Translations under genes and position numbers: made by a program
Part shown: positions 1 to 64,000 of the stretch, piece after piece
Numbering within the stretch: the stretch's first letter is position 1
How the letters are laid out: each line of letters begins with the position of its first letter
Notes under the pieces: generated by a model
The model's database searches: none
What the model was told of the DNA's origin: nothing
Seen by the model: only the letters and a program-made list of their open reading frames with translations
Assembly: GCA_973895155.1 (NCBI GenBank)
Contig: OZ316897.1
Span: 23,473,455 to 23,537,454 of the forward strand
Length of the DNA stretch: 64,000 bases
Source: Marsupella aquatica
Taxonomy: Eukaryota; Plantae; Marchantiophyta
Reading direction: 5' to 3'

Positions 1-1197
1 GGAACGAATTTAAGATTGAATTGACGTACAGGCAGTGTATGCCAGAAGGAGCTAGACGGGAGAGGAATTCACGTTCTACTATAATTGTGAAGATGCGTCA
101 TCACTCCAGTTAAAAAGATGAAGAGCTTCCATTTCGAGGTGATGCCGTACTCTATCCAAAGCGCCCCGGAAGCTCTCTTAAGAGTATTGGAAAAATTTGT
201 GGTGCCAAACTTAAGAGAAGAAACCGCCCTCCCACCAGAAAAGGCCTCACAGAGAGGAGCTGTTGCTCGTCAAGTTGCTTTGGAGATAGTCGAAGACACC
301 AAAGACACTTTGAGTGACAAGTGAAGTTATTCTAACGTTGCTCGGGACGTATGATTTGTAAAATTGTCCAACCATCCTGGTTCGTGTGACCGATGCCACC
401 TATCCGATCTTTGGGAACATTAAGAATTAGGAATTTGAGGAATCGTTATGTTAATTCTTGGGTTCTGAGCCTGAGAGGGAGGAATGGCATACATTGGTTA
501 ACTATCACCTGGTGGGAAGATGAAAGTTTGCATTTAGTAATATTAAGGCTGAATGGTAGGATCACACAGGAGTGATATTTAGTCATTTCCATTCGGGAGT
601 TAGCGGAAAGAATCATGCACCAGGAATTGCGTAGAAGATTAGGAAGGAGTTAGACGTCTGATTAGTAGGATGGCCTAGTGTAGCGTACCATGTGGTAAAG
701 AAATTTCAGGGTGAAGGAAGTCGGAGATTATGGGGAACGCCCGGTTCCAGTAATCGCCACCGTAAAGGAGATAAGGAAGGACGCCGCGAAGAGCGTCCAA
801 TGCGATTCGTCCCAGAAGATTCCGCAAGTCAGGACGCTTCGAGTAGCGTCCGATCCCAGTGGACGCTGTGAGCAGCGTCCGGTGGAATCTGTGACGAACC
901 AACGTGCGCGACGCTTCTGGTGTGCCTTTCCGCGTCTCAACCTGAAGGACGCACCAGAGAAAACGAGGTTTTAGAATCTCGGCTGGTCACTAAAGGGAAG
1001 TATTAGCTACGGGATAGCAAGGGGGAGGAATCATGCAAGGGATGTTGAACGACGCTACGGGAAGTCACTTTGAGGAAGCAGGGTCATATCTCCCGGAGTG
1101 GGGTGATAACGTCGCACCTAAATGGTGACTCCTTGCATAAAGACTCCTGAGGAGCGGGTCTGGTGTCTCAAAATCACCCGTGCTTGGAGAATGAGGG

Positions 1198-4100
1198 ATG
1201 TCTGAGGGAGATCCACCGAATAAAAGAAAACCTACCAAGACCTCCAGTAATTCGGATGCTGCAAAATTAGTAGTGACCCCTCGCACATTGTTACCCGAAT
1301 TCCAGTCACCAGGAGCACCTGCACCGGGTAGTGTGTGGAAACAAGTGGGATCTATTCAAGAGGCAAGTGGCTCTTTGGAAAGGCCCACGTCGACCCGACC
1401 CCTGTTTGTAAATCTTCGTTCAGGTCCAAAACTTATTGGTTCTCAAAAGACCAAGCTCCGCCAGCAGACAGTACGTTCGGTGAACCAAATTGACTCTGGT
1501 GTGGATAGTACCACTGAGAGGGCCTTATCTCATACCGAAGGAAGAAATTTGGGTTTGCCCGAGAATACAGTTGCAGAATCGCTGGCCCAAGATAATTCTG
1601 TCGATCTTTCACAATTGGATAATCCAGAACCACTGAGTGAAGCCGGTGGTTCGTCTTCTAGTGAGACAAGCAGCAGTTCAGGCTTGGGCAGCCCAAACCC
1701 ATTTGCTACCCGATCAGCTCTTCCTTTCGTTACCCTCCTAGCTCCAACCACGATGGCTCGAAATAATGTGAGGTACGACCGGTTCTTCGGTACTTCCAAG
1801 GAGGATGCAGAGGTGTATTTGAAAGAATTTGAAGCTGCAGCTGCATCCAATGGACAGAGTCAAGACGCTGAAAAAGCCAATCTGTTTGGTGGTCTAATGA
1901 AAAAGGGTGCTCAGAAATGGTATGACCGTTTTCCGGACAAGCAGGATTGGGGGAAATTGAAGGCTGCTTTCTTGGCCAAATATAAAGAAGAAGGAGCAGC
2001 TGCGCGTGCCTTTGCCCGAATCTCACATCTGCACATGAAGAAACATGGGTCTGTGAGGAAATATGCCGACAAATTATTGGATTTGGTAGATCAATATAAT
2101 CCAGCTACCTCGAAATCTACTATCAAGGACTGGTTTATTAACGGTTTACCCTCCAGGATTGCTCGTTACGTGAGACGAGAAGGTGGCACCACTTTGGAAG
2201 AAGTACAAGAGGCAGCCCAGAAGTACGTAGACTCGGAGATTTCAGAGAGAAAACGAGTTAAGAAGGACCTGAAGAAAGACAAAAGAAAGAAGAAGAAAAC
2301 GTCCAGGTCTAAATCTGACTCGGAGACGGAATCAAGTGAAAGTAGCACTAGTGAGGAGGACGAGAGTACAAATTCGAGCACTAGTGATAGTTCAAGCTCA
2401 AGTTCCGACTCAGAATCCGTTGCTCCTAAAAAGAAGAAATCCTCTGTAAAAGGGAATAATAAAGTTCCCAACCAAAAGAAGATGGATCGCATGATGGAAG
2501 AACTCTCTGGCCAATTGTCCAAGTTGAATGTCAATATCGCCGCGGTAAAACCAGTACGAAGGTTGCCTGCTCCCATGAGAATGAACGTATGGTGCACCCG
2601 ATGCAGTCAGCAGGGCCATTACCCGAACGAGTGCCCCACATTACGAACCCCGGTGAATTATGTAGATGGTCAAGAAGAGGCTGAGGAGTATGAGTACGAT
2701 CCCACGTATACCGTCCAAACAGCACCCCCTGGACAGTATTTCCCACCACCTCCTGCTTCCAGACCGACTTGGGGACCACCTAAGCCCACTTTCAATAAAC
2801 CAACGTCAAGACCACCCATGGGACCCCCGGGAGGATACCCACCACGAGGAATGCCGCGTCAAAAAGGGGCTTGTTGGAATTGTGGCCAACCTGATCATTA
2901 TTCACCCCAGTGCCCTTATCCCAAACAGGAGGTGGGGTATACACCTGTCTGTGGGAACTGTGGAAAAGAAGGACACTTACCGGTGGAATGCCCGAATCCG
3001 GCTAAGCCTAGGCTGATGGTTCGATTTGCTCAAGAGCCAGTTAAAGAAGCAAGTCGACCTGAAGCCAAGATTCGGATGGTTTATTCTGAAGAGATGGAGC
3101 AATGCAGCTTCATTCAACATATGGATGTAAATCGGGTGGAATTAAAGCCAGATTCACTTTTTCATCAACCAGTATCCGGGGTGGTGCCTGATGTCTTGGT
3201 AAGTCATTTAGTGAAACCTGAAGTAGTTGGTATGCCGAATGATCGAGTTCAGAATCGGGATAAAGTTCTGACTAATATTTACGCAACTACTCGTTCGAAG
3301 AAAAAGGAGACCAAGAAGCACGAGCATCAGAAGGTCGCGAAAGCTCCCAAGGATGAAGGGCGCAAGCCATGTAAGGAAGGCCTCGACAAAGAAGACGACC
3401 CTGCTTATGACCGATATGACCCAAAATACTTCTTGCCCGACATCTCTTTGGAAGTGAAAGACCATCTGGAAGAGCTAGTTAAGGAGCAAGTGCAATCTCC
3501 TAACCCACCAGTAGTAGTCAAAGCTAAAGAGCCACTGAAAAATCCAGGTTATGATATTGTTGAAGATGTCAAGAATCATCCTGCACATATCACCATTGGG
3601 GAATTATTACAGGACAATCCGGTTTATAGGCGACAGCTGAGGAGCCTCCTTGCAGGAAAACGGAGGAAGAAGAAGTTACCTTCTGTGGATGTGCTACGAA
3701 CAGAGTGGGAGGACAAAGGACCGATGGAAATTGAGGTTCAAATCCAGGGGTGTGTCATTCGGAGAGTTCCTGTGGATGGAGGAGCCAGCGTTAATCTGAT
3801 TACACAGTCAGCAGCATTTAATTTGGGTTTCACTAAGTTTGAGCCCACTCCCAAGATTTTGCGCATGGCGGATCAGTCTCGTGTGGTACCCATAGGGAAG
3901 CTGACCAAAGTAGAAACTTTGATTGCTGGTGTCCCTTTTCTGTTGGATTATGTGGTTATTAATCCGGAAATACCATCCAGCTTTCCTGTTTTGTTAGGCC
4001 GACCATGGTTGTATAAGGCTCAAGTTCAGGTTAATTGGCAATCTCAAGAGCTTTCATTTGGGAAGCCTAAGGTGACTGTTAGTTGGGTTCCGGAACCACA

Positions 4101-4251
4101 TTTTGGAGAAACACAAACAGATGATGGGTACACCTCGGATTTTTCGACCTCTTCGCTAGTCCTGCAGCCATTGGAATTTGAACTGGAGGAAGTTCGTTAC
4201 TTGGAAGTTTATCTGTCTGATGCTCCCATAAAACCAACTAGGCCCTCCTGA
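1198..4251 (+). CDS. gag: Gag-protease polyprotein
   Basis: 1017 aa. Retrotransposon gag domain, three CCHC knuckles (CTRCSQQGHYPNEC, CWNCGQPDHYSPQC, CGNCGKEGHLPVEC), and an aspartic protease (VDGGASVN...LLGRPWL). Confidence 0.93.
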   Translation: MSEGDPPNKRKPTKTSSNSDAAKLVVTPRTLLPEFQSPGAPAPGSVWKQVGSIQEASGSLERPTSTRPLFVNLRSGPKLIGSQKTKLRQQTVRSVNQIDSGVDSTTERALSHTEGRNLGLPENTVAESLAQDNSVDLSQLDNPEPLSEAGGSSSSETSSSSGLGSPNPFATRSALPFVTLLAPTTMARNNVRYDRFFGTSKEDAEVYLKEFEAAAASNGQSQDAEKANLFGGLMKKGAQKWYDRFPDKQDWGKLKAAFLAKYKEEGAAARAFARISHLHMKKHGSVRKYADKLLDLVDQYNPATSKSTIKDWFINGLPSRIARYVRREGGTTLEEVQEAAQKYVDSEISERKRVKKDLKKDKRKKKKTSRSKSDSETESSESSTSEEDESTNSSTSDSSSSSSDSESVAPKKKKSSVKGNNKVPNQKKMDRMMEELSGQLSKLNVNIAAVKPVRRLPAPMRMNVWCTRCSQQGHYPNECPTLRTPVNYVDGQEEAEEYEYDPTYTVQTAPPGQYFPPPPASRPTWGPPKPTFNKPTSRPPMGPPGGYPPRGMPRQKGACWNCGQPDHYSPQCPYPKQEVGYTPVCGNCGKEGHLPVECPNPAKPRLMVRFAQEPVKEASRPEAKIRMVYSEEMEQCSFIQHMDVNRVELKPDSLFHQPVSGVVPDVLVSHLVKPEVVGMPNDRVQNRDKVLTNIYATTRSKKKETKKHEHQKVAKAPKDEGRKPCKEGLDKEDDPAYDRYDPKYFLPDISLEVKDHLEELVKEQVQSPNPPVVVKAKEPLKNPGYDIVEDVKNHPAHITIGELLQDNPVYRRQLRSLLAGKRRKKKLPSVDVLRTEWEDKGPMEIEVQIQGCVIRRVPVDGGASVNLITQSAAFNLGFTKFEPTPKILRMADQSRVVPIGKLTKVETLIAGVPFLLDYVVINPEIPSSFPVLLGRPWLYKAQVQVNWQSQELSFGKPKVTVSWVPEPHFGETQTDDGYTSDFSTSSLVLQPLEFELEEVRYLEVYLSDAPIKPTRPS

Positions 4252-7224
4252 CAATTAACTTCATCATCGGAAGTGGGCCCAGCAGCAGACGAACCTCCTA
4301 ATACTGAGGCTAATAGGGATTTACACCATGATATGGGAGTGTCAGCTACCCTTGAGCCATTTGCACCAGAAGTATCCAAACTTGGACTTCAGCCGGCAAA
4401 CCTCACGGATGGAATTGTGGATCCAAAAGCTTGTCAGAAAATCGAAATTGAGCCAGGCAAGTTTTTGAATATTGGTAAGCATATCGAAGGAGAGCTACGG
4501 GAACAGTATATCAGTTTATTAACCCAGTATAAAGATGTCTTTGCCTGGAGTCATTCTGATTTAAAAGGTATCCATCCACATTTGGGCGAACATCGTATTG
4601 ACCTTATGGAAGGAGCAGTACCTGTCCGACAGAGACAGTACCGTTTGAATCCCAAATATTCCATCCTGGTTAAAGACGAGTTGGACAAGCTCACGACTGC
4701 TGGATTTATCTACCCGGTCTTGAGTAGTGAATGGGTCTCACCAATTGTCATTGTCCCCAAAAAGCCGGGACCCGATGGTAAAACGAAAATTCGCGTTTGT
4801 CAAGACTTCCGGAAGTTGAATGCTGCCACTCGGAAAGATCATTATCCTTTGCCATTTATTGATCTGGTACTTGATTCAGTGGCCTTGCATGAGTTATACA
4901 GTTTTTTAGATGGGTACTCTGGTTATAACCAGGTGTCCATTCGGAAGGAGGATCGCGACAAGACTACGTTCACCACCGACTGGGGTACATATGCATTTAC
5001 CATGATGCCTTTTGGGCTGTGTAATGCCCCGGGTACTTTTCAGCGCATTATGATGATTATTTTTCAAGAATATTTGCGGCATTTCATGGAGATTTTTATT
5101 GACGACTTTTGTGTTTACGGGTCAGCGGCTGAACACCTCGTCCATTTGGAGAAGACATTTCAGAAGTGTAGAGAGGCTCAGTTGTGTCTTCATCCAGAAA
5201 AGTGCTTTATTGGTATGAAGGAGGGAATTTTGTTAGGCCATGTTATTTCACAACGCGGCATTGAGGTTGATACAGAGAAGGTTAGAGTAATTATGGAGTT
5301 GCAACCACCGACCGATTTAAAGCAGCTTCGTGCTTTTCTGGGACATGTGGGGTATTATCGTCGGTTCATTTATAAACATGCTAATATTGCCTTACCCTTA
5401 ACCCAACTGTTAAAAAGTGATGTGGAATATACATGGAATGAGGAGCGGCAGCAAGCATTCCAGTTGCTCAAGGATCGGTTAATCTCTGCACCTATTTTGT
5501 CACCCCCAGATTGGACTAAGAAGTTTCATGTCTTCATTGACTCTTCTGCGTTCTGCATTGGAGGTAATCTCAGTCAGAAGGATGTGGAAAACCGTGACCA
5601 TCCAATTTACTATGCCAGCCGCCAAATGAGTGCAGCCGAGAAAAACTACTCCGTCACTGAACGGGAAGCTTTGGCCATCGTCTTTGCGTGTAAGAAATTT
5701 CGTCACTATTTGTTGGGGTATCAGGTTACTTTTCACACTGATCATAATTCCTTAAAATATTTGGTTAACCAAGTGGATCTCTCAGGACGAGTAGCCCGCT
5801 GGGTTTTACTACTCCAAGAATTTGATTATGAAGTTCATGTCCGACCTGGCAAACATCATGAGAATGCAGACTTCCTATCTCGGTTACCTGGTCCGGAGAA
5901 TCAGCATAATCTCTCCGATGAATTTCCTGACGAGCATTTGTGGCACATTGAAGGGGAGTCTTCTCGATATTTTAATATTGTGCACATGCTGCTTCATGGA
6001 ACGTTCCCTGAAGGCTTTAATGCGGAAGAACGAGTTGTCTTTGCTCATAAGGTGGGTCCCTATACCATTATTCGGGGCACTTTGTTTAAACAAGGTCCTG
6101 ATCAACAATTGCGACGTTGTCTAGAGGATAGGGAACTTCCCCAAGTAATTGAAGCTTTACATTCAGGAGAAACCGGTGGGCATTATGCTGTGAATACCAC
6201 AGTTAAGAAAATTTTGGATGCTGGATACTGGTGGCCTACTATGCATCGAGATACTTACAATTTTATTAAGACCTGTGATCCCTGTCAAAGGATCGGGAAG
6301 CCCACTGCTAGTTCCAAATGGCCTCTTACGCCTATCCTTCCGTTGGCACCATTTGAGAAATGGGGGATTGATTTTATTGGCCCAATTTCTCCAGCAGCTC
6401 GGAAAAGCCGAAGCAAATATATTATTCTGGCCACTGATTATGCCACCAAATGGGTAGAGGCGAAAGCTACTCGCAAGAATGATGCTATAACCGCAGCTGC
6501 ATTTCTCTTTGAGCACATTATCACCCGGTTTGGTTGTCCTTTGGAGTTGGTAAGCGATAGGGGTTTGCATTTTCTTAACTCAACTATTGAGTTAATCACT
6601 GACCTTTATCTTATCAAGCATCGCAAAACTACTCCTTACAACCCCCGAGCTAATGGCTTAACCGAGAGAGCTAATGGCATTATGGGCAAGATTATGAATA
6701 AAATGGTAGAATCTCACAAGACAGATTGGGATGTGAAGCTCCATTCTGCATTATGGGCTTACCGCACCGCTGAGAAGATTACAACTCTTCACACCCCCTT
6801 CTATCTGACCTATGGCCTGAATAGTATTATTCCAATAGAATTTTCGTTACCAACGGAACGTATCTTGGTACCACACCGACTCTCTCCTTCAGATAGTCTC
6901 TCACATCGGTTTTCCAATATTGTTAAATTAGAAGAAGTTAGACTTTTAGCATTAGACCATACAGTCACCATTCAGAACCAGCGTAAACTTGCTTATGATA
7001 AGAAGCTGCGCGTAGTGCAGTTAGATGTTGGTGATTTAGCATTAGTCTTTGATTCTCGTTATATGCTATTTCCTGGGAAACTTCATACTCATTGGATTGG
7101 TCCTTACCGAGTTACACACATCTGGGATAATGGTTCAGTTTCATTGACTACCTTAGATGGTCACCCACTTAACACTAGAATCAATGGGTTTAGGATTAAA
7201 CGGTACTATGAGTCTTCCATTTAG
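4252..7224 (+). CDS. pol: Pol (RT-RNaseH-integrase), in frame with gag-PR across a single TGA
   Basis: RT motifs RVCQDFRKLN, LDGYSGYNQ, MPFGLCNAP and FIDD; RNase H DSS..ERE..TDH; integrase HHCC, WGIDFIG, SDRG, NGLTER and a GPY-like WIGPY. Confidence 0.95.
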   Translation, partial: QLTSSSEVGPAADEPPNTEANRDLHHDMGVSATLEPFAPEVSKLGLQPANLTDGIVDPKACQKIEIEPGKFLNIGKHIEGELREQYISLLTQYKDVFAWSHSDLKGIHPHLGEHRIDLMEGAVPVRQRQYRLNPKYSILVKDELDKLTTAGFIYPVLSSEWVSPIVIVPKKPGPDGKTKIRVCQDFRKLNAATRKDHYPLPFIDLVLDSVALHELYSFLDGYSGYNQVSIRKEDRDKTTFTTDWGTYAFTMMPFGLCNAPGTFQRIMMIIFQEYLRHFMEIFIDDFCVYGSAAEHLVHLEKTFQKCREAQLCLHPEKCFIGMKEGILLGHVISQRGIEVDTEKVRVIMELQPPTDLKQLRAFLGHVGYYRRFIYKHANIALPLTQLLKSDVEYTWNEERQQAFQLLKDRLISAPILSPPDWTKKFHVFIDSSAFCIGGNLSQKDVENRDHPIYYASRQMSAAEKNYSVTEREALAIVFACKKFRHYLLGYQVTFHTDHNSLKYLVNQVDLSGRVARWVLLLQEFDYEVHVRPGKHHENADFLSRLPGPENQHNLSDEFPDEHLWHIEGESSRYFNIVHMLLHGTFPEGFNAEERVVFAHKVGPYTIIRGTLFKQGPDQQLRRCLEDRELPQVIEALHSGETGGHYAVNTTVKKILDAGYWWPTMHRDTYNFIKTCDPCQRIGKPTASSKWPLTPILPLAPFEKWGIDFIGPISPAARKSRSKYIILATDYATKWVEAKATRKNDAITAAAFLFEHIITRFGCPLELVSDRGLHFLNSTIELITDLYLIKHRKTTPYNPRANGLTERANGIMGKIMNKMVESHKTDWDVKLHSALWAYRTAEKITTLHTPFYLTYGLNSIIPIEFSLPTERILVPHRLSPSDSLSHRFSNIVKLEEVRLLALDHTVTIQNQRKLAYDKKLRVVQLDVGDLALVFDSRYMLFPGKLHTHWIGPYRVTHIWDNGSVSLTTLDGHPLNTRINGFRIKRYYESSI

Positions 7225-7607
7225 AATTCCACCTGGGACAGGTTGCAATTTAAGTGGAGGGCGGTAGTTATACTTAGTTAGAATTAGTGACCCTCCCTAG
7301 TAAGTATTCGGCATATTTTTTTAATTTTTTTTAGTTACTTTCAGTTTTTACATTGGACGCTGTGAAAAGCGTCCATTGTAACTCGACGCTGGGGAAGCGT
7401 CCACTTAGTTTACAAAGGACGTTGTGCAGAGGTCCGCTTTTGTATTAGTTCAGTTGCATGAGACGCTGTGAGCCGATGACTAGGCATCTTGTACAATGGC
7501 GGATTGCGACAGCTCAACGGGACGCTGAGGAGTAAGCAGTCGCGCTTCGCCCTAGTTCACTATGGAACACGATTCTCACTGAGCTTACGGAGCTAACAAG
7601 TCACGCG

Positions 7608-10181
7608 ATGGCGGAGACTGAGCTGACGACGCGACCAATACTCGCAGACATTCCATCGAATGCAGTGCATAGGCGGCAGTTGAAGACGGCTCTGGCAAAA
7701 ATGGGCTTGAAGAAGCTGCTTCAACTTCCTTGGAAGATTTGCGAATTCAGACTTATCGATCAAGGTGTCTGGGACGCTGAAGAAAGGATTGGTGTGCGCT
7801 CGCGTCCCAGTGTTTGGACTGAAGCGCTCATAGCGAAGGTCTATTCGACGCCGATGGAGGGCGAGGATTTACAGAGGGTTGATTGTGAGCCTCGGGTTTA
7901 TGTAGAATCCTTCTTCGCTCCAGGATCTTTCAAGAGGCGGAATGGATGGCTAGCGGCGGACTGCTTAGATAATTCTCTGCAGCGTCTATTTCGATTTCTG
8001 GCACCAATTTTCTACCCAGAAAGCCAGACGCGCATCACTCTTTCGTTCGCTGCAACGGTGATCTGTTCATTAGAACAGACGCAGTCTATCAATTGGACGA
8101 AGGTTTTGCACCGAGTAATTCATACTCAGGTCAAAAATTTTCGTAGCAGGCTGAAAACGGGGAAAATAAGGTGTACCTACTTGGCCCCTTATTTAGCTCA
8201 CATTTACCATAAGTATGACTGTCTGCTTGTCTTGGAAAAAGATTTTTATCGCAACAATCAGAGAGCATCTACCGGTGAAGCAAATTATATGCCTGAAGTA
8301 CGAGAAGTCCGAGCCAATTCCACAGTGGTAGAGCTATGTGCAATACTCGACTGTGAGGAACCTGAACTGGTGGGTGAAGTTCGGAAATTGAAAGAGACAA
8401 GAGCATCAGCTGAAGGGAGTGACGATCCGATTCTTCACCAACCAAGAGAGGCTCAAGTTGCCGAAGATGTTCCTTCAGCAATGCCAACAGGGTTGGAGCA
8501 TTCTATGTCACCTCGACTCTCGTGTTCACCTTGTGCTGCCGAGCCTATTTATGATGTTGATCAGGATAATTCTGCTTCTCGGATGAATGTTGAAGATGAG
8601 GTGAGGGTGGATGAAGAAGGTTTTTCAGGGGAACCTCTTCAACATTCTACTGCTGAGGACGAGTATGATGGATTTACTTCTACCCCTGTTTTGGTTCCCA
8701 TAGAGGCAAATAGTGATGCTTTGCAGGCTTTACAGGAGTATGATTCGTCCGACTCTCTTAGTTCTAGCCCAAATATAGGTGAAATCCCTCTGGTCCAGGA
8801 GTCAGAAATATTAAGCTCAGAAATTGTGAAGCTGGTTAAAGTTGATTCGGAGGATGCAATTGTGGATATAGACGAAGTAGGTGAACCAGTGACTTCTCCC
8901 CAATCTGTCGCAAGATACCCTGCCTGGTCTACACCTGGTTCACTCATATCGATTCCTTTGGATATAACTAAGGAATTAGATGAGGCAATAGCCGCGATAG
9001 GAGCTCCTTCATTTCCGCCTGTAAAATGGGTTTCTCCTGAAGATGAGTTGATTGAAGGAGGCTCTGCTGGTTTTCCGAGTCGCAATCAGGTATCTGGTAA
9101 TATGGGTATATCTGTACCCATATTGGTACCCGAGACACCCGCTTCGACAACCAGCTCAGCACCAGTTTCATTGGCTACAAACGAGGATAAAAACATTCGG
9201 GAGGAGTTTTCAGTGACGTATACTCGAAAATCTTGGAAACGGTTGCGCCATGCTATCAGTCGACAGATCTTTCCTGAAGCATCTTCCCAGGATTTTGAAC
9301 AGGGAGAAGCACCTATCGGAACAAACGAGCTACCCCTTCCTGTACTTTTGACAGATCGAACTAACCAGGAAGTCTCTTTACCTAGCGATAATTTTAAAGA
9401 AGAACTTCCTGTTTTAGTACCAATGCATCCCATTGCAGATCAACCAGCTACTGTTGCAAGAGAAGAATTTGAACCACTGGAGCCCGAACCTTCTGCTCCT
9501 TCGTCTCCTGTTACATTGCCAATTCGACCAGTTAAGGAGTCAGTGATTCCTTCCGCTATGCCAGATGTAATTTTCCGTTGGATAGGAGCACCAAGTGATG
9601 GAGAAGAAGACGAAGACCCTCGCATTATCAGAGTACCTCCTCGACTTCGGCATACAGTGGATTTGCCACCCCGAAATCCTATCCCTAATTTGGCTTCAAT
9701 TCACAGGTGGGAGAAGAAACATTTTCGAGTAGCTTTTCGACATCTGGAGATGGAGAGCATTTTGCAGCAGCAGCAGATTTTGCCAATGACATCCCATCCG
9801 AGGATTCGTAGTTTGATTCGCACATATGAACCTGGGAAGGCGGTTCCTCCCATTGATAAGGACAGACGACATAAGTTTTCGGAGTTCGAAATTTGGTGTT
9901 GGGTGTATATGCTTCGACGAGCTCAAGCTCCATTTCCGCCCCTTGTGCCGGAAATTCCATGGCCCTATCCATACTATGTTTGGGTTTGTCCTGGTGGGTT
10001 TGCTATTCCAATTAAATATGAGAAGAAGCTTGTTAAGCTAAGGGAGCAGTTGATTACAAAACAATGTATGCTACCGGCTTCCCAAGGGTTCAAGTCGCTT
10101 AGGTGTTTAGCGTTCCTACCTATTATTCCTTCTTATCCGGATTTGATTATTCAAGGTGTTTTATCTAGGACACAGATTTGA
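7608..10181 (+). CDS. Extra ORF3 of the gypsy element: N-terminal plant-mobile-domain/plant-transposon-protein-like region plus an acidic, proline-rich tail
   Basis: Uninterrupted 857-aa ORF between integrase and PPT. The N-terminal ~210 aa aligns by eye with the ORF of the 4.7-kb LTR-like unit. No obvious transmembrane helix. Confidence 0.7.
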   Translation: MAETELTTRPILADIPSNAVHRRQLKTALAKMGLKKLLQLPWKICEFRLIDQGVWDAEERIGVRSRPSVWTEALIAKVYSTPMEGEDLQRVDCEPRVYVESFFAPGSFKRRNGWLAADCLDNSLQRLFRFLAPIFYPESQTRITLSFAATVICSLEQTQSINWTKVLHRVIHTQVKNFRSRLKTGKIRCTYLAPYLAHIYHKYDCLLVLEKDFYRNNQRASTGEANYMPEVREVRANSTVVELCAILDCEEPELVGEVRKLKETRASAEGSDDPILHQPREAQVAEDVPSAMPTGLEHSMSPRLSCSPCAAEPIYDVDQDNSASRMNVEDEVRVDEEGFSGEPLQHSTAEDEYDGFTSTPVLVPIEANSDALQALQEYDSSDSLSSSPNIGEIPLVQESEILSSEIVKLVKVDSEDAIVDIDEVGEPVTSPQSVARYPAWSTPGSLISIPLDITKELDEAIAAIGAPSFPPVKWVSPEDELIEGGSAGFPSRNQVSGNMGISVPILVPETPASTTSSAPVSLATNEDKNIREEFSVTYTRKSWKRLRHAISRQIFPEASSQDFEQGEAPIGTNELPLPVLLTDRTNQEVSLPSDNFKEELPVLVPMHPIADQPATVAREEFEPLEPEPSAPSSPVTLPIRPVKESVIPSAMPDVIFRWIGAPSDGEEDEDPRIIRVPPRLRHTVDLPPRNPIPNLASIHRWEKKHFRVAFRHLEMESILQQQQILPMTSHPRIRSLIRTYEPGKAVPPIDKDRRHKFSEFEIWCWVYMLRRAQAPFPPLVPEIPWPYPYYVWVCPGGFAIPIKYEKKLVKLREQLITKQCMLPASQGFKSLRCLAFLPIIPSYPDLIIQGVLSRTQI

Positions 10182-10193
10182 AGGACACCATTT

Positions 10194-10670
10194 ATGAGAG
10201 ATATCAAACGGTGTTGTCATTTATATGTATATAAGCCGTTACTTTTGCAGCATCCTGCAATTGTTTCCTTCTTTCTCCTTCGAATTGATATTTATCTGCT
10301 CATGTGGGACATCAAAGCTACTATGGATTGTTGGAATTCTTTACCCCGTGCTTTCCAACATTCCTTTGAAGGCAAGATCAAACTGGGAGGACATGCTATT
10401 CAACACTTTGTTATTGATCCAGGCTCTCGAATTAATTTCCTCTCCCACAGACTGTGCCAGCAATTTGTTCATCAAGAAGTACAACCGATATCTGCTCAGA
10501 TATCAATCGATGGACGAATCATTAATCTTTGGGGAAGAGTTAAAGGAGTCCCAATACAGATCGGAGAAGAATTCCATGACCTCGATTTTTATATTCTGGA
10601 TTCGGATATCTCCCAACTCCCGTCAATGATTTTGAGCACTACTTGGATTATTAAGCCAGAATATTATTAA
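10194..10670 (+). CDS. Second retropepsin-like aspartic protease ORF
   Basis: FVIDPGSRINFLS...GRVKGVPIQIG..DFYILD..MILSTTW follows the LxDSGA/..ILGxxW retropepsin pattern. Confidence 0.6.
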   Translation: MRDIKRCCHLYVYKPLLLQHPAIVSFFLLRIDIYLLMWDIKATMDCWNSLPRAFQHSFEGKIKLGGHAIQHFVIDPGSRINFLSHRLCQQFVHQEVQPISAQISIDGRIINLWGRVKGVPIQIGEEFHDLDFYILDSDISQLPSMILSTTWIIKPEYY

Positions 10671-10729
10671 TGAAGAACATGTCACTCGCTTCTGATTCAA
10701 TTCGGTCATGTCTTGTGGGGACACGGCGA

Positions 10730-10745
10730 AATTTAAGTGGAGGGC
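10730..10745 (+). promoter_or_regulatory. Polypurine tract
   Basis: AATTTAAGTGGAGGGC ends 2 nt before the LTR TG; an identical 16-mer lies at 7247-7262. Confidence 0.65.
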
Positions 10746-10747
10746 TA

Positions 10748-12197
10748 TGTGGTATGGGTGTCCCTGCAATTTTTTCTGGAAACTTGTTTATTTTTAGCAT
10801 ATCACAAGATTTACTTACACTTTAGACACCTTCCGGCCAACATTTACTTGTTCTGGACACTTATAGAAATATTTGACATCTCCGGCTTTCCTGACGATTC
10901 CTAGTGTACTTTGCCCGACGCTGTGACCAGCGCCCGTTTCTTTTACTCAAGACGCTGCGGAAGCGTCCAACCTCCTCATGACGCTTTTGGCAGTGCCCGA
11001 CCGCCACCAAGACTCTATGAGGATTTCGACCGACGCTGTGGAAAGCGTCAGCTTCAACACACAACGCTGTGAGCAGCGTCCACCCTAGTATCGACGCTGT
11101 GAGCAGCGTCCACCCTAGTATTGACGCTGTGAGCAGCGTCCACCCTAGTATTGACGCTGTGAGCAGTGTGAGCAGCGTCCGTTGGTTTTACTTAAGACGC
11201 TTCTAGCAGCGTCCAGATTCTCCCGACGCTTCTAGCAGCGTCCGCTCAACACTTAGTTTTTGAAGTAGATTACTAGTAAAGTAGTATTCTACCACCCTTG
11301 TTGAAGTACTTATGCTGTGCTTCTCCCTTGTTTAGTTTTAAGCTTGGAAAGGCACGACTGTTCTTACCTCCTCCATTTTAGGATTCCAGCACTTATAAGA
11401 CAGAGTAGAATGCTCATTTGAAGTAGAGAGAAATAGAGTTAATACTGTATTCAGAATTGAGTCTTCTGAATAGTTTTCTCCTCCTTCCATTGTAACAAGG
11501 CATGCTGTGAGTGTTTTGTATGGAAGTAAAGCTATATTGATTGAAGTTAAGATTGAATTCAAGAGATTCCTGTGGTGATTGAATTCAGTTGCAGATTTCT
11601 GAAACTCGTATTGAATTCACTGCTAGGCTTGCTTGCAGAGTCGGGATTCGCTAGCCAATTCAAGAATAGTTAATGATAAATGAGAAGTAAATTCTGATTC
11701 TCAGAGTAGTTAGTACTGTTGCTTTGATTCTGGAATATGGTTTAGAGTTTGACTGAATTGCGTATCGCTGATGTCAAACCATGTTGACGGCATTTTAAAT
11801 CATATCATTCATTTGCAATCAGAAAGCTTCTGTTTCATCAGATTGAGAATTCCATTATCATTAACCTTTGTGTTTTGAAGAGTGAGATGGATGAATTATG
11901 AGATAGATTTCATGTCTATACTGAGCCCAAATCCTTTCTGAAGGAGTGGCAGTAGCAGCTTGTAGTCTCTAAATCCTTACTCATTTCTTCTCTAATTCAT
12001 AAATCAGAAGTTCAGTTACTTTGTTGTTTGTTTATTCGATTTTTTTATTGAGAAGTGAAGTCAACATAGAGCTCAAGACTCTAAATCACTCGGAGTGATA
12101 AAAGTTATACAATTCATTCTGAAATCTGTTCTTAAAGGGATCGAAACCCTGGTTTTAGGTGAGGAGAGTCACTTTTGATACTTAGCACTATACGACA
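10748..12197 (+). repeat. 3' LTR (~1450 bp) of the gypsy element
   Basis: Starts TGTGGTATGG after the PPT and ends CTATACGACA (8/10 inverted match). Sequence switches to the DNMT coding region immediately after. Confidence 0.8.
11063..11180 (+). repeat. 30-bp tandem repeat containing a GACGCTG-TGAG-CAGCGTC hairpin
   Basis: About 3.5 copies of GACGCTGTGAGCAGCGTCCACCCTAGTATT inside the LTR. Confidence 0.9.
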
Positions 12198-12767
12198 ATC
12201 ATCACCTAACAATGGCACATTCTCCAAAATGTATGCTGGAGACTGTGTCTGATGTAGCTGGAGATGACGCAGCTGGAGATGACGCAGAGCGTGGATCATG
12301 AAGTCCATGCCCAACGCCAGCTCTAGATTGGCCCTGACATGGCCAACCAGCAATCACCAAATCAATGGGGCCAACACGATGCAGATAATCTGCCCCCAAC
12401 AATGAAATATCAGCAGGTAGTGCATGCTAATAACCACGAACAACATCCACTGGCAGCAATTGTGGAATCTATCCACCAACATAGCCACCTATCGCAATGA
12501 GACCCTCTGTGCTGTCTCATCTGACTCCACATACAAATAACGATGCACAAGAATTCCTGCCTGAAGAATAGCAGCCAATCCAATGCTAATCCCACCAAAA
12601 AGATCTAACAAACAAATACCCTCCGGTGGATACTGCCAAGCAATAGGAGTGATATCCAATGGTGAAAGAGTCACAGGTCCATCTGCAAGAGGCTGCTCTG
12701 CTCCTGACTGTGGTGTAAAAGCATGACGCCATGCATCATGTACCAATCGTGCTGCTGTCTGTGGCAA
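12198..12767 (-). pseudogene. Cytosine-5 DNA methyltransferase domain (N-terminal half)
   Basis: Motif I LLDLFGGIS, motif II YLYVE, motif IV IDLVIAGWPCQGQSRAG and motif VI YILENV. Contains stops and frameshifts. Confidence 0.88.
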
Positions 12768-12770
12768 GGC

Positions 12771-13790
12771 CTATGCAGTGCCCCACACTGGTGGCACAAC
12801 ACTACCAACAGGTAATCCTTGCATGATGTGCTCCTTATGAGACTCCTCCAATGGTGGAACATCTGTTGCATGCGCATTACCCTCAATAAAATCATCAGGT
12901 CTAGCAATTAGACCACTGAATGCTGCCAAAGACAATGGTGTGGATTTAGGGCCTCCCACAGGTCCACTAAATCTCACTGGCAATTTTCTCAATCGAGCAT
13001 CTCCTGACTGCCAATCAGGTCTATATGACACTGATTCCTCCCAAAAATCAAGAATAAATCCCATGGGGTAGAGCACTGTACATCCCACCAACACATCATA
13101 TGACTCTGCCTTAGTCAGAATAGCTCGCGCCTGTATCTGTGAGCTATCTGTGGTATGACCTTCCTGAATCCTCAAATCAAGAGGTCTCCTGGTAATGTGC
13201 TGTGTAGGTGTAGGTCCCCCCAATGAAGTCTGAATGGGAAAGGGACAATCCTCCAAATCCTCTGGACGCAATCCCAATCCACGTATGGCAAACTTTCCCA
13301 ACATCAAGGGCTGAGCACCAGTATCCAGTAACACCCTCTCTGGCTGGTATACTGCTCTAGAAGGCCCAACTAATCGGAAGATACCACTCCGATTATCCAA
13401 TGATACAACACTAGGTTTAAACCTAGTCCTCTCAAATGCAGGGCGTGCTGATAAATCCACCAACCTCGCTGCTGCTGCATGCCATGTCTCACTAGTAGCA
13501 GTAGGTGACATGGTCTTCACTGCATCAACACTGCAAGTTGCTTCTGCATGGGAAGCAACCACTGGAGTGTCCTCACAGAGTGTAGCTGCCAATCTGAACA
13601 CTTTTGCAGGACCAACTCCCAAGTTCAGCATGTTTGTCGCTGAAAATAATGGGGCACGTACCATGGCAGTAGCCGCCCCCAGCAAGGTACCTGTCATCCC
13701 TGCTGCATCACTACCTGATTCTGCCAACTTACCCACATCAGGGTTTGTCCGAACCGGGTTCATAGAGGCAGTCTGAACTGTCTCTGACAA
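12771..13790 (-). pseudogene. Retrotransposon aspartic protease region
   Basis: VLLDTGAQPLML...YDVLVGCTVL. In frame with the DNMT ORF across one TAG. Confidence 0.8.
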
Positions 13791-14042
13791 TGTAAAAGAC
13801 TGAGGAAGCTTTGTCTACCAACGTGCATCCCCCCTTTGTGGATCTAACTCCACTACTGCTCCTCGGGGCTCAAGAGCTTTGGCTGTCCCACGTGTCAAAG
13901 CTGCTGATGCATCAATATGTGCAGTGCCACACATGAATCCCATGGTGGCAAGGTCTCCATCAGCTCCATAAGATGTGGAAGGACCATGGGATGTGGAAGG
14001 TCCATAGGATGTTGATGCCCCATCACCAAAAGTAGGTCTCAC

Positions 14043-15377
14043 CTAGGAACTAGCCATGGCAGCTAGCTGTTGCTCCAATTGAGCAATCTTAGCATCCTTT
14101 GGATCTATGGTTATAGTAGGGGCAGCGTCACCTCCCTGTCTCCCTGCATGTGGCATGCCACGACCACGTCCACCGCCTCTACCTCCTCCTCTTCCCTGAT
14201 TATGTGTACGGGATCCTCCTCTCCGTAACTCAGGATGGAGTGAGAAACACCTATCCTTGGTGTGTCCAGGAGCTCCACAATGATCACATTGTCGTTGATC
14301 AGGCGCTGATGCTCCCCCTGATCCTCTATGATCTGGGCAATATCTTTGTGCATGATCCCCACCACAGGTCCAACATCCTGACTGTTGTCCAGCATAAGAG
14401 GGCACAGGTCTCTGGCTGGTAGACTCTCGTGCAGTAGGCTTCTCCCTCTGGCTCTTCCGTGCAGTAGGCTGTGGTGTGGATGTGGATGCAGCCTTTGGTG
14501 CTTCCTTGGCAAATCCGGAAGTCACCACCTTCTCATTCACCATATTGAGCTCAATGCGCTCAAAAAGTGTAAAAACATCTGCTAATGTGGGATCTGCATC
14601 CCTAAGCAGAGTGACATCTCTCACTCTGCGTCGCAATTCTCTATCCAGAATTGCATACCAAAACTGGACTGCCTGAGCCTCTGTCACTCCCTTGGTGACA
14701 GTGATCAATCTGCCCATACGAGTGTATGCCTCACGTAGACTCTCTCCAGTCTTGTGCTGGAACTCCTGAAGACCCTTCAACTTATCAGTTCTTACACCCT
14801 GATAGTTCTGCTTCAGTACCTCAAAGAATTCCACCACAGGGTTAAATGCTGGCGCAACTCAAGTTCCTGTCACAATCACACCGGCAGGAGTAGCGGTGGA
14901 TGCTGTTGGAGTGCTGCTGGTGGATGGTGTGCCACTCTAGCTAGTGCTGCTAGAAGAAGCAACAGTTGTGGCAATGGGTTGGGCAGCCGCACTAGTGCCA
15001 TAGGTGATGGACACGTAATTAGGCGACCAATGCTACCTCCATGCCTCAATCTCAACCAAATGAGCCTTCCAAAACTCATGGTAGTCATCCATGGGTGGCC
15101 CCTCCAAATGCTGAAATAATCCCTTCCATGCCATGAAAGGGGTAAACAATGTGGCGTTACGCAATGTCTGCACATCGTACCACATATCAAACTCCTGGAT
15201 GAAGTCATCCAGATCAATCGTGCCAACTGCACCAGAGTATCGTCGTGGGCCCTTTGTAGCCCCGTACATCTCGTCCATATCCCACAACAAAGGTGCAACC
15301 ACCTGATGATGAGGAGAACTGGTCACTGAATCCTCATCAGAATCACTGTCTGAAGCTGCATTGCTGACTGCTACCAA
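14043..15377 (-). pseudogene. gag: Gag of the DNMT gypsy element (frameshifted)
   Basis: RYSGAVGTIDLDDFIQEFDMW, LQEFQHKTGESLREAY, and knuckles CWTCGGDHAQRYC and CDHCGAPGHTKDRC. Confidence 0.8.
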
Positions 15378-15420
15378 TGCCGCTGGCCGAAATTATGCCC
15401 CACTTCGAGTGAAACCGGTC

Positions 15421-16447
15421 TGTCATCCATCGGGTAATCCAGCAGCACCAAAAGAATCCGTGGTGACCAACCCTAACCTAATCTATGTGCTAACCCTAAG
15501 GGCAATCTATCCCTGTCAGCACCACAAGCACTCACCTTGGTGTGTTGGGCATCACTCCAACATCACCAGGAAAGAAATACACAGCACACTAGAATGTCCA
15601 GTTGCAAACCCGGATCACTCCTATGGAATCAAGCGCCCACACCGAACCAACATGGCGCATAAACAGGAAACAAGTGTGGAGAGGATCCAATCAACAAGAA
15701 TAGTCAAACACTAACTCTCCACACCAAGAGTGATCACACATTGATCAAACAAATATTCATAATGTTCAATGAAAGGCCTTCATAATAGGCTTCATGATGT
15801 CCCAATGTTATAGATGAGAAACCATGCATAATTGGTTCAATCTGTGTATTTAGATGAACTCAGAACTATCAAAAACCTCTAAATGAGCCTATGATTTGGC
15901 CCGAAACAAGGCTCTAAGCAAACCGGAAAGTGTATAAAGCCCCCTGGCGCTTGAATCTAAACAACAAGTTGTGAAAACTTGTGTGTACACAAGATGGGAT
16001 GAGAACTTGCCAATTAAGCGCTTGCGGCTGGGAATAGCCCCGGGATGGGTGACCTCCTCGCGCTCGACCTCGTGCCTCCCCTCGCGCTCACGAATTGGAA
16101 TAGCCCCGGGATGGATGGGTGACCTCGACCTCGTGCTTGCTTGCGCTCGCGATGGGTGACTTTGCGCTTGCGGTTGGGGGCACTTTCGGGATGGGTGACC
16201 TCACGCATCGCCTTATGCGCGCACAGTTGTGTGTGTATACAAAATAGAAGTCGTCGGGCTCAGAAATGGCAACATTTGCCACTCAAAAGCAGCGATTTCC
16301 TTCACAAAAATGGCAACGTCAATGGCTCTTGACCTCTGCAAACCTGTTGCGCACGGTTCTGGGACATTTTGTGAGCGTCCCTTGACGATAAAACGCTGCG
16401 AGCACTCAAAATTCCAACAGATCTGTCCACAAAACAGCAGTGTGACA
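15421..16447 (-). repeat. 5' LTR (~1027 bp) of the DNMT gypsy element
   Basis: Minus strand reads TGTCA...TGACA. The right end interrupts the LTR-like unit ORF at GACA|CCTGG. Internal GGGATGGGTGACCTC repeats at ~16030-16200. Confidence 0.75.
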
Positions 16448-19400
16448 CCTGGAAAGGCTGGGCGGCGACCCTACCGGAGGAAGTGCAATTACACTTTGCA
16501 CGGGAGGAGGATGCATGCTTTACAGCCATGCAGACCAAGAAGTACCAAGGCTTCATGGCCGGATCCGGCTTGGAAGCTTTCGTAAGATTACCAGGGCTGA
16601 AGCCCGAGGTGCCGGACTCAGACTTGTTAGAATTCGTGGGATCATGGGAACCCGAGACCAATTCCACGAGGGTGTATGGGAAGGATTTCTATCTCACTCC
16701 CCGGGTGATTGCTGAAGTGTTTGGCTTGCCGATGGGTAATAAGACCAAGGTTGATACTAGGAAGACCTTACCTGACAAGGAGTTTCGGTCGTTCCTAGGA
16801 CCATCAACAAAGAATGGCTTCTTCCGAAACACCTGCACCAACCCGCACATCGGAGAGATGATCGATTTCTTGCGGGTGACCATGCACTGTAACTTTCCGA
16901 GGGCAGAGATCGGCAAGGCTCAGGTCTACCTGGCAGAAAGGCCAGACCCAAGCCGGGATTACAACGGGTACCTCCTCAACCAACTGAAGAAGATCTTGAA
17001 GGAGGAACAGCAGGTGATCGGCGTGGGAAGCGTGTCCCGGCTTGGCTATCACATGCCGCTGTTGTGCCGGTATGCCATAAGTCAAATCTTTGCCCCAGTA
17101 CTTCCCCTATCGACAAGAGCACCGGAGGAGGTCCCAGAGCAGAGGCCGGCACCAGAGAAGCCCAACCAGCCTGACAGTCTGACGATCGAGCAGGTGTTTA
17201 GACCAAGGAAAGAAGACTTGCCGATGCAGCAACCAGGCATGCAGAATCTGCTGAAATTGCTGGAGAAGGAAAGGAGAACGGTTCCGGCAACAACAACAAA
17301 ACCGGCACCGATACAAGACGCTGCCCCAGAAGCCGACCTAAGCCGGCTTACAAGGGAAAACCCCTTTACTAGAGTCAAGGAGAGAGGGAGGCCGGAACAT
17401 GAGTCGGGAGTCCGGATGTATGTAGGAGCCTCAAGTCCCGAAGCCGAGGAAAAGCAGGCCGTAGCTCCCGACCACGACAAGGAGAACAAGAGATCAACAC
17501 GGAAGCCGGAGGAGGAACCAAGACCGGTGAGAGGTGAAGCCGTGTTCACAACAAAACCAGGACAACAGCGGGAGAAGCCGGTAGTCCAAGCCGAGGAGGA
17601 GGCGGTAGAGGACTACAGCAATGATGACTCCGGCTATGGGTCGGATCATCATGTTCCAGGAGTAAGGACCTGTGGCCGGTTCATCCCCACGCTCCCAAGA
17701 GTAGTTCGAGGAGACCCAAGCCAACAGAGCAGCCCCGAGTCTCCCCCACCAGATGTCGCTCCCCCGAGCTTTGACAGCATAAAATAGACGGTGTAGGAAT
17801 TTCAGGAGCGAATCAGGGAGGAAGAGGAGGCAGCCCTGGCTAGGGAAAAGGATTTACCAGGAGGAGAATGGCCAGAGGACATCAGGCGGCTTGCAGAAAA
17901 ACAAAGCAACCCTCTTGCCACCGTAGAAGAAATCCGCAAGACGGCTTGGGAGCAGAGGCCGCGGTGGTTGATGCCGATGACTTCTAGTTACTCCACCTAT
18001 GCTAAGGATAGAGCCATCGAGTACGGGGAAATGCGTGGAGAGCTGGCGCTCAGCATCTTTGGGGAGGAGTTGGAGCAAGGACCCTTTTTCCAGAGGGAGA
18101 TGTTGGAGAAGCGCCAATTAGAAGAAGCGGTGACTTTGGAAAGAAGCAAGAAGGACGAGGTCATCCGTCAGCTTAGGGCAAGAGAAGCCAAAATCAAAGA
18201 CCTGAGGGCGGCCAAGAAAGCCCAAGATGAACTGCGGATAAAGCGGCATGAGCTAAATATCATGCAGGGCCAATTGGATACCGCACAGTCTGATAATCGG
18301 ATTATCGAGAATAAACTGACTCGAACCCAAGGAGAGTTCGTCGATGCGATCAAGGAGCGGGAGAAGTGGAAGCGAGAGCTGAGGGATGCAGAGGAGGCCC
18401 ACATAACGGCCAACAACCGGGCCATGGCGGAGACCCAGAGAAGGGAAAGGGCATTGAAGGGGGAGCTCGAGGTTATCCACGGAGCCCTTGAGAAGAAGGA
18501 GGCCGAGTTAGGGAAATCCTATCAAGGGATTATTGCGCTGCAGCAAGAGCTTGCGTCCCTGACGGCCAGCTTCAAAGCCGACCTGCGTGAGAAGGACAAT
18601 ATGCTCGATCAGACTTATGCCAAGATGAACCAGATGGAGTCTGTCATCATTGCAGAGCTCGACAAGGAGTTAAGAGCGACCCAGGAGGAGAGAGTTGCGT
18701 TTAAAAAGGAATTGGAGGAAGCCCAGAAGGAGCTGGAGGAGGCGTGCAAGGACCTGGAGGAGGCGTGCAAGGACCTGGACGAAGTGCAGGAGGAGTTGGA
18801 GGAAAGCACGCGGAAGCTAGAGAACTTACAACGACGAGCCGACAACCAAACGGAGCGGCTGAAGAAACAAGCCGCAGTATTTAAGTGCTTGGCTTCATCA
18901 GGGCCAACTCAAATTGAGGCCACTAAGTTACCAGGAGTGGTACTAGCCGAAGGACAAACCGCGCCATTTGCACCAGTGCTGGAAGTAAGTAAGAAGGGGA
19001 AGGGGCCAGCTGCCGAACCAGAAAAGAAGAAGAAACGGAAACCTTCAGGGTCAAGGAGTAATACGGCTCCACAGGCCGTGGTGACCATGGAGGTAAACCC
19101 AGCACCGACCTCAGGCAGGATTACGGTAGAGGATCCAACTACCCTAGAAGGGGATGACAAAGCCAAGGCCAGGATACTCGGTAATGAAGCCGAGGTACCC
19201 AATCTGCCACTTAAGTGTGCAAGGGAGGCCGTAGGCGAGGCTGAGGCCGTAGCCGAGGCTGATGTTGAAGCCGATACCGTAGCCGATGCCGGGGGTGGAC
19301 CCAGTCAGGCCGATGGAGAGTTGACTCAGTCAAGGACAGGTAATCTGTCAAAGAACGAACCTACGGCAGTGGCTGAGGAGGAAGCATTGGGGGCATCCAT

Positions 19401-20329
19401 TGAGGGACAGACACCGTTGCCATGACGGTGGTGGAGGGCTGCTCCTTTCAAGGAGGGCGGACGTGGAGGGAGGAGGCGTGAGTGGGCAGGGCGGGCTCAG
19501 ATCTCTAAGTTTAGGATTAGGATCAGGACCAGGAGGCGGCCCTGACACTTAGCTTAGTGGGATTGCGGTTCCACTGGTAAGAGCAACACTTGTACTCCTG
19601 CCTCGCTGTACATAGGTAGATTCAGTTAGGTAGATTAGGCTTACGCTGCAAAGAATTAGGCGGATCCACTACCAGGATAAGTACCTGGGCAGCGGGGAGC
19701 TCAGGGCCTCTTCTTTAGCAAGTTTTTAGTTGCACCAGCCAGGCTGGGATCAAGTAGTAAGAGAAGCTCTCGGTTAGTCATACAATGACCCTTGTGTATA
19801 TTCATGTTTCCTCATGCCTAAGAGCTGAATAGAGTTGGCCTCACGGCTTAGTTCGCAGAGCTTGTGTATGAGATGTACTGTTTGTATGGCAAGTGCATGG
19901 TATGACTCAGTCAGAAGGAGTCATTTTGCTATTTGTGTGTCGCATTAACTTGTGTGAAGAGTGCCCACATCAACTAATAGATGAAGGAAAGTAAGCAAGG
20001 GAGTGAGAGTTGGATGTGTCGAGCTGAGAGAGGTCTTAGCGGCTTAACCAAGCCTATTGGGGATCATTCCGGCGGCGGAATCCAAATATACCTAACAAGT
20101 AGGAGGGGAAGACAAGGGAAGGCCTAGATTAGGCCGGCTACGTATCTCATGACCCGATGAAGGATCTGTCCAGTATATGTGTGTAAAATGTTAATAGTAG
20201 TAGTAGAGGGAGATTAGCAGCGTCCCATGCCACTAAGCCGCGAAAACGGCCTCGCCAAGCGCAAAACCTGCGGGAATCGGCTTGTGAAGGGGGGTTTCTG
20301 GGGTTTAGGGAGCCATGGGACGCACCACA
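16448..20329 (+). mobile_element. 4.7-kb protein-coding LTR-like unit, copy 1 (5' part displaced by nested insertions)
   Basis: Highly similar to copies 2-4; ends GACGCACCACA. Confidence 0.85.
16483..19425 (+). pseudogene. Unit ORF (PMD-like domain plus long coiled coil) with in-frame stops near 17787-17796
   Basis: ORFs 16483-17787 and 17968-19425 are in the same frame. The stops correspond to CAG codons in other copies. Confidence 0.75.
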
Positions 20330-23300
20330 GTACACCGGCCTCATCACTGAGCATTCCGGCTTTGCCCTTGCCATCCCCGCCTTGTAGGATAGTTGGATCC
20401 TCTGCCGTGACCCTGCCTGAGGTTGGTGTCGGGTTTACCTCCTTGATCACGATGGCTTGAGAAACCGTGTTACTCCCCGACCCAAAAGGTTTTTGCTTTT
20501 TCTTCTTCCTTGTTTCAGCAGTTGGTCCCTTCCCCTTGCCACTTACCTCCGGCACCGGTGCGAGTGTCTCGGCTTGTCCTTCGGCCAGTACTACTCCTGG
20601 CAACTTGGTTGCCCCTATTGGAGTTGGACTTGAGGAAGCCAAGCACTTAAATACTGCGGCCTGTTTCTTCAGCTGCTCCATTTGGTTGTCGGCTTGCCGC
20701 TGTCAGTTCTTTATCTTCCACGTGCTTTCCTCCAACTCCTCTTGCAATTCGTCCAGGTCCTTGCGCGCCTCCTCTCGCTCCTTCTGGGCTTCCTCCAACT
20801 CTCTCTGGGCTTCCTCTAGCTTCTTTTTTAAGGTAGCCCTCTCTCCCTGGGTTGCTCTTAGCTCCTTGTCGAGCTCCGTTATGACCTCAGACTCCATTTT
20901 ATTCATCTTGGCATAAGTCTGGTCGAGCTGGTTGTCTTTCTCACGGAGGTCGGCCTTGAAGCTGGCCGTCATGGATGCAAGCTCCTGTCGTAGCACAATG
21001 ATCGCCTGATAGGATTTCCTAACTCGGCCTCCTTCTGCTCAAGGGCTCCGCGGATATCCTCGAGCTCCCCCTTCAACGCCCTCTCCCTTCTCTGGGTCTC
21101 CGCCATGGCCCGGTTGTTGGCTGCTATGTGGGCCTCCTCTGCGTCTCTCAGCTCTCGCTTCCACTTCTCCTTCTCCTTGATTGCATCGACCAACTCTCCT
21201 TGGGTCCGAGTCAGTTTATCCTTGATAATCTGATTATCAGACTGCGCGGTATCCAATTGCCCCTGCGTGATGTTTAGCTCATGCGGCTTAATCCACAGCT
21301 CATCTTGGGCTTTCTTGGCCACCTTCAGGTCTTCTACCTCGGCTTCCCTTGCCCTAATCCGACGGATGACCTCGTCCTTCTTGCTTCTCTCCAAAGCCAC
21401 TGCTTCTTCTAATCGGCGCTTCTCCAACATCTCCCTCTAGAAAAAGGGTCCCTGCTCCAACTCCTCCCCAAAGATGCTGAGCGCAAGTTCCCCACGCATC
21501 TCCCCGTACTCCATGGCTCTTTCTTTAGCATAGGCGGAGTGAGTAGAAGTCATCAGCATCAACCATTGCGGCCTTTGTTCCCAAGCCGCCTTGCGGATTT
21601 CTTCTATCGTGGCTGGAGGGCTGCTTCATTTTCTGCAAGCCGCCTGATGTGCTCTGGCCATTCTCCCCCTGGTAAATCTTTCTCCCTAGCCAGGGCTGCC
21701 TTCTCTTCCTCCCTGAGTCGCTCCTAAAACTCTTGTGCCATCTGTTTTATGTCATCAAATTAAGCTTGGGGGAGCAATATCTAGTGGGGGAGGCTCGGGG
21801 CTGCTCTGCTGGGTGGGGTCCCCTCAAACTACTCTTGGAAGAGTGGGGATGAACCTGCCACAGGTCCTTACTCCTGGAACATGATGGTCCGACCCGTAGC
21901 CGGAGTCATCATGTTCGTAGCCTTCTACCGCCTCCTCTGCGGCTTGGACTACCGGCTCCCCCCGTTGCTCTCCTGGTTTTGCCGTGAACACGGCCTCATA
22001 GATCACGGGTCCTGGTTCCTCCGGCTTCCACGTTGATCTCTTCTTCTCCCTGTCGCGACCAGGAGCTTCGGGCTGTTTTTCCTCGGCTTCGGGACTTGAG
22101 GCTCCTACATACATTTGGACTCTCGGCTCGTGTTCCGGCCTCCTTCTCTCCTTGACCCCAGTAAAGGGGTTTTCCCTGGTAAGTTGGCTTAGGCCAACTT
22201 CGGGAGCAGTATTCTGTACCGGTCCCGTTGCTGTTGCCGTTCTCCTTTCCTTCTCCAGCAATTTCAGCAGATTCTGCATGCCTGGTTGCTGCATCAGCAA
22301 GTCCTCCTTCCTTGGCCTAAACACCTGTTCGATTGTAGGACTGTCGGGCTGGGTTGGTTTCTCTGTTGCCGGCCTCTGTTTCGGAACCTCCTCTGGTGCT
22401 CTTGCCTGCAGGGAAAGTACCGGGGCAAATATCTGACTTCGGGCATACCGGCACAACAGCGACATATGATAGCCAAGCCGGGACACGCTTCCCTTGCCGA
22501 TCACCTGCTGTTCCTCCTTCAAGATTTTCTTCAATTGGGTGAGGAGGTATCCGTTGTAGTCCCGGCTGGGGTCTGGCCTCTCCGCCAGGTAAACTTGTGC
22601 CTTGCCAATCTCTGGCCTTGGCAAGTGGCAGTGCATGGTTACCCGCAAGAAATCAATTATCTCTCCTATGTGCGGGTTGGTGCAGGTGTTCCGAAAGAAG
22701 CCATTCTTTGTTGATGGCCCTGGGAACGATCGGAACTCCTTGTCTGGCAAGGTCTTCCGGGTATCTACTTTGGTCTTATTGCCCGTCGGCAAGCCAAACA
22801 CTTTGGCAATCACTCGGGAAGTGAGATAGAATTCTTTCCCATACACCCTTGTGGAATTGGTCTCGGGCTCCCAAGATCCCATGAATTCTAATAAGTTTGA
22901 ATCCGGCACCTTCGGCTTTAGCCATGGTAACTTTACGAAGGCTTCCAAGCCGGATCCGGCCATGAAGCCCTGGTACTTCCGAGTCTGCATAGCCGTAAAG
23001 CATGCATCCTCTTCGCGTGCAAAGTGTAATTGCACTTCCTCGGGGAGGGTCGCCGCCCAGCCTTTCCAGGTGTCATCCCTTGGTGGAACGGCATTGATGG
23101 GGTTGACCTCCTCTTCTTCAGCTTCTTCCTGCCTCCTGCTCCCTTGCTCGGCTGGCTTCCTTGGTGCCGCCGACCTCGTTCTCTTTGCAGGGGTGGTCTC
23201 TTCATTGATGTTCCCTTTCCTCTTCATAGCAGCTGCCGTGAATGTTTCTCCTAGCACGGTTGCCTTCGTCCACCCCTCCGTGCTACCCTTCAACTCCCAG

Positions 23301-23956
23301 TGTATGTCGTTGCAGCGGTTGATGGCCTCACGGATGCCGACTATTATGTTCTCACAAAATAGAAGATCGTCGAGTTCGTTGGCAGTAGGCGTCCACAAGA
23401 ATTCAGCCGTAATGAGTTCTCCTCCTAAGAAGGCAGACTTCTGCAGCTCCCACAGTCGAGCGAGCTCCTGCCGTTCTCGAGCGGCTCTCTCTGATTCTTC
23501 GTCCTCGTAGGTCCCAATGTACTCAGTTGCCCGTTCTAACAGGCATCCCCAAAAAGGAGCAGCTTGATTGACGTTGCTCATACCCTTCTTGAGTTGATTG
23601 TCGGTATCTACTTCCACCCCGAGTGCTTGCCTGAGCAGCGGACAGTAGTTGGCCTCCCGTAGTCGTCTACTTAGTTCGTGCTTGCAAATGAGCCGCCATT
23701 CCTTGCAATCGATCCTTACCCCTCCCTGACTGGTCTTCCTTCCCGTTAGTTACCTATGGCCGTCGGCACTGAGCGCGCCCTAACCCTAATCGTGTTCCTC
23801 CCCCGGGGTTTTTACTTCCGGCCTCGGCTCGGGTTCCATAGCCATCCTTAATTGTTTATATTTTCCATATTTTTGCTACTACACTAATGTGTTTCCAGGG
23901 TTTACTCCTTATTTTATCATTTAAACTGGCCTAGTGATTCCTGGCTAGGCATCACA
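20330..23956 (-). mobile_element. 4.7-kb LTR-like unit, copy 2 (interrupted by copy 1)
   Basis: Minus strand begins TGTGATGCCTAGCC at 23956. ORF pieces at 21824-23617, 20969-21430, 20703-20996 and 20330-20681. Confidence 0.85.
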
Positions 23957-24375
23957 CACGAACATTTTGTCAGTTATAGATGTTTTGATAAATATTGGAC
24001 ACATATCTGAATAAAGTTTCAAAAGTTTTTTCAATTTCATGCGCGCATACCTTGCTAGCGAGATCGCTAGTAAATATTGCCTACCGGTACTTGAGTGATT
24101 TCCATTGTGGATGGCATGCAATCACTTTGTGTATGTTAAACTTTCACAAAAGTTTGGTTGAATTAAATCTTTATATGTGTTGTTAATTGTTAGCGACATT
24201 GCTAGTTAAAATATGCAACATTTAGGACCCACACTTATTATACAGGAGATCCTCGCTAACATACCATCAACATTCTTATTACTTGGAAAATGTCCATTGT
24301 TCAGGTTTTGAAACCTGGAATGCGACAAAAACACGCACTCTTTAACGTCCACCTTAACGGATAAAAGAGATGGAC

Positions 24376-27300
24376 TCAACTACTGTGTAACGGAATCAAA
24401 CTCCACAGTTCACCAACAGTCAGAATTGGCTGTTTCACAAGATTGTCTCTCTCTAGATTAAGCAAAAACTTATTTGAGTACACCCAGAGGAGATGTTTAT
24501 AAGACATGTAGGGTCTTCCTCGCGTGTGCCTCTTGTAGAAGTCATCACAAGAGCAACAAGGGAAGCAACACACTTGAACCCAGTAGTTGTGTGCAATTCT
24601 AGAGTCACTCTCGTGAGTAGCGATGAAATATTGCCATCCCCATCCGTTGCCTGTGCAAATCTTGTCACTTCCAATGACTCTCATTTGTTCGACAGATGCA
24701 GATCGAATGCGTTTAAGAAGCTCAGGGGTGTTCTGGAAACGTTGCCGAACGCCTTTCCCATTTCAAGTCTTCAATCGACGATTTGGATAAGCAATGTCAA
24801 CCCTTTCGGGGAAGGCATTCACATGAATTTGGAGGTCAAGACGACTTGCAGGAGAGAATGATCTGATTGGCGTCGCATCAGAGTATGATAACCCTCTGAT
24901 TTGAAAGCCATTTTGAAGGAGAAAATCAATCTCTTCAGGGGTCAGCCTAGTTCCTCGTTGGACTTGCAGTGCCTCAGGTGGTTGCGGGAGCTGGGCAAGA
25001 GTCCTTCTTCCACCTGTTTTATGGCACTTATTATTCAGACAGAAGTACAGAAGCTGACGATGTGGGGAGGACAACCTCAATCCGTGAATGGCCACACCAA
25101 CAACTCCAGTCCGGAACGCCTTATATCCAATTTCCTTGATCAGATTACGGCATTCTTCTCTACCAAAGACACTTCGATCCACTAGTCCGTTGCACACAGG
25201 TCCACTCCCTTTCCCACTTCGTCTCAAATGCCAGGTCCCATACGAAACATCAACCTCTTCAATAAAAGGGGGCATCCCGAATCCAATCCTGACTATTTTG
25301 AGGAGATGCTATTTCTCCAACATCATTTGTAATCGGTGTTCCTTCTACATCTGTTCCAAGGCTTCGTTCTTCACCATCATCTGAGATATTGATAACTTCA
25401 CGAGGGAGAGCATCTGTCTGGCGGGTGGGACTGTTTTCATTATCAGGAATACACGACAGTCCCCCAAGGTCAGAACCACTTCTGAAACTACTGAATTCAA
25501 CGTACAGATTCCTTCTTTTCAAGCTTGACGGAGACGTCATTGTACGCAATATTTTATCATGTCGATGAGAATCATTCTCATGAATAGATGTGGAAGCATT
25601 ACCCTTCCATTTTCCTAACATTGTCCAAATATCCCCATGTAAAGGCTCTGTTCTATAGAACTCATACTTTCTAGAGGATTCAAATAGTAGATTGGATGCC
25701 TTCTCATAGGCATCCAATGATCCCATAGTATCTGCATTGCGATAGGCCAACTCAAATATTGTAGGACCATTACCACGATGACATCCTTCCATATACAAGG
25801 TGAACGCGACAATCTGTCCAACTGCTCGATTCTGATCAACTTCACATGCTTCCATCAAACCAATTCTCTTCTTCGGTTGGCACGATCGCATTGAAGCATG
25901 AGAAGATTCAGATCCCGCGCATTTTGGCATCAAGGCAGACTCTTTTGCAGTTTGTGTTTGCCACAGAATCAATGTTAGTCAATGTACGGGTCAATGTATT
26001 CAGGCTAGCGACCTCGCTAGCAGAAAGCACACTAGTTATAGACTAGTCAGGGTTAAAACAATGATATTTAGGCTAGCGATCTCGCTGGCTTAAATGGATC
26101 ATAAATGATGGATAAAACTTACCACTCAAATAAAATTGCCCCATTGTCTCCATCGCACAACCCACCATGAAATCCAACCTTGAAGGGATTTGAGCTTTGA
26201 AGGATGACAATTCCCTTCTTTCCACCATTTCTGAATGTCGTCTGCAATTCTATACGCTTCGACGTAAGTTGGGGCAATCCTTAACTTCTCCCATATCTTA
26301 TAATGCTATGCATGACACCCCTCCTTGATGCTATCCAATGTGTGTCTCCTCAGGGACTGAGAAAAATGGAAAGCATCGCTGTGCTCTTTCATAGGATTTT
26401 GAACACCACCAAAAAAACTCGTCGTACAGCAATCCAACCAGCCTCTGCATTGTCAACTATGAATCCTCCAATAACAGGATTATGCACTCCATTCTCCGAT
26501 GCCACATCTACCATCAATCGCCACGCAGTTTCAAGGGACTCGGTGTCTTCGGCTCTCAACTCACAAGTAAAAATTGTACACAGAGCCCGGTAATCGTGGT
26601 CATAAACATGTGCACTGAATGTCAACCGTCCAGTAGTGATGCAATGCATCATGTCAAAACTGACCCAAGCACCTTCCAAAACTCCTCCAGACTCCATGCT
26701 CCTCAAAATGTCCTCACCAGATCCAGGTCCGTATGTACTCATTTTGAATACATGCGCTCGATCATTCTTATTCCCTTGACCAGGAAAAAGGTACCTTTGC
26801 ACAAAAGGGATATTATTCCTTGACTGCATTTCACGAAGGGCATCAAGTTCTCCTTTTTTGGGATTATCCATCTTGATACTCCGGAGTATAGCTTGGAACT
26901 TGGGAGCAATGGAAACCACACCTATGGAACTCCAGATTTCCATCTGTTCTTCTCTCGACAACTGAGATGATGATTCCGGATGCAAAAGTGAGACAAGGCT
27001 GCCAATGGACTGGTTCCTCACACGTGTTGGAGTTGATACTGGATTTCAATCTATGGACCCCTAAAATGACATCTTCCGCAATCTTTCTCGCTGAACGAGA
27101 TTTCCCCTTCCAAACCGGATGGTCATGGAATTCCATATGCACAACCAACCTGGACATATGTATTGAAATGTGACTCTCCAAACCTGGCTTAGGGTACACG
27201 TACAGCAGTTTTGCCGGGCAATTTCGAATACAAAGTGGCCGCTCTTCACAGAATCCACAGACTATGCCACCCTCACTCACGTGCTCCCCAAGACAGAAGA

Positions 27301-28174
27301 TGTCAGTCAGTAACCCTTTCCCTCTAAACGAGCAAGCATTTTTCTCATTCGTATGCTTGAACTTCCGACATCCCAAATTCTGGCATTCAAGTATTCCAGC
27401 ACATCGGACTTTCGAGACAGACCAATGGAACCTTGGCTTTAGGTTTGCAGATGTAGTGACAAGTCGAGTCCACGGATAGCCATCGTTCTCTCGATCCATA
27501 TCTTGAAGACCTCCTCTGCGTCCGGACCCTTCGATGGGAGGAAGTTCAAAAACAACGTTACCATTGTATGTCGATGGCAGACTAGGAACCTGGCATTCCT
27601 TCCACTGATTCCCTCTTTGAAATTGTGCAAGTTCACTCGTGCCACTTATATTGAGGAAAGCGTCATAAGCACTCATCCGATACACTGTTGGCATGGTAAG
27701 CACATCCATTTTCTTGACCAATCCTCCGGGTTCCGAACCACCTCCTGACTTGGCTGACCCACAAGATGTGTCCTGCCTTAGACTATCGGGAGATATTTCA
27801 ATGATATTCGGGGCCATTTCTTTTGTAGGTGTTTCTAGATCGATCACACGAGTAGTCTCTTCTTCGGGAGGAGAATCCACATGGTCCATAATGATTTCAG
27901 GAATGTCATCTTTACTCGACACAACCTCTACATGAGATCCAACCTTCAATGTCCAAACCTTGTTGGAAGTACTACTCTCTTCTCTCAACTCGTGACTACG
28001 TGTTCCATTTTGACAATACAACTCAAACAACTTGCAGATGATATCACCATCTAGAAGTCCAAACCGAGTTGTAAGGAATGACTCTGTCACTGTCACCTCC
28101 GATGAACCTGGTGTGCTAGGAAGCACAACTACATCTCCCGTCATTCTACGCTCCAAAACAACTTTGCAATCCAT
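24376..28174 (-). pseudogene. MULE-type DDE transposase with N-terminal GCM-like zinc domain and C-terminal SWIM finger (frameshifted; intron ~25960-26123)
   Basis: KVRCAGILEC...CGFC..CPAK..HDHP; WVSFDMMH; FIVDNAEAGWIAVRRVF; DAFHFSQSL; SESSHAS; FPCCSCDDF..YKHLLWVY. GTAAG donor at ~26123. Confidence 0.78.
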
Positions 28175-28860
28175 CTCAAATCGTCCCAGACAAAATTTTA
28201 GATGACAACAAAAGAAGAAGATTATGCTTAGGATTGTCTACATGACCCTTATGATGAGACTTTAATCTCATTTCATCCCAACGGAAACAACCCATCGACC
28301 AAATTGTCAAAGAGTTTCCGTTGATGTGACCGTTGTTTTGTCTTTTACTACTTGTATCATCGGAGTCCTCATGCTAGCGAGATCGCTAGCATATAACGAC
28401 ATGCTTTATGATATATTTATAAAGATTTTCCTAGATTTTATGTATATATAGACTACGGATTTCAGGCCAGCGATCTCGCTAGCCAAAAAGTAATTTCAAC
28501 GGTCTTTAATTTTACTGTTGGGATTCCGTTGATAATAGTCAATGGGTACCAACTACGACCGACACCTGTCCTATTTTGTATGGATTACATACTCCCGGCC
28601 GTGAGAGTTGTTCTTCGCATTTTCCCAAAAGTACAACTAGTGATCTCTGCTAGGAGATTTTTGTTATTCCTTCCTCGAACTTGACATCATCTTCTGTATT
28701 CACGACTGTACCTCTTTAGGACTTCAACTGGTCTTTGTAACAGTCTGTATGGGTGTCCGGTACTGATTGTTGTTGACGTTTGTCACTCGTGCTGGGGTTG
28801 CATCCTCTGGACAGGAACACTCTTCAGCAAAGTACACTCTTTGGCAAAGGTTTTTATTTC

Positions 28861-31800
28861 ATGGAGTCGTCGTTGTCTCCAGAGAGTATTTCTTCCAGAG
28901 GATCGTTCCAGTCCAGGGAGTCAACTAGAAGAGAAACAAGGTCTACAACAAACAAGAAGGTGCTAGCATCGGGATTGAAGACTCCAAGACGACCCAAGAT
29001 GGTGACAACAGTAGATGTTGTGGCACCGGTGTTCGATCCGAGCGCTTCGGAACCTTCAACTGTTGTCATAAACCGTCATCTTTACTCTTTCGGAGTGAAT
29101 GAGTTTGGTTTTTCTCTGGCTCCCCCTCGAATTCCTCTATGCAGGATGAGGAACATGCAAATTGTTCAATCTCTGCAAAAGGATTCAACTGCGATAGACA
29201 CACTGAAGTCCAAGTTCAGGACCCAGGGTTACATTGAAGATGCGCCTCGGTTTTACGTACAAATAACCAACAAGGATGGAGAGCTCCAATTGTGTACTGA
29301 TGTGATCCGCAAAACTTGGGATGACATTTGGGTGCTGCAGAACGAGGAGTTCGAACGCGAATGTGATTCCCATGTATCTTTCACATCCTCAAAGACAAGA
29401 TGTTCTTTGTTTTTGATGGAAACCATCGACTATATTCTTGGACTCAACTTGCAGAAGAGCATCCGGAAGATATTAAGTACCATCCACGAGTTGTTTGCAA
29501 GATTTTTAAGGGTGATAAAAACTCATTTGTTCAGATCGAGTCAACAATGCACGCATTGAACAAGTGCAATTTCTAAGTATAACATTTTCTTGAAATTTGT
29601 GTTTCAGTTAATCATTTTCTGCTAGTGATCTGGCTAACATGAAAATTCTCTGGGAGGTTGACACAATGTCACGTTGAAAACTCCTGGGTTTTGGAGGCCG
29701 AATGGGTCTAGAAGATTTTGAACAACGACTTGTCAGTTTACAAGGATATCATCAATGCTGAGAATTACAAACTTTTCCAGCAGAAGATGGCAAACGTGCG
29801 GAAGGCAGCTTGGTATTCCAAGAACATGACGCTGGATGCCTGCACTTATATTCTATCCACTGCTAACATTGCATCTCAGACAGAAGACCTCAAGAAAAAG
29901 TTTGCTTTGAAGGAAGCTCAAGGGGAGCCTCTGTCGAAGGCCTCACAGGACTTAGAAATACGGGAGATGATGAAGGAGCAATTGGCTGATTGGAATGTGA
30001 AAGTTCCTAAGATCGGTCCATTACTGAATCCAGAATTTGGAGACTTTTTCAAGAAATGTGTAGAAATGCATAACTACTACGAGAATGAGAGAAAGGAGGC
30101 CCAGAGAACTGATGACAAAGGACAAGGAAATGTTTCTTGTGGTCTTGATCGAGCTTGGTTGTTCATAGGTGTGACGTCCTTATCCCCAGAACTCCGATGT
30201 ACACTCCTGGAAGCGCAGTGTCGTCTAGAGCTTTGAAAGAAGTTCTTTCATCCTGGTCAATTTTCAGATAGTGAAACGAAGCTTTGGCTTCACCGTTGGG
30301 CAGTGTGGGAGCAAGTCGAGTCAATTGCGTCTTCCCTCATGTCTGAAATTGTGTCTGAGGTTATGCCTACTGTCCTAGAGTCTCGGATCCTTAGTTCTTC
30401 ATAAAAGACCAAAGCTTTGCTCATCCTTGACATTGAGAAGGATTTTGAGGATTTCCATACTTGTGTGAAGACTCGTTTCTTCAAGCAGATTTGGCCTCCC
30501 AAGACAGGAGAGAAGATCGAGATTGCATTGTTCCGAAGGAGAGCAAAGAGATACACGTATCAAATTTTTGTAGACAGAGAAGTAGCAGACAAATTCTACT
30601 GGTGGTCCTACCGAGCTTGCTTCTCCCCATGGATTGCAGGAGTTAAAGAGGATCCTACAAGTGACAAATTTGGGGATTATTCTATGTTTCCTTGCGAGGG
30701 ATGTGAGGCTCTGAGGAGAATGAGTGAGTGGGAGATTCTTCACTGTCCATGGTATTTGGACTCGGACAAGTGGTCTGTACGTCACCTTCGACACTGCAGA
30801 GAAAGCCGCTCTTCATATGATCAATCGTGGATTCCTTCCGGAGTCTTACATCTCGGAGTCCAAATTGGCACCCACTGACGCTGAAGTTGGTGGTTGCGAG
30901 GCTATGGAAAAGGCTTGTCTTGGTGTAGCTGCAATAGTGGATAGGAGTTGGTCTTGAAAGCCAAGGAAAGGTGCAGTGAAAGACACATCCAAAGATGGGT
31001 CCCAAATATCGGGAAAGCCAAGTAAGTGTGTCAATGTTTCGCTTCATTTTCTTTTCACTATCTTATGTGTTTCTGAAGAGACAGATTCTAATAGCTATTT
31101 TTTGACAGAGAGGAGGAAGGGTACTGCTTCTGAGAGTTTGAAGAGCGGGGCAGATGATGGAGAGGAACCTCACTCCCCAGATGTCGAAGTAACAACAAAG
31201 AGCGCAGTGGATTTGGGAAGTATAAAGCGTCTGAAACAAAAGAGGAATGTCCAGATTCTGTCGGATTCGGACGATGATGAAGTTTCAGTTGCTCAAGGCG
31301 TCGCTCGGATGTGTGGGTTGAAGATGGATGGCCAGAGACATTTCCTTGCTTGCAGTAATTTGACCAACACTGCAAATTCTATCAGCGTAAAGAAAGTAAG
31401 GCCATCTTGGATGGGAGATGGAGATCGATGGATTGCTGGGATGTCCAAGAGCGTCAAATGCCCAAACCCTGTCATCATTAACGGCAAGCCATATGCTGGG
31501 ATTGGAGCACATTTGGGATTCATTTCTCTTCCAACAGGGCATAGAACACGCGTTACAGACAAAGAGGTCCCGTCCTGGAATGTGTGGAGCGAGAAGCTGC
31601 CTTATTACTTTTTTGGAGTCATGAGACCCATGCTTTCGGACGAAGGATATGTGGCTGTGCTTCATAGCTCGGATTTCAATCACATGCGGCAAATATTTAT
31701 TGCGGTCGAGCAAAAAAACAAACACGTACAACAATATACAGTTTTATTATCCACTCCTTTATGGAGAGCCGATATGGATATTGAGGTACATATTACTGAG

Positions 31801-32460
31801 CTGTTTTTGATGCGGTTTATGCTAGCGATGTCGCTAACAAATATCTTATCATTTTCAATTCGAAAAAGGTTCATTTCCTTCTTCAAATTAATGCTAGCGA
31901 TCTCGCTAACAAAGTTTCTGGGCTTTTCTAATAGAATGTCATTCTTCCTTCAGGTGTGCACTCTCATTCTGGACGTCTTCTGTTGAGTGGAATTTAATGC
32001 AAAAATTCCCAAAGACCCTGCCTATGTTCCTTTGACGTCTTCAGAAGATGCCAGGCATAAATCAATGTTGAGCGTCTGTTACCCAAAGATTGCCCCCTGT
32101 CCAACAGCGGCCGTTGCTAGATCAAAAAGGCTATCAATTGGCTTCATGCAAGCCGTGATGGAGTTCCTCACGAAGCCGAGAGATATCGTCCTTGACTGGA
32201 CTGTGTGCGATGGAAGCTCATTTTCCGCATGGGAATACTCCGGTCGGTTCGTTGTTGGTGTTGAGGACATGGACATTCTCCATTCCTGTGCTCAAAAAGG
32301 TTTAACAAGCGTTCTGGAGAGGCACTCTAGCAAGTCCAAGATGATTAAAGATCAGGAAAAGAAGGGTAATCAGGATGCTGGGTCTGATGATGAGTTCACG
32401 ATACCAGGAGATGAACAGGCTGGACCTTCAAGCGAGAAAGACGAATTCGACCAGGAGTAA
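28861..32460 (+). pseudogene. ParB/Srx-like N-terminal domain fused to a C-terminal beta-class (N4/N6) DNA methyltransferase-like domain; introns ~29564-29657 and ~31786-31953
   Basis: RIPLCRM...FVFDGNHR (29415-29429); AHLGFISLPTG at the motif IV position; RPMLSDEGYVAVLH; FLTKPRDIVLDWTVCDGSS..SGRFVVGVE as motif I. Several frameshifts and stops. Confidence 0.72.
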
Positions 32461-32465
32461 AGTAC

Positions 32466-32903
32466 TTGGCCTCTTCTGGTGTCGGACTCCCAATTTGGTT
32501 TCTTTTGTTTTATTCATTTTGTTGCTCTTCCTCAACTGATGCCGGTGGTTGCTTCAGTGATAGGAGGGTGGATTGGTTTTCTGAGGAGAGATTTCATCTT
32601 CGAAAGGAAGTGGAGGAATCCATCGTGGTTACTCCAGAGAAGCCTTTCACTCTTCCGTGCTATGCTGAGAAGTCAGCGAAGGAGGTTGATGACGCTCCTG
32701 TGGTCTTGACCTGGGAGGCGAAAGGGCTTCGCTCAATCAGAGGAGCTCGTAGATATCTGGATTGTTCAAGGTTTATTGACAATGAAGCGGGGACAGTTAG
32801 CCAGTATTTAGATGAGTCTGCCGAGTCTACTGAGAGGGAGACCAGTAGCGATCCCAGTAGAAGTTCGATATCTGATGATTCAGAAGATGAGGTATATGAC
32901 TAA
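32466..32903 (+). CDS. Short conserved ORF/exon downstream of the ParB-MTase gene
   Basis: ERFHLRKEVEESIVVTPEKPFTLPCY..LTWE is conserved with 48830-49140 (ERFHLRRKFLRKVLVTPEKPFVLPSY..FTWE). Confidence 0.45.
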   Translation: MASSGVGLPIWFLLFYSFCCSSSTDAGGCFSDRRVDWFSEERFHLRKEVEESIVVTPEKPFTLPCYAEKSAKEVDDAPVVLTWEAKGLRSIRGARRYLDCSRFIDNEAGTVSQYLDESAESTERETSSDPSRSSISDDSEDEVYD

Positions 32904-34900
32904 TGCAATAGCTTCAGTGTTAAACTGGCTGTACTGCTTACCATCGACTCTTATAGTTTTTTCTGTGAGCCGGTTTTTGGATATCCATACTTTCAATGTA
33001 TAAAGAATGACCATGTTCTCATGAAAGTGCCTGCTATTCGGTTATTGTTTTCCAATATTGTTGTGCGCAGAGTCAAGTATGGAATGCATATGACAATCAT
33101 GCATGATTTCCGTAGTTATAACACTTTCATTGCTTTGAGAGAGGGAAAACAGTGAAATTTGGTCGTTTTTTCCATTAATGTGGTTGTGAGTTCGACCATA
33201 AAATGTGCCTCGCTAACAATGCTGCCTCACTAGCAAAAATTCCTGTTTGCTCGCACCGTAAAATTCCTCTCTAATTCTCACTTCTAAAGGAAAAAATTGA
33301 AATGTAGAGCCTACTCATGCTGATAACCTGTTGAGTACTACATAGCATAGTCTTCTCATTCATGTAGGGAAACATATATACATAGAGGTAATTACTCAGG
33401 TGGTTGTAGAAACTACCTTAGGTTAGTGGTTACACCATGATTTGGAGTAGACTTAACCTTAGGTTCCACCAGCTTTTAAATATGTGGAGAAGGTCCACAT
33501 TTGCAATGAGAATTATTCAGACGGAGGTCAAAGATTAATCAGATATTGGTCATCGTGACTTATTTCCCGACCAATCAGGTCCGCCTCGCTAGCCATTTCC
33601 AGTGTCGCTAGCAAAATTTCCTGTTTTCTCGTTGAATTGACAGCCGAGGATTGAGGAAAACAACTGCCAGATTGGCATTCCAGTGTCAAGAACATTAAAT
33701 TTAGTGGTTGATTGCTGCCTGACTGTTTTTGGATTAATTCAAAGGAAGAATGGTGTCTTTCCACCAGACGTCTTCAACATCTCACCCAAGCAAATTCAAG
33801 CCCAAAAGAAGAGAGAACAGATTAAGCGCAGCTACTATGGTAACAGCAGGAGTTTTTATGATAGCAAGGTGTTCTCCTTCATTTGAATACTTACCTAATG
33901 CTCTGATTGTTATTACTTCTCTCTCAAGACCTTCTACACATGAATCTATTTTCTTGAAGTAGGCATGGGCCCAGCAGAAGCAACACACGCATGCTACACT
34001 ATTCCTTGCAGAACTATGCTTCCTTCTACGTTCACGCGCACGGTCTATGAGCTTTCGGATTCAATCATGCGGTCAACGTAGCGTTTCTACTGCAAATACA
34101 GTCCACTTTCCTGCCTTGTCCGATAATCCTTCACGATAGTACTGTACAGTGCATCATTCCATTCTCGCGTCATTTGAGAATTATTCCCTTACGCCTTCCC
34201 TAACTCCAGAGTAGCTAACAAGCTTTCGAGCACGTTTCACGACCGTATCTTGCGAATCTGAGAAGCTCAGACAGTTGAGATGCAGATTGAACTTCATATC
34301 GTTCTGGTCGAATCCAGACTGTCAACTCCCTTTGAAGCAGAAGAACATGGCCACTTTACTAGAATTGAATTATCTAATCTTCGACATGGATGTATTCGAA
34401 GATCTGAATACATCCATCAGTCTCGGCCAAAGGCTTCCTGCAAGTCGATGAACTCGAAGACTCATTGCTTGAAGTTTTCTGCTGGTGGAGGTCGCCATCC
34501 GCGCATTTGATCTTTATGCCCTTGATTTTCGTCTCCTGTCACCAATGTGAGTTCCCTTCCAGTACCATGTTCACAGCAAGGCAGCTACTGTATGCAAACT
34601 TTTCTTTTGATCTAAGGACAATACTCAACTAAGATGTCAAAAGAGGTTTCTACATATCAAGCCAACAGCTTGATTTCACGCACCTATAATTTCGACACTC
34701 AAAACGAAACTTGCGTGACATTTCTCTTACATGAAATGGTCTTTCAGCCAGAAGAGGGCTAGGTACAACCCCTAATTGCAGAATCTCAAAATTAATGTTA
34801 CAGAATTGCGACACCCAAAACCTGATTGTATCTGCGCTGCCAGTGACTACTGATTTGAAGCCACTTTCCAGCCAGCCCAACACAGCTTTTCAACCTGGGT

Positions 34901-37462
34901 TCACCAGTAATCACCACAAGAACACATTCCATCTTTAAAATGATGGAACCGATTTGTATCCCTTGCAATAATCTCGCGTCCGGTCACCTTAGAGATATAC
35001 TTGGTTGCTGAGTGGCAATCTGAACACACACGAAGGTTCTTACTTACACGAATAGGTTCTCCCCAAGGTAGGTGCATAAGTCCGTAAGCAATAGCCAACT
35101 TCTCACTATGAGAGCAAAGGGCTAGCTCTTTATCCTCTTCACTGATATCATGCAATACAAGCTGGGTATCCGGAATGTAGCCTTCCGCCTTCAGTTTTTC
35201 ACTCAATTTATTCAGCTCAGTATAGATCGCCTCCGCTTCTGGGTGAGATGTATCCCCCGCCACAAATTCATGGATCTTATTATGAACTTCGATCCAGCTA
35301 CGTCCTGGCTCCTTCCGAACACCTCTCTCTTGCATCATAATGCGCACAGATGACACCTTCTCCCACTTCCCAGCTGCAGCATAGATATTGGAGAGCAGCA
35401 CATATGTAGAGGCCCTACCGGGTTCCAACTTGAAAAGCTCGTTAGCGGCCAGTTCACCCAGCTCCACGTTACCGTAAGTTCTACAAGCCCCAAGCAAGGC
35501 TGTCCAAGTTACATCATCTGGTTCGATCGGCATCTCACTGATCAACTGCTTTGCTTCTTCCACGTGTCCCGCCCGCCCAAGAATATCCACCATGAGGGTA
35601 TAGTGAAAAACAGTACGCTCGATACCATAATCTTGCGTCATAGCAGAAAAGATTCTACGGCCATCATCAACAAGGCCTCCATGAGAACAGGCTGACAACA
35701 CAGCTATGAATGACGTCTCGGTGGGCTTCACATGGTCTGCATTCATTTGTCTGAAAAGTTCCAGGGCTTCCTGCCCATATCCGTGTTGTGCAAGGCCACC
35801 GATCATTATGTTCCAAGTGACTACATCGCGTTTCTCCATTCTGTTAAAAACAAGTCGGGCGTCAGCTATACTGCCACTCTCTGCATACATGTGAACGAGT
35901 GCACTACCCACACGCAAATCCGACTCCAGTCCGGCTTTGCTAGCGTGGCCATGAACCTCCTTCACCCACTCCAAAGCCCCCGCACTTGCAGATGCATTCA
36001 GAATACTCGAATAAGTGAATGCATCTGGTTCACAGCCCTCCCGTCTCATTTGGAGAAACAACCGACATGCTTCATGCCCAGATCCATGTTGTGCAAGCCC
36101 TCCTATCATTACATTCCATGTGATTACATCGCGTTTCTCCATTCTGTCAAAGACCAGTCGGGCATCATCTATACTGCCAATCTTCGCATACATGTGAACG
36201 AGTGCATTGCCCACACGCAAATCTGACTCCAGTCCGGCTTTGCTAGCGTGGCCATGAACCTCCTTCACCCACTCCAAAGCCCCCGCACTTGCAGATGCAT
36301 TCAGAATACTCGCATAAGTGAATGCATCTGGTTCAAAGCCTTCCCGTCTCATTTGGAGAAACAACCGATATGCTTCATGCCCAGATCCATGTTGTGCAAG
36401 CCCTCCTATCATTACATTCCATGTGATTACATCGCGTTTCTCCATTCTGTTAAAAACCAGTCGGGCGTCACCTATCCTGCCACTCTCTGCATACATGTGA
36501 ACCAGCGCAGAGCCCACACGCAAATCTGACTCCAGTCCCGCTTTCCTAGCGTGGCCATGAACGTCCTTCACCCATGCCAAACCCCCATCACATGCGGATG
36601 CATTCAGGATGCTCGTATAGGTGATTGCATTTGGTTCGAAGCCATCCCGTCTCATTTGGAGAAATAGTCGATATGCTTCCACACCATCACCACGTTCTGC
36701 ACATGCTCCAATCATAACATTCCATGTAATGACATTTCGATTAGTCAACTTTTCAAAAACTTTCCTTGCCTCGGTGATGCACCCACATTTAGCGTACATC
36801 AGTACGAGAGCAGACCCTACACGCACGTCCGATTCAAAGCCGGCATGTCGAATACCCTGATGAATTTCTTTTCCCCAATTGAGAGCTAATGGGCTTGAAC
36901 ATGCATTCAGGATGCTCAGATACGTAATCTCATTCGGCTTCACGCCTTCTTGGCGCATTAGATTGAAAATTTCGAGTGCAGATTCAGCATGATCACTCCT
37001 AGCGTATCCCGCAATCATGCTGGTCCAAGTAATAACACATTTCTTCTGAATTTGATCAAAAACTCTACGTGCATCCGACAAACCTCCGCATTTGATATAC
37101 ACATTCAAAAGCGTGATTGCCACATATGGATTTTCGTGAATTCCACTCTCGATGATGCAATCATGAATTTGCTTGGCTCCTGAAAGGTCTTTCTGTTGCA
37201 AGCACATTTGCAGAACTTTAACATATGTGTACGAGTCTATAGCAATGCCTCGCTGTAGACGATCTTTCAACATAGCAATTGTTTGACCCGTGGTACCAGG
37301 ATGCATATGCCTACTGCCAATCCCTTTTGCAGTGACTTGAGACCGATCTCTCGTGCAATAACTAACATTAGATGGAAATCTGCAGTGAGTAACCAAATTC
37401 GCCCTTGCCTTAACCCACGCTGGGGTTGACCATCCATCCACCCAAAGTGCTAGTCTTGTCAA
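34901..37462 (-). CDS. PLS-class pentatricopeptide repeat protein with E/E+/DYW deaminase domain (organellar C-to-U editing factor); true start uncertain
   Basis: P-L-S repeats, PG box PGRSWIE, HSEKLA, CSDCH and terminal CSCGDYW in an uninterrupted ORF. Confidence 0.96.
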   Translation of the reverse strand: MTRLALWVDGWSTPAWVKARANLVTHCRFPSNVSYCTRDRSQVTAKGIGSRHMHPGTTGQTIAMLKDRLQRGIAIDSYTYVKVLQMCLQQKDLSGAKQIHDCIIESGIHENPYVAITLLNVYIKCGGLSDARRVFDQIQKKCVITWTSMIAGYARSDHAESALEIFNLMRQEGVKPNEITYLSILNACSSPLALNWGKEIHQGIRHAGFESDVRVGSALVLMYAKCGCITEARKVFEKLTNRNVITWNVMIGACAERGDGVEAYRLFLQMRRDGFEPNAITYTSILNASACDGGLAWVKDVHGHARKAGLESDLRVGSALVHMYAESGRIGDARLVFNRMEKRDVITWNVMIGGLAQHGSGHEAYRLFLQMRREGFEPDAFTYASILNASASAGALEWVKEVHGHASKAGLESDLRVGNALVHMYAKIGSIDDARLVFDRMEKRDVITWNVMIGGLAQHGSGHEACRLFLQMRREGCEPDAFTYSSILNASASAGALEWVKEVHGHASKAGLESDLRVGSALVHMYAESGSIADARLVFNRMEKRDVVTWNIMIGGLAQHGYGQEALELFRQMNADHVKPTETSFIAVLSACSHGGLVDDGRRIFSAMTQDYGIERTVFHYTLMVDILGRAGHVEEAKQLISEMPIEPDDVTWTALLGACRTYGNVELGELAANELFKLEPGRASTYVLLSNIYAAAGKWEKVSSVRIMMQERGVRKEPGRSWIEVHNKIHEFVAGDTSHPEAEAIYTELNKLSEKLKAEGYIPDTQLVLHDISEEDKELALCSHSEKLAIAYGLMHLPWGEPIRVSKNLRVCSDCHSATKYISKVTGREIIARDTNRFHHFKDGMCSCGDYW

Positions 37463-38253
37463 CTTCTGATTGAACTCAGGTGCTCTGGGCTTCCTCTGTC
37501 AGCACCACAACCCACGATCAGATCTGCTACCAGGATAAAATCCAGGAGATTCCACGAGGTGCAATGAATTTGTAGTTATTTCTTGACGACTATGTTTCCA
37601 GTGATCTTTCTACAATGAGTGTTCAGAAATGGATAGCAGACCGGTAAGCCTCTCGAGTTCTAGGGTGCATTCCTACCTCCGTCCAAAGATGTATTTTCTT
37701 GTCTCCCTTGCTCTGCTGTGATGTTTGGTACAGATAACTTGCAAAAGTTAAATGACTCCTTTCCAACTGAGAGTAACGGCTATCTGTCAACAAGGCAATG
37801 ATCTTAGAATAGAATATTGAAATAATTGTGAAAGGCATATCCGGGTATCAGCAAGCTCGTTCCTTCTCCCGTATTTCACTGTACCCACAGAAAGGACAGA
37901 GTCAAGAGCCTATCGAATTGGTACTAAAATACTTCAGCCAGAAGTCACATGTTATCCTTGGGTTGTGTACAGGACAGACTCTTAGGGCATCTTGACAGGC
38001 GTTCATTTGTAAGTTGCCTACACTGTCCTTTCTGCGCTATACACAAACCAGAATCTCAGGTTTCTGAAAAGAGACTACTTAGAAATAAAGCCTAGCCATC
38101 ATCTGTAGAATCCATCGTGATTAGACACAGATGACATGAACGTGAAAGCGCTTCCCTCCCTCTCCTACAATTCAGACATAAAGGCTATCCATCATTCTTG
38201 AACTTGGCTCTTATACAATCCGTGAAGAGACACATACGACACGAATGTAACAG

Positions 38254-38299
38254 CCTCCCCTCCCCTCCCCTCGCCCCCCCCCCCCCCCCCCACCCACCC
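38254..38299. repeat. Poly-C / C-rich tract
   Basis: CCTCCC repeats followed by a long C run. Confidence 0.8.
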
Positions 38300-40324
38300 T
38301 GTGCTTCTTAACACGAAAAAGGAATCAAACTTGAAGTTCAACTCAAGCCTTGATCACATAAGCCTCATAGCAGGAAATTCCCGCAACTATAAATGTCACA
38401 CCGTGATGCTGGAACAAGAGTTTCTGTTTAAAAGTAGGTACGCATAACGTTGAAATCGCTCTTCAGTCTCATTACCTGAAGGCCGTGTACAAGAACAATG
38501 GCGGATGCCAATACCAATCAAACCGGAAGATGAAGGATAAACTCTGCAAATCAAACGTCTTAGTTGAGAATGTATTCAAGGTCGTTTGGTCACATCAAAT
38601 CCAACAAAATGACATGCATACAAAATTAATCATACCTGGCTGAGGACTGTTGTCTAAAGCGCTCCATATCCAAAAGTTCCATCGAGTCAGCTCCGTTCCC
38701 GTGCCGGGAATACGGAGCTCAATGGTACAGTTTTGAGAAATACGATCTTACCTGTTTGACAAAGGTTCAAATCAGTCTAAGTAGTGCAATCTTGCAGAGC
38801 CCTCAAATTTCAAGTCTCATCTTTCCTTCCCATGGACTAAGGAAAGAATATTCATTACGCGAAGGCTCTGTTGGGGAAACCTTGCCCGGGCAGAGGAATC
38901 TCAGCTCAGCGTAACAGTTGGAGGAAGCCTAGAAGCATAGCAGTAGCGGTATCTTCTCCAGGATCAATTCCTCCTGCTGGACTCTTTTACGAATCATCCC
39001 AGCTTTGCCATCAAAACTTGAGAATCAAAACTACAAGTTTTGAGAAGAAAAAGTATGAGAAGATCATCCATCCAAACCCCAAAGCAACCCACCGTCATAC
39101 CTGCACATTGCCCTCTGAAAAACTATGGCGCGAGTGCTCTTGTTTATCGCCCTCCAGGAAAGAACCCTTTCCAACTGAAGTGTCCTGCATACCAAACGAA
39201 GAATTGACGACATTTCTTCAAAGACGAACTTGTGAACAAGTGTTATGCAGACCGTGTAAGTAGCAAATTGGGCAGGCTCGACAATTCGTTCAGAACAACA
39301 AGTTGAAGCAAGTGGCAACAAAATTGATCTAGATTGTAACGGGAAATCAGGAGACGGGCAGCAGGAGACGTCATGCAAGAAATGAGGAGGACTTGAACCA
39401 GGATGGACAGTATCCCGGGCTGAAAAAGAGATTCTGTCCCGCTTCCTTGGGCGCCCAGAGGTGAGAAGTATAGTTGCCCAGCAATCTAAGGTTGAAACGC
39501 AGAAGAACATCCAGTATAGCTAGGGCCTTACTAGGAATTCTCTGCCCAAAGGACATGACGAGAGGCTGTGTAAAAGTGGTAACGCGAACCCAACAGGGAT
39601 CACTGGATTCGTCAGCATGTAGCTACGCACAGCTCGATACCAACTCCCCGAGAAGCAAACTATAGCAATTCAGCAATCCGAAGCCACTACGACAAGTAAT
39701 TCTTAGCTGATTGTGAATTCTACAAGGATTGTTAGCTCATTAAATTAACTGCTGAACCACCATCCAATAATACATTCTTAATTTTGGTTTCTTTTATATT
39801 TTGGAGCATAATTCATATTTGGCGAGCCTTTACATGGTGGATTAAGGACTTCCTTGGTAGTCTGAGTGTCATTTTACTGAGTGTCATTTACTTTTCATCC
39901 CAAGTCATTCTTGGTGGGGGTCTCCGAGATTCTGAGATGGATGGACTCGGGTCATTTGGGGCAACAGTATTTGTACTCGGCGAGTGTCTCCGAATTGGTT
40001 TTGGTTCTCTTGTTGTTCACGTCCGCTTTTACCCATGGTTTCCTAGTCGTAGTGTCGTTACCTTTTGACCTTTAGTCGTACTCGGCGAGCCTCTCTGAGA
40101 TGGATTTGGGCCTCGTCGAGGATGGTAGATCTGTACGGACATTGTCGTTCTTTACAAACATGCAATCCGTACGGAATTTGATTGTATGAACATTGAAAAA
40201 TACTGCACGGTGAGGCTTTGCATGCACTTTTGGGTCCATCATTGTATTTCGGCGATGGTCTCTGACATCAGATGTGGGATAGAACCAATTTGGCTCCTTC
40301 ATTTGAAACGGAATACCTTTAATT

Positions 40325-40690
40325 TCATCTCGGAGAGGGTCTATGAGAGATACAGTGCATGTTGTAGCTAATCCTTTAAAACTGTTAAGAGGGTCGACAA
40401 GTTGTGTCGTCTGGCCAAAGTACGCCCACCACGTACTCCATCTCAGAGAGGGTCTCCAAGAGGCTGGGTCTCATCTGGCCCCGCATCTGGCGACCTTTTT
40501 GACCCAAGAAGCAGTCCAGGAGAATTGTTGTCTGGCCACTTGGGGCATCTCAAAGAGGGTCTCCGAGCGACTGGGTTGCAATCTCGCTTCCCTTTCCACC
40601 CGAGATGCAATTGACAATTTCTGTAGTCTGGCCGTTTGGACCACACCACTCCATCTCAGAGAGGGTCTCCGAGAGACTGGGTTGTGATCT
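40325..40690. repeat. Degenerate ~107-bp tandem repeat with a TCTCAGAGAGGGTCTCCGAGA quasi-palindrome core
   Basis: Core at ~40328, 40441, 40547 and 40654; related copies at ~40080 and 42613. Confidence 0.65.
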
Positions 40691-40763
40691 CACTTACATG
40701 GCATACTTTTCTAACGTGGAGTTCACTATGGTGTGGGACTTTTTTTCTACTTCTCATATTTCA

Positions 40764-40784
40764 CCCTAAACCCTAAACCCTAAA
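40764..40784 (+). repeat. Interstitial plant telomere repeat / telo-box (CCCTAAA x3)
   Basis: ACCCTAAACCCTAAACCCTAAA. Confidence 0.7.
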
Positions 40785-41832
40785 CTCCTCTTTACTAAAA
40801 CAAAACCCTAAACATAATTGGCTGCCTTTATCCAAGTCTCCTCCAACAATCCCTCCTTGATCTTCTCGACTCCATTGTGCCCTTCCCCCTTCTCTTAACC
40901 CCAATTTCCTCTTTTAGTAAAGCCACCCAAATTAATGATGACAAGTCTCAGTACGGCCCATACTCCATTGTCGGCGATGGTCTTCGAGAATGGTATAATT
41001 GTGGGCCACCATTTCCTCTTTGAGTTGAGGCACCGAGATGTTGACACGTCTTAGTAGGCCTCGGAATGAAATGACAGCAAGGGTCTCCTAGATTCGAACT
41101 CGTTTTGAGCTGTTGACTGAAAACCCTAATTGCACCCTAAACTAGTGGTCAGTACTCGCGTGAGCATTGCATACTTTCTTGTTTGAGCCGTTAACAACAT
41201 GTATGTATCCAAGTATAGTTAGGATCTCCCGTATCTATTGCATACTTTAGTGTTGTGCAGTACGTGCGGTACTTTATTCCTTGAAGCGGATGTCATTCCT
41301 TCCTTGTCACTCTTCCACGGTGTTCCATTAGGTTTGGCACGTGTCTGTCACTAATCCTCACTCTGCCTCACTCTTCTGCGCAATCCCTCACTCGTCCGCA
41401 ATCTCATCCGCGCTCTTCCTCAATCTTTGCATATTGGTCTGCGCAATCTCTCACTTCTCCGCGCTCTCATCCACATTGTTCCTGCTCTTCTTCAGTCTTC
41501 CCACTCACAGTGTACTCTCTTGTGTGACCCTACTATTGTGTCTACTGGATTGCGTTGGTGTTTTGAGGCAGTGAGCTAGTGGTAGCTTCTTTGTGAGCAT
41601 TTGCGTTGGTGATTCTCTCAGGTTTGATCTTGGCTCCCCCTTTGTCATGATATGTAAAATCCAGTTGTACATGAATCGAATGTGTGAAAGGCTGAACCCC
41701 GCATATCCTTGAAAATTGGCTCTCCCGGCAGGGCTCGCTGAGATCTTGTCAAGTTTATAGGTCGAGCTTACGTTAGAGCTATATTGCCGAGTAATAAGTA
41801 ACTCTTTCATTTCTCATGTAATCTTAGGTAAA

Positions 41833-42546
41833 ATGCCGACGAGGAAAGACTCGGCTGGAGCAAGACCTGTTGGCACCAAACTTCTCAGTAGAGTAAGAAA
41901 GCACAATCCAAGTCTCCTTTGCCAGTCACATCTCGATTGACACACTCACAGGGTGGTACCCTTATGGAGTCAGTCGACTCCAAGAGGAAGTTTGAGCCAA
42001 AGCAGATATCATTTGAGCCTATTGGAGTGGTGGAATTCATTTGGCTGATATTGCTGAGAAGGGAGCCTATGAGTCAATCGTCTCCAAGTATGAGACAAAG
42101 TTTAGTAAGGATCCGCCCCGGATCCCATTGTGTCGGCTCATGCCAATGGAGGCAATCAAGAATCTTCAGGATGAGTCTGTTGCAAAATTAAAGAAAGGTT
42201 TCAAAGAGAGCGGCTATGTTGTAAAGCTCAGCAAGTTCCACATCACTGACTTCAATGAAACCGGGGAAACGCAGACAGTGACAGATTTCAAGCCGTTTTG
42301 GGACCCTCTATGGACTAAGCTCAATGAATAGTTTGAGCAAGAGTGCGATGCATCAGAGGAGTTCAAAGTCCTTAAGGACAAGATGTTTTGGGTTTTTGAT
42401 GGAAAACATAGATACACAGTCTGGTCCATAGTTGCTTCTGAGTATCTGGATCAATTGCAATACCATCCGTGCGTCAGGTTCTCTCTTTTGAACGCTGGGA
42501 AGGACGGATTCAAGAAGGTTGAGCAAGCAATGCACGCTCTCAACTT
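41833..42546 (+). pseudogene. Second ParB-like domain copy (N-terminal exon)
   Basis: PPRIPLCRLMPM..KGFKESGY..WDPLW..KDKMFWVFDGKHR..YHP..MHALN, then GTAAG at the same position as the first copy's intron. Confidence 0.8.
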
Positions 42547-43036
42547 GTAAGTACTCTCATTCTTGTCTTTTTGGAATATGGTATTACCCATTTGTGTAAA
42601 CCTTGTGCGCCATCTCAGAGAGCCTCTCTGATATTGCCGTTATGAAAAGGCTCTTCAATGCTAGACCTTGGGGGTCTCACTCTAAGAGGGCTCTCATAAC
42701 ACGCTCGACATTTTTGGCTATTAAACACCCTAAAAAATAAGAAGAAAAATTTTTTTTTTAACTATTTTTCTACCCCTATCTTTTTCAAATATTATAAAAA
42801 TATTCCCCAAAATCATTTCTAAAACCCTATCTTCTCTTATAATTCTCAAAAATATTTTTAAAAAATCCTAATGTTCTTCTACATAAATTTAAAAGTATTC
42901 TAAGTCTCAACCTAATAAACAAACCCTGTACTTACTTTTGCGTGATGGGTAAAAAGTAAATAAGTGAGGACCCTGGGTGTTAGATCTAAGAGTATTGTTT
43001 GTCTTATATTCTCGAGGAGACCCACCCCGTGCGTCC

Positions 43037-43305
43037 GGAATGTTATACCCAAGCCCAAGGAGAAGGAATTCCAGAATGTTATACCCAAGCCCAAGGAGAA
43101 GGAATTTTTTTCCCGTTCCCTTTCTTTTAGTACAACTTTGTATAACATAAATTCCCATTACGACATTTTCCTTTTGAGCGTAGAGTGGGAGCCACAGCTC
43201 CACCCTTTCCCATTCTTTTAGTGTGCCTTTGGCGCAGAGTGGGAGCCATAGCTCCACCCTTTCCCATTCTTTCAGTGTCCCTTTGGTGTAGAGTAGGAGC
43301 CAAAT
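43037..43305. repeat. Tandem repeats (36 bp x2; ~57 bp x3) within an unclassified insertion at ~42660-44600
   Basis: AATGTTATACCCAAGCCCAAGGAGAAGGAATT occurs twice; GAGTGGGAGCCA..CTCCACCCTTTCCCATTCTT repeats follow. Confidence 0.7.
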
Positions 43306-44720
43306 ATTGGAACTGATCGAGTAATCCTACACACCTCTAAGGTTGAACTCAGGCAGGCTAATTTCATGGTGTGTCTGATTGGGATATCACGAAAAGCTAA
43401 AATCTCAATCCACAGGATGCATGCAGGCCTATTAAGATTCCTTAGTTAGAAAACCCCTCCCTAACTCTACTGCTTCCGGAATGACATACAAAGGCCCAAA
43501 AGAAATGAATTTTTTGCCTTTCCCAATCTTTCAGTTCTTTTAGTGCACCTTTGGCGTAGAGAAATCCAAAAGGATGAATAGGGCATGTCAAAGTGTTAAA
43601 GTCCAAAGAAATAAATCAAAGTGTTATGGGATGCGTATTTTGGTAGTCCATAGTGATTTTTTCTGGCTGTAATAGTATTTTATGACCTCATGAGCAATAA
43701 TTGAGTTGCATCTATGCTTTGACACTCCTTAATGGAATCTTGGAACGATGTAATCATGCACCTCAGAGCTTGAACTTAGGTGGGCTAACTTCATGGTGTG
43801 TACCTTTAGGATAAGGCAAAAAGATAAAATTTCAGCCGATTGGATCATCCTCATTCACCATAATTATACTTCCAATATTGGGTAGGTGTGCAACGTGGAG
43901 AACAATGCAATAATAATAAATGCATGTCATAAATCAATAACATTATTGAATGACAATAATTGCATTTTTCCTTCATAAATTATAGCATAGAATGACGACA
44001 ACATACAATGATGTGAGAACCCAATATGCTCAACCGTGTGCACCTTTGCTACTTTGGCATTATTTTCATGACCCACAATATATAATATGACGTTAGATAA
44101 GGGTGCTTGTTTTAGCTTAGGTCTCCTATCAACTGAAGCTTGCTCTTAAGTATAGCTTCTTTGTGGATGGCTATTTTGATTGCACACTCAGCTTGAGCTT
44201 AATTATCTTCAATCTGGCCTCTTGCTTGATCATGGGTCATCACCCACTAGCTTCAGTGCAGCCTTACCTCCCGCTTTACCTAGTGCCCATATCACCAAGC
44301 CCACCCTAATCTTTGGCCTCAAAGGGTGTTCTTTTCCTTACCAATGAAAACAAAAATATATCCAAATAAATTGACATGATATACCGTTTGAGGAGTATGT
44401 TGTCATTATTTATAAAATCTCCAAAACCTTGAAAGGGCTCTTTTATATACCCCAAATGATATAGGGTATAACCACTATGACAGCAAACAGTTACTCGTAA
44501 CAGCAAATGGGTGGTAAAAATTTTGGATTTTTTTTTGGATTTTTTTTTTAATTTGAAATTCTTTTGGGGGAAAAATATTAAATTTTTTTTGTGAGTCGAT
44601 TTTTTTTTGGCTAGCGCCCGGAGCTAGTAATAGTATCGCCTTACACTAGCAAAACATTGTCATGTTTTAAATTATTTTGAAAATTGTGACTTTAATGACA
44701 CATTTTTAGATTGTATAGTT

Positions 44721-44777
44721 TGCTCGTAACAGTAAATTTTTGCTCGTAACAGGAAAATTTTTGCTCGTAACAGTAGA
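44721..44777. repeat. 20-21 bp tandem repeat TGCTCGTAACAG(T/G)AAATTTT x3
   Basis: Seen directly. The reverse complement resembles 33232-33253 and 33610-33632. Confidence 0.75.
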
Positions 44778-44819
44778 TCTTTTTGCTATTTGCTGTCACA
44801 ATGAAAACCCTCAGTCAAG

Positions 44820-45216
44820 TTACATCGAAGGTTAGGGTCCCAAAAGATCTAAGTTCAGGCCTTTGTCTGCAACCGAGGACCCTTCAATCACAAACCTCAT
44901 TGGACCGCAGAGTCTGAAGAAGGATCTTGTTTCTGAAGTTGCATTTGCTGGGAATGCAAGACTGCTGGTCGGCTTCATGCAGTCTGTCCTAGAGTTAATT
45001 TCTTGTCCGGGAGCTATTATTATGGACTTGACGGTTGGGTCAGGAAGTACATTTGTGGTTGGGGATTTTTGTGGTCGTTTCATTCTTGGGATTGAGAATC
45101 GCAAGGAATTTGTTTCTATTGCTGAGAGGACATACACTGACTTGCTTCTCCCAAAAGAAACAAGTGAGGCTGGTCCAAGCAAAGACGTGGGGAAAAAAGT
45201 GAAAGATAAAGTTTGA
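44820..45216 (+). pseudogene. Second N4/N6 DNA methyltransferase-like C-terminal fragment
   Basis: FMQSVLELISCPGAIIMDLTVGSGSTFVVGDFCGRFILGIE matches the PGDxVLDPFxGSGSTxxAAxxxGRxFIGIE motif I pattern. Confidence 0.8.
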
Positions 45217-45383
45217 TCTGTTCTGAATTTTGATTCTAGAGAAGTTGATGGAGCTGATGAGGAGGGTGGTACTGATGTACATAATGAAGATGGGAAAAGG
45301 GATGGGGAGAATTCAGAAGGAGAAACGGAAGATTCAGATTCTTCTGAGTAATGCTCGTAAGCTCCTTTACATTACTTTACTTT

Positions 45384-48300
45384 TGTTGTAACCCATAGGT
45401 TAGGTCAACATCCAACCCTAGTTAGGATATTAAGGTAGTTACTATAACTACCACTACATCTATACCTAGGGAGGTGTTAGTAAACCCCCATGAATGGATG
45501 AACCTTGATTGTTGGTGTACTTGACATTCTCTCTCCTAAGAATTATCTCCACCTCTCAACACGTTATCAGCACGTAGCTCTCCATGAGCAACTTTCTTTG
45601 AGAAAAAAGACCACATTTACATTAAATGTTCATAGATTTGACACATTTATTTCACGGTAGGAGGAGAATACGTTGAAAAATAGATTTCTCGTTCTTTTGT
45701 TGTGTTGCCCATTCTACTGCCCATTGTTGTGTTGCCCATTGTTGCAAGGCTATAGACAATTGGGAAATTCTCTTCAAGGAAATGCAAACAAGGGCCAGCC
45801 GAAGAATGAATTTTGGAACTCAAATTTGGCTCAATGAGGAGTTAGGAAATAAGACATAATTGATTAGGTGTGCCCAAAGAGAGAATATGAGGAGAAAGAA
45901 CGTTGATGATTGACAATTCTTCCCCCCAACCAAATCCTTTGATGCCCTTCGCTCGACTGTGACGGACGCACAGAGCAATGCTATGCAAACTTGGAACTAT
46001 CAGTCAAATCTTCTTGGTGACATTGATATCAACGATATGTGGACCACACAATTCAAATTGATACCTTGGGAGACCCTAAACAGACCTGCACCACGCAGAG
46101 TATCAAATGGATAACAGTTATAACATATTCAATGGTTCACAAATACGCTCTCCAAGCTACCTTCGAGATTTGAACCTCTTTGTCAACCATCAAGGTGATT
46201 GAAGCACTTACAACCTGAGATTGAAGCATAAGGGCTTGAGTGCGATAGTAACAGCAAAGGCATTGGGGGAACAAAATTAGGGAGGAGTTCTTTTATTGTA
46301 ATTTGATTGAGAAGGGCTGCAGCACATGTGACTCGCTACTGCCTCCCAGAAGCAGAATATACTTTGGTCAGTAGAGAGAGACGCGACCCTGCAGAACTTG
46401 CTGCTGCCATTGCTTAACTCAAGTTTTTCGCCAAAGAAGATATAACAATCCAGAAATCAGACACAAGCGGAGACAGGGAACAGATTGACCTCATTCAATT
46501 TGCAAAGTTGAAGGGTCCTAGTGGATGCAACACTGGACGATAGCCTTCCGCCCTGCCCAAGCTCGCTCAAGAACCAATCTATAAATCATCAAATTAGAGG
46601 AGAATTTTCCCCTATGGACCCTCAATAGGTGCCCCAACTGGTTACCAGGATTTCAAAGTACGAGACGTAAGGACTAAAGGAGGAAACTGACACACAAGAT
46701 AGAGTGAACAACATCAAATTGGATAAGGTGGTGTATTGATGTGATAAGGACCGGTTTCTCCAAAAGCAGAAAGTGACCCGACCAATAGAGAGAAGATTTC
46801 AAATCAAAGACAAAAATGCACATTAAATACAAAGGCCGCATTTGACGCAAGGAACAAGAGAGGAACAAGCGGTTGCGCCCCATTTGCCCCAATTCACAAA
46901 GGAAAGTCATTTCCCATCATTGCAACATAGAACAAAGAATTTTGTCACTCCAAAAACAAAATTGCAATTGCATAATTAAGCCCTTAATTGGGTCATCAAA
47001 ATAAATGAATGGGTGGTAATTAACCACTAATCAAATGGGAAAACAAAAATCTACCCCACTACCCTATAAATCAAAATGTAACATTTCATAAATTTGAGAT
47101 TGGAACTTTATTTCACAGTTCAATGCGTTGAAATAGGAAAGGGGTAAACAAAAATGGCCTAAAATGAACACGAGCATTTAATTTTTTTCCTCAATGATGA
47201 GAAACAAATGAATGCTAATTCACAATTAGTTGGTTTCCAGGTATACCATATATCAAGAAGTAAAATGTGGACCAATACACGATTGAAGTATAAGTTGCTT
47301 GAATGGTATAAATTCATACTTATTAAAAAGAGCAAATGTTTGGAACAAAATATGAAAGATGTATAAGAAGGAACAAACATGACATGGAAGGATTGTCTGT
47401 TTGCTTGATTGACATAATTTACTACAATGAAAACTCCCTAGACCTCGATTCGAGGGGGAGAAATAATGTATTGCAATCACATAGCCATTAAGGCATTCAA
47501 ATACGAACTGACAATATTAATTACTAATACAAAGTATAGGTAGAGGTTCACCCCCTATATCTAGTGGGGATAGTTGTTAAGCTTACCATGGAGGATATAG
47601 GGGCCAACCTCATATAAGATATATATATATATAAGGTATTTAGACATGACTTAAATTTTGGAATTCCAAGAATAACGTGACACCTAGTCATGGGTGACGA
47701 ATGCGCATAAAAATGAGAATTTGAGATTTGAGGGGGAGAGAAGTACACCCTCCTCGTACGCATACATTGGATTATTTGAACTCCATTTTGCAAATGATAT
47801 CAAATGAGGAAGTGCCTTTAGCACATGCTTTGAAATTAACTGCACAAGTGCTCTGAGCACATGAAATACCAATGATGACCAATCATGAAAAATACTTTGT
47901 AAAAACAAATAAGATAATTGGAGAGAAGAGAAATTCTCCTTGAGATTTGCAAAGCCTTTGATGGAAGTGTGTGAAAATCCCTAATGTTCACCACCATGGC
48001 TTTGCCAATACTACTTATGAACATGATATGTATATATGTTGGCCAACGATTTATGTCACATGGGAAAAATGATTTCCACATATATGGATCCAAAAGGGAA
48101 ACTGAAGGCAATGGAATACCACCAAAAATGATGGAAGACTAACTTATGCAAGTTGGTTGCAGAAATGGCACATTTGATGATAAACACCATGAAGGAAAAC
48201 TTGAGATCTAATGAAGAACACAAATGAAGACTCCCGTGTGAAGGAAGAATGTGGGACCAATCAGAAATGAAAACCCAAGATTTGTCTCTTCATGCTTCAA

Positions 48301-48755
48301 GCCTCAAACTTCCCCCACTTAAGAGTTCATATGTGACTTACTCCCAATAGGAGACCAATATATTTAAGACTTGTATTTTTACCCCCCTTGAAACATATCC
48401 AAAATGACTATAAATGTAACATTGGTGGTGGCACTCTTTCCCTTAGAAGAAAGCAGGAGGGTTTTAATGAGACCACACCAATGGATACCAATTATGTACT
48501 ACATTGATCTATCATTTACGGTTAGATGTTAACCCTAGTGTGGTTGCATTATCTATGATAAAACAACCAAGGGGGAGTGTTGTAACCCATAGGTTAGGTC
48601 AACATCCAACCCTAGTTAGGGTATTAAGGTAGTTACTATAACTACCACTACATCTATACCTAGGGAGGTGTTAGTAAACCCCCATGAATGGATGAACCTT
48701 GATTGTTGGTGTACTTGACATTCTCTCTCCTAAGAATTATCTCCACCTCTCAACA
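45384..48755 (+). mobile_element. Non-autonomous Ty1/copia (Bianca-type) LTR element
   Basis: 178-bp LTRs at 45384-45561 and 48578-48755 with one mismatch seen, TSD ACTTT, PBS CGTTATCAGCACG, PPT AAGGGGGAG. No long internal ORF. Confidence 0.9.
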
Positions 48756-49547
48756 ACTTTATGTTTTTTTTTACTTGGAAACACCAATTATTGGAATATC
48801 AAGAAATACTTAGTGTTTCAACTGACTCGCAGGCCAGAGTGGAATCTTCGTGAGAGGTTTCACCTACGAAGGAAATTTTTGAGGAAAGTCCTTGTTACCC
48901 CTGAGAAACCGTTTGTATTGCCTTCATACGTAGAGTATGCCGCTCGCAAAGAAGAGAGTAGGAGAACCTTTACCTGGGAGAACAAACTAAGGCTTACGAT
49001 TGAGATGAGGTTCAGATAAAAAGTTTATCCGTCATCCCTTTGTCAACAACATGGCACATAATGAATTTATAGACGATGAAGCAAAGTCTACGGATAGATC
49101 GGAGAGTAGTGGGCCCGGTAGTGGGTCAGAATCTGGAGATTAGAATAGAATAGATGAGGTGTATTCATCCTTTTTTAACAAATTACCTCCTCCAAATTAG
49201 TAGCACCCGGTGCTACTTATTATACTCATCACATTGCTTTATATAAATACAAAGTGGGAAAGGTTTGATTTTCCATAAATCATTTTTGGAAGTCAAGTGT
49301 ACTGAAATGCTGCTATAAATGTTAGTACATGTACTAATGTATGATGAAAATCCAAATGTCCGTGACTGTGATACTTAATCGTTATACTGACTGGAAGTTT
49401 CTCTTTATTGGGGAAAGAAACAGAAAATTTAGGGTAGAGGTTTAGCTCGCACCCTCTACGTTCAACACCCTCTCCGTTTGACACCCTCAGTCTCCGTTCA
49501 AGAATTTCCAGTAGCTCCTTTGCCATTCGCGCTGCAAAGACGTTGCT

Positions 49548-52500
49548 TGTGGTGCGTCCCATGGCTCCCTAAACCCAAGAAACCCCTCTCACAAGCCGAT
49601 TCCCGCAGGTTTCGCTCTTGGCGAGGCCGATTTCGTGGCTTTAGCGGCATGCGACGCTGCTAACATCCTTCTACTACTATTGCTATTAACAGTTTATTCA
49701 CATATACTGGACAGATCCTTCATCGGGTCATGAGATACATAGCTGGCCTAATCTAGGCCTTCCCTTGTATTCTCCTCCTTTTCTTTAGGTATATTTGGAT
49801 TTTGCCGCCGGAATGATCCCCAATTGGCTTGGTTAAGCCGCTAAGACCTCTCTCAGCTCGACACATCCAACTCTCACTCCCTTGCTTACTTCCCTTCTAT
49901 TAGTTGATGTGGGCACTCTTCACACAAGTTAATGCGACACACAAATAGCAAAATGACTCCTTCTGACTGAGTTATACCATGCACTTGCCATACAAATAGT
50001 ACATCTCATACACAAGTTCTGCGAACTAAGCCGTGAGGCCAACTCTATTCAACTCTTAGGCATGAGGAAACATGAATATACACAATGGTCACTGTATAAC
50101 TAACCAAGAGCTTCTCTTACTACTTGATCCCAGCTCTGCTGGTGCAACTAAAAACTTGCTAAAGAAGAGGCCCTGGACTCCCCGCTGCCCACGTACTTAT
50201 CCTGGTAGTGGATCCGCCAATTCTTAGCAGCGTAAGCTTAATATATCCTACCTGTAATCTACCTAACTGCAATCTACTTATGTACAACGAGGCAGGAGCA
50301 CAAGTGTTGCTCCTACCAGTGGATCCGCAATCCCACTAATCTAAGTGTCAGGGCCGTCTCCTGGTCCTGATCCTCAACCTAAACTTGGAGATCCGAGCCC
50401 GCCCTGCCCACTCACGCTCCTACCTCCACGTCCACCCTTCCTAAAAGGAACGACGCCCTTGCACCGTCACGACACCGGTGGTGGATCCTCAATGGACGCC
50501 CCCAACGCTTCCCCCGCAGCCACTGCCGTCGGTCCTTCCTCTGACAAATTACCTGCCCCGGACCGAGTCAACTTTTCATCGGCCTGACTGGGTCCACCTT
50601 CGGCTTCGGCATCAGTATCGGCCACGGCTTCCCCGACTATGGTCTCCTCGGTTGGCTCTAGTGGTGGGTTTGCTACCACGGTTTCATCAATAGTTGTCCC
50701 GGCCTCAGCCTTGCCATCCCCACCTTCCTTGACATGTGGATCCATTGTTGTGACCATGCCGGAAGTTGGTGTTGGGTTTACCTCCTTGGTCCCGACGGCT
50801 TGAGGAGCCGTAGTACTCCCTGACCCAGAAGGTTTCCGCTTCTTCTTCTTCTTCTTCTTTGGTTTGGCAGCTGGCCCCTTCCCCTTGCCACTTACCTCCG
50901 GCACCGGTGCGAGTGTCTCGGCTTCTCCTTCGGCCAGTACTACACCAGGTAACTTGGTTGCCCCAATTGGAGTTGGTCCTGAGGAAGCCAAGCACTTAAA
51001 TACTGCGGCCTGTTTCTTCAGCCGCTCCGTTTGGTTGTCGGCTCGCCGCTGTAAGTTCTCCATCTTCCGCGTGCTTTCCTCCAACTCCTCCTGCAATTCA
51101 TCCAAGTCCTTTCTTGCCTCCTTCAGCTCCTTCTGGGCTTCCTCCAACTCTTTCTTTAAGGTAGCCCTCTCCTCCTGGGTTGCTCTCAGCTCCTTGTCGA
51201 GCTCCGCCACGACCTCAGACTCCATTTTATTCATCTTGGCATAAGTCTGGTCGAGCTGGTCATCTTTCTCACGGAGGTCGGCTTTGAAGCTGGCCGTCAT
51301 GGATGCGAGCTCCTGCCGCAGCACAATAATCGCCTGATAGGATTTCCCTAACTCGGCCTCCTTCTGCTCTAGGGCTCCGCGGATATCCTCGAGTTCCCCC
51401 TTCAACGCCCTCTCCCTTCTCTGAGTCTCCGCCATGGCCCGGTTGTTGGCTGCTATGTGGGCCTCCTTTGCGTCCCTCGCTTCCACTTCTCCCTATCTTT
51501 GACCGCCTCGGCCAACTCTCCTTGGCTCTGAGTCAGTTTATCCTTGATAATCTGATTATCAGACTGCGCGGTATCCAACTGCCCTTGCATGATGTTTAGC
51601 TCATGCCGTTTAATCCGTAGCTCATCTTGAGATTTCTTGGACGCCTTCAAGTCTTTTACCTCGGCTTCCCTCTCCCTAAGCCGCCGGATGATCTCGTCCT
51701 TCTTGCTTCTCTCCAAAGCCACCGCTTCTTCTAATTGGTGCTTCTCCAACATCTCCCTCTGGAAAAAGGGTCCCTGCTCCAACTCCTCCCCAAAGATGCT
51801 GAGCGCCAGGTCCCCACACATCTCCCCGTACTCCATGGCTCTATCTTTAGCATAGGTGGAGTAACTAGAAATCATCGGCATCAACCACCTCGGCCTCTGT
51901 TCCCAAGCCGTCTTGCGGATTTCTTCTATGGTGGCAAGAGGGTTGCTTCTTTTTTCGGCAAGCCGCCTGATGTCCTCCGACCAATCTCTTCCTGGTAAAT
52001 CTTTCTCTCTAGCCAGGGCTGCCTTCTCTTTCTCTTTGAGTCGCTCCTGAAACTCTTGTGTCGTCTGTCTTATGCCGTCAAAACTCGGGGGAGCGACATC
52101 TGGTGGGGGAGACTCGAGGCTGCTCTGCTGGGTCGGGTCCCCTCGAACTACTCTTGGAAGAGTGGGAATGAACCTGCCACAGGTCCTTACTCTTGGAACA
52201 TGATGGTCCGACCCATAGCCGGAGTTATCATTGCTGTAGTCCTCCACCGCCTCCTCCATTGCTTGGACTCCCGGCTTCCCCCTCTGTTCTCCTGGTCCTG
52301 CCATGAACACAACCCCACAGATCACGGGTTCTGGATCCTCCGGCTTCCACGTTGATCTCATCTTCTCCCTGTCGTGACCAGGGGCCTCGAGCTGCTTCTC
52401 CTTGGCTTCGGGACTTGAAGCTCCTATATACATTCGGACTCCCAGCTCATGTTCCGACCTCCTTCTCTCCTTGGCTCCGGTAAAGGGGTTTTCCCTGGTA

Positions 52501-54609
52501 AGTTGGCTAAATCACCCTATTCATTAAAAGTGTATTTTATTTTGTTCACTTTTAGGCCTCGAAATGTACACTTTTTGGTCTCTAAATGTACACTTTTTAA
52601 CCCCAAAAGGTACACTATAGTACAATACTCTACACCTAAATAGTCAATTGTAAATTTGAGGGAGAAAAAATGATCTTTACTAGAAGGAGTCTCATCCTAG
52701 TTCAGTTATAAAAGATGAACATGGTGGTATGTTTGATGGCCATCACCTCTATTTCTTGCCCAAATGTACACTTTTTGAAAGCCAAATGTACACTTTCTAT
52801 TGCCGAAATGTTCACAAATTGAATAATAATTCACTTTTAATGAATAGATTGATCTAAGGCAGACTTTGGAAGCAGTATTCTGTGCTGTTGCCGTTGCCGT
52901 TCTTCTTTCCTTCTCCAGCAATTTCAGCAGATTTTGCATGCCTGATTGCTGCATCGGCAAGTCTTCTTTTCTTGGCCGAAACACCTGCTTGATTGTAGGA
53001 TTGTCGGGCTGGGTCGGTTTCTCTGTTGCCGGCCTCGGTTTCGGAACCTCCTCTGGTGCCCTTGCCTGCAGGGGCAGTACCGGGGCGAATATCTGGATTC
53101 GGGCATACCGGCACAACAGCGGCATGTGATAGCCAAGCCGGGACACGCTTCCCATGCCGATCACCAACTATTCCTCCTTCAAGATCTTCTTCAGTTGGTT
53201 GAGGAGGTACCTGTTGTAGTCCCGGCTTGGGTCTGACCTCTCTGCCAGGTAGACCTGTGCCTTGCCGATCTCTGCCCTCGGCAAGTTGCAATGCATGGTC
53301 ACCCACAAGAAATTGATCATCTCTCCGATGTGCGGGTTGGTGCAGGTGTTCCGGAAGAAGCCATTCTTCGTTGATGGCCTTGGAAACGACCGGAACTCCT
53401 TGTCTGGCAAGGTCTTTCTGGTCTCTACCTTGGTCTTATTGCCCATCGGCAAGCCAAACACTTCGGCAATTACCTGGGGCGTGAGATAGAAATCCTTCCC
53501 ATAGACCCTCGTGGAATTGGTCTCGGGCTCCCATGAATTCTAATAAGTCTGAATCCGGCACCTCCGGCTTCAGCCATGGTAATTTTACGAAGGCTTCCAA
53601 GCCGGATCCGGCCATGAAGCCCTGGTACTTCTTGGTCTGCATGGCCGTAAAGCATGCATCCTCCCCCCGTGCAAAATGCAATTGCACCTCTTCTGGTAGG
53701 GTCGTCGCCTAGCCTTTCCAGGTGTCATCCTTTGTTGGAATGGCGTTGATGGGATCGACCTCCTCCTCCTTGGCTTCCGCCTACCTCCTGCTTCCCTGCT
53801 CTGCTGGCTTCCTTGGTGCCGCCGACCTCGTTCTTTTTGCCGGGGTGGCCTCTTTGTTGTTGTTTCCTTTCCTCTTCATCTCGGCTGCCGTGGATGTTTC
53901 TCCTAGCACGGTTGCCTTTGTCCACCCCTCCGTGCTACCCTTCAACTCCCAGTGTATGTCGTTGCAGCGGTTGATGGCTTTCCAAATGCCGACGATCCTA
54001 TTTTCGCAAAGCAGAAGGTCGTCGAGCTGATTGGCAGTAGGACTCCACAAGAACTTGGCCTTGATGAATTCTCCTCCTAAGAAGGCAGATTTTTGCAGCT
54101 CCCACAGTCGAGCTAGCTCTTGCCGTTCTCGAGCTGCTCTCTCCGATTCTTTGTCCTTGTAAGTCCCAATGTACTCAGTTGCCCGTTCGAACAGGCATCC
54201 CCAAAAATGTGCCACTTGATTGACGTTGCTCATACCCTCCTTGAGTCGTTCGTTGGTATCTGCTCCCACCCAGAGTGCTTGTCTAAGCAGCTAACAATAG
54301 TTGGCCTCCCGTAGTCGTCTGCCCAGGTCGTGCTTGCAAATGAGCCACCATTCCTCACGAGCTGTCCTTACCCCTCTCCTCCTCTGGTCTTCCCTACCGT
54401 TGGTTACCCCTAGCCGCCGACACTTAGTGCGCACTAACCCTAATCGTATTCTCTCCCCCGGCGTCCTTACTTCCGGCCTTGGCCCGGGTTCCATAGTCAC
54501 CCTTAATTGTTTATATTTTCCTCATTATTGTAACTATACTAAGGTGTTTCTAGGGTACACTTCCGTTTTCCCACTTAACCGGCCTAGTGATTCCTGGTTT
54601 GGCATCACA
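49548..54609 (-). mobile_element. 4.7-kb LTR-like unit, copy 3 (complete, with MITE insertion)
   Basis: Termini TGTGATGCC...GCACCACA on the minus strand; flanks TTGCT/TTGTT (5-bp TSD with one mismatch); fragmented ORF at 50467-54269. Confidence 0.88.
52511..52853. mobile_element. MITE copy A
   Basis: TIRs ATCACCCTATTCATTAAAAGTG / CACTTTTAATGAATAGATTGAT and flanking CTAA duplication. Absent from the other unit copies at this site. Confidence 0.88.
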
Positions 54610-55659
54610 TTGTTCTAGAGACCATGGAGAAAGGGAAGCAGGTCCTTCAAGAGAGAACTTTAGGCCCCCCGAAGTTGGAGGGAAAATCTTTGAATGACTC
54701 TCTGGCTTTGGAAGTCCCCATCGTTGAGACTCCTCACTTTGAGACCTCGACTGAGAGGAATTGACTATGGCTGGCCTCAGAAGAGGCGATAAGCCTTCAA
54801 GAAAAATCAATTCCTTTCGCTGATTTGTCTCCTCCCCGGTCTTTCCGAGAACGGTTCTCTATTCACGATCCGGATCCTTCTGATGTCTATAGGGTTGGAC
54901 AGACGGCGTTTTTCAGGGACATTCAACAGTGGACCGGGTGAGTTGGATTTTCTGATTCCAACATACCAAATTGCAGGTTGAGGAGTCGCCTTCCAGGACC
55001 ACGTTTTTTGTCTGAGCGGGATGATGGATTTTGTCAAGATGAGGATCAGTTCACTATCGGACTCAATGACGAGTGTGGATCATTGACGTCTTGAGATTGT
55101 AGGAAATCTAGAGTCTTTTTGAAGACTTACAAGATAGTATATAGCGCCTGGCGCTATCGCCATCACAGAAGGAAGGAGTTAGGGTGCAGTGTCGATCCTT
55201 GATGGTTTGTTTCTAGCTTACGACTTCCTTGTTGTTTAGTCTTTTTTACCACTCGTGAGCTCTCTTGACATTTTGGAGCTTGAAGTCAGAATAGGTATCA
55301 TCACCTTCCCTTACGTTTGTGCCACAATGTAAAGCACTAGCCGGATTATTTCTTGGACGAAGTTATATGTTAGTTACCCGGAGCGCCTTTGGGATTAGTT
55401 TGTTCAGCGACGTATTCCTGGATGTTTTGGATACTGTGACATGGGTTTTAAAGTAGCGCCAGGCGCTACTAGTATATCTCAACATTTTGACACACTTTAA
55501 TTTGAAGGACCATTCTTTACATGTTATCTCGATCCTTTTTTATATGGCAAATATTGTGTGAATTTCCACACTTATTTTACTGTTATGTTTTCTTATTTCT
55601 TGTTACTGTTTCCTATTTCCTATCACGGAGAAAAACCTTGATGGATTGTGCTTGACTCT

Positions 55660-56466
55660 TTACAGCTGTCTCAGCTTTGGACCCAAAGTTGCGTTCTACT
55701 CTTCTTGTGGCGTAGTGCACACCCAAAATTTGCAAGCAATTTTTCCATCTGTCGAGTATGAACGACAAACCTGTAAAACAATGGTGTCATACATGGCACA
55801 TGTGGAGTTAGATATAAGGAATTTCAATAGGGATGTTGCAAACTGCTCTCAGACAAGTGGATAGAAGGAATTTCAATAGGGATGTTGCAAATTGCTCTCA
55901 GACAAGTTGAATCTATCATGCCTCCTGAACAACTTGTGACAGCAGGTGTAGAAACTTTTGATGCTTTGGTGCAGAGCGTTTGTAATGATTTTAAAATTTA
56001 TGGAGATACAATGAAGGCCAAGTATTTCAGCACAATGTGGGCGTCGAAGTATGGGGAGAAAGAAGATTTTACTTGATCCCAAAACCAAAAGCGGCAAAGA
56101 GATATCTTTATTGGTTCTTCATGTCCATGGAGAGCGCTTCTCCTAAATATTTATAGGCTTATCCTCCTGCATTCCAAAGGTGGTCCGTCATGGATGAGGA
56201 TGCTTTCAATGAGGTTTACTTGATGTATCCTGCAGACGGAGCCAATCCTCCATGTAACATTTCTGAGTGGGAGCAACGAACTGTCCTTGGTACCTCAATA
56301 CTGATAAGTGGGATACAACTTTTGATGAATCTAAGAAAGACGCTTTTTGGAAATTGTCCAAATCTTTAGTTCCTCGCAAATTGTTATCAAAAATGAAGGA
56401 AGGATTAGTGGGAGATGTTGAAGCTTCTGCAATGGAGCTTCAAAAAATATGTGAGACAGAAGTCAC
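55660..56466 (+). pseudogene. Third fragment of the ParB-MTase family gene (middle region)
   Basis: QVESI..KYFSTMW..SEWEQ.NCPWYLNTDKWDTTFD resembles QVESI..RFFKQIW..SEWEILHCPWYLDSDKWS.TFD at 30300-30800. Confidence 0.65.
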
Positions 56467-57231
56467 TGTGACACCGATGATATGGTCCTTATTCTATAAT
56501 CTGATTAACTAGGCTGTTGTATGCAAGGAGTAGCTATTGATATTGCATAACAATTAGCAAGATGGAGCATGAAGGCTCTTCAAGACGCTGGTACGGAGGT
56601 AGGCGTGGTAATTCAAGGAAGCGAGTCTCCATAGCTGAATATGAAGCTGTGTGGTATGGTGATTGTTCTCATGATAAAATCTGAATGTCTTTGGGTGTGT
56701 AGCTTCATTTTTTAATTTGGGTTAGTGGTTCATAGTCTAGTCTTAGAAAGTTAGGGAAATAAAAGCTATGTTGCGGGTGGTCGGCGACCATATCTCTTTC
56801 AATACGTCACCAAATCCAGATCTGTAAACAGCATTGGAAAGATCTGGTCAAGGCGAGTAAAATCGATATAAAACACTTGGGAAACGGAGGTGTATTAAGA
56901 AAGATACAGCCTGATTAGTGTGACAGATTAACTTGTGGCCGGAATGAGCGGATTCGGCTTCGGTTTCGGGTTACCCTAAGCTGAGGCCACAACTTAGCTC
57001 AGGTCAGCACGGCTTCAGCTTATCTCAGGTCAGCATAGCTTCAGCTTAGCTCAGGTTAACACGGCTTCAGCTTAGGCTTAACCCGAACCCGGGTTAGATT
57101 GAGCCCGGGTTAGACAGAACTTCGGTTAGCCTAAGCTCGGGTTCGGGCTCAGCTTAGCCTAGGTTAGCGGATAGCGGGTAGCGGCCTAACCCGAGACCAC
57201 GGGTTAGCTCTAGTCGGGTTAGATAGGATAG
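56467..57231 (+). repeat. LTR 5'-end fragment (TGTGACACCG...) with 26-bp tandem repeats
   Basis: Inverted homolog at 59553-60248; CTCAGGTCAGCACGGCTTCAGCTTAG repeats. Confidence 0.65.
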
Positions 57232-57850
57232 TGTGATGCCCTCGGTACAACGGGTAATGAGTGATTCGGTCTAACCGTGCTTAGCACGCGCGTTAGGGGT
57301 ATCTTTGGCCGTTATTATTAGCATAACGATAGTATTTAGGTAGCCATTATGAGTAGGAAATCATTAGTCAATAAGGGGAATTCATGTTCGGGCTGGCGGC
57401 GGGTCGCCACTCGCACGCCCGGACTGCGAGAGTGTAATGGGCCCCCTTTCCCCCTCCCTCGGGTCCGTATAACGAACTCCGGGAGGCGGCCACTAACACG
57501 AGCTGACCCGTACCAGCGAAGGGGCCGGTACACTGCGAGCGTGAAAGGCTTGGCCTATAAGCGACGAGGAGGCGTCGGGCGATCGACAAGCTCTCAGGGT
57601 ATAAAAGGGGGCCGATCCTTTGTAGTGCACCAGTTCTTCAGTCCATGCGCCAGCTTCGATCCCGACTCTCTCGCTTTTTCCTTAGTCACCTGCTATCTCC
57701 TCTAAATGTTGCACACGATCCTTTCCAGTTTGGCCATACAATTCTGGACTCAGTTCCTGTCTATCGGAGGGCACTTGGCTGACTCATTGAAACACGCCAA
57801 CCCGCGCCGATACGAGATCGAACGTGTCACGCGATTGACATGGGTCTTAA
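57232..57850 (+). repeat. Probable LTR of another gypsy family (TGTGATGCCC start, TATA box at ~57600); end uncertain
   Basis: Abruptly interrupts the preceding LTR; contains GGGTATAAAAGGGGG. Confidence 0.45.
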
Positions 57851-59552
57851 CACCAAAGACGTCACTATGGGTGCCAAAACCATCTCCTTGTACCTGAGGA
57901 TCACGAAGGGATGCTGTGAAGGCCGGCAAACACCAATTTATGCCCTTAACACCAGACTATCATAACAAGACTCTGTCACACATCACCCAAGCTCAATCCC
58001 TAAGAACCAAGGTTGGGAATCAGATCCATGCTCATGATAGTTCTGGTGATAAGGGGTCTTCATATCGGGCCCGTACACACAGGGCCTAGCGCTACGGTGA
58101 GCATATGTCTATACGTATGTTTACTGTCATAGGTATATTTCTATTCCGCCGCCGGAATGTACCCATAAACCAGTGACTCCTGACTGATTCCCGACTTAGG
58201 GACTTCTAAGCCATTGCCCCACCACTCTGCCATTCCACTCTCAACAATCAGAGCTATGACAGTCCTCACCCAGCCCGCTTCAATGCACCCTGTACACCTC
58301 TCAGTGGCGCTGCTAGTCCCATCATACACTCAGATTGCCTCACACACACACACATCCATGAGAGAAATGAGGCCTGAGAGGAAAACTCAATTAGATTCAA
58401 AGATGTGCACAATATTTCACTGAGAATACTTGATCCGAACACTAGGCCCGAAGGCTGTCTCCTCCAGATTGCGACGTGCTTGCCATGCAAGCTCAATCCT
58501 GAACCTGAGCCCGGCTCACTCCAGATTGAGACGGCAGATTGGACTCGAACCAATCCCGTACTTGCCTTGCAAACTCAATCCTGAACTCAACCTCCTTCAC
58601 TGCACTTCATTCTTGGGGGCACATACAGATCTCACACCTCCATTTCCGAATGTCAAGTTACGCATGCACAGTTGACTCGATTTCAAAGCTGGTACCAGGC
58701 CTAATGACGATCTATCCCAGACTGCAATGAGGCCCGGCCTCACGCTTGCCCTGCAAGCTCCGCTCTGGCCATAGATCCCTTAGTGCTCTCCACCAGACAA
58801 AGGCCGGGACTCCCCATGGATCACGTAGCCTTGCCAGACCGAACTGTAAATGCTCCTTCTGCTGCCCCTCAATCAGTATCTCAGCCTCCCTAATGTGCTC
58901 ACCACAAATCAAATTGACATCCTCCCCACAGTTTACAATCACCAATACATCACCTATCACCAAGGCTCTGTATCGGGGGAAAAGAACCCAGTTGTGCTAC
59001 CCACTAGAAAGAGCCACAATCCAGCTCGCAAACCTAGCAACCGGTTGCAGCTGTGAAGCTTGGCTGATTACTCCCTGAGTAATAGCACAACCAAGCTCTC
59101 CCCAAGATGCAGCGTCCAAGTCCAGCCTTGCTTGCACAGAGCTCCTCCCTGCTGCTCAGTCTAAGTGAGATCACACAACTGAAGTCCCCCCCTTGCCTCT
59201 ACCGGGGGGCTGCTCTATATACTCTCATACTGAGCCCAAATTGGTGGATATTACGCTGCTGGAGCCCCATCCCAGCCCTAACAGAGCCGCCACTATCTCT
59301 AACTACTGAACCCTAACTCGCAACTTTATTTCTATCTCGAATTGGCTATGTTCTTCGGATTTGGCCCTCCTCCATGGTTTTTGCGAGCTTGCGCCTCCTC
59401 TCCCGATTTCTCTATTGAACCATTTGTTGCGTGGATAGCAGCGTTGGAAGCGGCTTGAGCTCCTCTTTCCAACGAGGTCAATTATAGTTGATTTGGGCAA
59501 ATACACAGAAAGTTATGCCCCCATAACCGAGAGGGGGTACTCATTGCTATGC

Positions 59553-60248
59553 TAACCCGAGTTACATAGCTAACCCGAGTTCGACTAACCTAGCTATCCT
59601 ATCTAACCCGAGTAGAGCTAACCCGTGGTCTCGGGTTAGGCCGCTACCCACTATCCGCTAACCTAGGCTGAGCCTGAACCCGAGCTTGCCTAAGCGAACC
59701 CGAGCCCGAGTTTAGGCTAACCCAAGTTCAGTCTAACCCGGGATCAATCTAATCCGAACCCGGGTTAAGCCTAAGCTGAAGCTGTGTTGACCTGAGCTAA
59801 GCTGAAGCCGTGCTTACCTGAGCTAAGCTGAAGGCATGCTTACCTGAGCTAAGCTGAAGCCGTGCTTACCTAAGCTAAGCCGTGGCCGAGCTTGGGTTAA
59901 CCCGAAACTGAAGCCGAATCCGCTAATTCCGGCCACAGGTTAACCCGTCACACTAATCAGACCGCATCTTCCTTAATACACCTCCGTTTCCTGAGTGTTT
60001 TATATCGATTTTACTCGCCTTGACCAGATCTTTCCAATGCTCTTTACAGATCCGGATTTGGTGACATATTGAAAGAGATATGGTCATCGACCACCCGCGA
60101 CATAGCTTTTATTTCCCTACTCTTAACGCCATGATTGCCCTTATTCTTGCCATCTTGCTAATTGTTATGCAATATCAATAGCTACTCCTTGCATACAGCA
60201 GCCTAGTTAATCAGATTAAAGAATAAGGACCATGTCATCGGCGTCACA
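59553..60248 (-). repeat. Inverted copy of the LTR 5'-end fragment (TGTGACGCCG...)
   Basis: Reverse complement of 56467-57231 apart from an internal indel. Confidence 0.65.
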
Positions 60249-61123
60249 GAACGCGAATACGAGAGAGCCATCCGCCTAGCAGGACGACACCACTATCTCC
60301 TTAACTTTGATTACCCATCCCAGAGCGAGCTTTACCAACCCAAAGAAGTATCAGGGTACTTCTTTGATAGAGGCAAATACATCGGCTTCTGGGAAGCATT
60401 GCTTCGGCTTCCGGATGAGGTCTTCAATATCCCGAGCACGATTGACTTGCAGCGGCACCACTTCGACCACATCCCCGCTCGGGTCCGGGCTATCATCAAC
60501 AGCGAGTTCAACACTGCCCGGTCGACAGGGCCGTCTTCACTTGCTTCGGAAAACCTCCACCGGCACCTGCAGAACTTCATGGCAACTCTACCATCAGCGA
60601 CCAGTGCCGGCCAACCCGTGCCCGTGCCCGTACCCGCACCTACACCTCCTTGGCCTCAGCCGAGCCGGTCCCCGCCACCGGTCCCACCACCTCTCTGAGT
60701 ATGATCCATGGTAAATGCGGTGAATATTAGCTCCGAAGACGAGGAGGCTCACCCTCCTCTGAATCGACGGCCGCGGGGTATGACTCAACAAGCGCCGAAC
60801 AACCCAGCACCACTCTAGCAAGCCCGAGGGGATAACACGGTAACTCTAGTGGCCTCGGCACCAATACTCACGGCAGTCGCGCTACCACCACTTGACCGAG
60901 AGGATGGAGAGATATCCCCCTCTTCTAGTCACCTCGGGAATCAGTCTCGGGGTAGGAAGAGGAAGGAGCCTGTGATGCCTAGCCAGGAATCACTGGGCTA
61001 GTTTAAGGGGAAAAGGGAAGTGTACCCTAGAAACACCTTAGTATAGTTACATAAATAAGGAAAATATAAACAATTAAGGGTGACTATGGAACCCGAGCCG
61101 AGGCCGGAAGTAAGGACGCCAGG

Positions 61124-61444
61124 ATCACCCTATTCATTAAAAGTGTATTTTATTTTGTTCACTTTTAGGCCTCGAAATGTACACTTTTTGGTCTCTAAAT
61201 GTACACTTTTTAACCCCAAAAGGTATACTATAGTACAATACTCTACACCTAAACAGTCAATTGTAAACTTGAGGGAGAAAAATTGATCTTTACTAGAAGG
61301 AGTCTCATCCTAGTTCATTTATAAAAGATGAACATGGTGGTATGTCTGATGGCCATCACCTTTATTTCTTGCTCAAATGTACACTTTCTATTGCCCAAAT
61401 GTTCATAAATTGAATAATAATTCACTTTTAATGAATAGATTGAT
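61124..61444. mobile_element. MITE copy B
   Basis: Same TIRs and body as 52511-52853; flanking CAGG duplication. Confidence 0.88.
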
Positions 61445-61635
61445 CAGGGGAGAGAACACGATTAGGGTTAGGGCACGCTAAGTGCCGGCGGCTAGGGGTA
61501 ACCAACGGGAGGGAGAACCAGCGGAGGAGAGGGGTAAGGACCGCTCGCAAGGAATAGTAGCTCATTTGCAAGCACGAACTGAGCAGGCAACTACGGGCGG
61601 CCAACTACTGTCAACTGCTTAGGCAAGCGCTCAGG

Positions 61636-63546
61636 GTGGGAACAGATACCGACTATCAACTCGAGAAGGGTATGAGCAACGTCAATCAAGCGGCACATTT
61701 TTGGGGATGCCTGTTCGAACGGGCAACTGAGTACATTGGGACTTACGAGGACGAAGAATCAGAGAGAGCAGCTCGAGAACGGCAGGAGCTCGCCCGATTG
61801 TGGGAGCTGCAGAAAGCTGCCTTCTTAGGAGGAGAACTCATCAAGGCTGAATTCCTGTGGACGCCTACTGGCAACGAGCTAGACGACCTGCTATTTTGCG
61901 AAGACAGAGTCGTCGGCATCCGAGAAGCCATCAAACGTTGCAACGACATACACTGGGAGTTGAAGGGTAGCACAGAGGGGTGGACAAAGGCAACCGTGCT
62001 AGGAGAGACATCCACGGAAGCCGAGATGAAGAGGAAGGGGAACAACAACGAAGAGGCCACCCCGGCAAAAAGAACGAGGTCGGCGGCACCAAAGAAGCCA
62101 GCAGAACAGCAGAGCAGGAGGCAAAGAGAAGCCGAGGAGGAGGAGGTCAACCCCATCAATGCCATTCCAACAAACGATGACACCTGGAAAGGCTGGGCGG
62201 CGACCCTACCGGAGGAAGTGCAATTACACTTTGCACGGGAGGAGGATGCATGCTTTACAGCCATGCAGACCAAGAAGTACCAAGGCTTCATGGCCGGATC
62301 CGGCTTGGAAGCCTTCGTAAGATTACCATGGCTGAAGCCGGAGGTGCCGGACTCAGACTTGTTAGAATTTGTGGGATCATGGGAACCCGAGACCAATTCC
62401 ACGAGGGTGTATGGGAAGGATTTCTATCTCACTCCTCGGGTGATTGCTGAAGTGTTTGGCTTGCCGATGGGTAATAAGACCAAGGTTGATACCAGGAAGA
62501 CCTTACCTGACAAGGAGTTTCGGTCGTTCCCAGGACCATCAACAAAGAATGGCTTCTTCCGGAACACCTGCACCAACCCGCACATCGGAGAGATGATCGA
62601 TTTCTTGCGGGTGACCATGCACTGTAACTTGCCGAGGGCAGAGATCGGCAAGGCTCAGGTCTACCTGGCAGAAAGGCCAGACCCAAGCTGGGATTACAAC
62701 GGGTACCTCCTCAACCAACTGAAGAAGATCTTGAAGGAGGAACAGCAGGTGATCGGCGTGGGAAGCGTGTCCCGGCTTGGCTATCACATGCCGCTGTTGT
62801 GCCGGTATGCTAGAAGTCAAATCTTTGCCCCAGTACTTCCCCTATCGGCAAGAGCACCGGAGGAGGTCCCGGAGCAGAGGCCGACAACGGAGAAACCCAA
62901 CCAGCCCGACAGTCCGACGATCGAGCAGGTGTTTAGACCAAGGGAAGAAGACTTGCCGATGCAGCAACCAGGCATGCAGAATCTGCTGAAATTGCTGGAG
63001 AAGGAAAGGAGAACGGTTCCGGCAACGGCAACAGCAACGGCACCGATACAAGACGCTGCCCCAGAAGTTGACCTAAGCCGACTCAGAAGGGAAGACCCCT
63101 TTACCGGAGTCAAGGAGAGAGGGAGGTCGGTACACGAGCCGGGAGTCCGGATGTATGTAGGAGCCTCAAGTCCCGAAGCCAAGGAAAAGCAGGCCGTAGC
63201 TCCCGGCCACGACAAGGAGAACAAGAGATCAACACGGAAGCCGGAGGAGGAACCAAGACCGGTGAGAGGTGAAGCCGTGTTCACGACAAAACCAGGAGAA
63301 CAGCGGGAGAAGCCGGTAGTCCAAGCCGAGGAGGAGGCGGTAGAGGACTACAGCAATGATGACTCCGGCTACGGGTCGGATCATCATGTTCCAGGAGTAA
63401 GGACCTGTGGCCGGTTCATCCCCACGCTCCCAAGAGTAGTTCGAGGAGACCCAAGCCAGCAGAGCAGCCCCGAGTCTCCCCCACCAGATGTCGCTCCCTC
63501 GAACTTTGACGGCATAAAACAGACGGCGCAGGAATTTCAGGAGTGA
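61636..63546 (+). pseudogene. Unit ORF N-terminal 636 aa (PMD-like domain)
   Basis: GLEAFVRLPW..LLEFVGSW..VYGKDFYLTPRVIAEVFGLP; premature stop relative to copies 1 and 3. Confidence 0.72.
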
Positions 63547-64000
63547 ATCAGGGAGGAAGAAGAGCCAGCCCTGGCTAGGGAAAAGGATTTACCAGGAGGA
63601 GAATGGCCATAGGACATCAGGCGGCTTGCAGAAAAACGAAGCAACCCTCTTGCCACCGTAGAAGAAATCCGCAAGACGGCTTGGGAGCAGAGGCCGCGGT
63701 GGTTGATGCCGATGACTTCTAGTTACTCCACCTATGCTAAGGATAGAGCCATGGAGTACGGGGAAATGTGTGGAGAGCTGGCGCTCAGCATCTTTGGGGA
63801 GGAGTTGGAGCAAGGACCCTTTTTCAGAGGGAGATGTTGGAGAAGCGCCAATTAGAAGAAGCGGTGACTTTGGAAAGAAGCAAGAAGGACAAGGTCATCC
63901 GTCGGCTTAGGGCAAGGGAAGCCGAAATCAAAGACCTGAGGGCGGCCAAGAAAGCCCAAGATGAGCTGCGGATTAAGCGGCATGAGCTAAATATCATGCA

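Follow-up and report, generated by a model that had tools for sequence, protein, structure and literature searches.

A DNMT3-like methyltransferase carried by a decayed Ty3/gypsy retrotransposon and its relatives in bryophytes

The minus strand of the window, the whole 64-kb stretch of DNA analysed here, almost certainly holds the dead 5′ half of a Ty3/gypsy retrotransposon that bears a DNA methyltransferase (DNMT), and this domain very probably belongs to the reading frame of Gag and protease (PR). Related elements are multicopy, with homologues in liverworts and in Sphagnum, so that the DNMT-bearing gypsy lineage that a preliminary description of this DNA had placed in bryophytes does occur there. 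As for the task of the enzyme, the chances are slightly better than even that, being carried in the Gag-PR frame, it is packed into the particle and methylates the new cDNA before integration.

Why should a retrotransposon keep a silencing enzyme? This question has been standing since 2018, and the hosts described, Symbiodinium and Klebsormidium, do not lend themselves easily to experiments. Marchantia polymorpha is a genetic model for which methylome data and MET1 mutants are available, and it harbours the lineage, with copies annotated as hypothetical genes; substrate and effect of the DNMT thus become testable. Methylation of the element's own cDNA, likely as it seems, would mean that a trick hitherto described from algae is also used in land plants.

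Anatomy of the window copy

The features of the window are collected in Table 1.

Table 1. Features of the window, with positions counted from the first letter of the 64-kb stretch
Feature	Position	Strand	Remarks
5′ non-coding region	15420..16447	-	varies among copies, by contig depth and loose ends
gag	14043..15419	-	two Cys/His knuckles (14375-14352, 14288-14247); four in-frame stops
Aspartic protease	13020..13349	-	LLDTGA (DTG) at 13331-13308; in the frame of gag
PR-DNMT linker	12624..13019	-	holds TAG at 12773-12771; stretch open in P0024 and other homologues
DNMT3-like C5 methyltransferase, N-terminal half	12198..12623	-	motifs I, IV and VI; two stops; motifs VIII-X cut off
Younger Ty3/gypsy element	1..12197	+	interrupts the DNMT; 3′ LTR ends at 12197; 5′ LTR outside the window
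ORFs of the younger gypsy element	gag-PR 1195-4251; RT-RH-INT 4252-7224	+	both open
Repeat family, four copies	16443-20329 (+); 20330-23956 (-); 49548-54609 (-); 60971-64000 (+)

The three DNMT motifs read, on the minus strand, LDLFGGIS (motif I, 12608-12585), GWPCQG (motif IV, 12348-12331) and LENV (motif VI, 12227-12216). They had been described as lying in the pol frame behind the protease. All three do stand at that place; the frame is another matter. Gag, the protease and motifs I and VI share one frame, whereas motif IV stands alone in another one, the frame being shifted near 12466 and changed again near 12256-12285, where a stretch is replaced or altered in length (a 15-bp tandem duplication). 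Since gag, protease and motif I are in one frame, this is a Gag-PR-DNMT frame and not a separate pol. The C5 methyltransferase starts 130 codons past the protease, and the domain keeps its catalytic Cys and Glu.

The protease scores 2.4e-44 with its own profile built in the analysis, and the two DNMT pieces score 1.6e-20 and 4.2e-13 with a profile from the homologues, while a reversed-window control was empty. Pfam alone missed the protease and motif-I pieces of the window, and its DNA_methylase model gave E 0.0013 for the piece with motif IV, a score short of the curated threshold; the homologues of the window protease do match Pfam Asp_protease_2. In a six-frame translation of all 64 kb, the patterns of motifs I and IV are each matched at a single place, and no second DNMT piece, reverse transcriptase (RT) or LTR of the DNMT element was found elsewhere in the window.

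Upstream, the gag ATG of this copy is at 15278 in the six-frame translation. The Gag sequence is 61% identical to Marchantia P0002 over the first 260 aa of the latter, and the match of P0170 begins at 15419. TGTC at 16447 is either a possible terminus or the break against the neighbouring repeat family, with which five bases are shared (16443-16447). Neither an A-type repeat nor a self-priming pair, of the kinds described below for the relatives, was recognised in 15278-16447.

That the copy is dead, as had been claimed, is plain: seven in-frame stops, that of the PR-DNMT linker included, lie between the gag ATG and the frameshift, and one more is in the motif-IV frame. The claim that the younger gypsy element cuts the DNMT at 12198 also stood. 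The younger element has CA as its last letters, at 12197; some contigs of run X3 part from the window sequence just past this position, and others, of X3 and X4, go on leftward from 12198/12201, where they read as the DNMT does further on in the homologues.

Relatives, their spread and their domain order

Homologues in which the DNMT directly follows the protease came from three protein searches (21, 70 and 40 matches). Those with a name belong to Marchantia polymorpha (many gene models), Calypogeia fissa, Sphagnum fallax, S. troendelagicum, Closterium sp. and Scenedesmus sp., with none from Klebsormidium among them. The DNMT is intronless, in frame with gag and protease, and multicopy, unlike the multi-exon, stand-alone DNMT3 gene of the host. 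Contig pieces related to the element number in the thousands, in four runs of two studies covering the window stretch. No relatives were met in viral contigs or prokaryote genomes by pattern scans, with which close relatives alone are detectable.

A metagenome scan gave 218 confirmed stretches, from which 74 moss-type loci were retained, some of them being one insertion assembled twice. Every one of the 74 is degenerate, with a longest ORF of 508 aa, and 14 of them have gag, PR, DNMT, RT, RNase H (RH) and integrase (INT) in this order. Thus, RT, RNase H and integrase do follow downstream in the relatives, as had been expected for the continuation of the window copy; the matching second LTR expected with them is not there in plain form, and split A-B-A-B repeats are found instead. 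Unbroken full ORFs are known from P0076 and P0119, for which Pfam gives the order gag-PR-RT-RH-INT. The DNA of the window element is only about 65% alike to the peat-moss-type copies, which makes it a member of another subfamily, likely in another host.

The integrase of the relatives has an HHCC domain, a DDE-type core and a C-terminal PHD finger (Pfam; translation of L027). Behind it a chromodomain is absent in the relatives, with the PHD finger in its place. Pfam scans gave no match to a tyrosine recombinase; the polyprotein has an rve integrase.

Trees were built quickly under LG+G4, without rows for host DNMT3 or Klebsormidium. The DNMT tree has 98 rows, among them five moss-type loci, after removal of 24 redundant proteins and of most short fragments; the RT-RH tree has 49. 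The window DNMT, whose row fills 37% of the columns, clusters with P0024, P0125, Marchantia, Calypogeia and Sphagnum (16 rows, SH-aLRT 99), and the five moss-type loci group with the Sphagnum protein. Two domain orders occur, PR-DNMT-RT in Closterium, the bryophytes and the window versus RH-DNMT-INT in Scenedesmus and many others, and they split alike in the DNMT tree (99) and in the RT tree (98).

The DNMT clade has many members: a profile search put 609 clusters, made at 50% identity, below 1e-30, and the DNMT adjoins PR, RT, RH or INT, in either order, in 99 of the 141 new top profile matches. A sister clade with the order RT-RH-DNMT-INT-PHD includes P0052, P0083-P0115 and P0089 (Scenedesmus), makes up 88 of the 141 new profile matches and is set apart by both trees; this order was not met in the literature covered. 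A different case is P0113 (3794 aa), where a LINE-type endonuclease, RT and RNase H are joined to a related DNMT and a PCIF1_WW-family domain. It brings two methyltransferase-linked domains together in a non-LTR element.

The stop behind the methyltransferase

In the moss-type loci, the DNMT is followed by a stop. It is found in frame between DNMT and RT in 50 of the 53 loci covering the site; CAACCC comes after it in 50 loci, and 51 have an ATG in frame there. Likewise, many predicted proteins of Marchantia, Calypogeia and others end 50-180 aa past the DNMT, and this distance is often constant among the members of a clade; P0024 and P0146 have the same end residue, 57 aa past the DNMT, where the end of the contig is also possible. 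The stop places the DNMT in the Gag-PR frame, so that it would be made at Gag levels, and to judge from the frames the bryophyte enzyme would be in excess over RT and integrase. The proteins from RT to integrase would be made only by readthrough of the stop or by reinitiation at the ATG just behind it. The CAACCC context resembles the full CAR-YYA readthrough consensus (PMC2754532) without being equal to it. No such stop exists in Closterium P0054, P0076 and P0119, where a single ORF covers DNMT, RT and RNase H.

Ends, repeats and priming in the moss-type relatives

The complete arrangement is seen in L027, A (340 bp)-coding-B (113 bp)-A-B, and parts of it in L045 and L048 (B-A-B) and in L031, which is cut inside the second A. 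The elements start with TGTC and end with CA, and a perfect 4-bp target duplication flanks seven of the eight evaluable loci (three by eye); therefore, the integrase inserts these elements. Two identical LTRs were not found at the termini, for the outer ends are the start of A and the end of B, the repeats being split. The internal B/A junction is CA-GC-TG, that is, the palindrome CAGCTG, in three of the four loci having the junction. At the A/B junction the sequence is CA-(G/A)T-TG, and a purine run lies ahead of the first B.

How is reverse transcription primed? There is no TGG behind the 5′ A repeat, and hence no tRNA primer-binding site. Instead, a stretch of 9-16 nt that follows the 5′ A can pair with the interior of A, ∼30 nt past a TATA-like box, in 14 of the 26 copies (fold z -2.1). 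With split repeats and no tRNA site, such elements would escape LTR finders, which bears on the annotation of transposable elements, and their copies can inflate the counts of plant DNMT3 genes.

These features suggest a scheme in which the working LTR would be B-A, and a two-unit circle opened at one B/A palindrome would yield A-coding-B-A-B. A one-unit circle would yield A-coding-B, the form of five loci. Indeed, L018, L022, L023, L038 and L067 have only A...B, yet with a perfect 4-bp duplication; they may be one-unit circles opened at the junction, products of B-by-B recombination, or collapses of the assembly.

The enzyme: fold, residues and selection

Compared with solved structures, the family profile is closest to DNMT3A (4e-22), followed by DRM (1e-10), bacterial enzymes and M.HhaI (5e-8) and DNMT2 (8e-5). 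An AlphaFold model of P0024, with a mean pLDDT of 75 that rises to about 90 over the DNMT part, matches DNMT3A, DNMT3B and DNMT3C (DNMT3A at E 8e-18, target TM 0.78-0.83). The motif order is unrearranged, I-IV-VI in the window and I-IV-VI-VIII-IX-X in the homologues. The Cys of motif IV and the Glu of motif VI are present in 97 of 97 homologues, and the two Arg of motif VIII in 93 and 92.

Between the window and the moss-type loci, with dS near saturation, dN/dS is 0.29/1.74 for the DNMT (about 0.17), 0.22/1.57 for gag and 0.39/2.24 for the protease, the constraint on the DNMT being like that on the other two. Among the dead moss-type copies, the ratio is 0.57-0.61 for the DNMT and 0.62 for the protease, compared with 0.36-0.39 for RT, RH, INT and gag. 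By these rates, the DNMT domain appears to be kept under selection over long times.

What the methyltransferase may do

In the relatives, the layout is A - gag - PR - DNMT - stop - RT - RNase H - integrase - PHD finger - B - A - B, and a life cycle can be proposed along it. The DNMT would be produced in Gag amounts, packaged in the particle and freed by the protease. The element's own RNA would prime reverse transcription, and the DNMT would methylate the new cDNA ahead of integration. The DDE integrase, which the PHD finger would hold at chromatin, would then open a circle of two B-A units at one of the palindromic B/A junctions and insert it.

By analogy, the cDNA of the element is rather probably the substrate of the DNMT. 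Methylation of cDNA is the proposal of PMC5890265, where yeast given the related SymbioDIRS-Dnmt3 domains is described as gaining CG methylation de novo; with the KnitGypsy DNMT, no methylation appeared, a result called inconclusive in that paper. The marks left in the DNA are mixed. CpG observed/expected is 0.32 in the window DNMT element versus 0.65-0.67 in two neighbouring elements, a low content that may be explained by age, and four of the 20 best-supported decay sites of the window copy are at CG, in a biased subset (32 of about 650 listed differences). The moss-type copies decay equally at CG and CHG (0.19-0.24), with 0.06 at CHH. This is the pattern that host enzymes would leave, and it counts against self-methylation. 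Their CpG observed/expected, 0.53-0.56, is no lower than that of the flanks (0.40-0.65).

Could the substrate be chromosomal DNA instead? The DNMT would then act after or around integration, on the element's own copies, on flanks or on host genes, and not on particle cDNA. We regard this as unlikely, albeit the least so of the alternatives. An enzyme in the Gag frame need not be fused to RT, the integrase has its terminal PHD finger, and the host DNMT3 of Physcomitrium is described as a de novo chromatin enzyme (PMC6453930, PMC10952607). However, the DNMT itself has no chromatin-reader domain, and other clades fuse it to RT/RH or INT, which points to the cDNA complex.

Another idea gives the DNMT a part in the opening of the circle: by binding or methylating one of the two palindromic B/A junctions, it would leave only the other one to the integrase. 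The prevalence of CAGCTG at the internal junctions speaks for it, as does the company of A-B-A-B repeats and DNMT in the Klebsormidium gypsy and the Symbiodinium DIRS elements (PMC5890265). This is a correlation only, though, the repeats here are known from the moss-type clade alone, and the DNMT3-type enzymes tested so far prefer CG (PMC5890265), so that the idea is doubtful. No firmer is its broadest form, a long shot in which an ancient green-plant clade, from chlorophytes to bryophytes, would consist of PHD-bearing, self-primed Ty3/gypsy elements whose cDNA circle is opened by the DDE integrase at an internal CAGCTG, with a DNMT3 at Gag level methylating one junction as a cut-site switch resembling restriction-modification.

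Equally improbable is that the domain is kept for a role away from DNA, for instance to methylate RNA or to bind nucleic acids, or as a brake on the activity of the element itself. Such roles were raised for SymbioLINE-Dnmt and as a general option (PMC5890265), and the moss-type copies are without a signature of self-methylation. Nevertheless, the motifs and the predicted fold are those of a DNA-acting DNMT3, not of DNMT2, and the catalytic residues are invariant. Methylation of the cDNA in the particle is the reading that we prefer to all of these.

Two further alternatives have little left to them. The TAG at 12773-12771, described at first as the single separator of protease and DNMT, is in frame, and a programmed readthrough site would look so; but it is one among seven stops, the closest homologue, P0024 (71% identical over 391 aa), is open from the protease through all DNMT motifs with a residue at this very place, and the conserved stop sits behind the DNMT, so that readthrough there is very unlikely and the TAG is best taken as a lesion of the dead copy. 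A host DNMT3 fragment captured just once, or a chimera formed by chance in what is after all a nest of insertions, can be practically dismissed, as the same PR-DNMT junction recurs in liverworts, mosses and Closterium, 14 of the 74 loci have the full order, the related contig pieces are so many and spread over runs and studies, and the DNMT is intronless and under purifying selection, which over a long time would by itself rule out a single capture.

Known systems

The closest published system is KnitGypsy-Dnmt3 of Klebsormidium nitens, a gypsy element with a DNMT3 (de Mendoza et al. 2018, PMC5890265). Both have an intronless DNMT3-type domain with unrearranged motifs in a multicopy gypsy polyprotein, together with DIRS-like A-coding-B-A-B repeats, here in the relatives only. 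Purifying selection is reported there with Ka/Ks under 0.2, to be set beside the near-saturated between-lineage value found here and the higher one among dead copies. In contrast, a single ORF of KnitGypsy-Dnmt3 runs through DNMT, RT and RNase H, whereas in bryophytes the DNMT belongs to the frame of Gag and PR and a stop sets it off from RT; the hosts here are land plants. The PHD finger, the 4-bp duplication and the self-priming signal are not mentioned for KnitGypsy-Dnmt3 in the accessible text of PMC5890265. The element probably works like KnitGypsy-Dnmt3 and shares its origin, the likeness being to the published description and not to the sequence.

Other systems share single traits. SymbioDIRS-Dnmt3 is likewise a retroelement with a DNMT3 and A-B-A-B repeats, but it has a tyrosine recombinase where the relatives here have a DDE integrase and target duplications (PMC5890265). 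EpiLTRs/DAM-LTRs (bioRxiv 10.64898/2026.05.21.726589) are Ty3/gypsy elements with DNA methyltransferases and a chromatin reader, as are the relatives, and differ in having DAM, a DNMT4-related DNMT and a chromodomain; the preprint itself sets them apart from a "streptophyte Gypsy-DNMT3". Self-primed Ty3/gypsy elements of the Tf1/Tj1 type also have a primer-binding site complementary to the LTR interior, and Tj1 needs a stop after Gag; they differ by their ordinary paired LTRs and the lack of a DNMT (PMC4600332, PMC6317226). With respect to host plant DNMT3 (PMC6453930) and animal DNMT3A/B, the best profile and fold matches among solved structures, DNMT3A/B/C, have about 22-25% identity. Phygy and Selgy were considered as well; the accessible text of PMC6317226 mentions no PHD or methyltransferase for either.

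No report of a DNMT-bearing gypsy element in a land plant was found in the literature covered, subscription journals and Repbase-type records being outside this coverage. The accessible text of PMC5890265 does not mention Marchantia, and the land plants of its species table include Physcomitrella and Selaginella. PMC12344493 and bioRxiv 10.64898/2026.05.21.726589 speak, in their accessible parts, only of a "streptophyte" retrotransposon DNMT3, referring to PMC5890265, and those of PMC6453930, PMC11982613, PMC6317226 and PMC10952607 have no such element.

Other features of the window

The younger gypsy element has an extra ORF of 881 aa (7536-10181, plus strand) without a Pfam match. Between its gag-PR and RT-RH-INT frames is TGA CAA TTA (4249-4257, plus strand), the CAR-YYA readthrough context described for TMV (PMC2754532).

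The repeat family in Table 1 has two long ORFs, one of them coiled-coil-like, without a convincing Pfam match, and its four copies are 84-96% alike. At 24763-28237 (minus strand) and 28777-32903 (plus strand) there are several degenerate ORFs, those scanned having no Pfam match, and 26864-28237 is a Cys/His-rich stretch; these ORFs are possibly decayed DNA transposons. An intronless PPR-E-DYW RNA-editing factor with 303-nt internal repeats occupies 34901-37498 (minus strand); a gene of this kind points to a land plant as the host, and its protein may be like the editing factors of mosses. Finally, long inverted repeats (83-96%) are found at 56466-57231 and 59594-60249, about 2.4 kb apart, the latter with a 26-nt tandem array at 59771-59900.

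Follow-up and report, generated by a model that had tools for sequence, protein, structure and literature searches.

A decayed Mutator-type transposon of the liverwort Marsupella aquatica and its accessory gene, a probable ParB-like protein with a methyltransferase-like domain degenerate in motif IV

Accessory genes that combine a ParB-like domain with a DNA methyltransferase (MTase) are not a new architecture among transposons, as they have been published for the algal elements Sola1-1_Ec32 and Plavaka. The Ectocarpus element Sola1-1_Ec32 is described as carrying an accessory gene for a ParB-like plus N4/N6 DNA-methyltransferase protein of 1,104 aa, for which a role in binding and modifying the element itself has been proposed, and the same paper points to Iyer et al. 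2011 for green algal cases; in that account, self-marking of eukaryotic transposons by such genes is so far a proposal (PMC12477816). For the Plavaka element of Bostrychia, the preprint describes PAG2 as an N6-MTase with a SET domain and PAG3 as a ParB-like domain with a 2OG oxygenase; the ParB-like gene is adjoined by inverted-repeat arrays, proposed to be its self-binding sites, and homologs of the PAG genes are described from Mutator elements of Chondrus (bioRxiv 10.1101/2025.02.11.637652). The accessory protein VANC is reported to bind family-specific motifs in intronic and intergenic positions (PMC5735166). An order of phage-type ParB followed by beta-class MTase is described for ParB-terminase loci, and an inactive MTase domain for DIRS1 retrotransposons (PMC4738411). 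Mutator-like elements (MULEs) themselves are recognized by terminal inverted repeats, missing in some families, and by a target-site duplication of 8-11 bp, and zinc-finger DNA-binding motifs occur in their transposases (PMC6446971).

The element and its transposase gene

The window analysed here is a stretch of 64,000 nucleotides from contig OZ316897.1 of Marsupella aquatica, and the element within it (Table 1) belongs to a repeated Mutator-type transposon, of which it is a broken copy. On the left it is bordered by an LTR-type repeat that ends at about 23,956, and on the right it extends toward the stop of a PPR-DYW gene. A contig search with the whole envelope covered 30 of 30 bins in all four runs, one of which returned 2,488 records of mixed identity (450, 620, 768 and 650 in the classes 99+, 95-99, 90-95 and <90); these records, whose depth over the element is not a copy number, reveal the multi-copy, dispersed family characteristic of MULEs. 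Searches around the element yielded no convincing pair of terminal inverted repeats or target-site duplications. A 10-bp end match (23,953 and 35,025) was rejected, as these positions belong to the end of the LTR-type repeat and to the PPR gene; a joint of 24,217 to 34,662 in the contig search was set aside, one of its sides being only 21 letters long. The tentative gene C, for which the Pfam search gave no informative match, lies in the repeat-covered region and may belong to the element.

Table 1. Features of the analysed window (window coordinates)
Feature	Coordinates	Strand	Remarks
Repeated element envelope	23957..34880	.	repeat coverage; ends undefined
Gene A, decayed MULE-type transposase	~24,376..28,174	-	frameshifts, stops, predicted intron ~25,980-26,122
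Gene A, SWIM-like CxC...H motif, degenerate	24487..24555	-	sequence; CSCDDF...KHLL
Gene A, candidate catalytic region	25898..26661	-	sequence
Gene A, Cys/His-rich N-terminal region	27116..27385	-	sequence; CQNLGC, CGFC, FHDHP
Palindrome P1, 18 bp	24054..31910	.	GYTAGCGA-NN-TCGCTARC; 9 sites
Gene B exon 1, ParB/Srx-like region	28861..29563	+	RIPLCR 29,128; DGNHR 29,415-29,429; frameshift ~29,389
Gene B exon 2, middle region	29657..31021	+	stops 29,709, 30,234, 30,402, 30,955; frameshift ~30,778
Gene B exon 3, MTase N-half	31109..31785	+	degenerate motif IV SLPTG 31,525-31,539; PxWNxW 31,576
Gene B exon 4, MTase C-half	31954..32456	+	motif I DWTVCDG 32,194-32,214; motif II acid; stop 31,984
Gene B exon 5	32558..32903	+	PEKPF.LP.Y.E and FID.EA motifs, acidic tail
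Gene C (tentative)	33500..34570	-	third decayed reading frame with CxCCxC stretch, within repeat-covered region
Relic 2	39909..42633	+	ParB-like exon 42,020-42,547; P2 TCTCRGAGA-NNN-TCTCYGAGA, 9 sites
Relic 3, 3' part	44490..49215	+	MTase exon 4 44,836-45,347; exon 5 48,833-49,040
Relic with middle region	54610..56510	+	55,641-56,311, tblastn E 1e-15; P3 at 55,142, 55,454

Gene A had been read from the sequence as a Mutator-like transposase, and the ESM Atlas bears this out: the best match was a MULE cluster (score 0.94, 179/256 features) in which PF10551 is present in 62% of members, and the ten best family matches all fell in the same family or clan (10/10). Sequence searches of Pfam (PF10551 included) and of the PDB gave no match for gene A, nor did Pfam searches with its Cys/His-rich N-terminal region and its SWIM-like motif. 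The former presumably resembles a GCM/WRKY-like zinc finger, and the assignment of CSC...KHLL as SWIM-like is likewise our assumption; within the candidate catalytic region, we take the D of SFD (26,655), the D of IVD (26,454), a DxxH (26,377-26,366) and the E of ESSH (25,909) to correspond to MULE patterns. The window copy is dead, with decay at CG/CHG sites: 27 of its 40 listed differences from the majority of copies are changes of C/G to T/A, and 19 of these 27 lie at CG/CHG, against 42% expected (p=0.003).

Gene A and gene B stand head-to-head with a spacing of 686 bp, and position 28,174, at which the sequence-only reading had started gene B, is the first ATG of the transposase gene, the start of gene B being at 28,861. 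That the linkage reaches beyond this locus is supported by one listed contig, ~10% diverged, which spans 28,120-29,097 and bridges both gene starts (997 nt, 100 differences). Within the window, one of the three relic groups has a transposase neighbour, and no gene A homolog was found near relics 2 and 3.

Gene B and its ParB-like region

Gene B, now decayed, spans ~1,197 codons in five predicted exons (28,861-32,903), with two frameshifts and five internal stops. The motifs for which it was first noticed (FVFDGNHR, SLPTG, DWTVCDG and GRFVVGVE, and IMDLTVGSGST..GRFILGIE in the paralog) were found at their places, but an end at 32,460 is doubtful, since the TAA there sits in a GT splice donor and is followed by exon 5, which the earlier delimitation probably missed. 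This exon has the same phase as in the paralog, shares 46% identity over 57 aa with 48,819-48,986, and weakly matches a Riccia relative (P0081; pairwise E 0.005). Exon 1 and the relic at 42,092-42,544, which is frameshift-free at that point, share 42% identity over 154 aa, and intron 1 occupies the same codon position as in the 42-kb relic, the frame running on into exon 2. In most other copies 29,654-29,656 reads as the acceptor CAG and the stop at 30,402 is absent. In two relatives (P0009 and P0090) exon 2 pieces lie together with the MTase on one annotated protein, and the spliced junction of exons 3 and 4 agrees with annotated liverwort proteins; family searches with the exon 2 pieces found no HTH or other DNA-binding domain. 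Gene B is predicted to give one transcript that takes in both the ParB-like region and the MTase; a search for RNA records listed none. Among the database matches no protein joined the two regions (longest family match 516 aa, longest cluster member 568 aa), and word-indexed protein searches with MTase exon 3, with the ParB-like region and with an alignment, the last limited to 995-2,840 aa, returned no longer relatives, negative searches of this kind being weak evidence only.

The N-terminus of gene B is likely ParB-like, judging from short motifs and profile matches. The best family for a 59-aa piece of exon 1 is the ParB-like PHROG phrog_1033 (E 0.0045) and, in NCBIfam, TIGR03187 (DGQHR; E 0.013), and Pfam gave E 0.16 to DUF1015, which we take to be counted in the ParB clan. 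The canonical ParB form is GxxRxxA; the GxxR portion is present as DGNHR in gene B (29,415) and as DGKHR in relic 2 (42,398), and the Ala is not retained. The earlier ParB call reaches no further than the level of the motif (DGNHR, best E 0.0045): Pfam searches gave no PF02195 match, AlphaFold on three rows of the region gave a pLDDT of 38 and no usable fold, PDB sequence searches were without match, and all ESM Atlas matches to residues 85-179 of exon 1 scored <=0.85. A phage ParB profile that scored 16.1 bits (best shuffle 6.8) was discounted as circular, since its family had been chosen for matching the piece; an independent profile of 47 phage ParB sequences gave 0.9 bits, below the best shuffles, with hhalign probabilities <=14%.

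These failed PF02195 and fold searches, the 0.9-bit score, and the circumstance that the full-length protein was not found in databases would suit a view in which the DGNHR region is not ParB, or belongs to a separate gene, and the cargo proper is confined to the MTase-like part. We consider this view quite improbable, as it has to contend with the ParB-like PHROG and DGQHR families as best matches of the 59-aa piece, with the shared position of intron 1, the CAG acceptor of most copies and the continuing frame, and with an Ectocarpus protein that is described as being of comparable length and identical domain order. Of the proposed intron-containing fusion gene, the introns and a beta-class MTase fold of prokaryotic type have held, the ParB half less firmly.

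The methyltransferase-like domain and its motif IV

The C-terminal part of gene B had been read as a beta-class amino-MTase, and here both profile matches and fold agree. PF01555 is matched by 19 of 39 aligned family members at E<=0.1, and the family profile matches beta-class MTases with E 1.8e-09; the MTase pieces of the window copy itself had no Pfam match, and only the 45-kb relic cleared the PF01555 cut-off (26.8 vs 26.7 bits, E 6e-06). In a fold comparison with the AlphaFold model of a relative (P0005; mean pLDDT 74, core >90) the top 11 rows were all beta-class DNA amino-MTases, CcrM (6pbd) aligning over 222 residues (Z 18.8, rmsd 3.8), and a Foldseek search gave E 3.5e-13. The order is permuted, with motif IV ahead of motif I. 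The family comprises 85 matches, the named ones from liverworts; many are fragments that may derive from dead copies, and one probably false match (P0084) is counted in both the 85 and the 47 that cover motif IV.

The catalytic form of motif IV, [D/N/S]-P/L-P-[Y/F/W], was not found in this family. Position 4 is aromatic in none of the 47 covering matches, while P is kept in 45 of them and the first residue is D in five and Ser in four (D or S in 9/47); in the window's clade the first position reads A 12, Y 11, F 9, D 5 and S 4, and the Riccia clade retains the first Asp (DLPS, DMPT, DPPT). SLPT had been read as atypical; the aromatic is missing family-wide, and the Ser itself is confined to 4/47. 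Two phage MTases, with DLPYG and DLPFG, align in register with xLPT[G/N]. The remaining motifs are better kept: motif I has its Asp in 38/43 members, the first Gly in 33/43 (Cys in the window copy) and the second in 38/43, the motif II acid is present in 34/42, and PxWNxWD is conserved (W 42/48, N 44/48, W 39/48). With the motif IV aromatic missing in 47/47 and the SAM-binding motifs mostly retained, the domain is likely a pseudo-enzyme, on sequence grounds, that would still bind SAM and would descend from a phage or bacterial MTase of the DLP[Y/F] type.

One might assume instead that gene B encodes an amino-methyltransferase that works through a non-canonical active site and deposits 4mC or 6mA on the element itself. 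The whole beta-class fold and most of SAM-binding motifs I and II are retained, the conserved PxWNxWD could provide an aromatic or amide, the first Asp persists in the Riccia clade, and for an algal element such a proposal is in print (PMC12477816). An active enzyme is nevertheless unlikely in our judgement: none of 47 matches has the position-4 aromatic and the first position varies within the window's clade; rotifer N4CMT needs its motif IV residues, a mutation of SPPY to APPA abolishing activity (PMC8885841), and the motif IV Tyr has been modelled as stacking on the target base (PMC10406627); and the window copy bears 5mC-type decay, although that copy is dead. The working self-marking methylase of the sequence-only reading is therefore not supported as it was put forward, the family-wide loss of the catalytic motif arguing against the self-marking model.

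Scans of viral contigs and prokaryotic genomes found no relatives of the MTase domain, and the three loci from a metagenome scan proved to be a bacterial MTase, a short, intron-containing distant relative and a false match. As the tree was a quick search with SH-aLRT only, on 38 rows (31 of the 85 matches, one cluster member, two window rows and four prokaryotic or phage rows), neither donor nor order of events can be read from it.

Palindromes and comparison with known systems

The nine P1 sites (24,054; 24,189; 26,004; 26,072; 28,373; 28,466; 29,621; 31,821; 31,893) are all intronic or intergenic, and half sites lie at 24,253, 33,210, 33,586 and 33,605. Relic 3, which has the motif IMDLTVGSGST..GRFILGIE at 45,019-45,100 and an intron broken by a ~3.2-kb insertion, carries a different palindrome, P3 (TAGCGCC-N-GGCGCTA), at 44,612 and 49,201. 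The palindromes, of 15-21 bp, exceed expectation in each case (P1, 9 vs 0.29, 0/100 shuffles; P2, 9 vs 0.13; P3, 3 vs 0.00), by a significance inflated because the patterns were read from the same sequence. Intron 1 holds one site each of P1 and P2. What had been taken for a single second copy is probably two relics from different subfamilies, since the ParB piece at 42 kb and the MTase piece at 45 kb do not share a palindrome, and the three paralogous relics, each with a palindrome of its own, offer matched protein-site pairs.

We regard it as an evenly balanced proposition that gene B encodes a transposon accessory protein, with an MTase fold devoid of the catalytic aromatic and a likely ParB-like N-terminus, that binds its own palindromes and does not methylate. 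The protein would bind as a dimer, and binding would keep the element expressed or mobile, through an anti-silencing or transposition-helper effect by analogy with VANC; self-methylation is less likely than palindrome binding. Alternatively, the transposase might bind the palindromes through its N-terminal zinc finger, gene B being a maintained passenger with an unrelated role such as protein-protein or RNA binding, a scenario that draws on the zinc-finger motifs of MULE transposases (PMC6446971), on the presence of P1 in the gene A intron and close to the left end, and on the precedent of the inactive MTase domain described for DIRS1 (PMC4738411). To this scenario we attach a low probability, as the sites are spread across the element, including the introns of gene B, and not at the ends alone, and as the palindromes switch between gene B subfamilies. 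Palindrome binding by gene B could be carried further, to the rather doubtful suggestion that bryophyte Mutator elements evolved, independently and from prokaryotic parts, a second anti-silencing system that combines a ParB-like clamp and a catalytically dead beta-class MTase in one fusion protein. Such a clamp would load at subfamily-specific, parS-like palindromes in introns, spread, and shield cytosines from host 5mC, and protein and palindrome would co-evolve between subfamilies. Should the protein prove to protect elements against silencing, it would join VANC as another system of this type and might serve as a sequence-specific epigenetic tool.

Gene B shares its fold and the order of motif IV before motif I with CcrM, M1.HpyAVI, PvuII, N4CMT and DN4MT1, and the DLP-x-G register and downstream W-D with the DLP[Y/F]-type phage MTases. 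The suggested link to the 4mC enzymes of Marchantia (DN4MT1) and rotifers (N4CMT) holds by fold and not by motif IV, as those host genes keep TSPPY/SPPY and the gene B family lacks the aromatic. A phage fusion of ParB_N and N6_N4_Mtase (L025, 618 aa) has the same order of a ParB-like then a beta-class MTase domain but, unlike gene B, possesses an intact DPPY, no introns and no middle region of ~500 aa; it is not established as a donor, being far from the gene B family (4.6 bits).

Among transposons, the gene B family extends ParB-plus-methylase accessory genes to land plants and to MULEs. By its described layout, to which the likeness is limited, Sola1-1_Ec32 resembles the present element in a protein of ~1,100-1,200 aa and in domain order, both of them predicted here, in a strand opposite to the transposase and in being a large DNA transposon; the present element differs in its MULE-type transposase, bryophyte host, degenerate motif IV and subfamily-specific palindromes. 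Of 19 of the 85 family matches that were looked up, none was named as algal, ten being without organism name. Plavaka, as the preprint presents it, likewise combines ParB-like and amino-MTase cargo on a giant DNA transposon, with similarly weak ParB support (HHpred E 0.29), but distributes the two over different genes, where they have other partners, whereas gene B is a predicted single gene, and the Plavaka repeats form arrays where the palindromes here are dispersed. Gene B showed no VANC-type domain. As far as the published descriptions go, the VANDAL/VANC system is alike in joining a MULE and an accessory gene to short non-coding motifs that differ among related families, those of the present element being 15-21-bp palindromes; anti-silencing by VANC has been shown by experiment, whereas for gene B it is inferred, the distribution of the motifs being in keeping with it.

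The transposase and its repeat family

The repeated Mutator-type element (about 23,960-34,880) carries two decayed genes, a MULE-type transposase (gene A, minus strand) and a gene with a ParB-like region and a methyltransferase (MTase) domain (gene B, plus strand). The head-to-head placement of a MULE transposase with gene B, proposed in the sequence-only reading, is borne out, as the best atlas match of the gene A core is a MULE cluster (0.94, 179/256 features) and 686 bp separate the two starts. A Pfam search with gene A gave no match, and what we take to be its candidate D, D, DxxH and E residues and SWIM-like tail were placed by the general pattern of MULE transposases. PMC6446971 supplied MULE features for comparison. 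Since contigs from four public runs, with many divergent records, cover 30/30 bins of 23,960-34,880, the element is a repeat family. Linkage of the two genes recurs beyond this locus as far as a single contig goes, one from the public run X6 (record 29), about 10% diverged, which bridges both starts.

The window copy is dead, and element ends, TIRs and a TSD were looked for in it and not found. Among the 40 listed majority differences, 27 are C/G to T/A changes in the window copy; 19 of these 27 fall at CG or CHG sites, where 42% would be expected (p=0.003), a pattern that fits host 5mC.

The window is repeat-rich eukaryotic DNA (see table). Its gag-pol region includes, on the plus strand after gag-pol, an 881-aa open frame for which a Pfam search gave no match. 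The four-copy repeat, whose long frames (470-661 aa) are rich in coiled coils and hold no recognisable Pfam family, is possibly a non-autonomous LTR element, and the inverted pair is perhaps another DNA element. The PPR-DYW gene holds three 303-bp internal repeats, and the repeated element extends at least to about 20 bases from its stop codon. A 935-nt contig of X6 covers 33,959-34,880 with nine differences; because its depth is far above that of neighbouring pieces, the region of the third frame may represent another repeat, or one that was amplified more recently.

Features of the window, with gene B exons from the gene model (P1, palindrome of the window copy)
Feature	Position	Strand	Basis or remark
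Ty3/gypsy gag-pol	1.2-7.2 kb; wider region 1,195-10,181	+	open gag and pol frames, one stop codon between
Four-copy repeat, 84-98% alike	16.4-20.2, 20.2-23.96, 49.7-54.6, 61.0-64.0 kb		repeat search
Gene B start	28,861	+	gene A first ATG at 28,174, minus strand
Gene B exon 1	28,861-29,563	+	gene model
Gene B exon 2	29,657-31,021	+	gene model
Gene B exon 3	31,109-31,785	+	gene model
Gene B exon 4	31,954-32,456	+	gene model
Gene B exon 5	32,558-32,903	+	gene model
Third decayed reading frame, CxCCxC stretch	33,500-34,570	-	in repeated region, beside P1 half sites
PPR protein, 865 aa, E, E+ and DYW domains, intact-looking	34,901-37,498	-	three 303-bp internal repeats
Inverted pair, 231 nt, 92%, 26-bp tandem units	56,750-57,300 and 59,600-60,120		encloses ~2.9 kb

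Structure of gene B, its MTase domain and its putative ParB-like region

The gene B model has five exons and ~1,197 codons, with two frameshifts and five internal stops, and three of its predicted introns have GT..AG ends. In the comparison with other copies (40 of 69 rows listed), most copies have CAG at the intron 1 acceptor, degenerate in the window copy, and most lack the stop at 30,402. Introns 1 and 4 occupy the same codon positions in gene B and its paralogous relics, the exon 3-4 junction agrees with annotated liverwort proteins, and two relatives (P0009, P0090) have exon 2 pieces and the MTase on one annotated protein; with intron evidence as the sole link, we infer that exon 1 belongs with the remaining exons, and neither a transcript nor a full-length protein turned up. 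The C-terminal exon carries PxxLPxYxE and a short motif of FIDxEA type at both 32,559-32,900 and 48,833-49,080, and one Riccia protein (P0081) has them in similar form.

The motifs quoted in the sequence-only reading are all present in the window, and of the ParB/MTase fusion that it proposed, the MTase half is firm, by profile and model, and the ParB half is putative, with evidence at the level of motifs. The 59-aa piece bearing DGNHR has as best matches a ParB-like PHROG (E 0.0045) and the DGQHR family (E 0.013), and the ParB-like region is 42% identical to its paralog over 154 aa. Against a ParB assignment stand the failure of the N-terminal region to match PF02195, a fold prediction that gave no confident model and a negative result with an independent ParB profile. 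As an explanation of the whole, a wrong ParB call or a wrong fusion is given a low probability. A phage contig (L025) encodes a 618-aa fusion of ParB with a DPPY beta-class MTase, which illustrates how the architecture looks in prokaryotes.

The read-through MTase domain, used as query in a full HMMER search, returned 85 matches at E<=0.001, mostly fragments; relatives named so far, from the 9/19 true matches looked up, belong to two liverworts, Calypogeia fissa and Riccia sorocarpa, and a quick tree places the window copy nearer the former, which points to a bryophyte host. PF01555 is matched at E<=0.1 by 19/39 aligned members, and the family profile recovers M1.HpyAVI, CcrM, MboIIA and rotifer N4CMT. 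The AlphaFold model of one relative (P0005, 57-row alignment) superposes on CcrM with Z 18.8 and rmsd 3.8 over 222 residues, the top 11 rows of the structure comparison are beta-class enzymes and a Foldseek search agrees (E 3.5e-13), so that on modelling grounds the beta-class fold is settled.

Motif IV of the covering matches never has the aromatic (0/47), keeps P in 45/47 and varies at its first position (D in 5, S in 4). Because xLPT[G/N] aligns in register with the corresponding motifs of two phage MTases (DLPYG and DLPFG), ‘LP’ is probably the ancestral state and the change a loss of the aromatic; mere decay is an unlikely source of the shared state, since the matches are cluster representatives at 50% identity. 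A short metagenome contig (L002, 650-1,220) holds a more distant, intron-containing member whose motif IV is DIPE, also without the aromatic. In place of the self-marking methylase put forward in the sequence-only reading, a pseudo-enzyme is the likelier reading, ahead of a non-canonical active site. That gene B is an active, non-canonical self-methylase, for which one might cite the mostly retained SAM-binding motifs and PxWNxWD, appears unlikely, given the absent aromatic and the loss of N4CMT activity on changing SPPY to APPA, as reported in PMC8885841; PMC10406627 models the N4CMT Tyr as stacking on the base.

Palindromes and a putative binding role

The palindrome of the window copy (P1, GYTAGCGA-NN-TCGCTARC) occurs at nine sites against 0.29 expected, all between 24,054 and 31,910 and none in exons. 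A different one (P2) has nine sites against 0.13 expected at the 42-kb ParB-like relic, one of them in intron 1, where the window copy likewise has its own palindrome. The patterns were derived from the same sequence, so shuffle figures overstate significance; the clustering is plain also in an unprompted repeat search. A third palindrome is common to the MTase relic (44.8-49.0 kb) and a middle-region relic (55-56.5 kb). As the 42-kb and 44.8-49.0-kb relics differ in palindrome, the single ‘second copy’ of the sequence-only reading is probably two relics, and for the same reason the palindrome appears to change with gene B subfamily. Directly 5' to the MTase exon in the 44.8-49.0-kb relic, 44,490-44,782 holds four copies of TT(A/G)CTCGTAACAG, one of which is the palindrome GTTAC-TC-GTAAC, a fourth motif type; intron 4 of that relic contains an insertion (45,384-48,755) that has direct repeats of 178 bp (99% alike) as its boundaries.

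On the favoured account, gene A of an intact element would supply the cut-and-paste transposase. Divergent transcription of gene B would give a protein that, as a dimer, binds the palindromes via its ParB-like, middle or MTase part and would keep the element open or aid synapsis without methylating it. To this reading we would lend about as much belief as doubt; that the palindromes are instead transposase sites, with another role for gene B, seems improbable.

Relation to known systems

The feature is real. Within the literature searched, which left subscription journals mostly outside, no land-plant report of ParB-like and MTase transposon cargo was found, and the land-plant MULE carrier, the absence of the aromatic throughout the family and the palindromes that appear to differ between gene B subfamilies are likewise unreported there. 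The architecture is known from algae: as PMC12477816 describes it, Sola1-1_Ec32 of Ectocarpus has a 1,104-aa ParB-like and N4/N6 MTase gene opposite its transposase, and the authors propose that the protein binds the element that encodes it and modifies it. In Plavaka elements of Bostrychia, inverted-repeat arrays lie next to two cargo genes, one for an N6-MTase-SET protein and one for a ParB-like oxygenase, and Mutator elements of Chondrus carry homologs of this cargo (bioRxiv 10.1101/2025.02.11.637652). Phage ParB-terminase MTases and an inactive DIRS1 MTase domain are described in PMC4738411, and the motifs that VANC proteins bind in VANDAL elements are family-specific and lie in introns and between genes (PMC5735166). 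Marchantia DN4MT1 retains TSPPY according to bioRxiv 10.1101/2021.02.12.428880, whereas all 47 gene B family matches that cover motif IV lack its aromatic.

Follow-up and report, generated by a model that had tools for sequence, protein, structure and literature searches.

A 4.7-kb LTR-like repeat with a long accessory reading frame in Marsupella aquatica, probably a solo LTR of a Ty3/gypsy family

A repeat unit with TG...CA ends

The analyzed window, a 64,000-bp stretch of Marsupella aquatica DNA, contains four copies of one repeat unit (identity 84.6–96.5%), which together occupy 24% of its length, and a gypsy element, here called gypsy A (Table 1). The four copies lie where the original prediction had placed them; copies 1 and 2, however, are fragments interrupted by nested insertions, and copy 2 is inverted. 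Copy 4 contains a MITE (61124–61445) of the same family as that of copy 3. The bounds predicted for copy 3, 49548 to 54609 on the minus strand, proved exact, with TGTGGTGC at 49548 and GCATCACA at 54609. In the sense of the open reading frame (ORF, minus strand) its termini read TGTGATGC...GCACCACA, i.e. TG...CA. Copy 3 measures 5062 bp, or 4719 bp without its MITE of about 345 bp, and the ORF fills approximately 78% of the unit.

Table 1. Features of the repeat unit and of gypsy element A in the window.
Feature	Position	Strand	Remarks
Copy 3, only complete unit	49548..54609	-	4.72 kb plus inserted MITE; junctions spanned by contigs
Left half of 5-bp target duplication, TTGCT	49543..49547	+	4/5 match to right half
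Right half of 5-bp target duplication, TTGTT	54610..54614	+	
Leader before first ATG	54495..54609	-	115 bp; TATAAA at 54510-54515
Broken accessory ORF of copy 3	50467..54494	-	4 stops, 2 frameshifting deletions, 1 MITE
Conserved core, VANC21-like predicted fold	53033..53744	-	Transposase_32/ATHILA/DUF1985/PMD group; mapped from copy 4
MITE in copy 3 ORF	52511..52854	not assigned	terminal inverted repeats, TA duplication
Heptad-rich charged coiled-coil region	50983..51659	-	mapped from copy 1
Lysine-rich run after coiled coil	near 50833-50862	-	
Non-coding tail	49548..50466	-	about 920 bp; AATAAA at 49693-49698
Copy 1, 3' part	16448..20329	+	left side cut by LTR of another gypsy element (15514-16447); inserted into copy 2
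Copy 2, 5' part, inverted	20330..23956	-	homology reaches end of copy 1
Copy 4, 5' part	60971..64000	+	runs to window end; sits within another repeat
pol of gypsy element A	4252-7224		
Homologous accessory ORF of gypsy element A	7536..10181	+	between pol and purine tract plus putative 3' LTR
Putative 3' LTR of gypsy element A	10748-12212		

The flanks of copy 3 carry the predicted 5-bp target duplication in imperfect form, with 4 of 5 bases equal (chance about 0.016), and copy 3 is the single copy in which it can be tested, each of the other three showing one end only. A comparison of the first 600 bp of copy 3 with the last 600 bp revealed no terminal direct repeat (longest common word 11 nt), and blastn gave no self-match. 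Neither is there an inverted repeat longer than 10 nt: an inverted match covers 7 of the 8 terminal bases and falls to chance level beyond, giving an 8-bp imperfect inverted repeat. The short LTRs or TIRs that were to speak against a solo LTR were thus absent from the ends. Six ORF pieces scanned from the unit with Pfam contained no gag, RT or integrase (rve), as anticipated. The DNA flanking copy 3 is unrelated on the two sides, with no gag-pol, PBS or PPT adjoining, and no Rfam family or tRNA was found in the window.

Independent contigs supported these boundaries. Window-identical contigs covered the left junction of copy 3 in three of four runs (X1, X2, X3); for the right junction this held in two of the four (X1, X3). 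Contig depth summed along the whole unit reached 3e4–1e6 (X1), and junction contigs had a depth of 70–122. The unit termini also recurred at other loci: position 60971 was the exact exit point of 6–7 contigs per run in three runs, leading into unrelated flanks (agreement 0.45–0.51), and one contig connected 53118 to the terminus at 49548. All unit ends in the window (5/5) adjoin unrelated DNA. At the 5' end, the 19 listed junction contigs have no flank in common; these contigs are few, and their sampling favors unique junctions. Other copies of the repeat upstream of copy 4 diverge from the window after 60967–60970 in all four runs (5–14 contigs per row, agreement 0.70–0.90). A purine run before copy 4 was considered as a PPT and rejected, the upstream DNA being target repeat and not internal sequence; across the window, 12 sites carry a run of 20 purines in 21. 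Scans of metagenome contigs and of viral contigs found no locus. Overall, the 4.7-kb repeat is a real and abundant mobile insertion in M. aquatica DNA.

The accessory reading frame and its predicted fold

The unit had been predicted to encode a protein of about 1,170 residues. We found one long frame that spans approximately 1,228 codons when started at the first ATG (54494) and about 1,141 when started at the second one in frame; it is disrupted in 4/4 copies (overall about 1,140–1,230 codons). The proposed dN/dS check gave 0.19–0.41 over the whole ORF in all six copy pairs and 0.08–0.21 in its core; constraint was weak in codons 1–87 (about 0.5, P 0.08–0.10). Control frames gave 0.8–3.3 in three shifted frames and 0.5–0.9 in one. 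The antisense frame with common third positions was also low (0.16–0.24), so the strand call rests on the long open frame and not on dN/dS. The pattern of substitutions among the copies indicates that the ORF evolved under purifying selection. Divergence of the tail between copies 1 and 3 was 0.077 against a dS of 0.40 in the ORF, five times less than at synonymous sites. A hidden reading frame in this conserved tail was unsupported, with substitutions distributed 17/24/25 by position modulo 3 and several 1-bp indels.

Besides a coiled coil and a basic run, both of which are present, the original prediction had proposed a PMD-like domain. Pfam called neither PMD nor DUF1985, and no other family, for the core, the ORF pieces or their relatives; what links the ORF to the family is instead a combination of profile search, Atlas scores and predicted fold. 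The Atlas scored the unit ORF at 0.87 for DUF1985 and 0.85 for PMD (both below 0.9). When 1262 six-frame pieces were searched with a profile built without the extra ORF of gypsy A, that ORF was recovered at E 6e-8; outside the unit, nothing else fell under E 0.7 in this set. The Atlas groups the gypsy A ORF with PF20167 Transposase_32 (0.92, 172 features) and PF03078 ATHILA (0.92). Word-index protein searches returned one relative for the gypsy A ORF and no match at E 0.001 for the unit. By profile similarity, the unit core is homologous to the accessory ORF that gypsy A carries between pol and LTR. An Env-like role was ruled out by low hydropathy: the highest 19-residue values were 0.84 and 0.87 in two long natural ORF pieces, with no transmembrane segment.

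The AlphaFold model of the core had a pLDDT of 79.5, and a single-sequence model of the first 440 residues one of 37, leaving the N-terminal domain without a fold call. The core model matched the DNA-bound domain of VANC21 (PDB 9lnj/9lnk; Z 9.0–9.2, rmsd 4.0–4.1, 203–207 residues aligned, identity 9–10%), the sole match with Z of at least 5 among 48,161 chains (next best Z 2.5). VANC21 was also the top Foldseek row, but at an E of only 0.75. A sequence search of the PDB had no match with E below 0.06, and none of the matches in a viral fold library reached E 0.001 (lowest E 0.026, with TM 0.31). The core is thus predicted to adopt a VANC21-like DNA-binding fold. No such match had been part of the original prediction.

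VANC proteins target motif arrays in non-coding DNA, as far as the available text describes them (PMC5735166). The tail of the unit contains no such array, its commonest 7-mer occurring 3 times. In gypsy A, on the other hand, the non-coding parts hold all 11 of the window's GACGC-N7/8-GCGTC palindromes, an arrangement that a VANC-type target would be expected to show. The modeled fold suggests that the accessory protein likely protects its element from silencing.

A probable solo LTR with an internal gene and its alternatives

We consider it fairly probable that the unit is a solo LTR left by a Ty3/gypsy family in which the 4.7-kb LTR has taken up the accessory gene, with this gene encoding a VANC21-like, likely anti-silencing protein. 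This reading draws on the TG...CA ends, the lack of TIRs and short LTRs, the purifying selection and the homology to the accessory ORF of gypsy A. A parent LTR-gag-pol-LTR element would exist elsewhere in the genome, in which the LTR boundary would have shifted across the accessory gene such that reverse transcription wrote the gene twice. Within an LTR that may read in either direction, the ORF would occupy U3 or a giant R. Recombination between LTRs, favored by their length, would then leave solo units that keep the original 5-bp duplication. To judge from motifs, the gene may be transcribed from the unit's own signals, a TATAAA some 20 nt upstream of the first ATG and an AATAAA lying 150 nt inside the far end. 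The protein would enter the nucleus via its basic runs, oligomerize via the coiled coil and bind the family's own DNA, which would result in less silencing or more transcription. Neither a two-LTR parent nor a PBS or PPT appeared at the unit ends in the window or in the 19 contigs listed for the 5' junction.

The sag gene of MMTV-type viruses is a short membrane superantigen gene. If the unit is indeed a solo LTR, as seems reasonably likely, its arrangement would be a plant counterpart of MMTV sag. Like the unit's gene, sag is an accessory gene within the LTR, in U3 of betaretroviral LTRs, that survives in solo LTRs, and most MMTV-type sag genes were in solo LTRs (490/527 contigs) in the part of the survey available (PMC4667437). 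Unlike this animal retroviral gene, that of the unit is about 3.5 kb long, lacks a transmembrane segment, looks nuclear and is unrelated in sequence. Among plant elements, the accessory ORFs of Athila, Retand TRP28, Ogre and PMD-A are described as similarly built, with a conserved N-terminal domain, basic runs and a coiled coil; in the accessible portions of these reports gypsy accessory ORFs are internal (either downstream of pol, up to the 3' LTR, or upstream of gag), whereas that of the unit lies between TG and CA, and Retand LTRs measure 315–1,194 bp (PMC7264820, PMC11963269, PMC5418596). Ogre and the Tekay/Del element Retrosat2 share with the unit the LTR size (1.9–6.5 kb in Ogre, PMC6431247; more than 3.2 kb in Retrosat2, where solo LTRs outnumber full elements by 2.6 to 1, PMC3485330), short att-like inverted ends and a high frequency of solo LTRs, and the Del U3 att consensus TGTAACACCC (PMC4029996) resembles the unit ends in style. 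In contrast to the unit, however, these long LTRs are treated as non-coding in the text available, with extra ORFs outside, and the unit offers no RT for placement.

Of the two options in the original prediction, the ends, the selection and the gypsy A homology favor the solo LTR, and the other, a single-unit element, still stands as an outside chance. Such an element would be non-autonomous, an LTR-like cassette with att-like ends and its own anti-silencer, and we regard it as rather unlikely. It would have no two-LTR parent and might conceivably be mobilized, with similarly low probability, by the foreign integrase of a gypsy or Ginger-type element, either directly as DNA or by way of tandem or circular intermediates. 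The lack of any shared flank at the window's unit ends and in the listed junction contigs is consistent with this, as are the large coding share, the high depth from end to end and the likeness to a self-contained transcription unit (TATAAA, ORF, AATAAA). Yet host-flanked ends are also expected for 5' or 3' LTRs, since three of the four copies show one end only, and short, high-depth contigs spanning LTR and internal sequence may have escaped contig placement. Furthermore, we know of no route by which a lone LTR could regenerate its ends by reverse transcription. Integrase-type DNA transposons do occur in bryophytes (GingerRoot), and Ginger is likewise a single unit with TG...CA ends; GingerRoot, however, has TIRs of 100–150 bp and 6-bp duplications in the available description, and the two kinds together are marked by long TIRs, duplications of 4 or 6 bp and, in autonomous copies, an integrase-type DDE enzyme; the unit has no TIR beyond 8 bp, no 4- or 6-bp duplication and no DDE enzyme among its ORF pieces by Pfam, which non-autonomous copies would lack anyway (PMC6839031). 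Were this reading correct, at odds that we put low, a very high-copy cassette with a VANC-like anti-silencer as its only gene would add a new type to the mobile elements of plants.

Somewhat less doubtful, though still tentative, is a reading that keeps the solo-LTR structure and takes the protein for a chromatin tether, an integration-targeting factor or a trans-activator, roles that have been proposed for other accessory ORFs of gypsy elements; sharing that structure with the preferred explanation, it overlaps with it in probability. It fits the lack of a motif array in the unit and the view that the role of gypsy accessory ORFs is open (PMC7264820), and the fold group includes the MAIN/MAIL PMD proteins, described as acting in silencing (PMC5418596, PMC13547354, in the parts available). 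Against it stand the one solved structural match, a DNA-bound VANC21 domain, and the palindrome array of the element in which the homologous gypsy A ORF sits. A conventional non-autonomous element with a VANC-like gene, be it a TRIM/LARD or a TIR transposon derived from a MULE or CACTA element, is improbable. Some VANDAL elements have poor TIRs, which would suit it. MULEs, however, produce 9-bp duplications and CACTA elements 3-bp duplications with CACTA ends, unlike the 5 bp and TG...CA seen here. VANC genes are indeed known from Mutator-like VANDAL elements, and VANC21 of VANDAL21 resembles the unit ORF in predicted core fold and coiled coil (PMC5735166, available text); unlike that DNA transposon gene, the unit has TG...CA ends and a 5-bp duplication and encodes no transposase in the ORF pieces scanned; the identity is 9–10%, and the activity of its protein is a prediction. 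The comparison of the ends (direct repeats of at most 11 nt, inverted repeats of at most 10 nt) largely refutes the conventional reading, as young copies (85–96% identity) would retain matching LTRs. A host gene family, segmental duplication or assembly artefact, to which the long ORF under purifying selection might point, has a negligible probability: the boundaries are sharp, the unit has inserted into other repeats and into itself, every copy is broken, depth is very high, and the junctions in independent contigs refute it.

Implications for accessory genes of plant retrotransposons

If the unit is a solo LTR, a selected gene of about 3.5 kb inside the LTR would double gene dose per element and leave a copy in every solo LTR, and the genome's usual route of retrotransposon deletion would not remove the accessory gene. 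Plant LTRs are, in contrast, regarded as non-coding, and descriptions of additional plant retrotransposon genes place them in the internal region. The fold match suggests a concrete function for gypsy accessory ORFs, namely sequence-specific escape from silencing, and the homologous ORF and palindrome array of gypsy A form a candidate protein-and-target pair within the same window. The VANC fold would then occur in gypsy-derived elements of a bryophyte, far outside the dicot Mutator elements of its discovery. In the available part of one report, VANC is described as dicot-specific, with a proposed origin by capture of a MAIN-like host gene in dicots; a bryophyte gypsy relative would point instead to an older, retrotransposon-borne history (PMC13547354).

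Copies and termini of the LTR-like unit

Self-blastn of the window confirmed the four predicted copies of the ~4.7-kb LTR-like unit, with pairwise identities of 84.6–96.5%, together covering 24% of the window. The defined termini proposed for copy 3, the complete one, were likewise borne out, and the same ends were seen at other loci. Its predicted 5-bp target duplication is present, but only 4 of the 5 bases are identical (chance about 0.016). Short LTRs or TIRs, looked for at the unit ends as evidence against such a structure, were absent: the longest direct word common to the terminal 600-bp stretches of copy 3 is 11 nt, and the inverted match of the ends is limited to 7 of 8 bases.

Junction contigs came from 4 of 7 sequencing runs, and the best-matching runs may include the window's own source. 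Among these four, mismatch-free contigs cross the left junction of copy 3 in three runs (X1, X2, X3) and its right junction in two (X1, X3). Since 6–7 contigs per run, among the matches listed, exit the unit into unrelated flanks exactly at 60971 (3/4 runs, agreement 0.45–0.51), and one X1 contig connects 53118 with the other terminus at 49548, the termini are reproducible. Contigs that join the unit to a PBS or PPT were not seen, though short high-depth junction contigs may escape this mapping. Summed contig depth in X1 was 3e4–1e6 across the unit versus 70–122 for junction contigs, a measure that is not a copy number as contigs overlap; allowing for this overlap, it suggests hundreds to low thousands of units. 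Overall, the feature is real and was correctly described.

Nesting and neighboring elements

The window is repeat-rich plant sequence with several nested elements (see table). Copy 1 starts at the end of the LTR of a minus-strand gypsy element, and because copy 2 homology resumes beyond its 3' end, copy 1 was inserted in copy 2, in opposite orientation. GGGATAG adjoins this LTR where a TGG primer-binding site would stand, so priming of the element may be non-standard. The 14 terminal bases of the same LTR are found again at 37497, the start of the PPR frame.

Copy 4 is partial and extends past the window end. The purine run before it resembles a PPT, a candidate we rejected: the DNA upstream is a repeat whose other copies carry different, mutually similar letters past 60967–60970 (4/4 runs), which identifies it as the insertion target. 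One MITE family hit copies 3 and 4 independently, at different sites.

Between copies 3 and 4, 56468–60256 carries long inverted arms that end in TGTGAC and lack a matching target duplication. Within it, about 620 bp resembling an LTR begin with TGTGATGCC at 57232, and a 35-bp hairpin-forming motif (58130–58164) recurs in the unit's tail (88.6%, E 2e-5); this may be a related family of long LTRs that lacks the ORF. The small LTR element, with no ORF of 200 residues inside, is a recent non-autonomous copia-like derivative. The minus-strand decayed frames contain Cys/His motifs that we take to be reminiscent of a Mutator-type transposase.

Features of the window
Feature	Position	Strand	Remarks
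Copy 3, complete unit	49548–54609	minus	TGTGATGC to GCACCACA; flanked by TTGCT and TTGTT
Gypsy element inside copy 1	LTR 15514–16447; further part 12771–15392	minus	TGTCA...TGACA ends
Target of copy 4	60257–60970		Belongs to a different multi-copy repeat; has a decayed proline-rich frame that closes with a basic run, no Pfam match
MITE family, about 320–345 bp	52511–52854; 61124–61445		GATCA...TGATC ends; target duplication of 2 bp, TA at the first site and apparently AG at the second
Gypsy A extra ORF	7536–10181	sense with pol	Between pol and purine tract, then putative 3' LTR
Gypsy A palindromes	780–879; 7356–7401; 10951–11242		Leader; pol-to-ORF spacer; putative 3' LTR
PPR gene, DYW-type	34901–37498		Uninterrupted; E, E+, DYW domains (RNA-editing factor type); nested repeats around
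Small LTR element	45384–48755		Two 178-bp repeats with 99.4% identity, the second preceded by a purine tract; ACTTT duplication
Decayed long frames	24376–28237; 28777–32903	minus; plus	No Pfam match

The encoded protein and its relatives

The predicted long ORF is indeed a single frame, from ATG 54494 (116 nt inside the TGTGATGC end) to 50467, of about 1,228 codons or about 1,141 from the second in-frame ATG, but it is broken in all four copies (2, 5, 4 and 2 stops in copies 1–4; frameshifts in copies 2–4, plus MITEs). Pairwise Nei-Gojobori dN/dS over the ORF was 0.19–0.41 in 6/6 pairs (P 1e-3 or lower; the pairs are not independent), with 0.08–0.21 in the conserved core, 0.15–0.53 in the coil and 0.36–0.53 in the tail. 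Constraint on codons 1–87 is weak (dN/dS about 0.5, not significant); in copy 2, two deletions in this stretch, of 1 bp and 2 bp, jointly restore the frame. The 920-bp non-coding tail diverges by only 0.077 between copies 1 and 3 versus a dS of 0.40; cis-constraint and recombination would both explain this, and a single pair does not distinguish them.

In agreement with the predicted basic patch and coiled coil, the protein has two basic runs and three heptad-rich stretches; no transmembrane segment was found. Pfam gave no match for the suggested PMD-like domain or any other family, and the Atlas leads of the core, to DUF1985 (0.87) and PMD (0.85), are weaker than those of the gypsy A ORF described below. 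Searching 1.84 billion representatives, phmmer returned 23 matches (best 41% identity), several sharing the core and coiled coil layout; the three with an organism name, from 3/10 clusters looked up, are all from the liverwort Calypogeia fissa, which makes a bryophyte the probable host of the window. A profile of these relatives, built without it, retrieves the extra ORF of gypsy A, the gypsy element of the window whose pol holds RT, RNase H and integrase, at E 6e-8 (E 2e-7 with all window sequences left out). Atlas grouped this ORF with Transposase_32 and ATHILA (0.92).

The AlphaFold core model (pLDDT 79.5, 21 sequences) had VANC21 as its top Foldseek row (E 0.75, TM 0.47), and VIA-align gave Z 9.2 across 207 residues. 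Among 48,161 chains, only VANC21 exceeded Z 5, scoring 9.0 with an rmsd of 4.0, and the runner-up reached 2.5. Likeness of the predicted core fold to VANC21 is no proof of function. VANC proteins contain DUF1985; they recognise short motifs in the non-coding DNA of the transposon that encodes them and strip its methylation (PMC5735166). They have a coiled coil and are structural relatives of MAIN (PMC13547354). Gypsy elements are described as encoding PMD clades A1 and A2 (PMC5418596). The window holds 11 GACGC-N7/8-GCGTC palindromes, every one of them in a non-coding part of gypsy A, whose matching 5' LTR lies outside the window. Judged by sequence, gypsy A has the layout of a VANC-type protein, homologous to that of the unit, with a candidate target array.

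Origin and possible function

The unit is probably a giant LTR in solo form that contains an accessory gene. In the simplest history, a gene of the type found 3' of pol in gypsy A would have ended up within LTR boundaries; the parent would then have replicated over a long period, as dS of 0.3–0.4 between copies suggests, with the gene under selection, and LTR-LTR recombination would have left solo units behind. In Physcomitrella, solo-to-full ratios are high and reportedly rise with LTR length (PMC7251063), and MMTV sag is cited as an animal precedent for a gene inside an LTR (PMC4667437). A single-unit element lacking a two-LTR parent, the other reading offered originally, is consistent with every junction seen, yet it requires a replication route for which we know of no precedent, and we consider it unlikely. 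Literature phrase searches, covering few subscription papers and leaving out Repbase, returned no ORF within an LTR among the papers listed, and one unrelated match. The LTR type and gene family group are already known; their combination and the VANC link apparently are not, and a prior description is possible.

In ORF sense, the unit contains a single TATAAA, at position 95, and has an AATAAA 150 nt short of the far end; expression of the gene from a solo unit is therefore conceivable. Should these signals be those of the LTR itself, the ORF would fall within a giant R, otherwise within U3; the termini are compatible with either orientation. From the predicted fold, anti-silencing is the most likely function of the protein.
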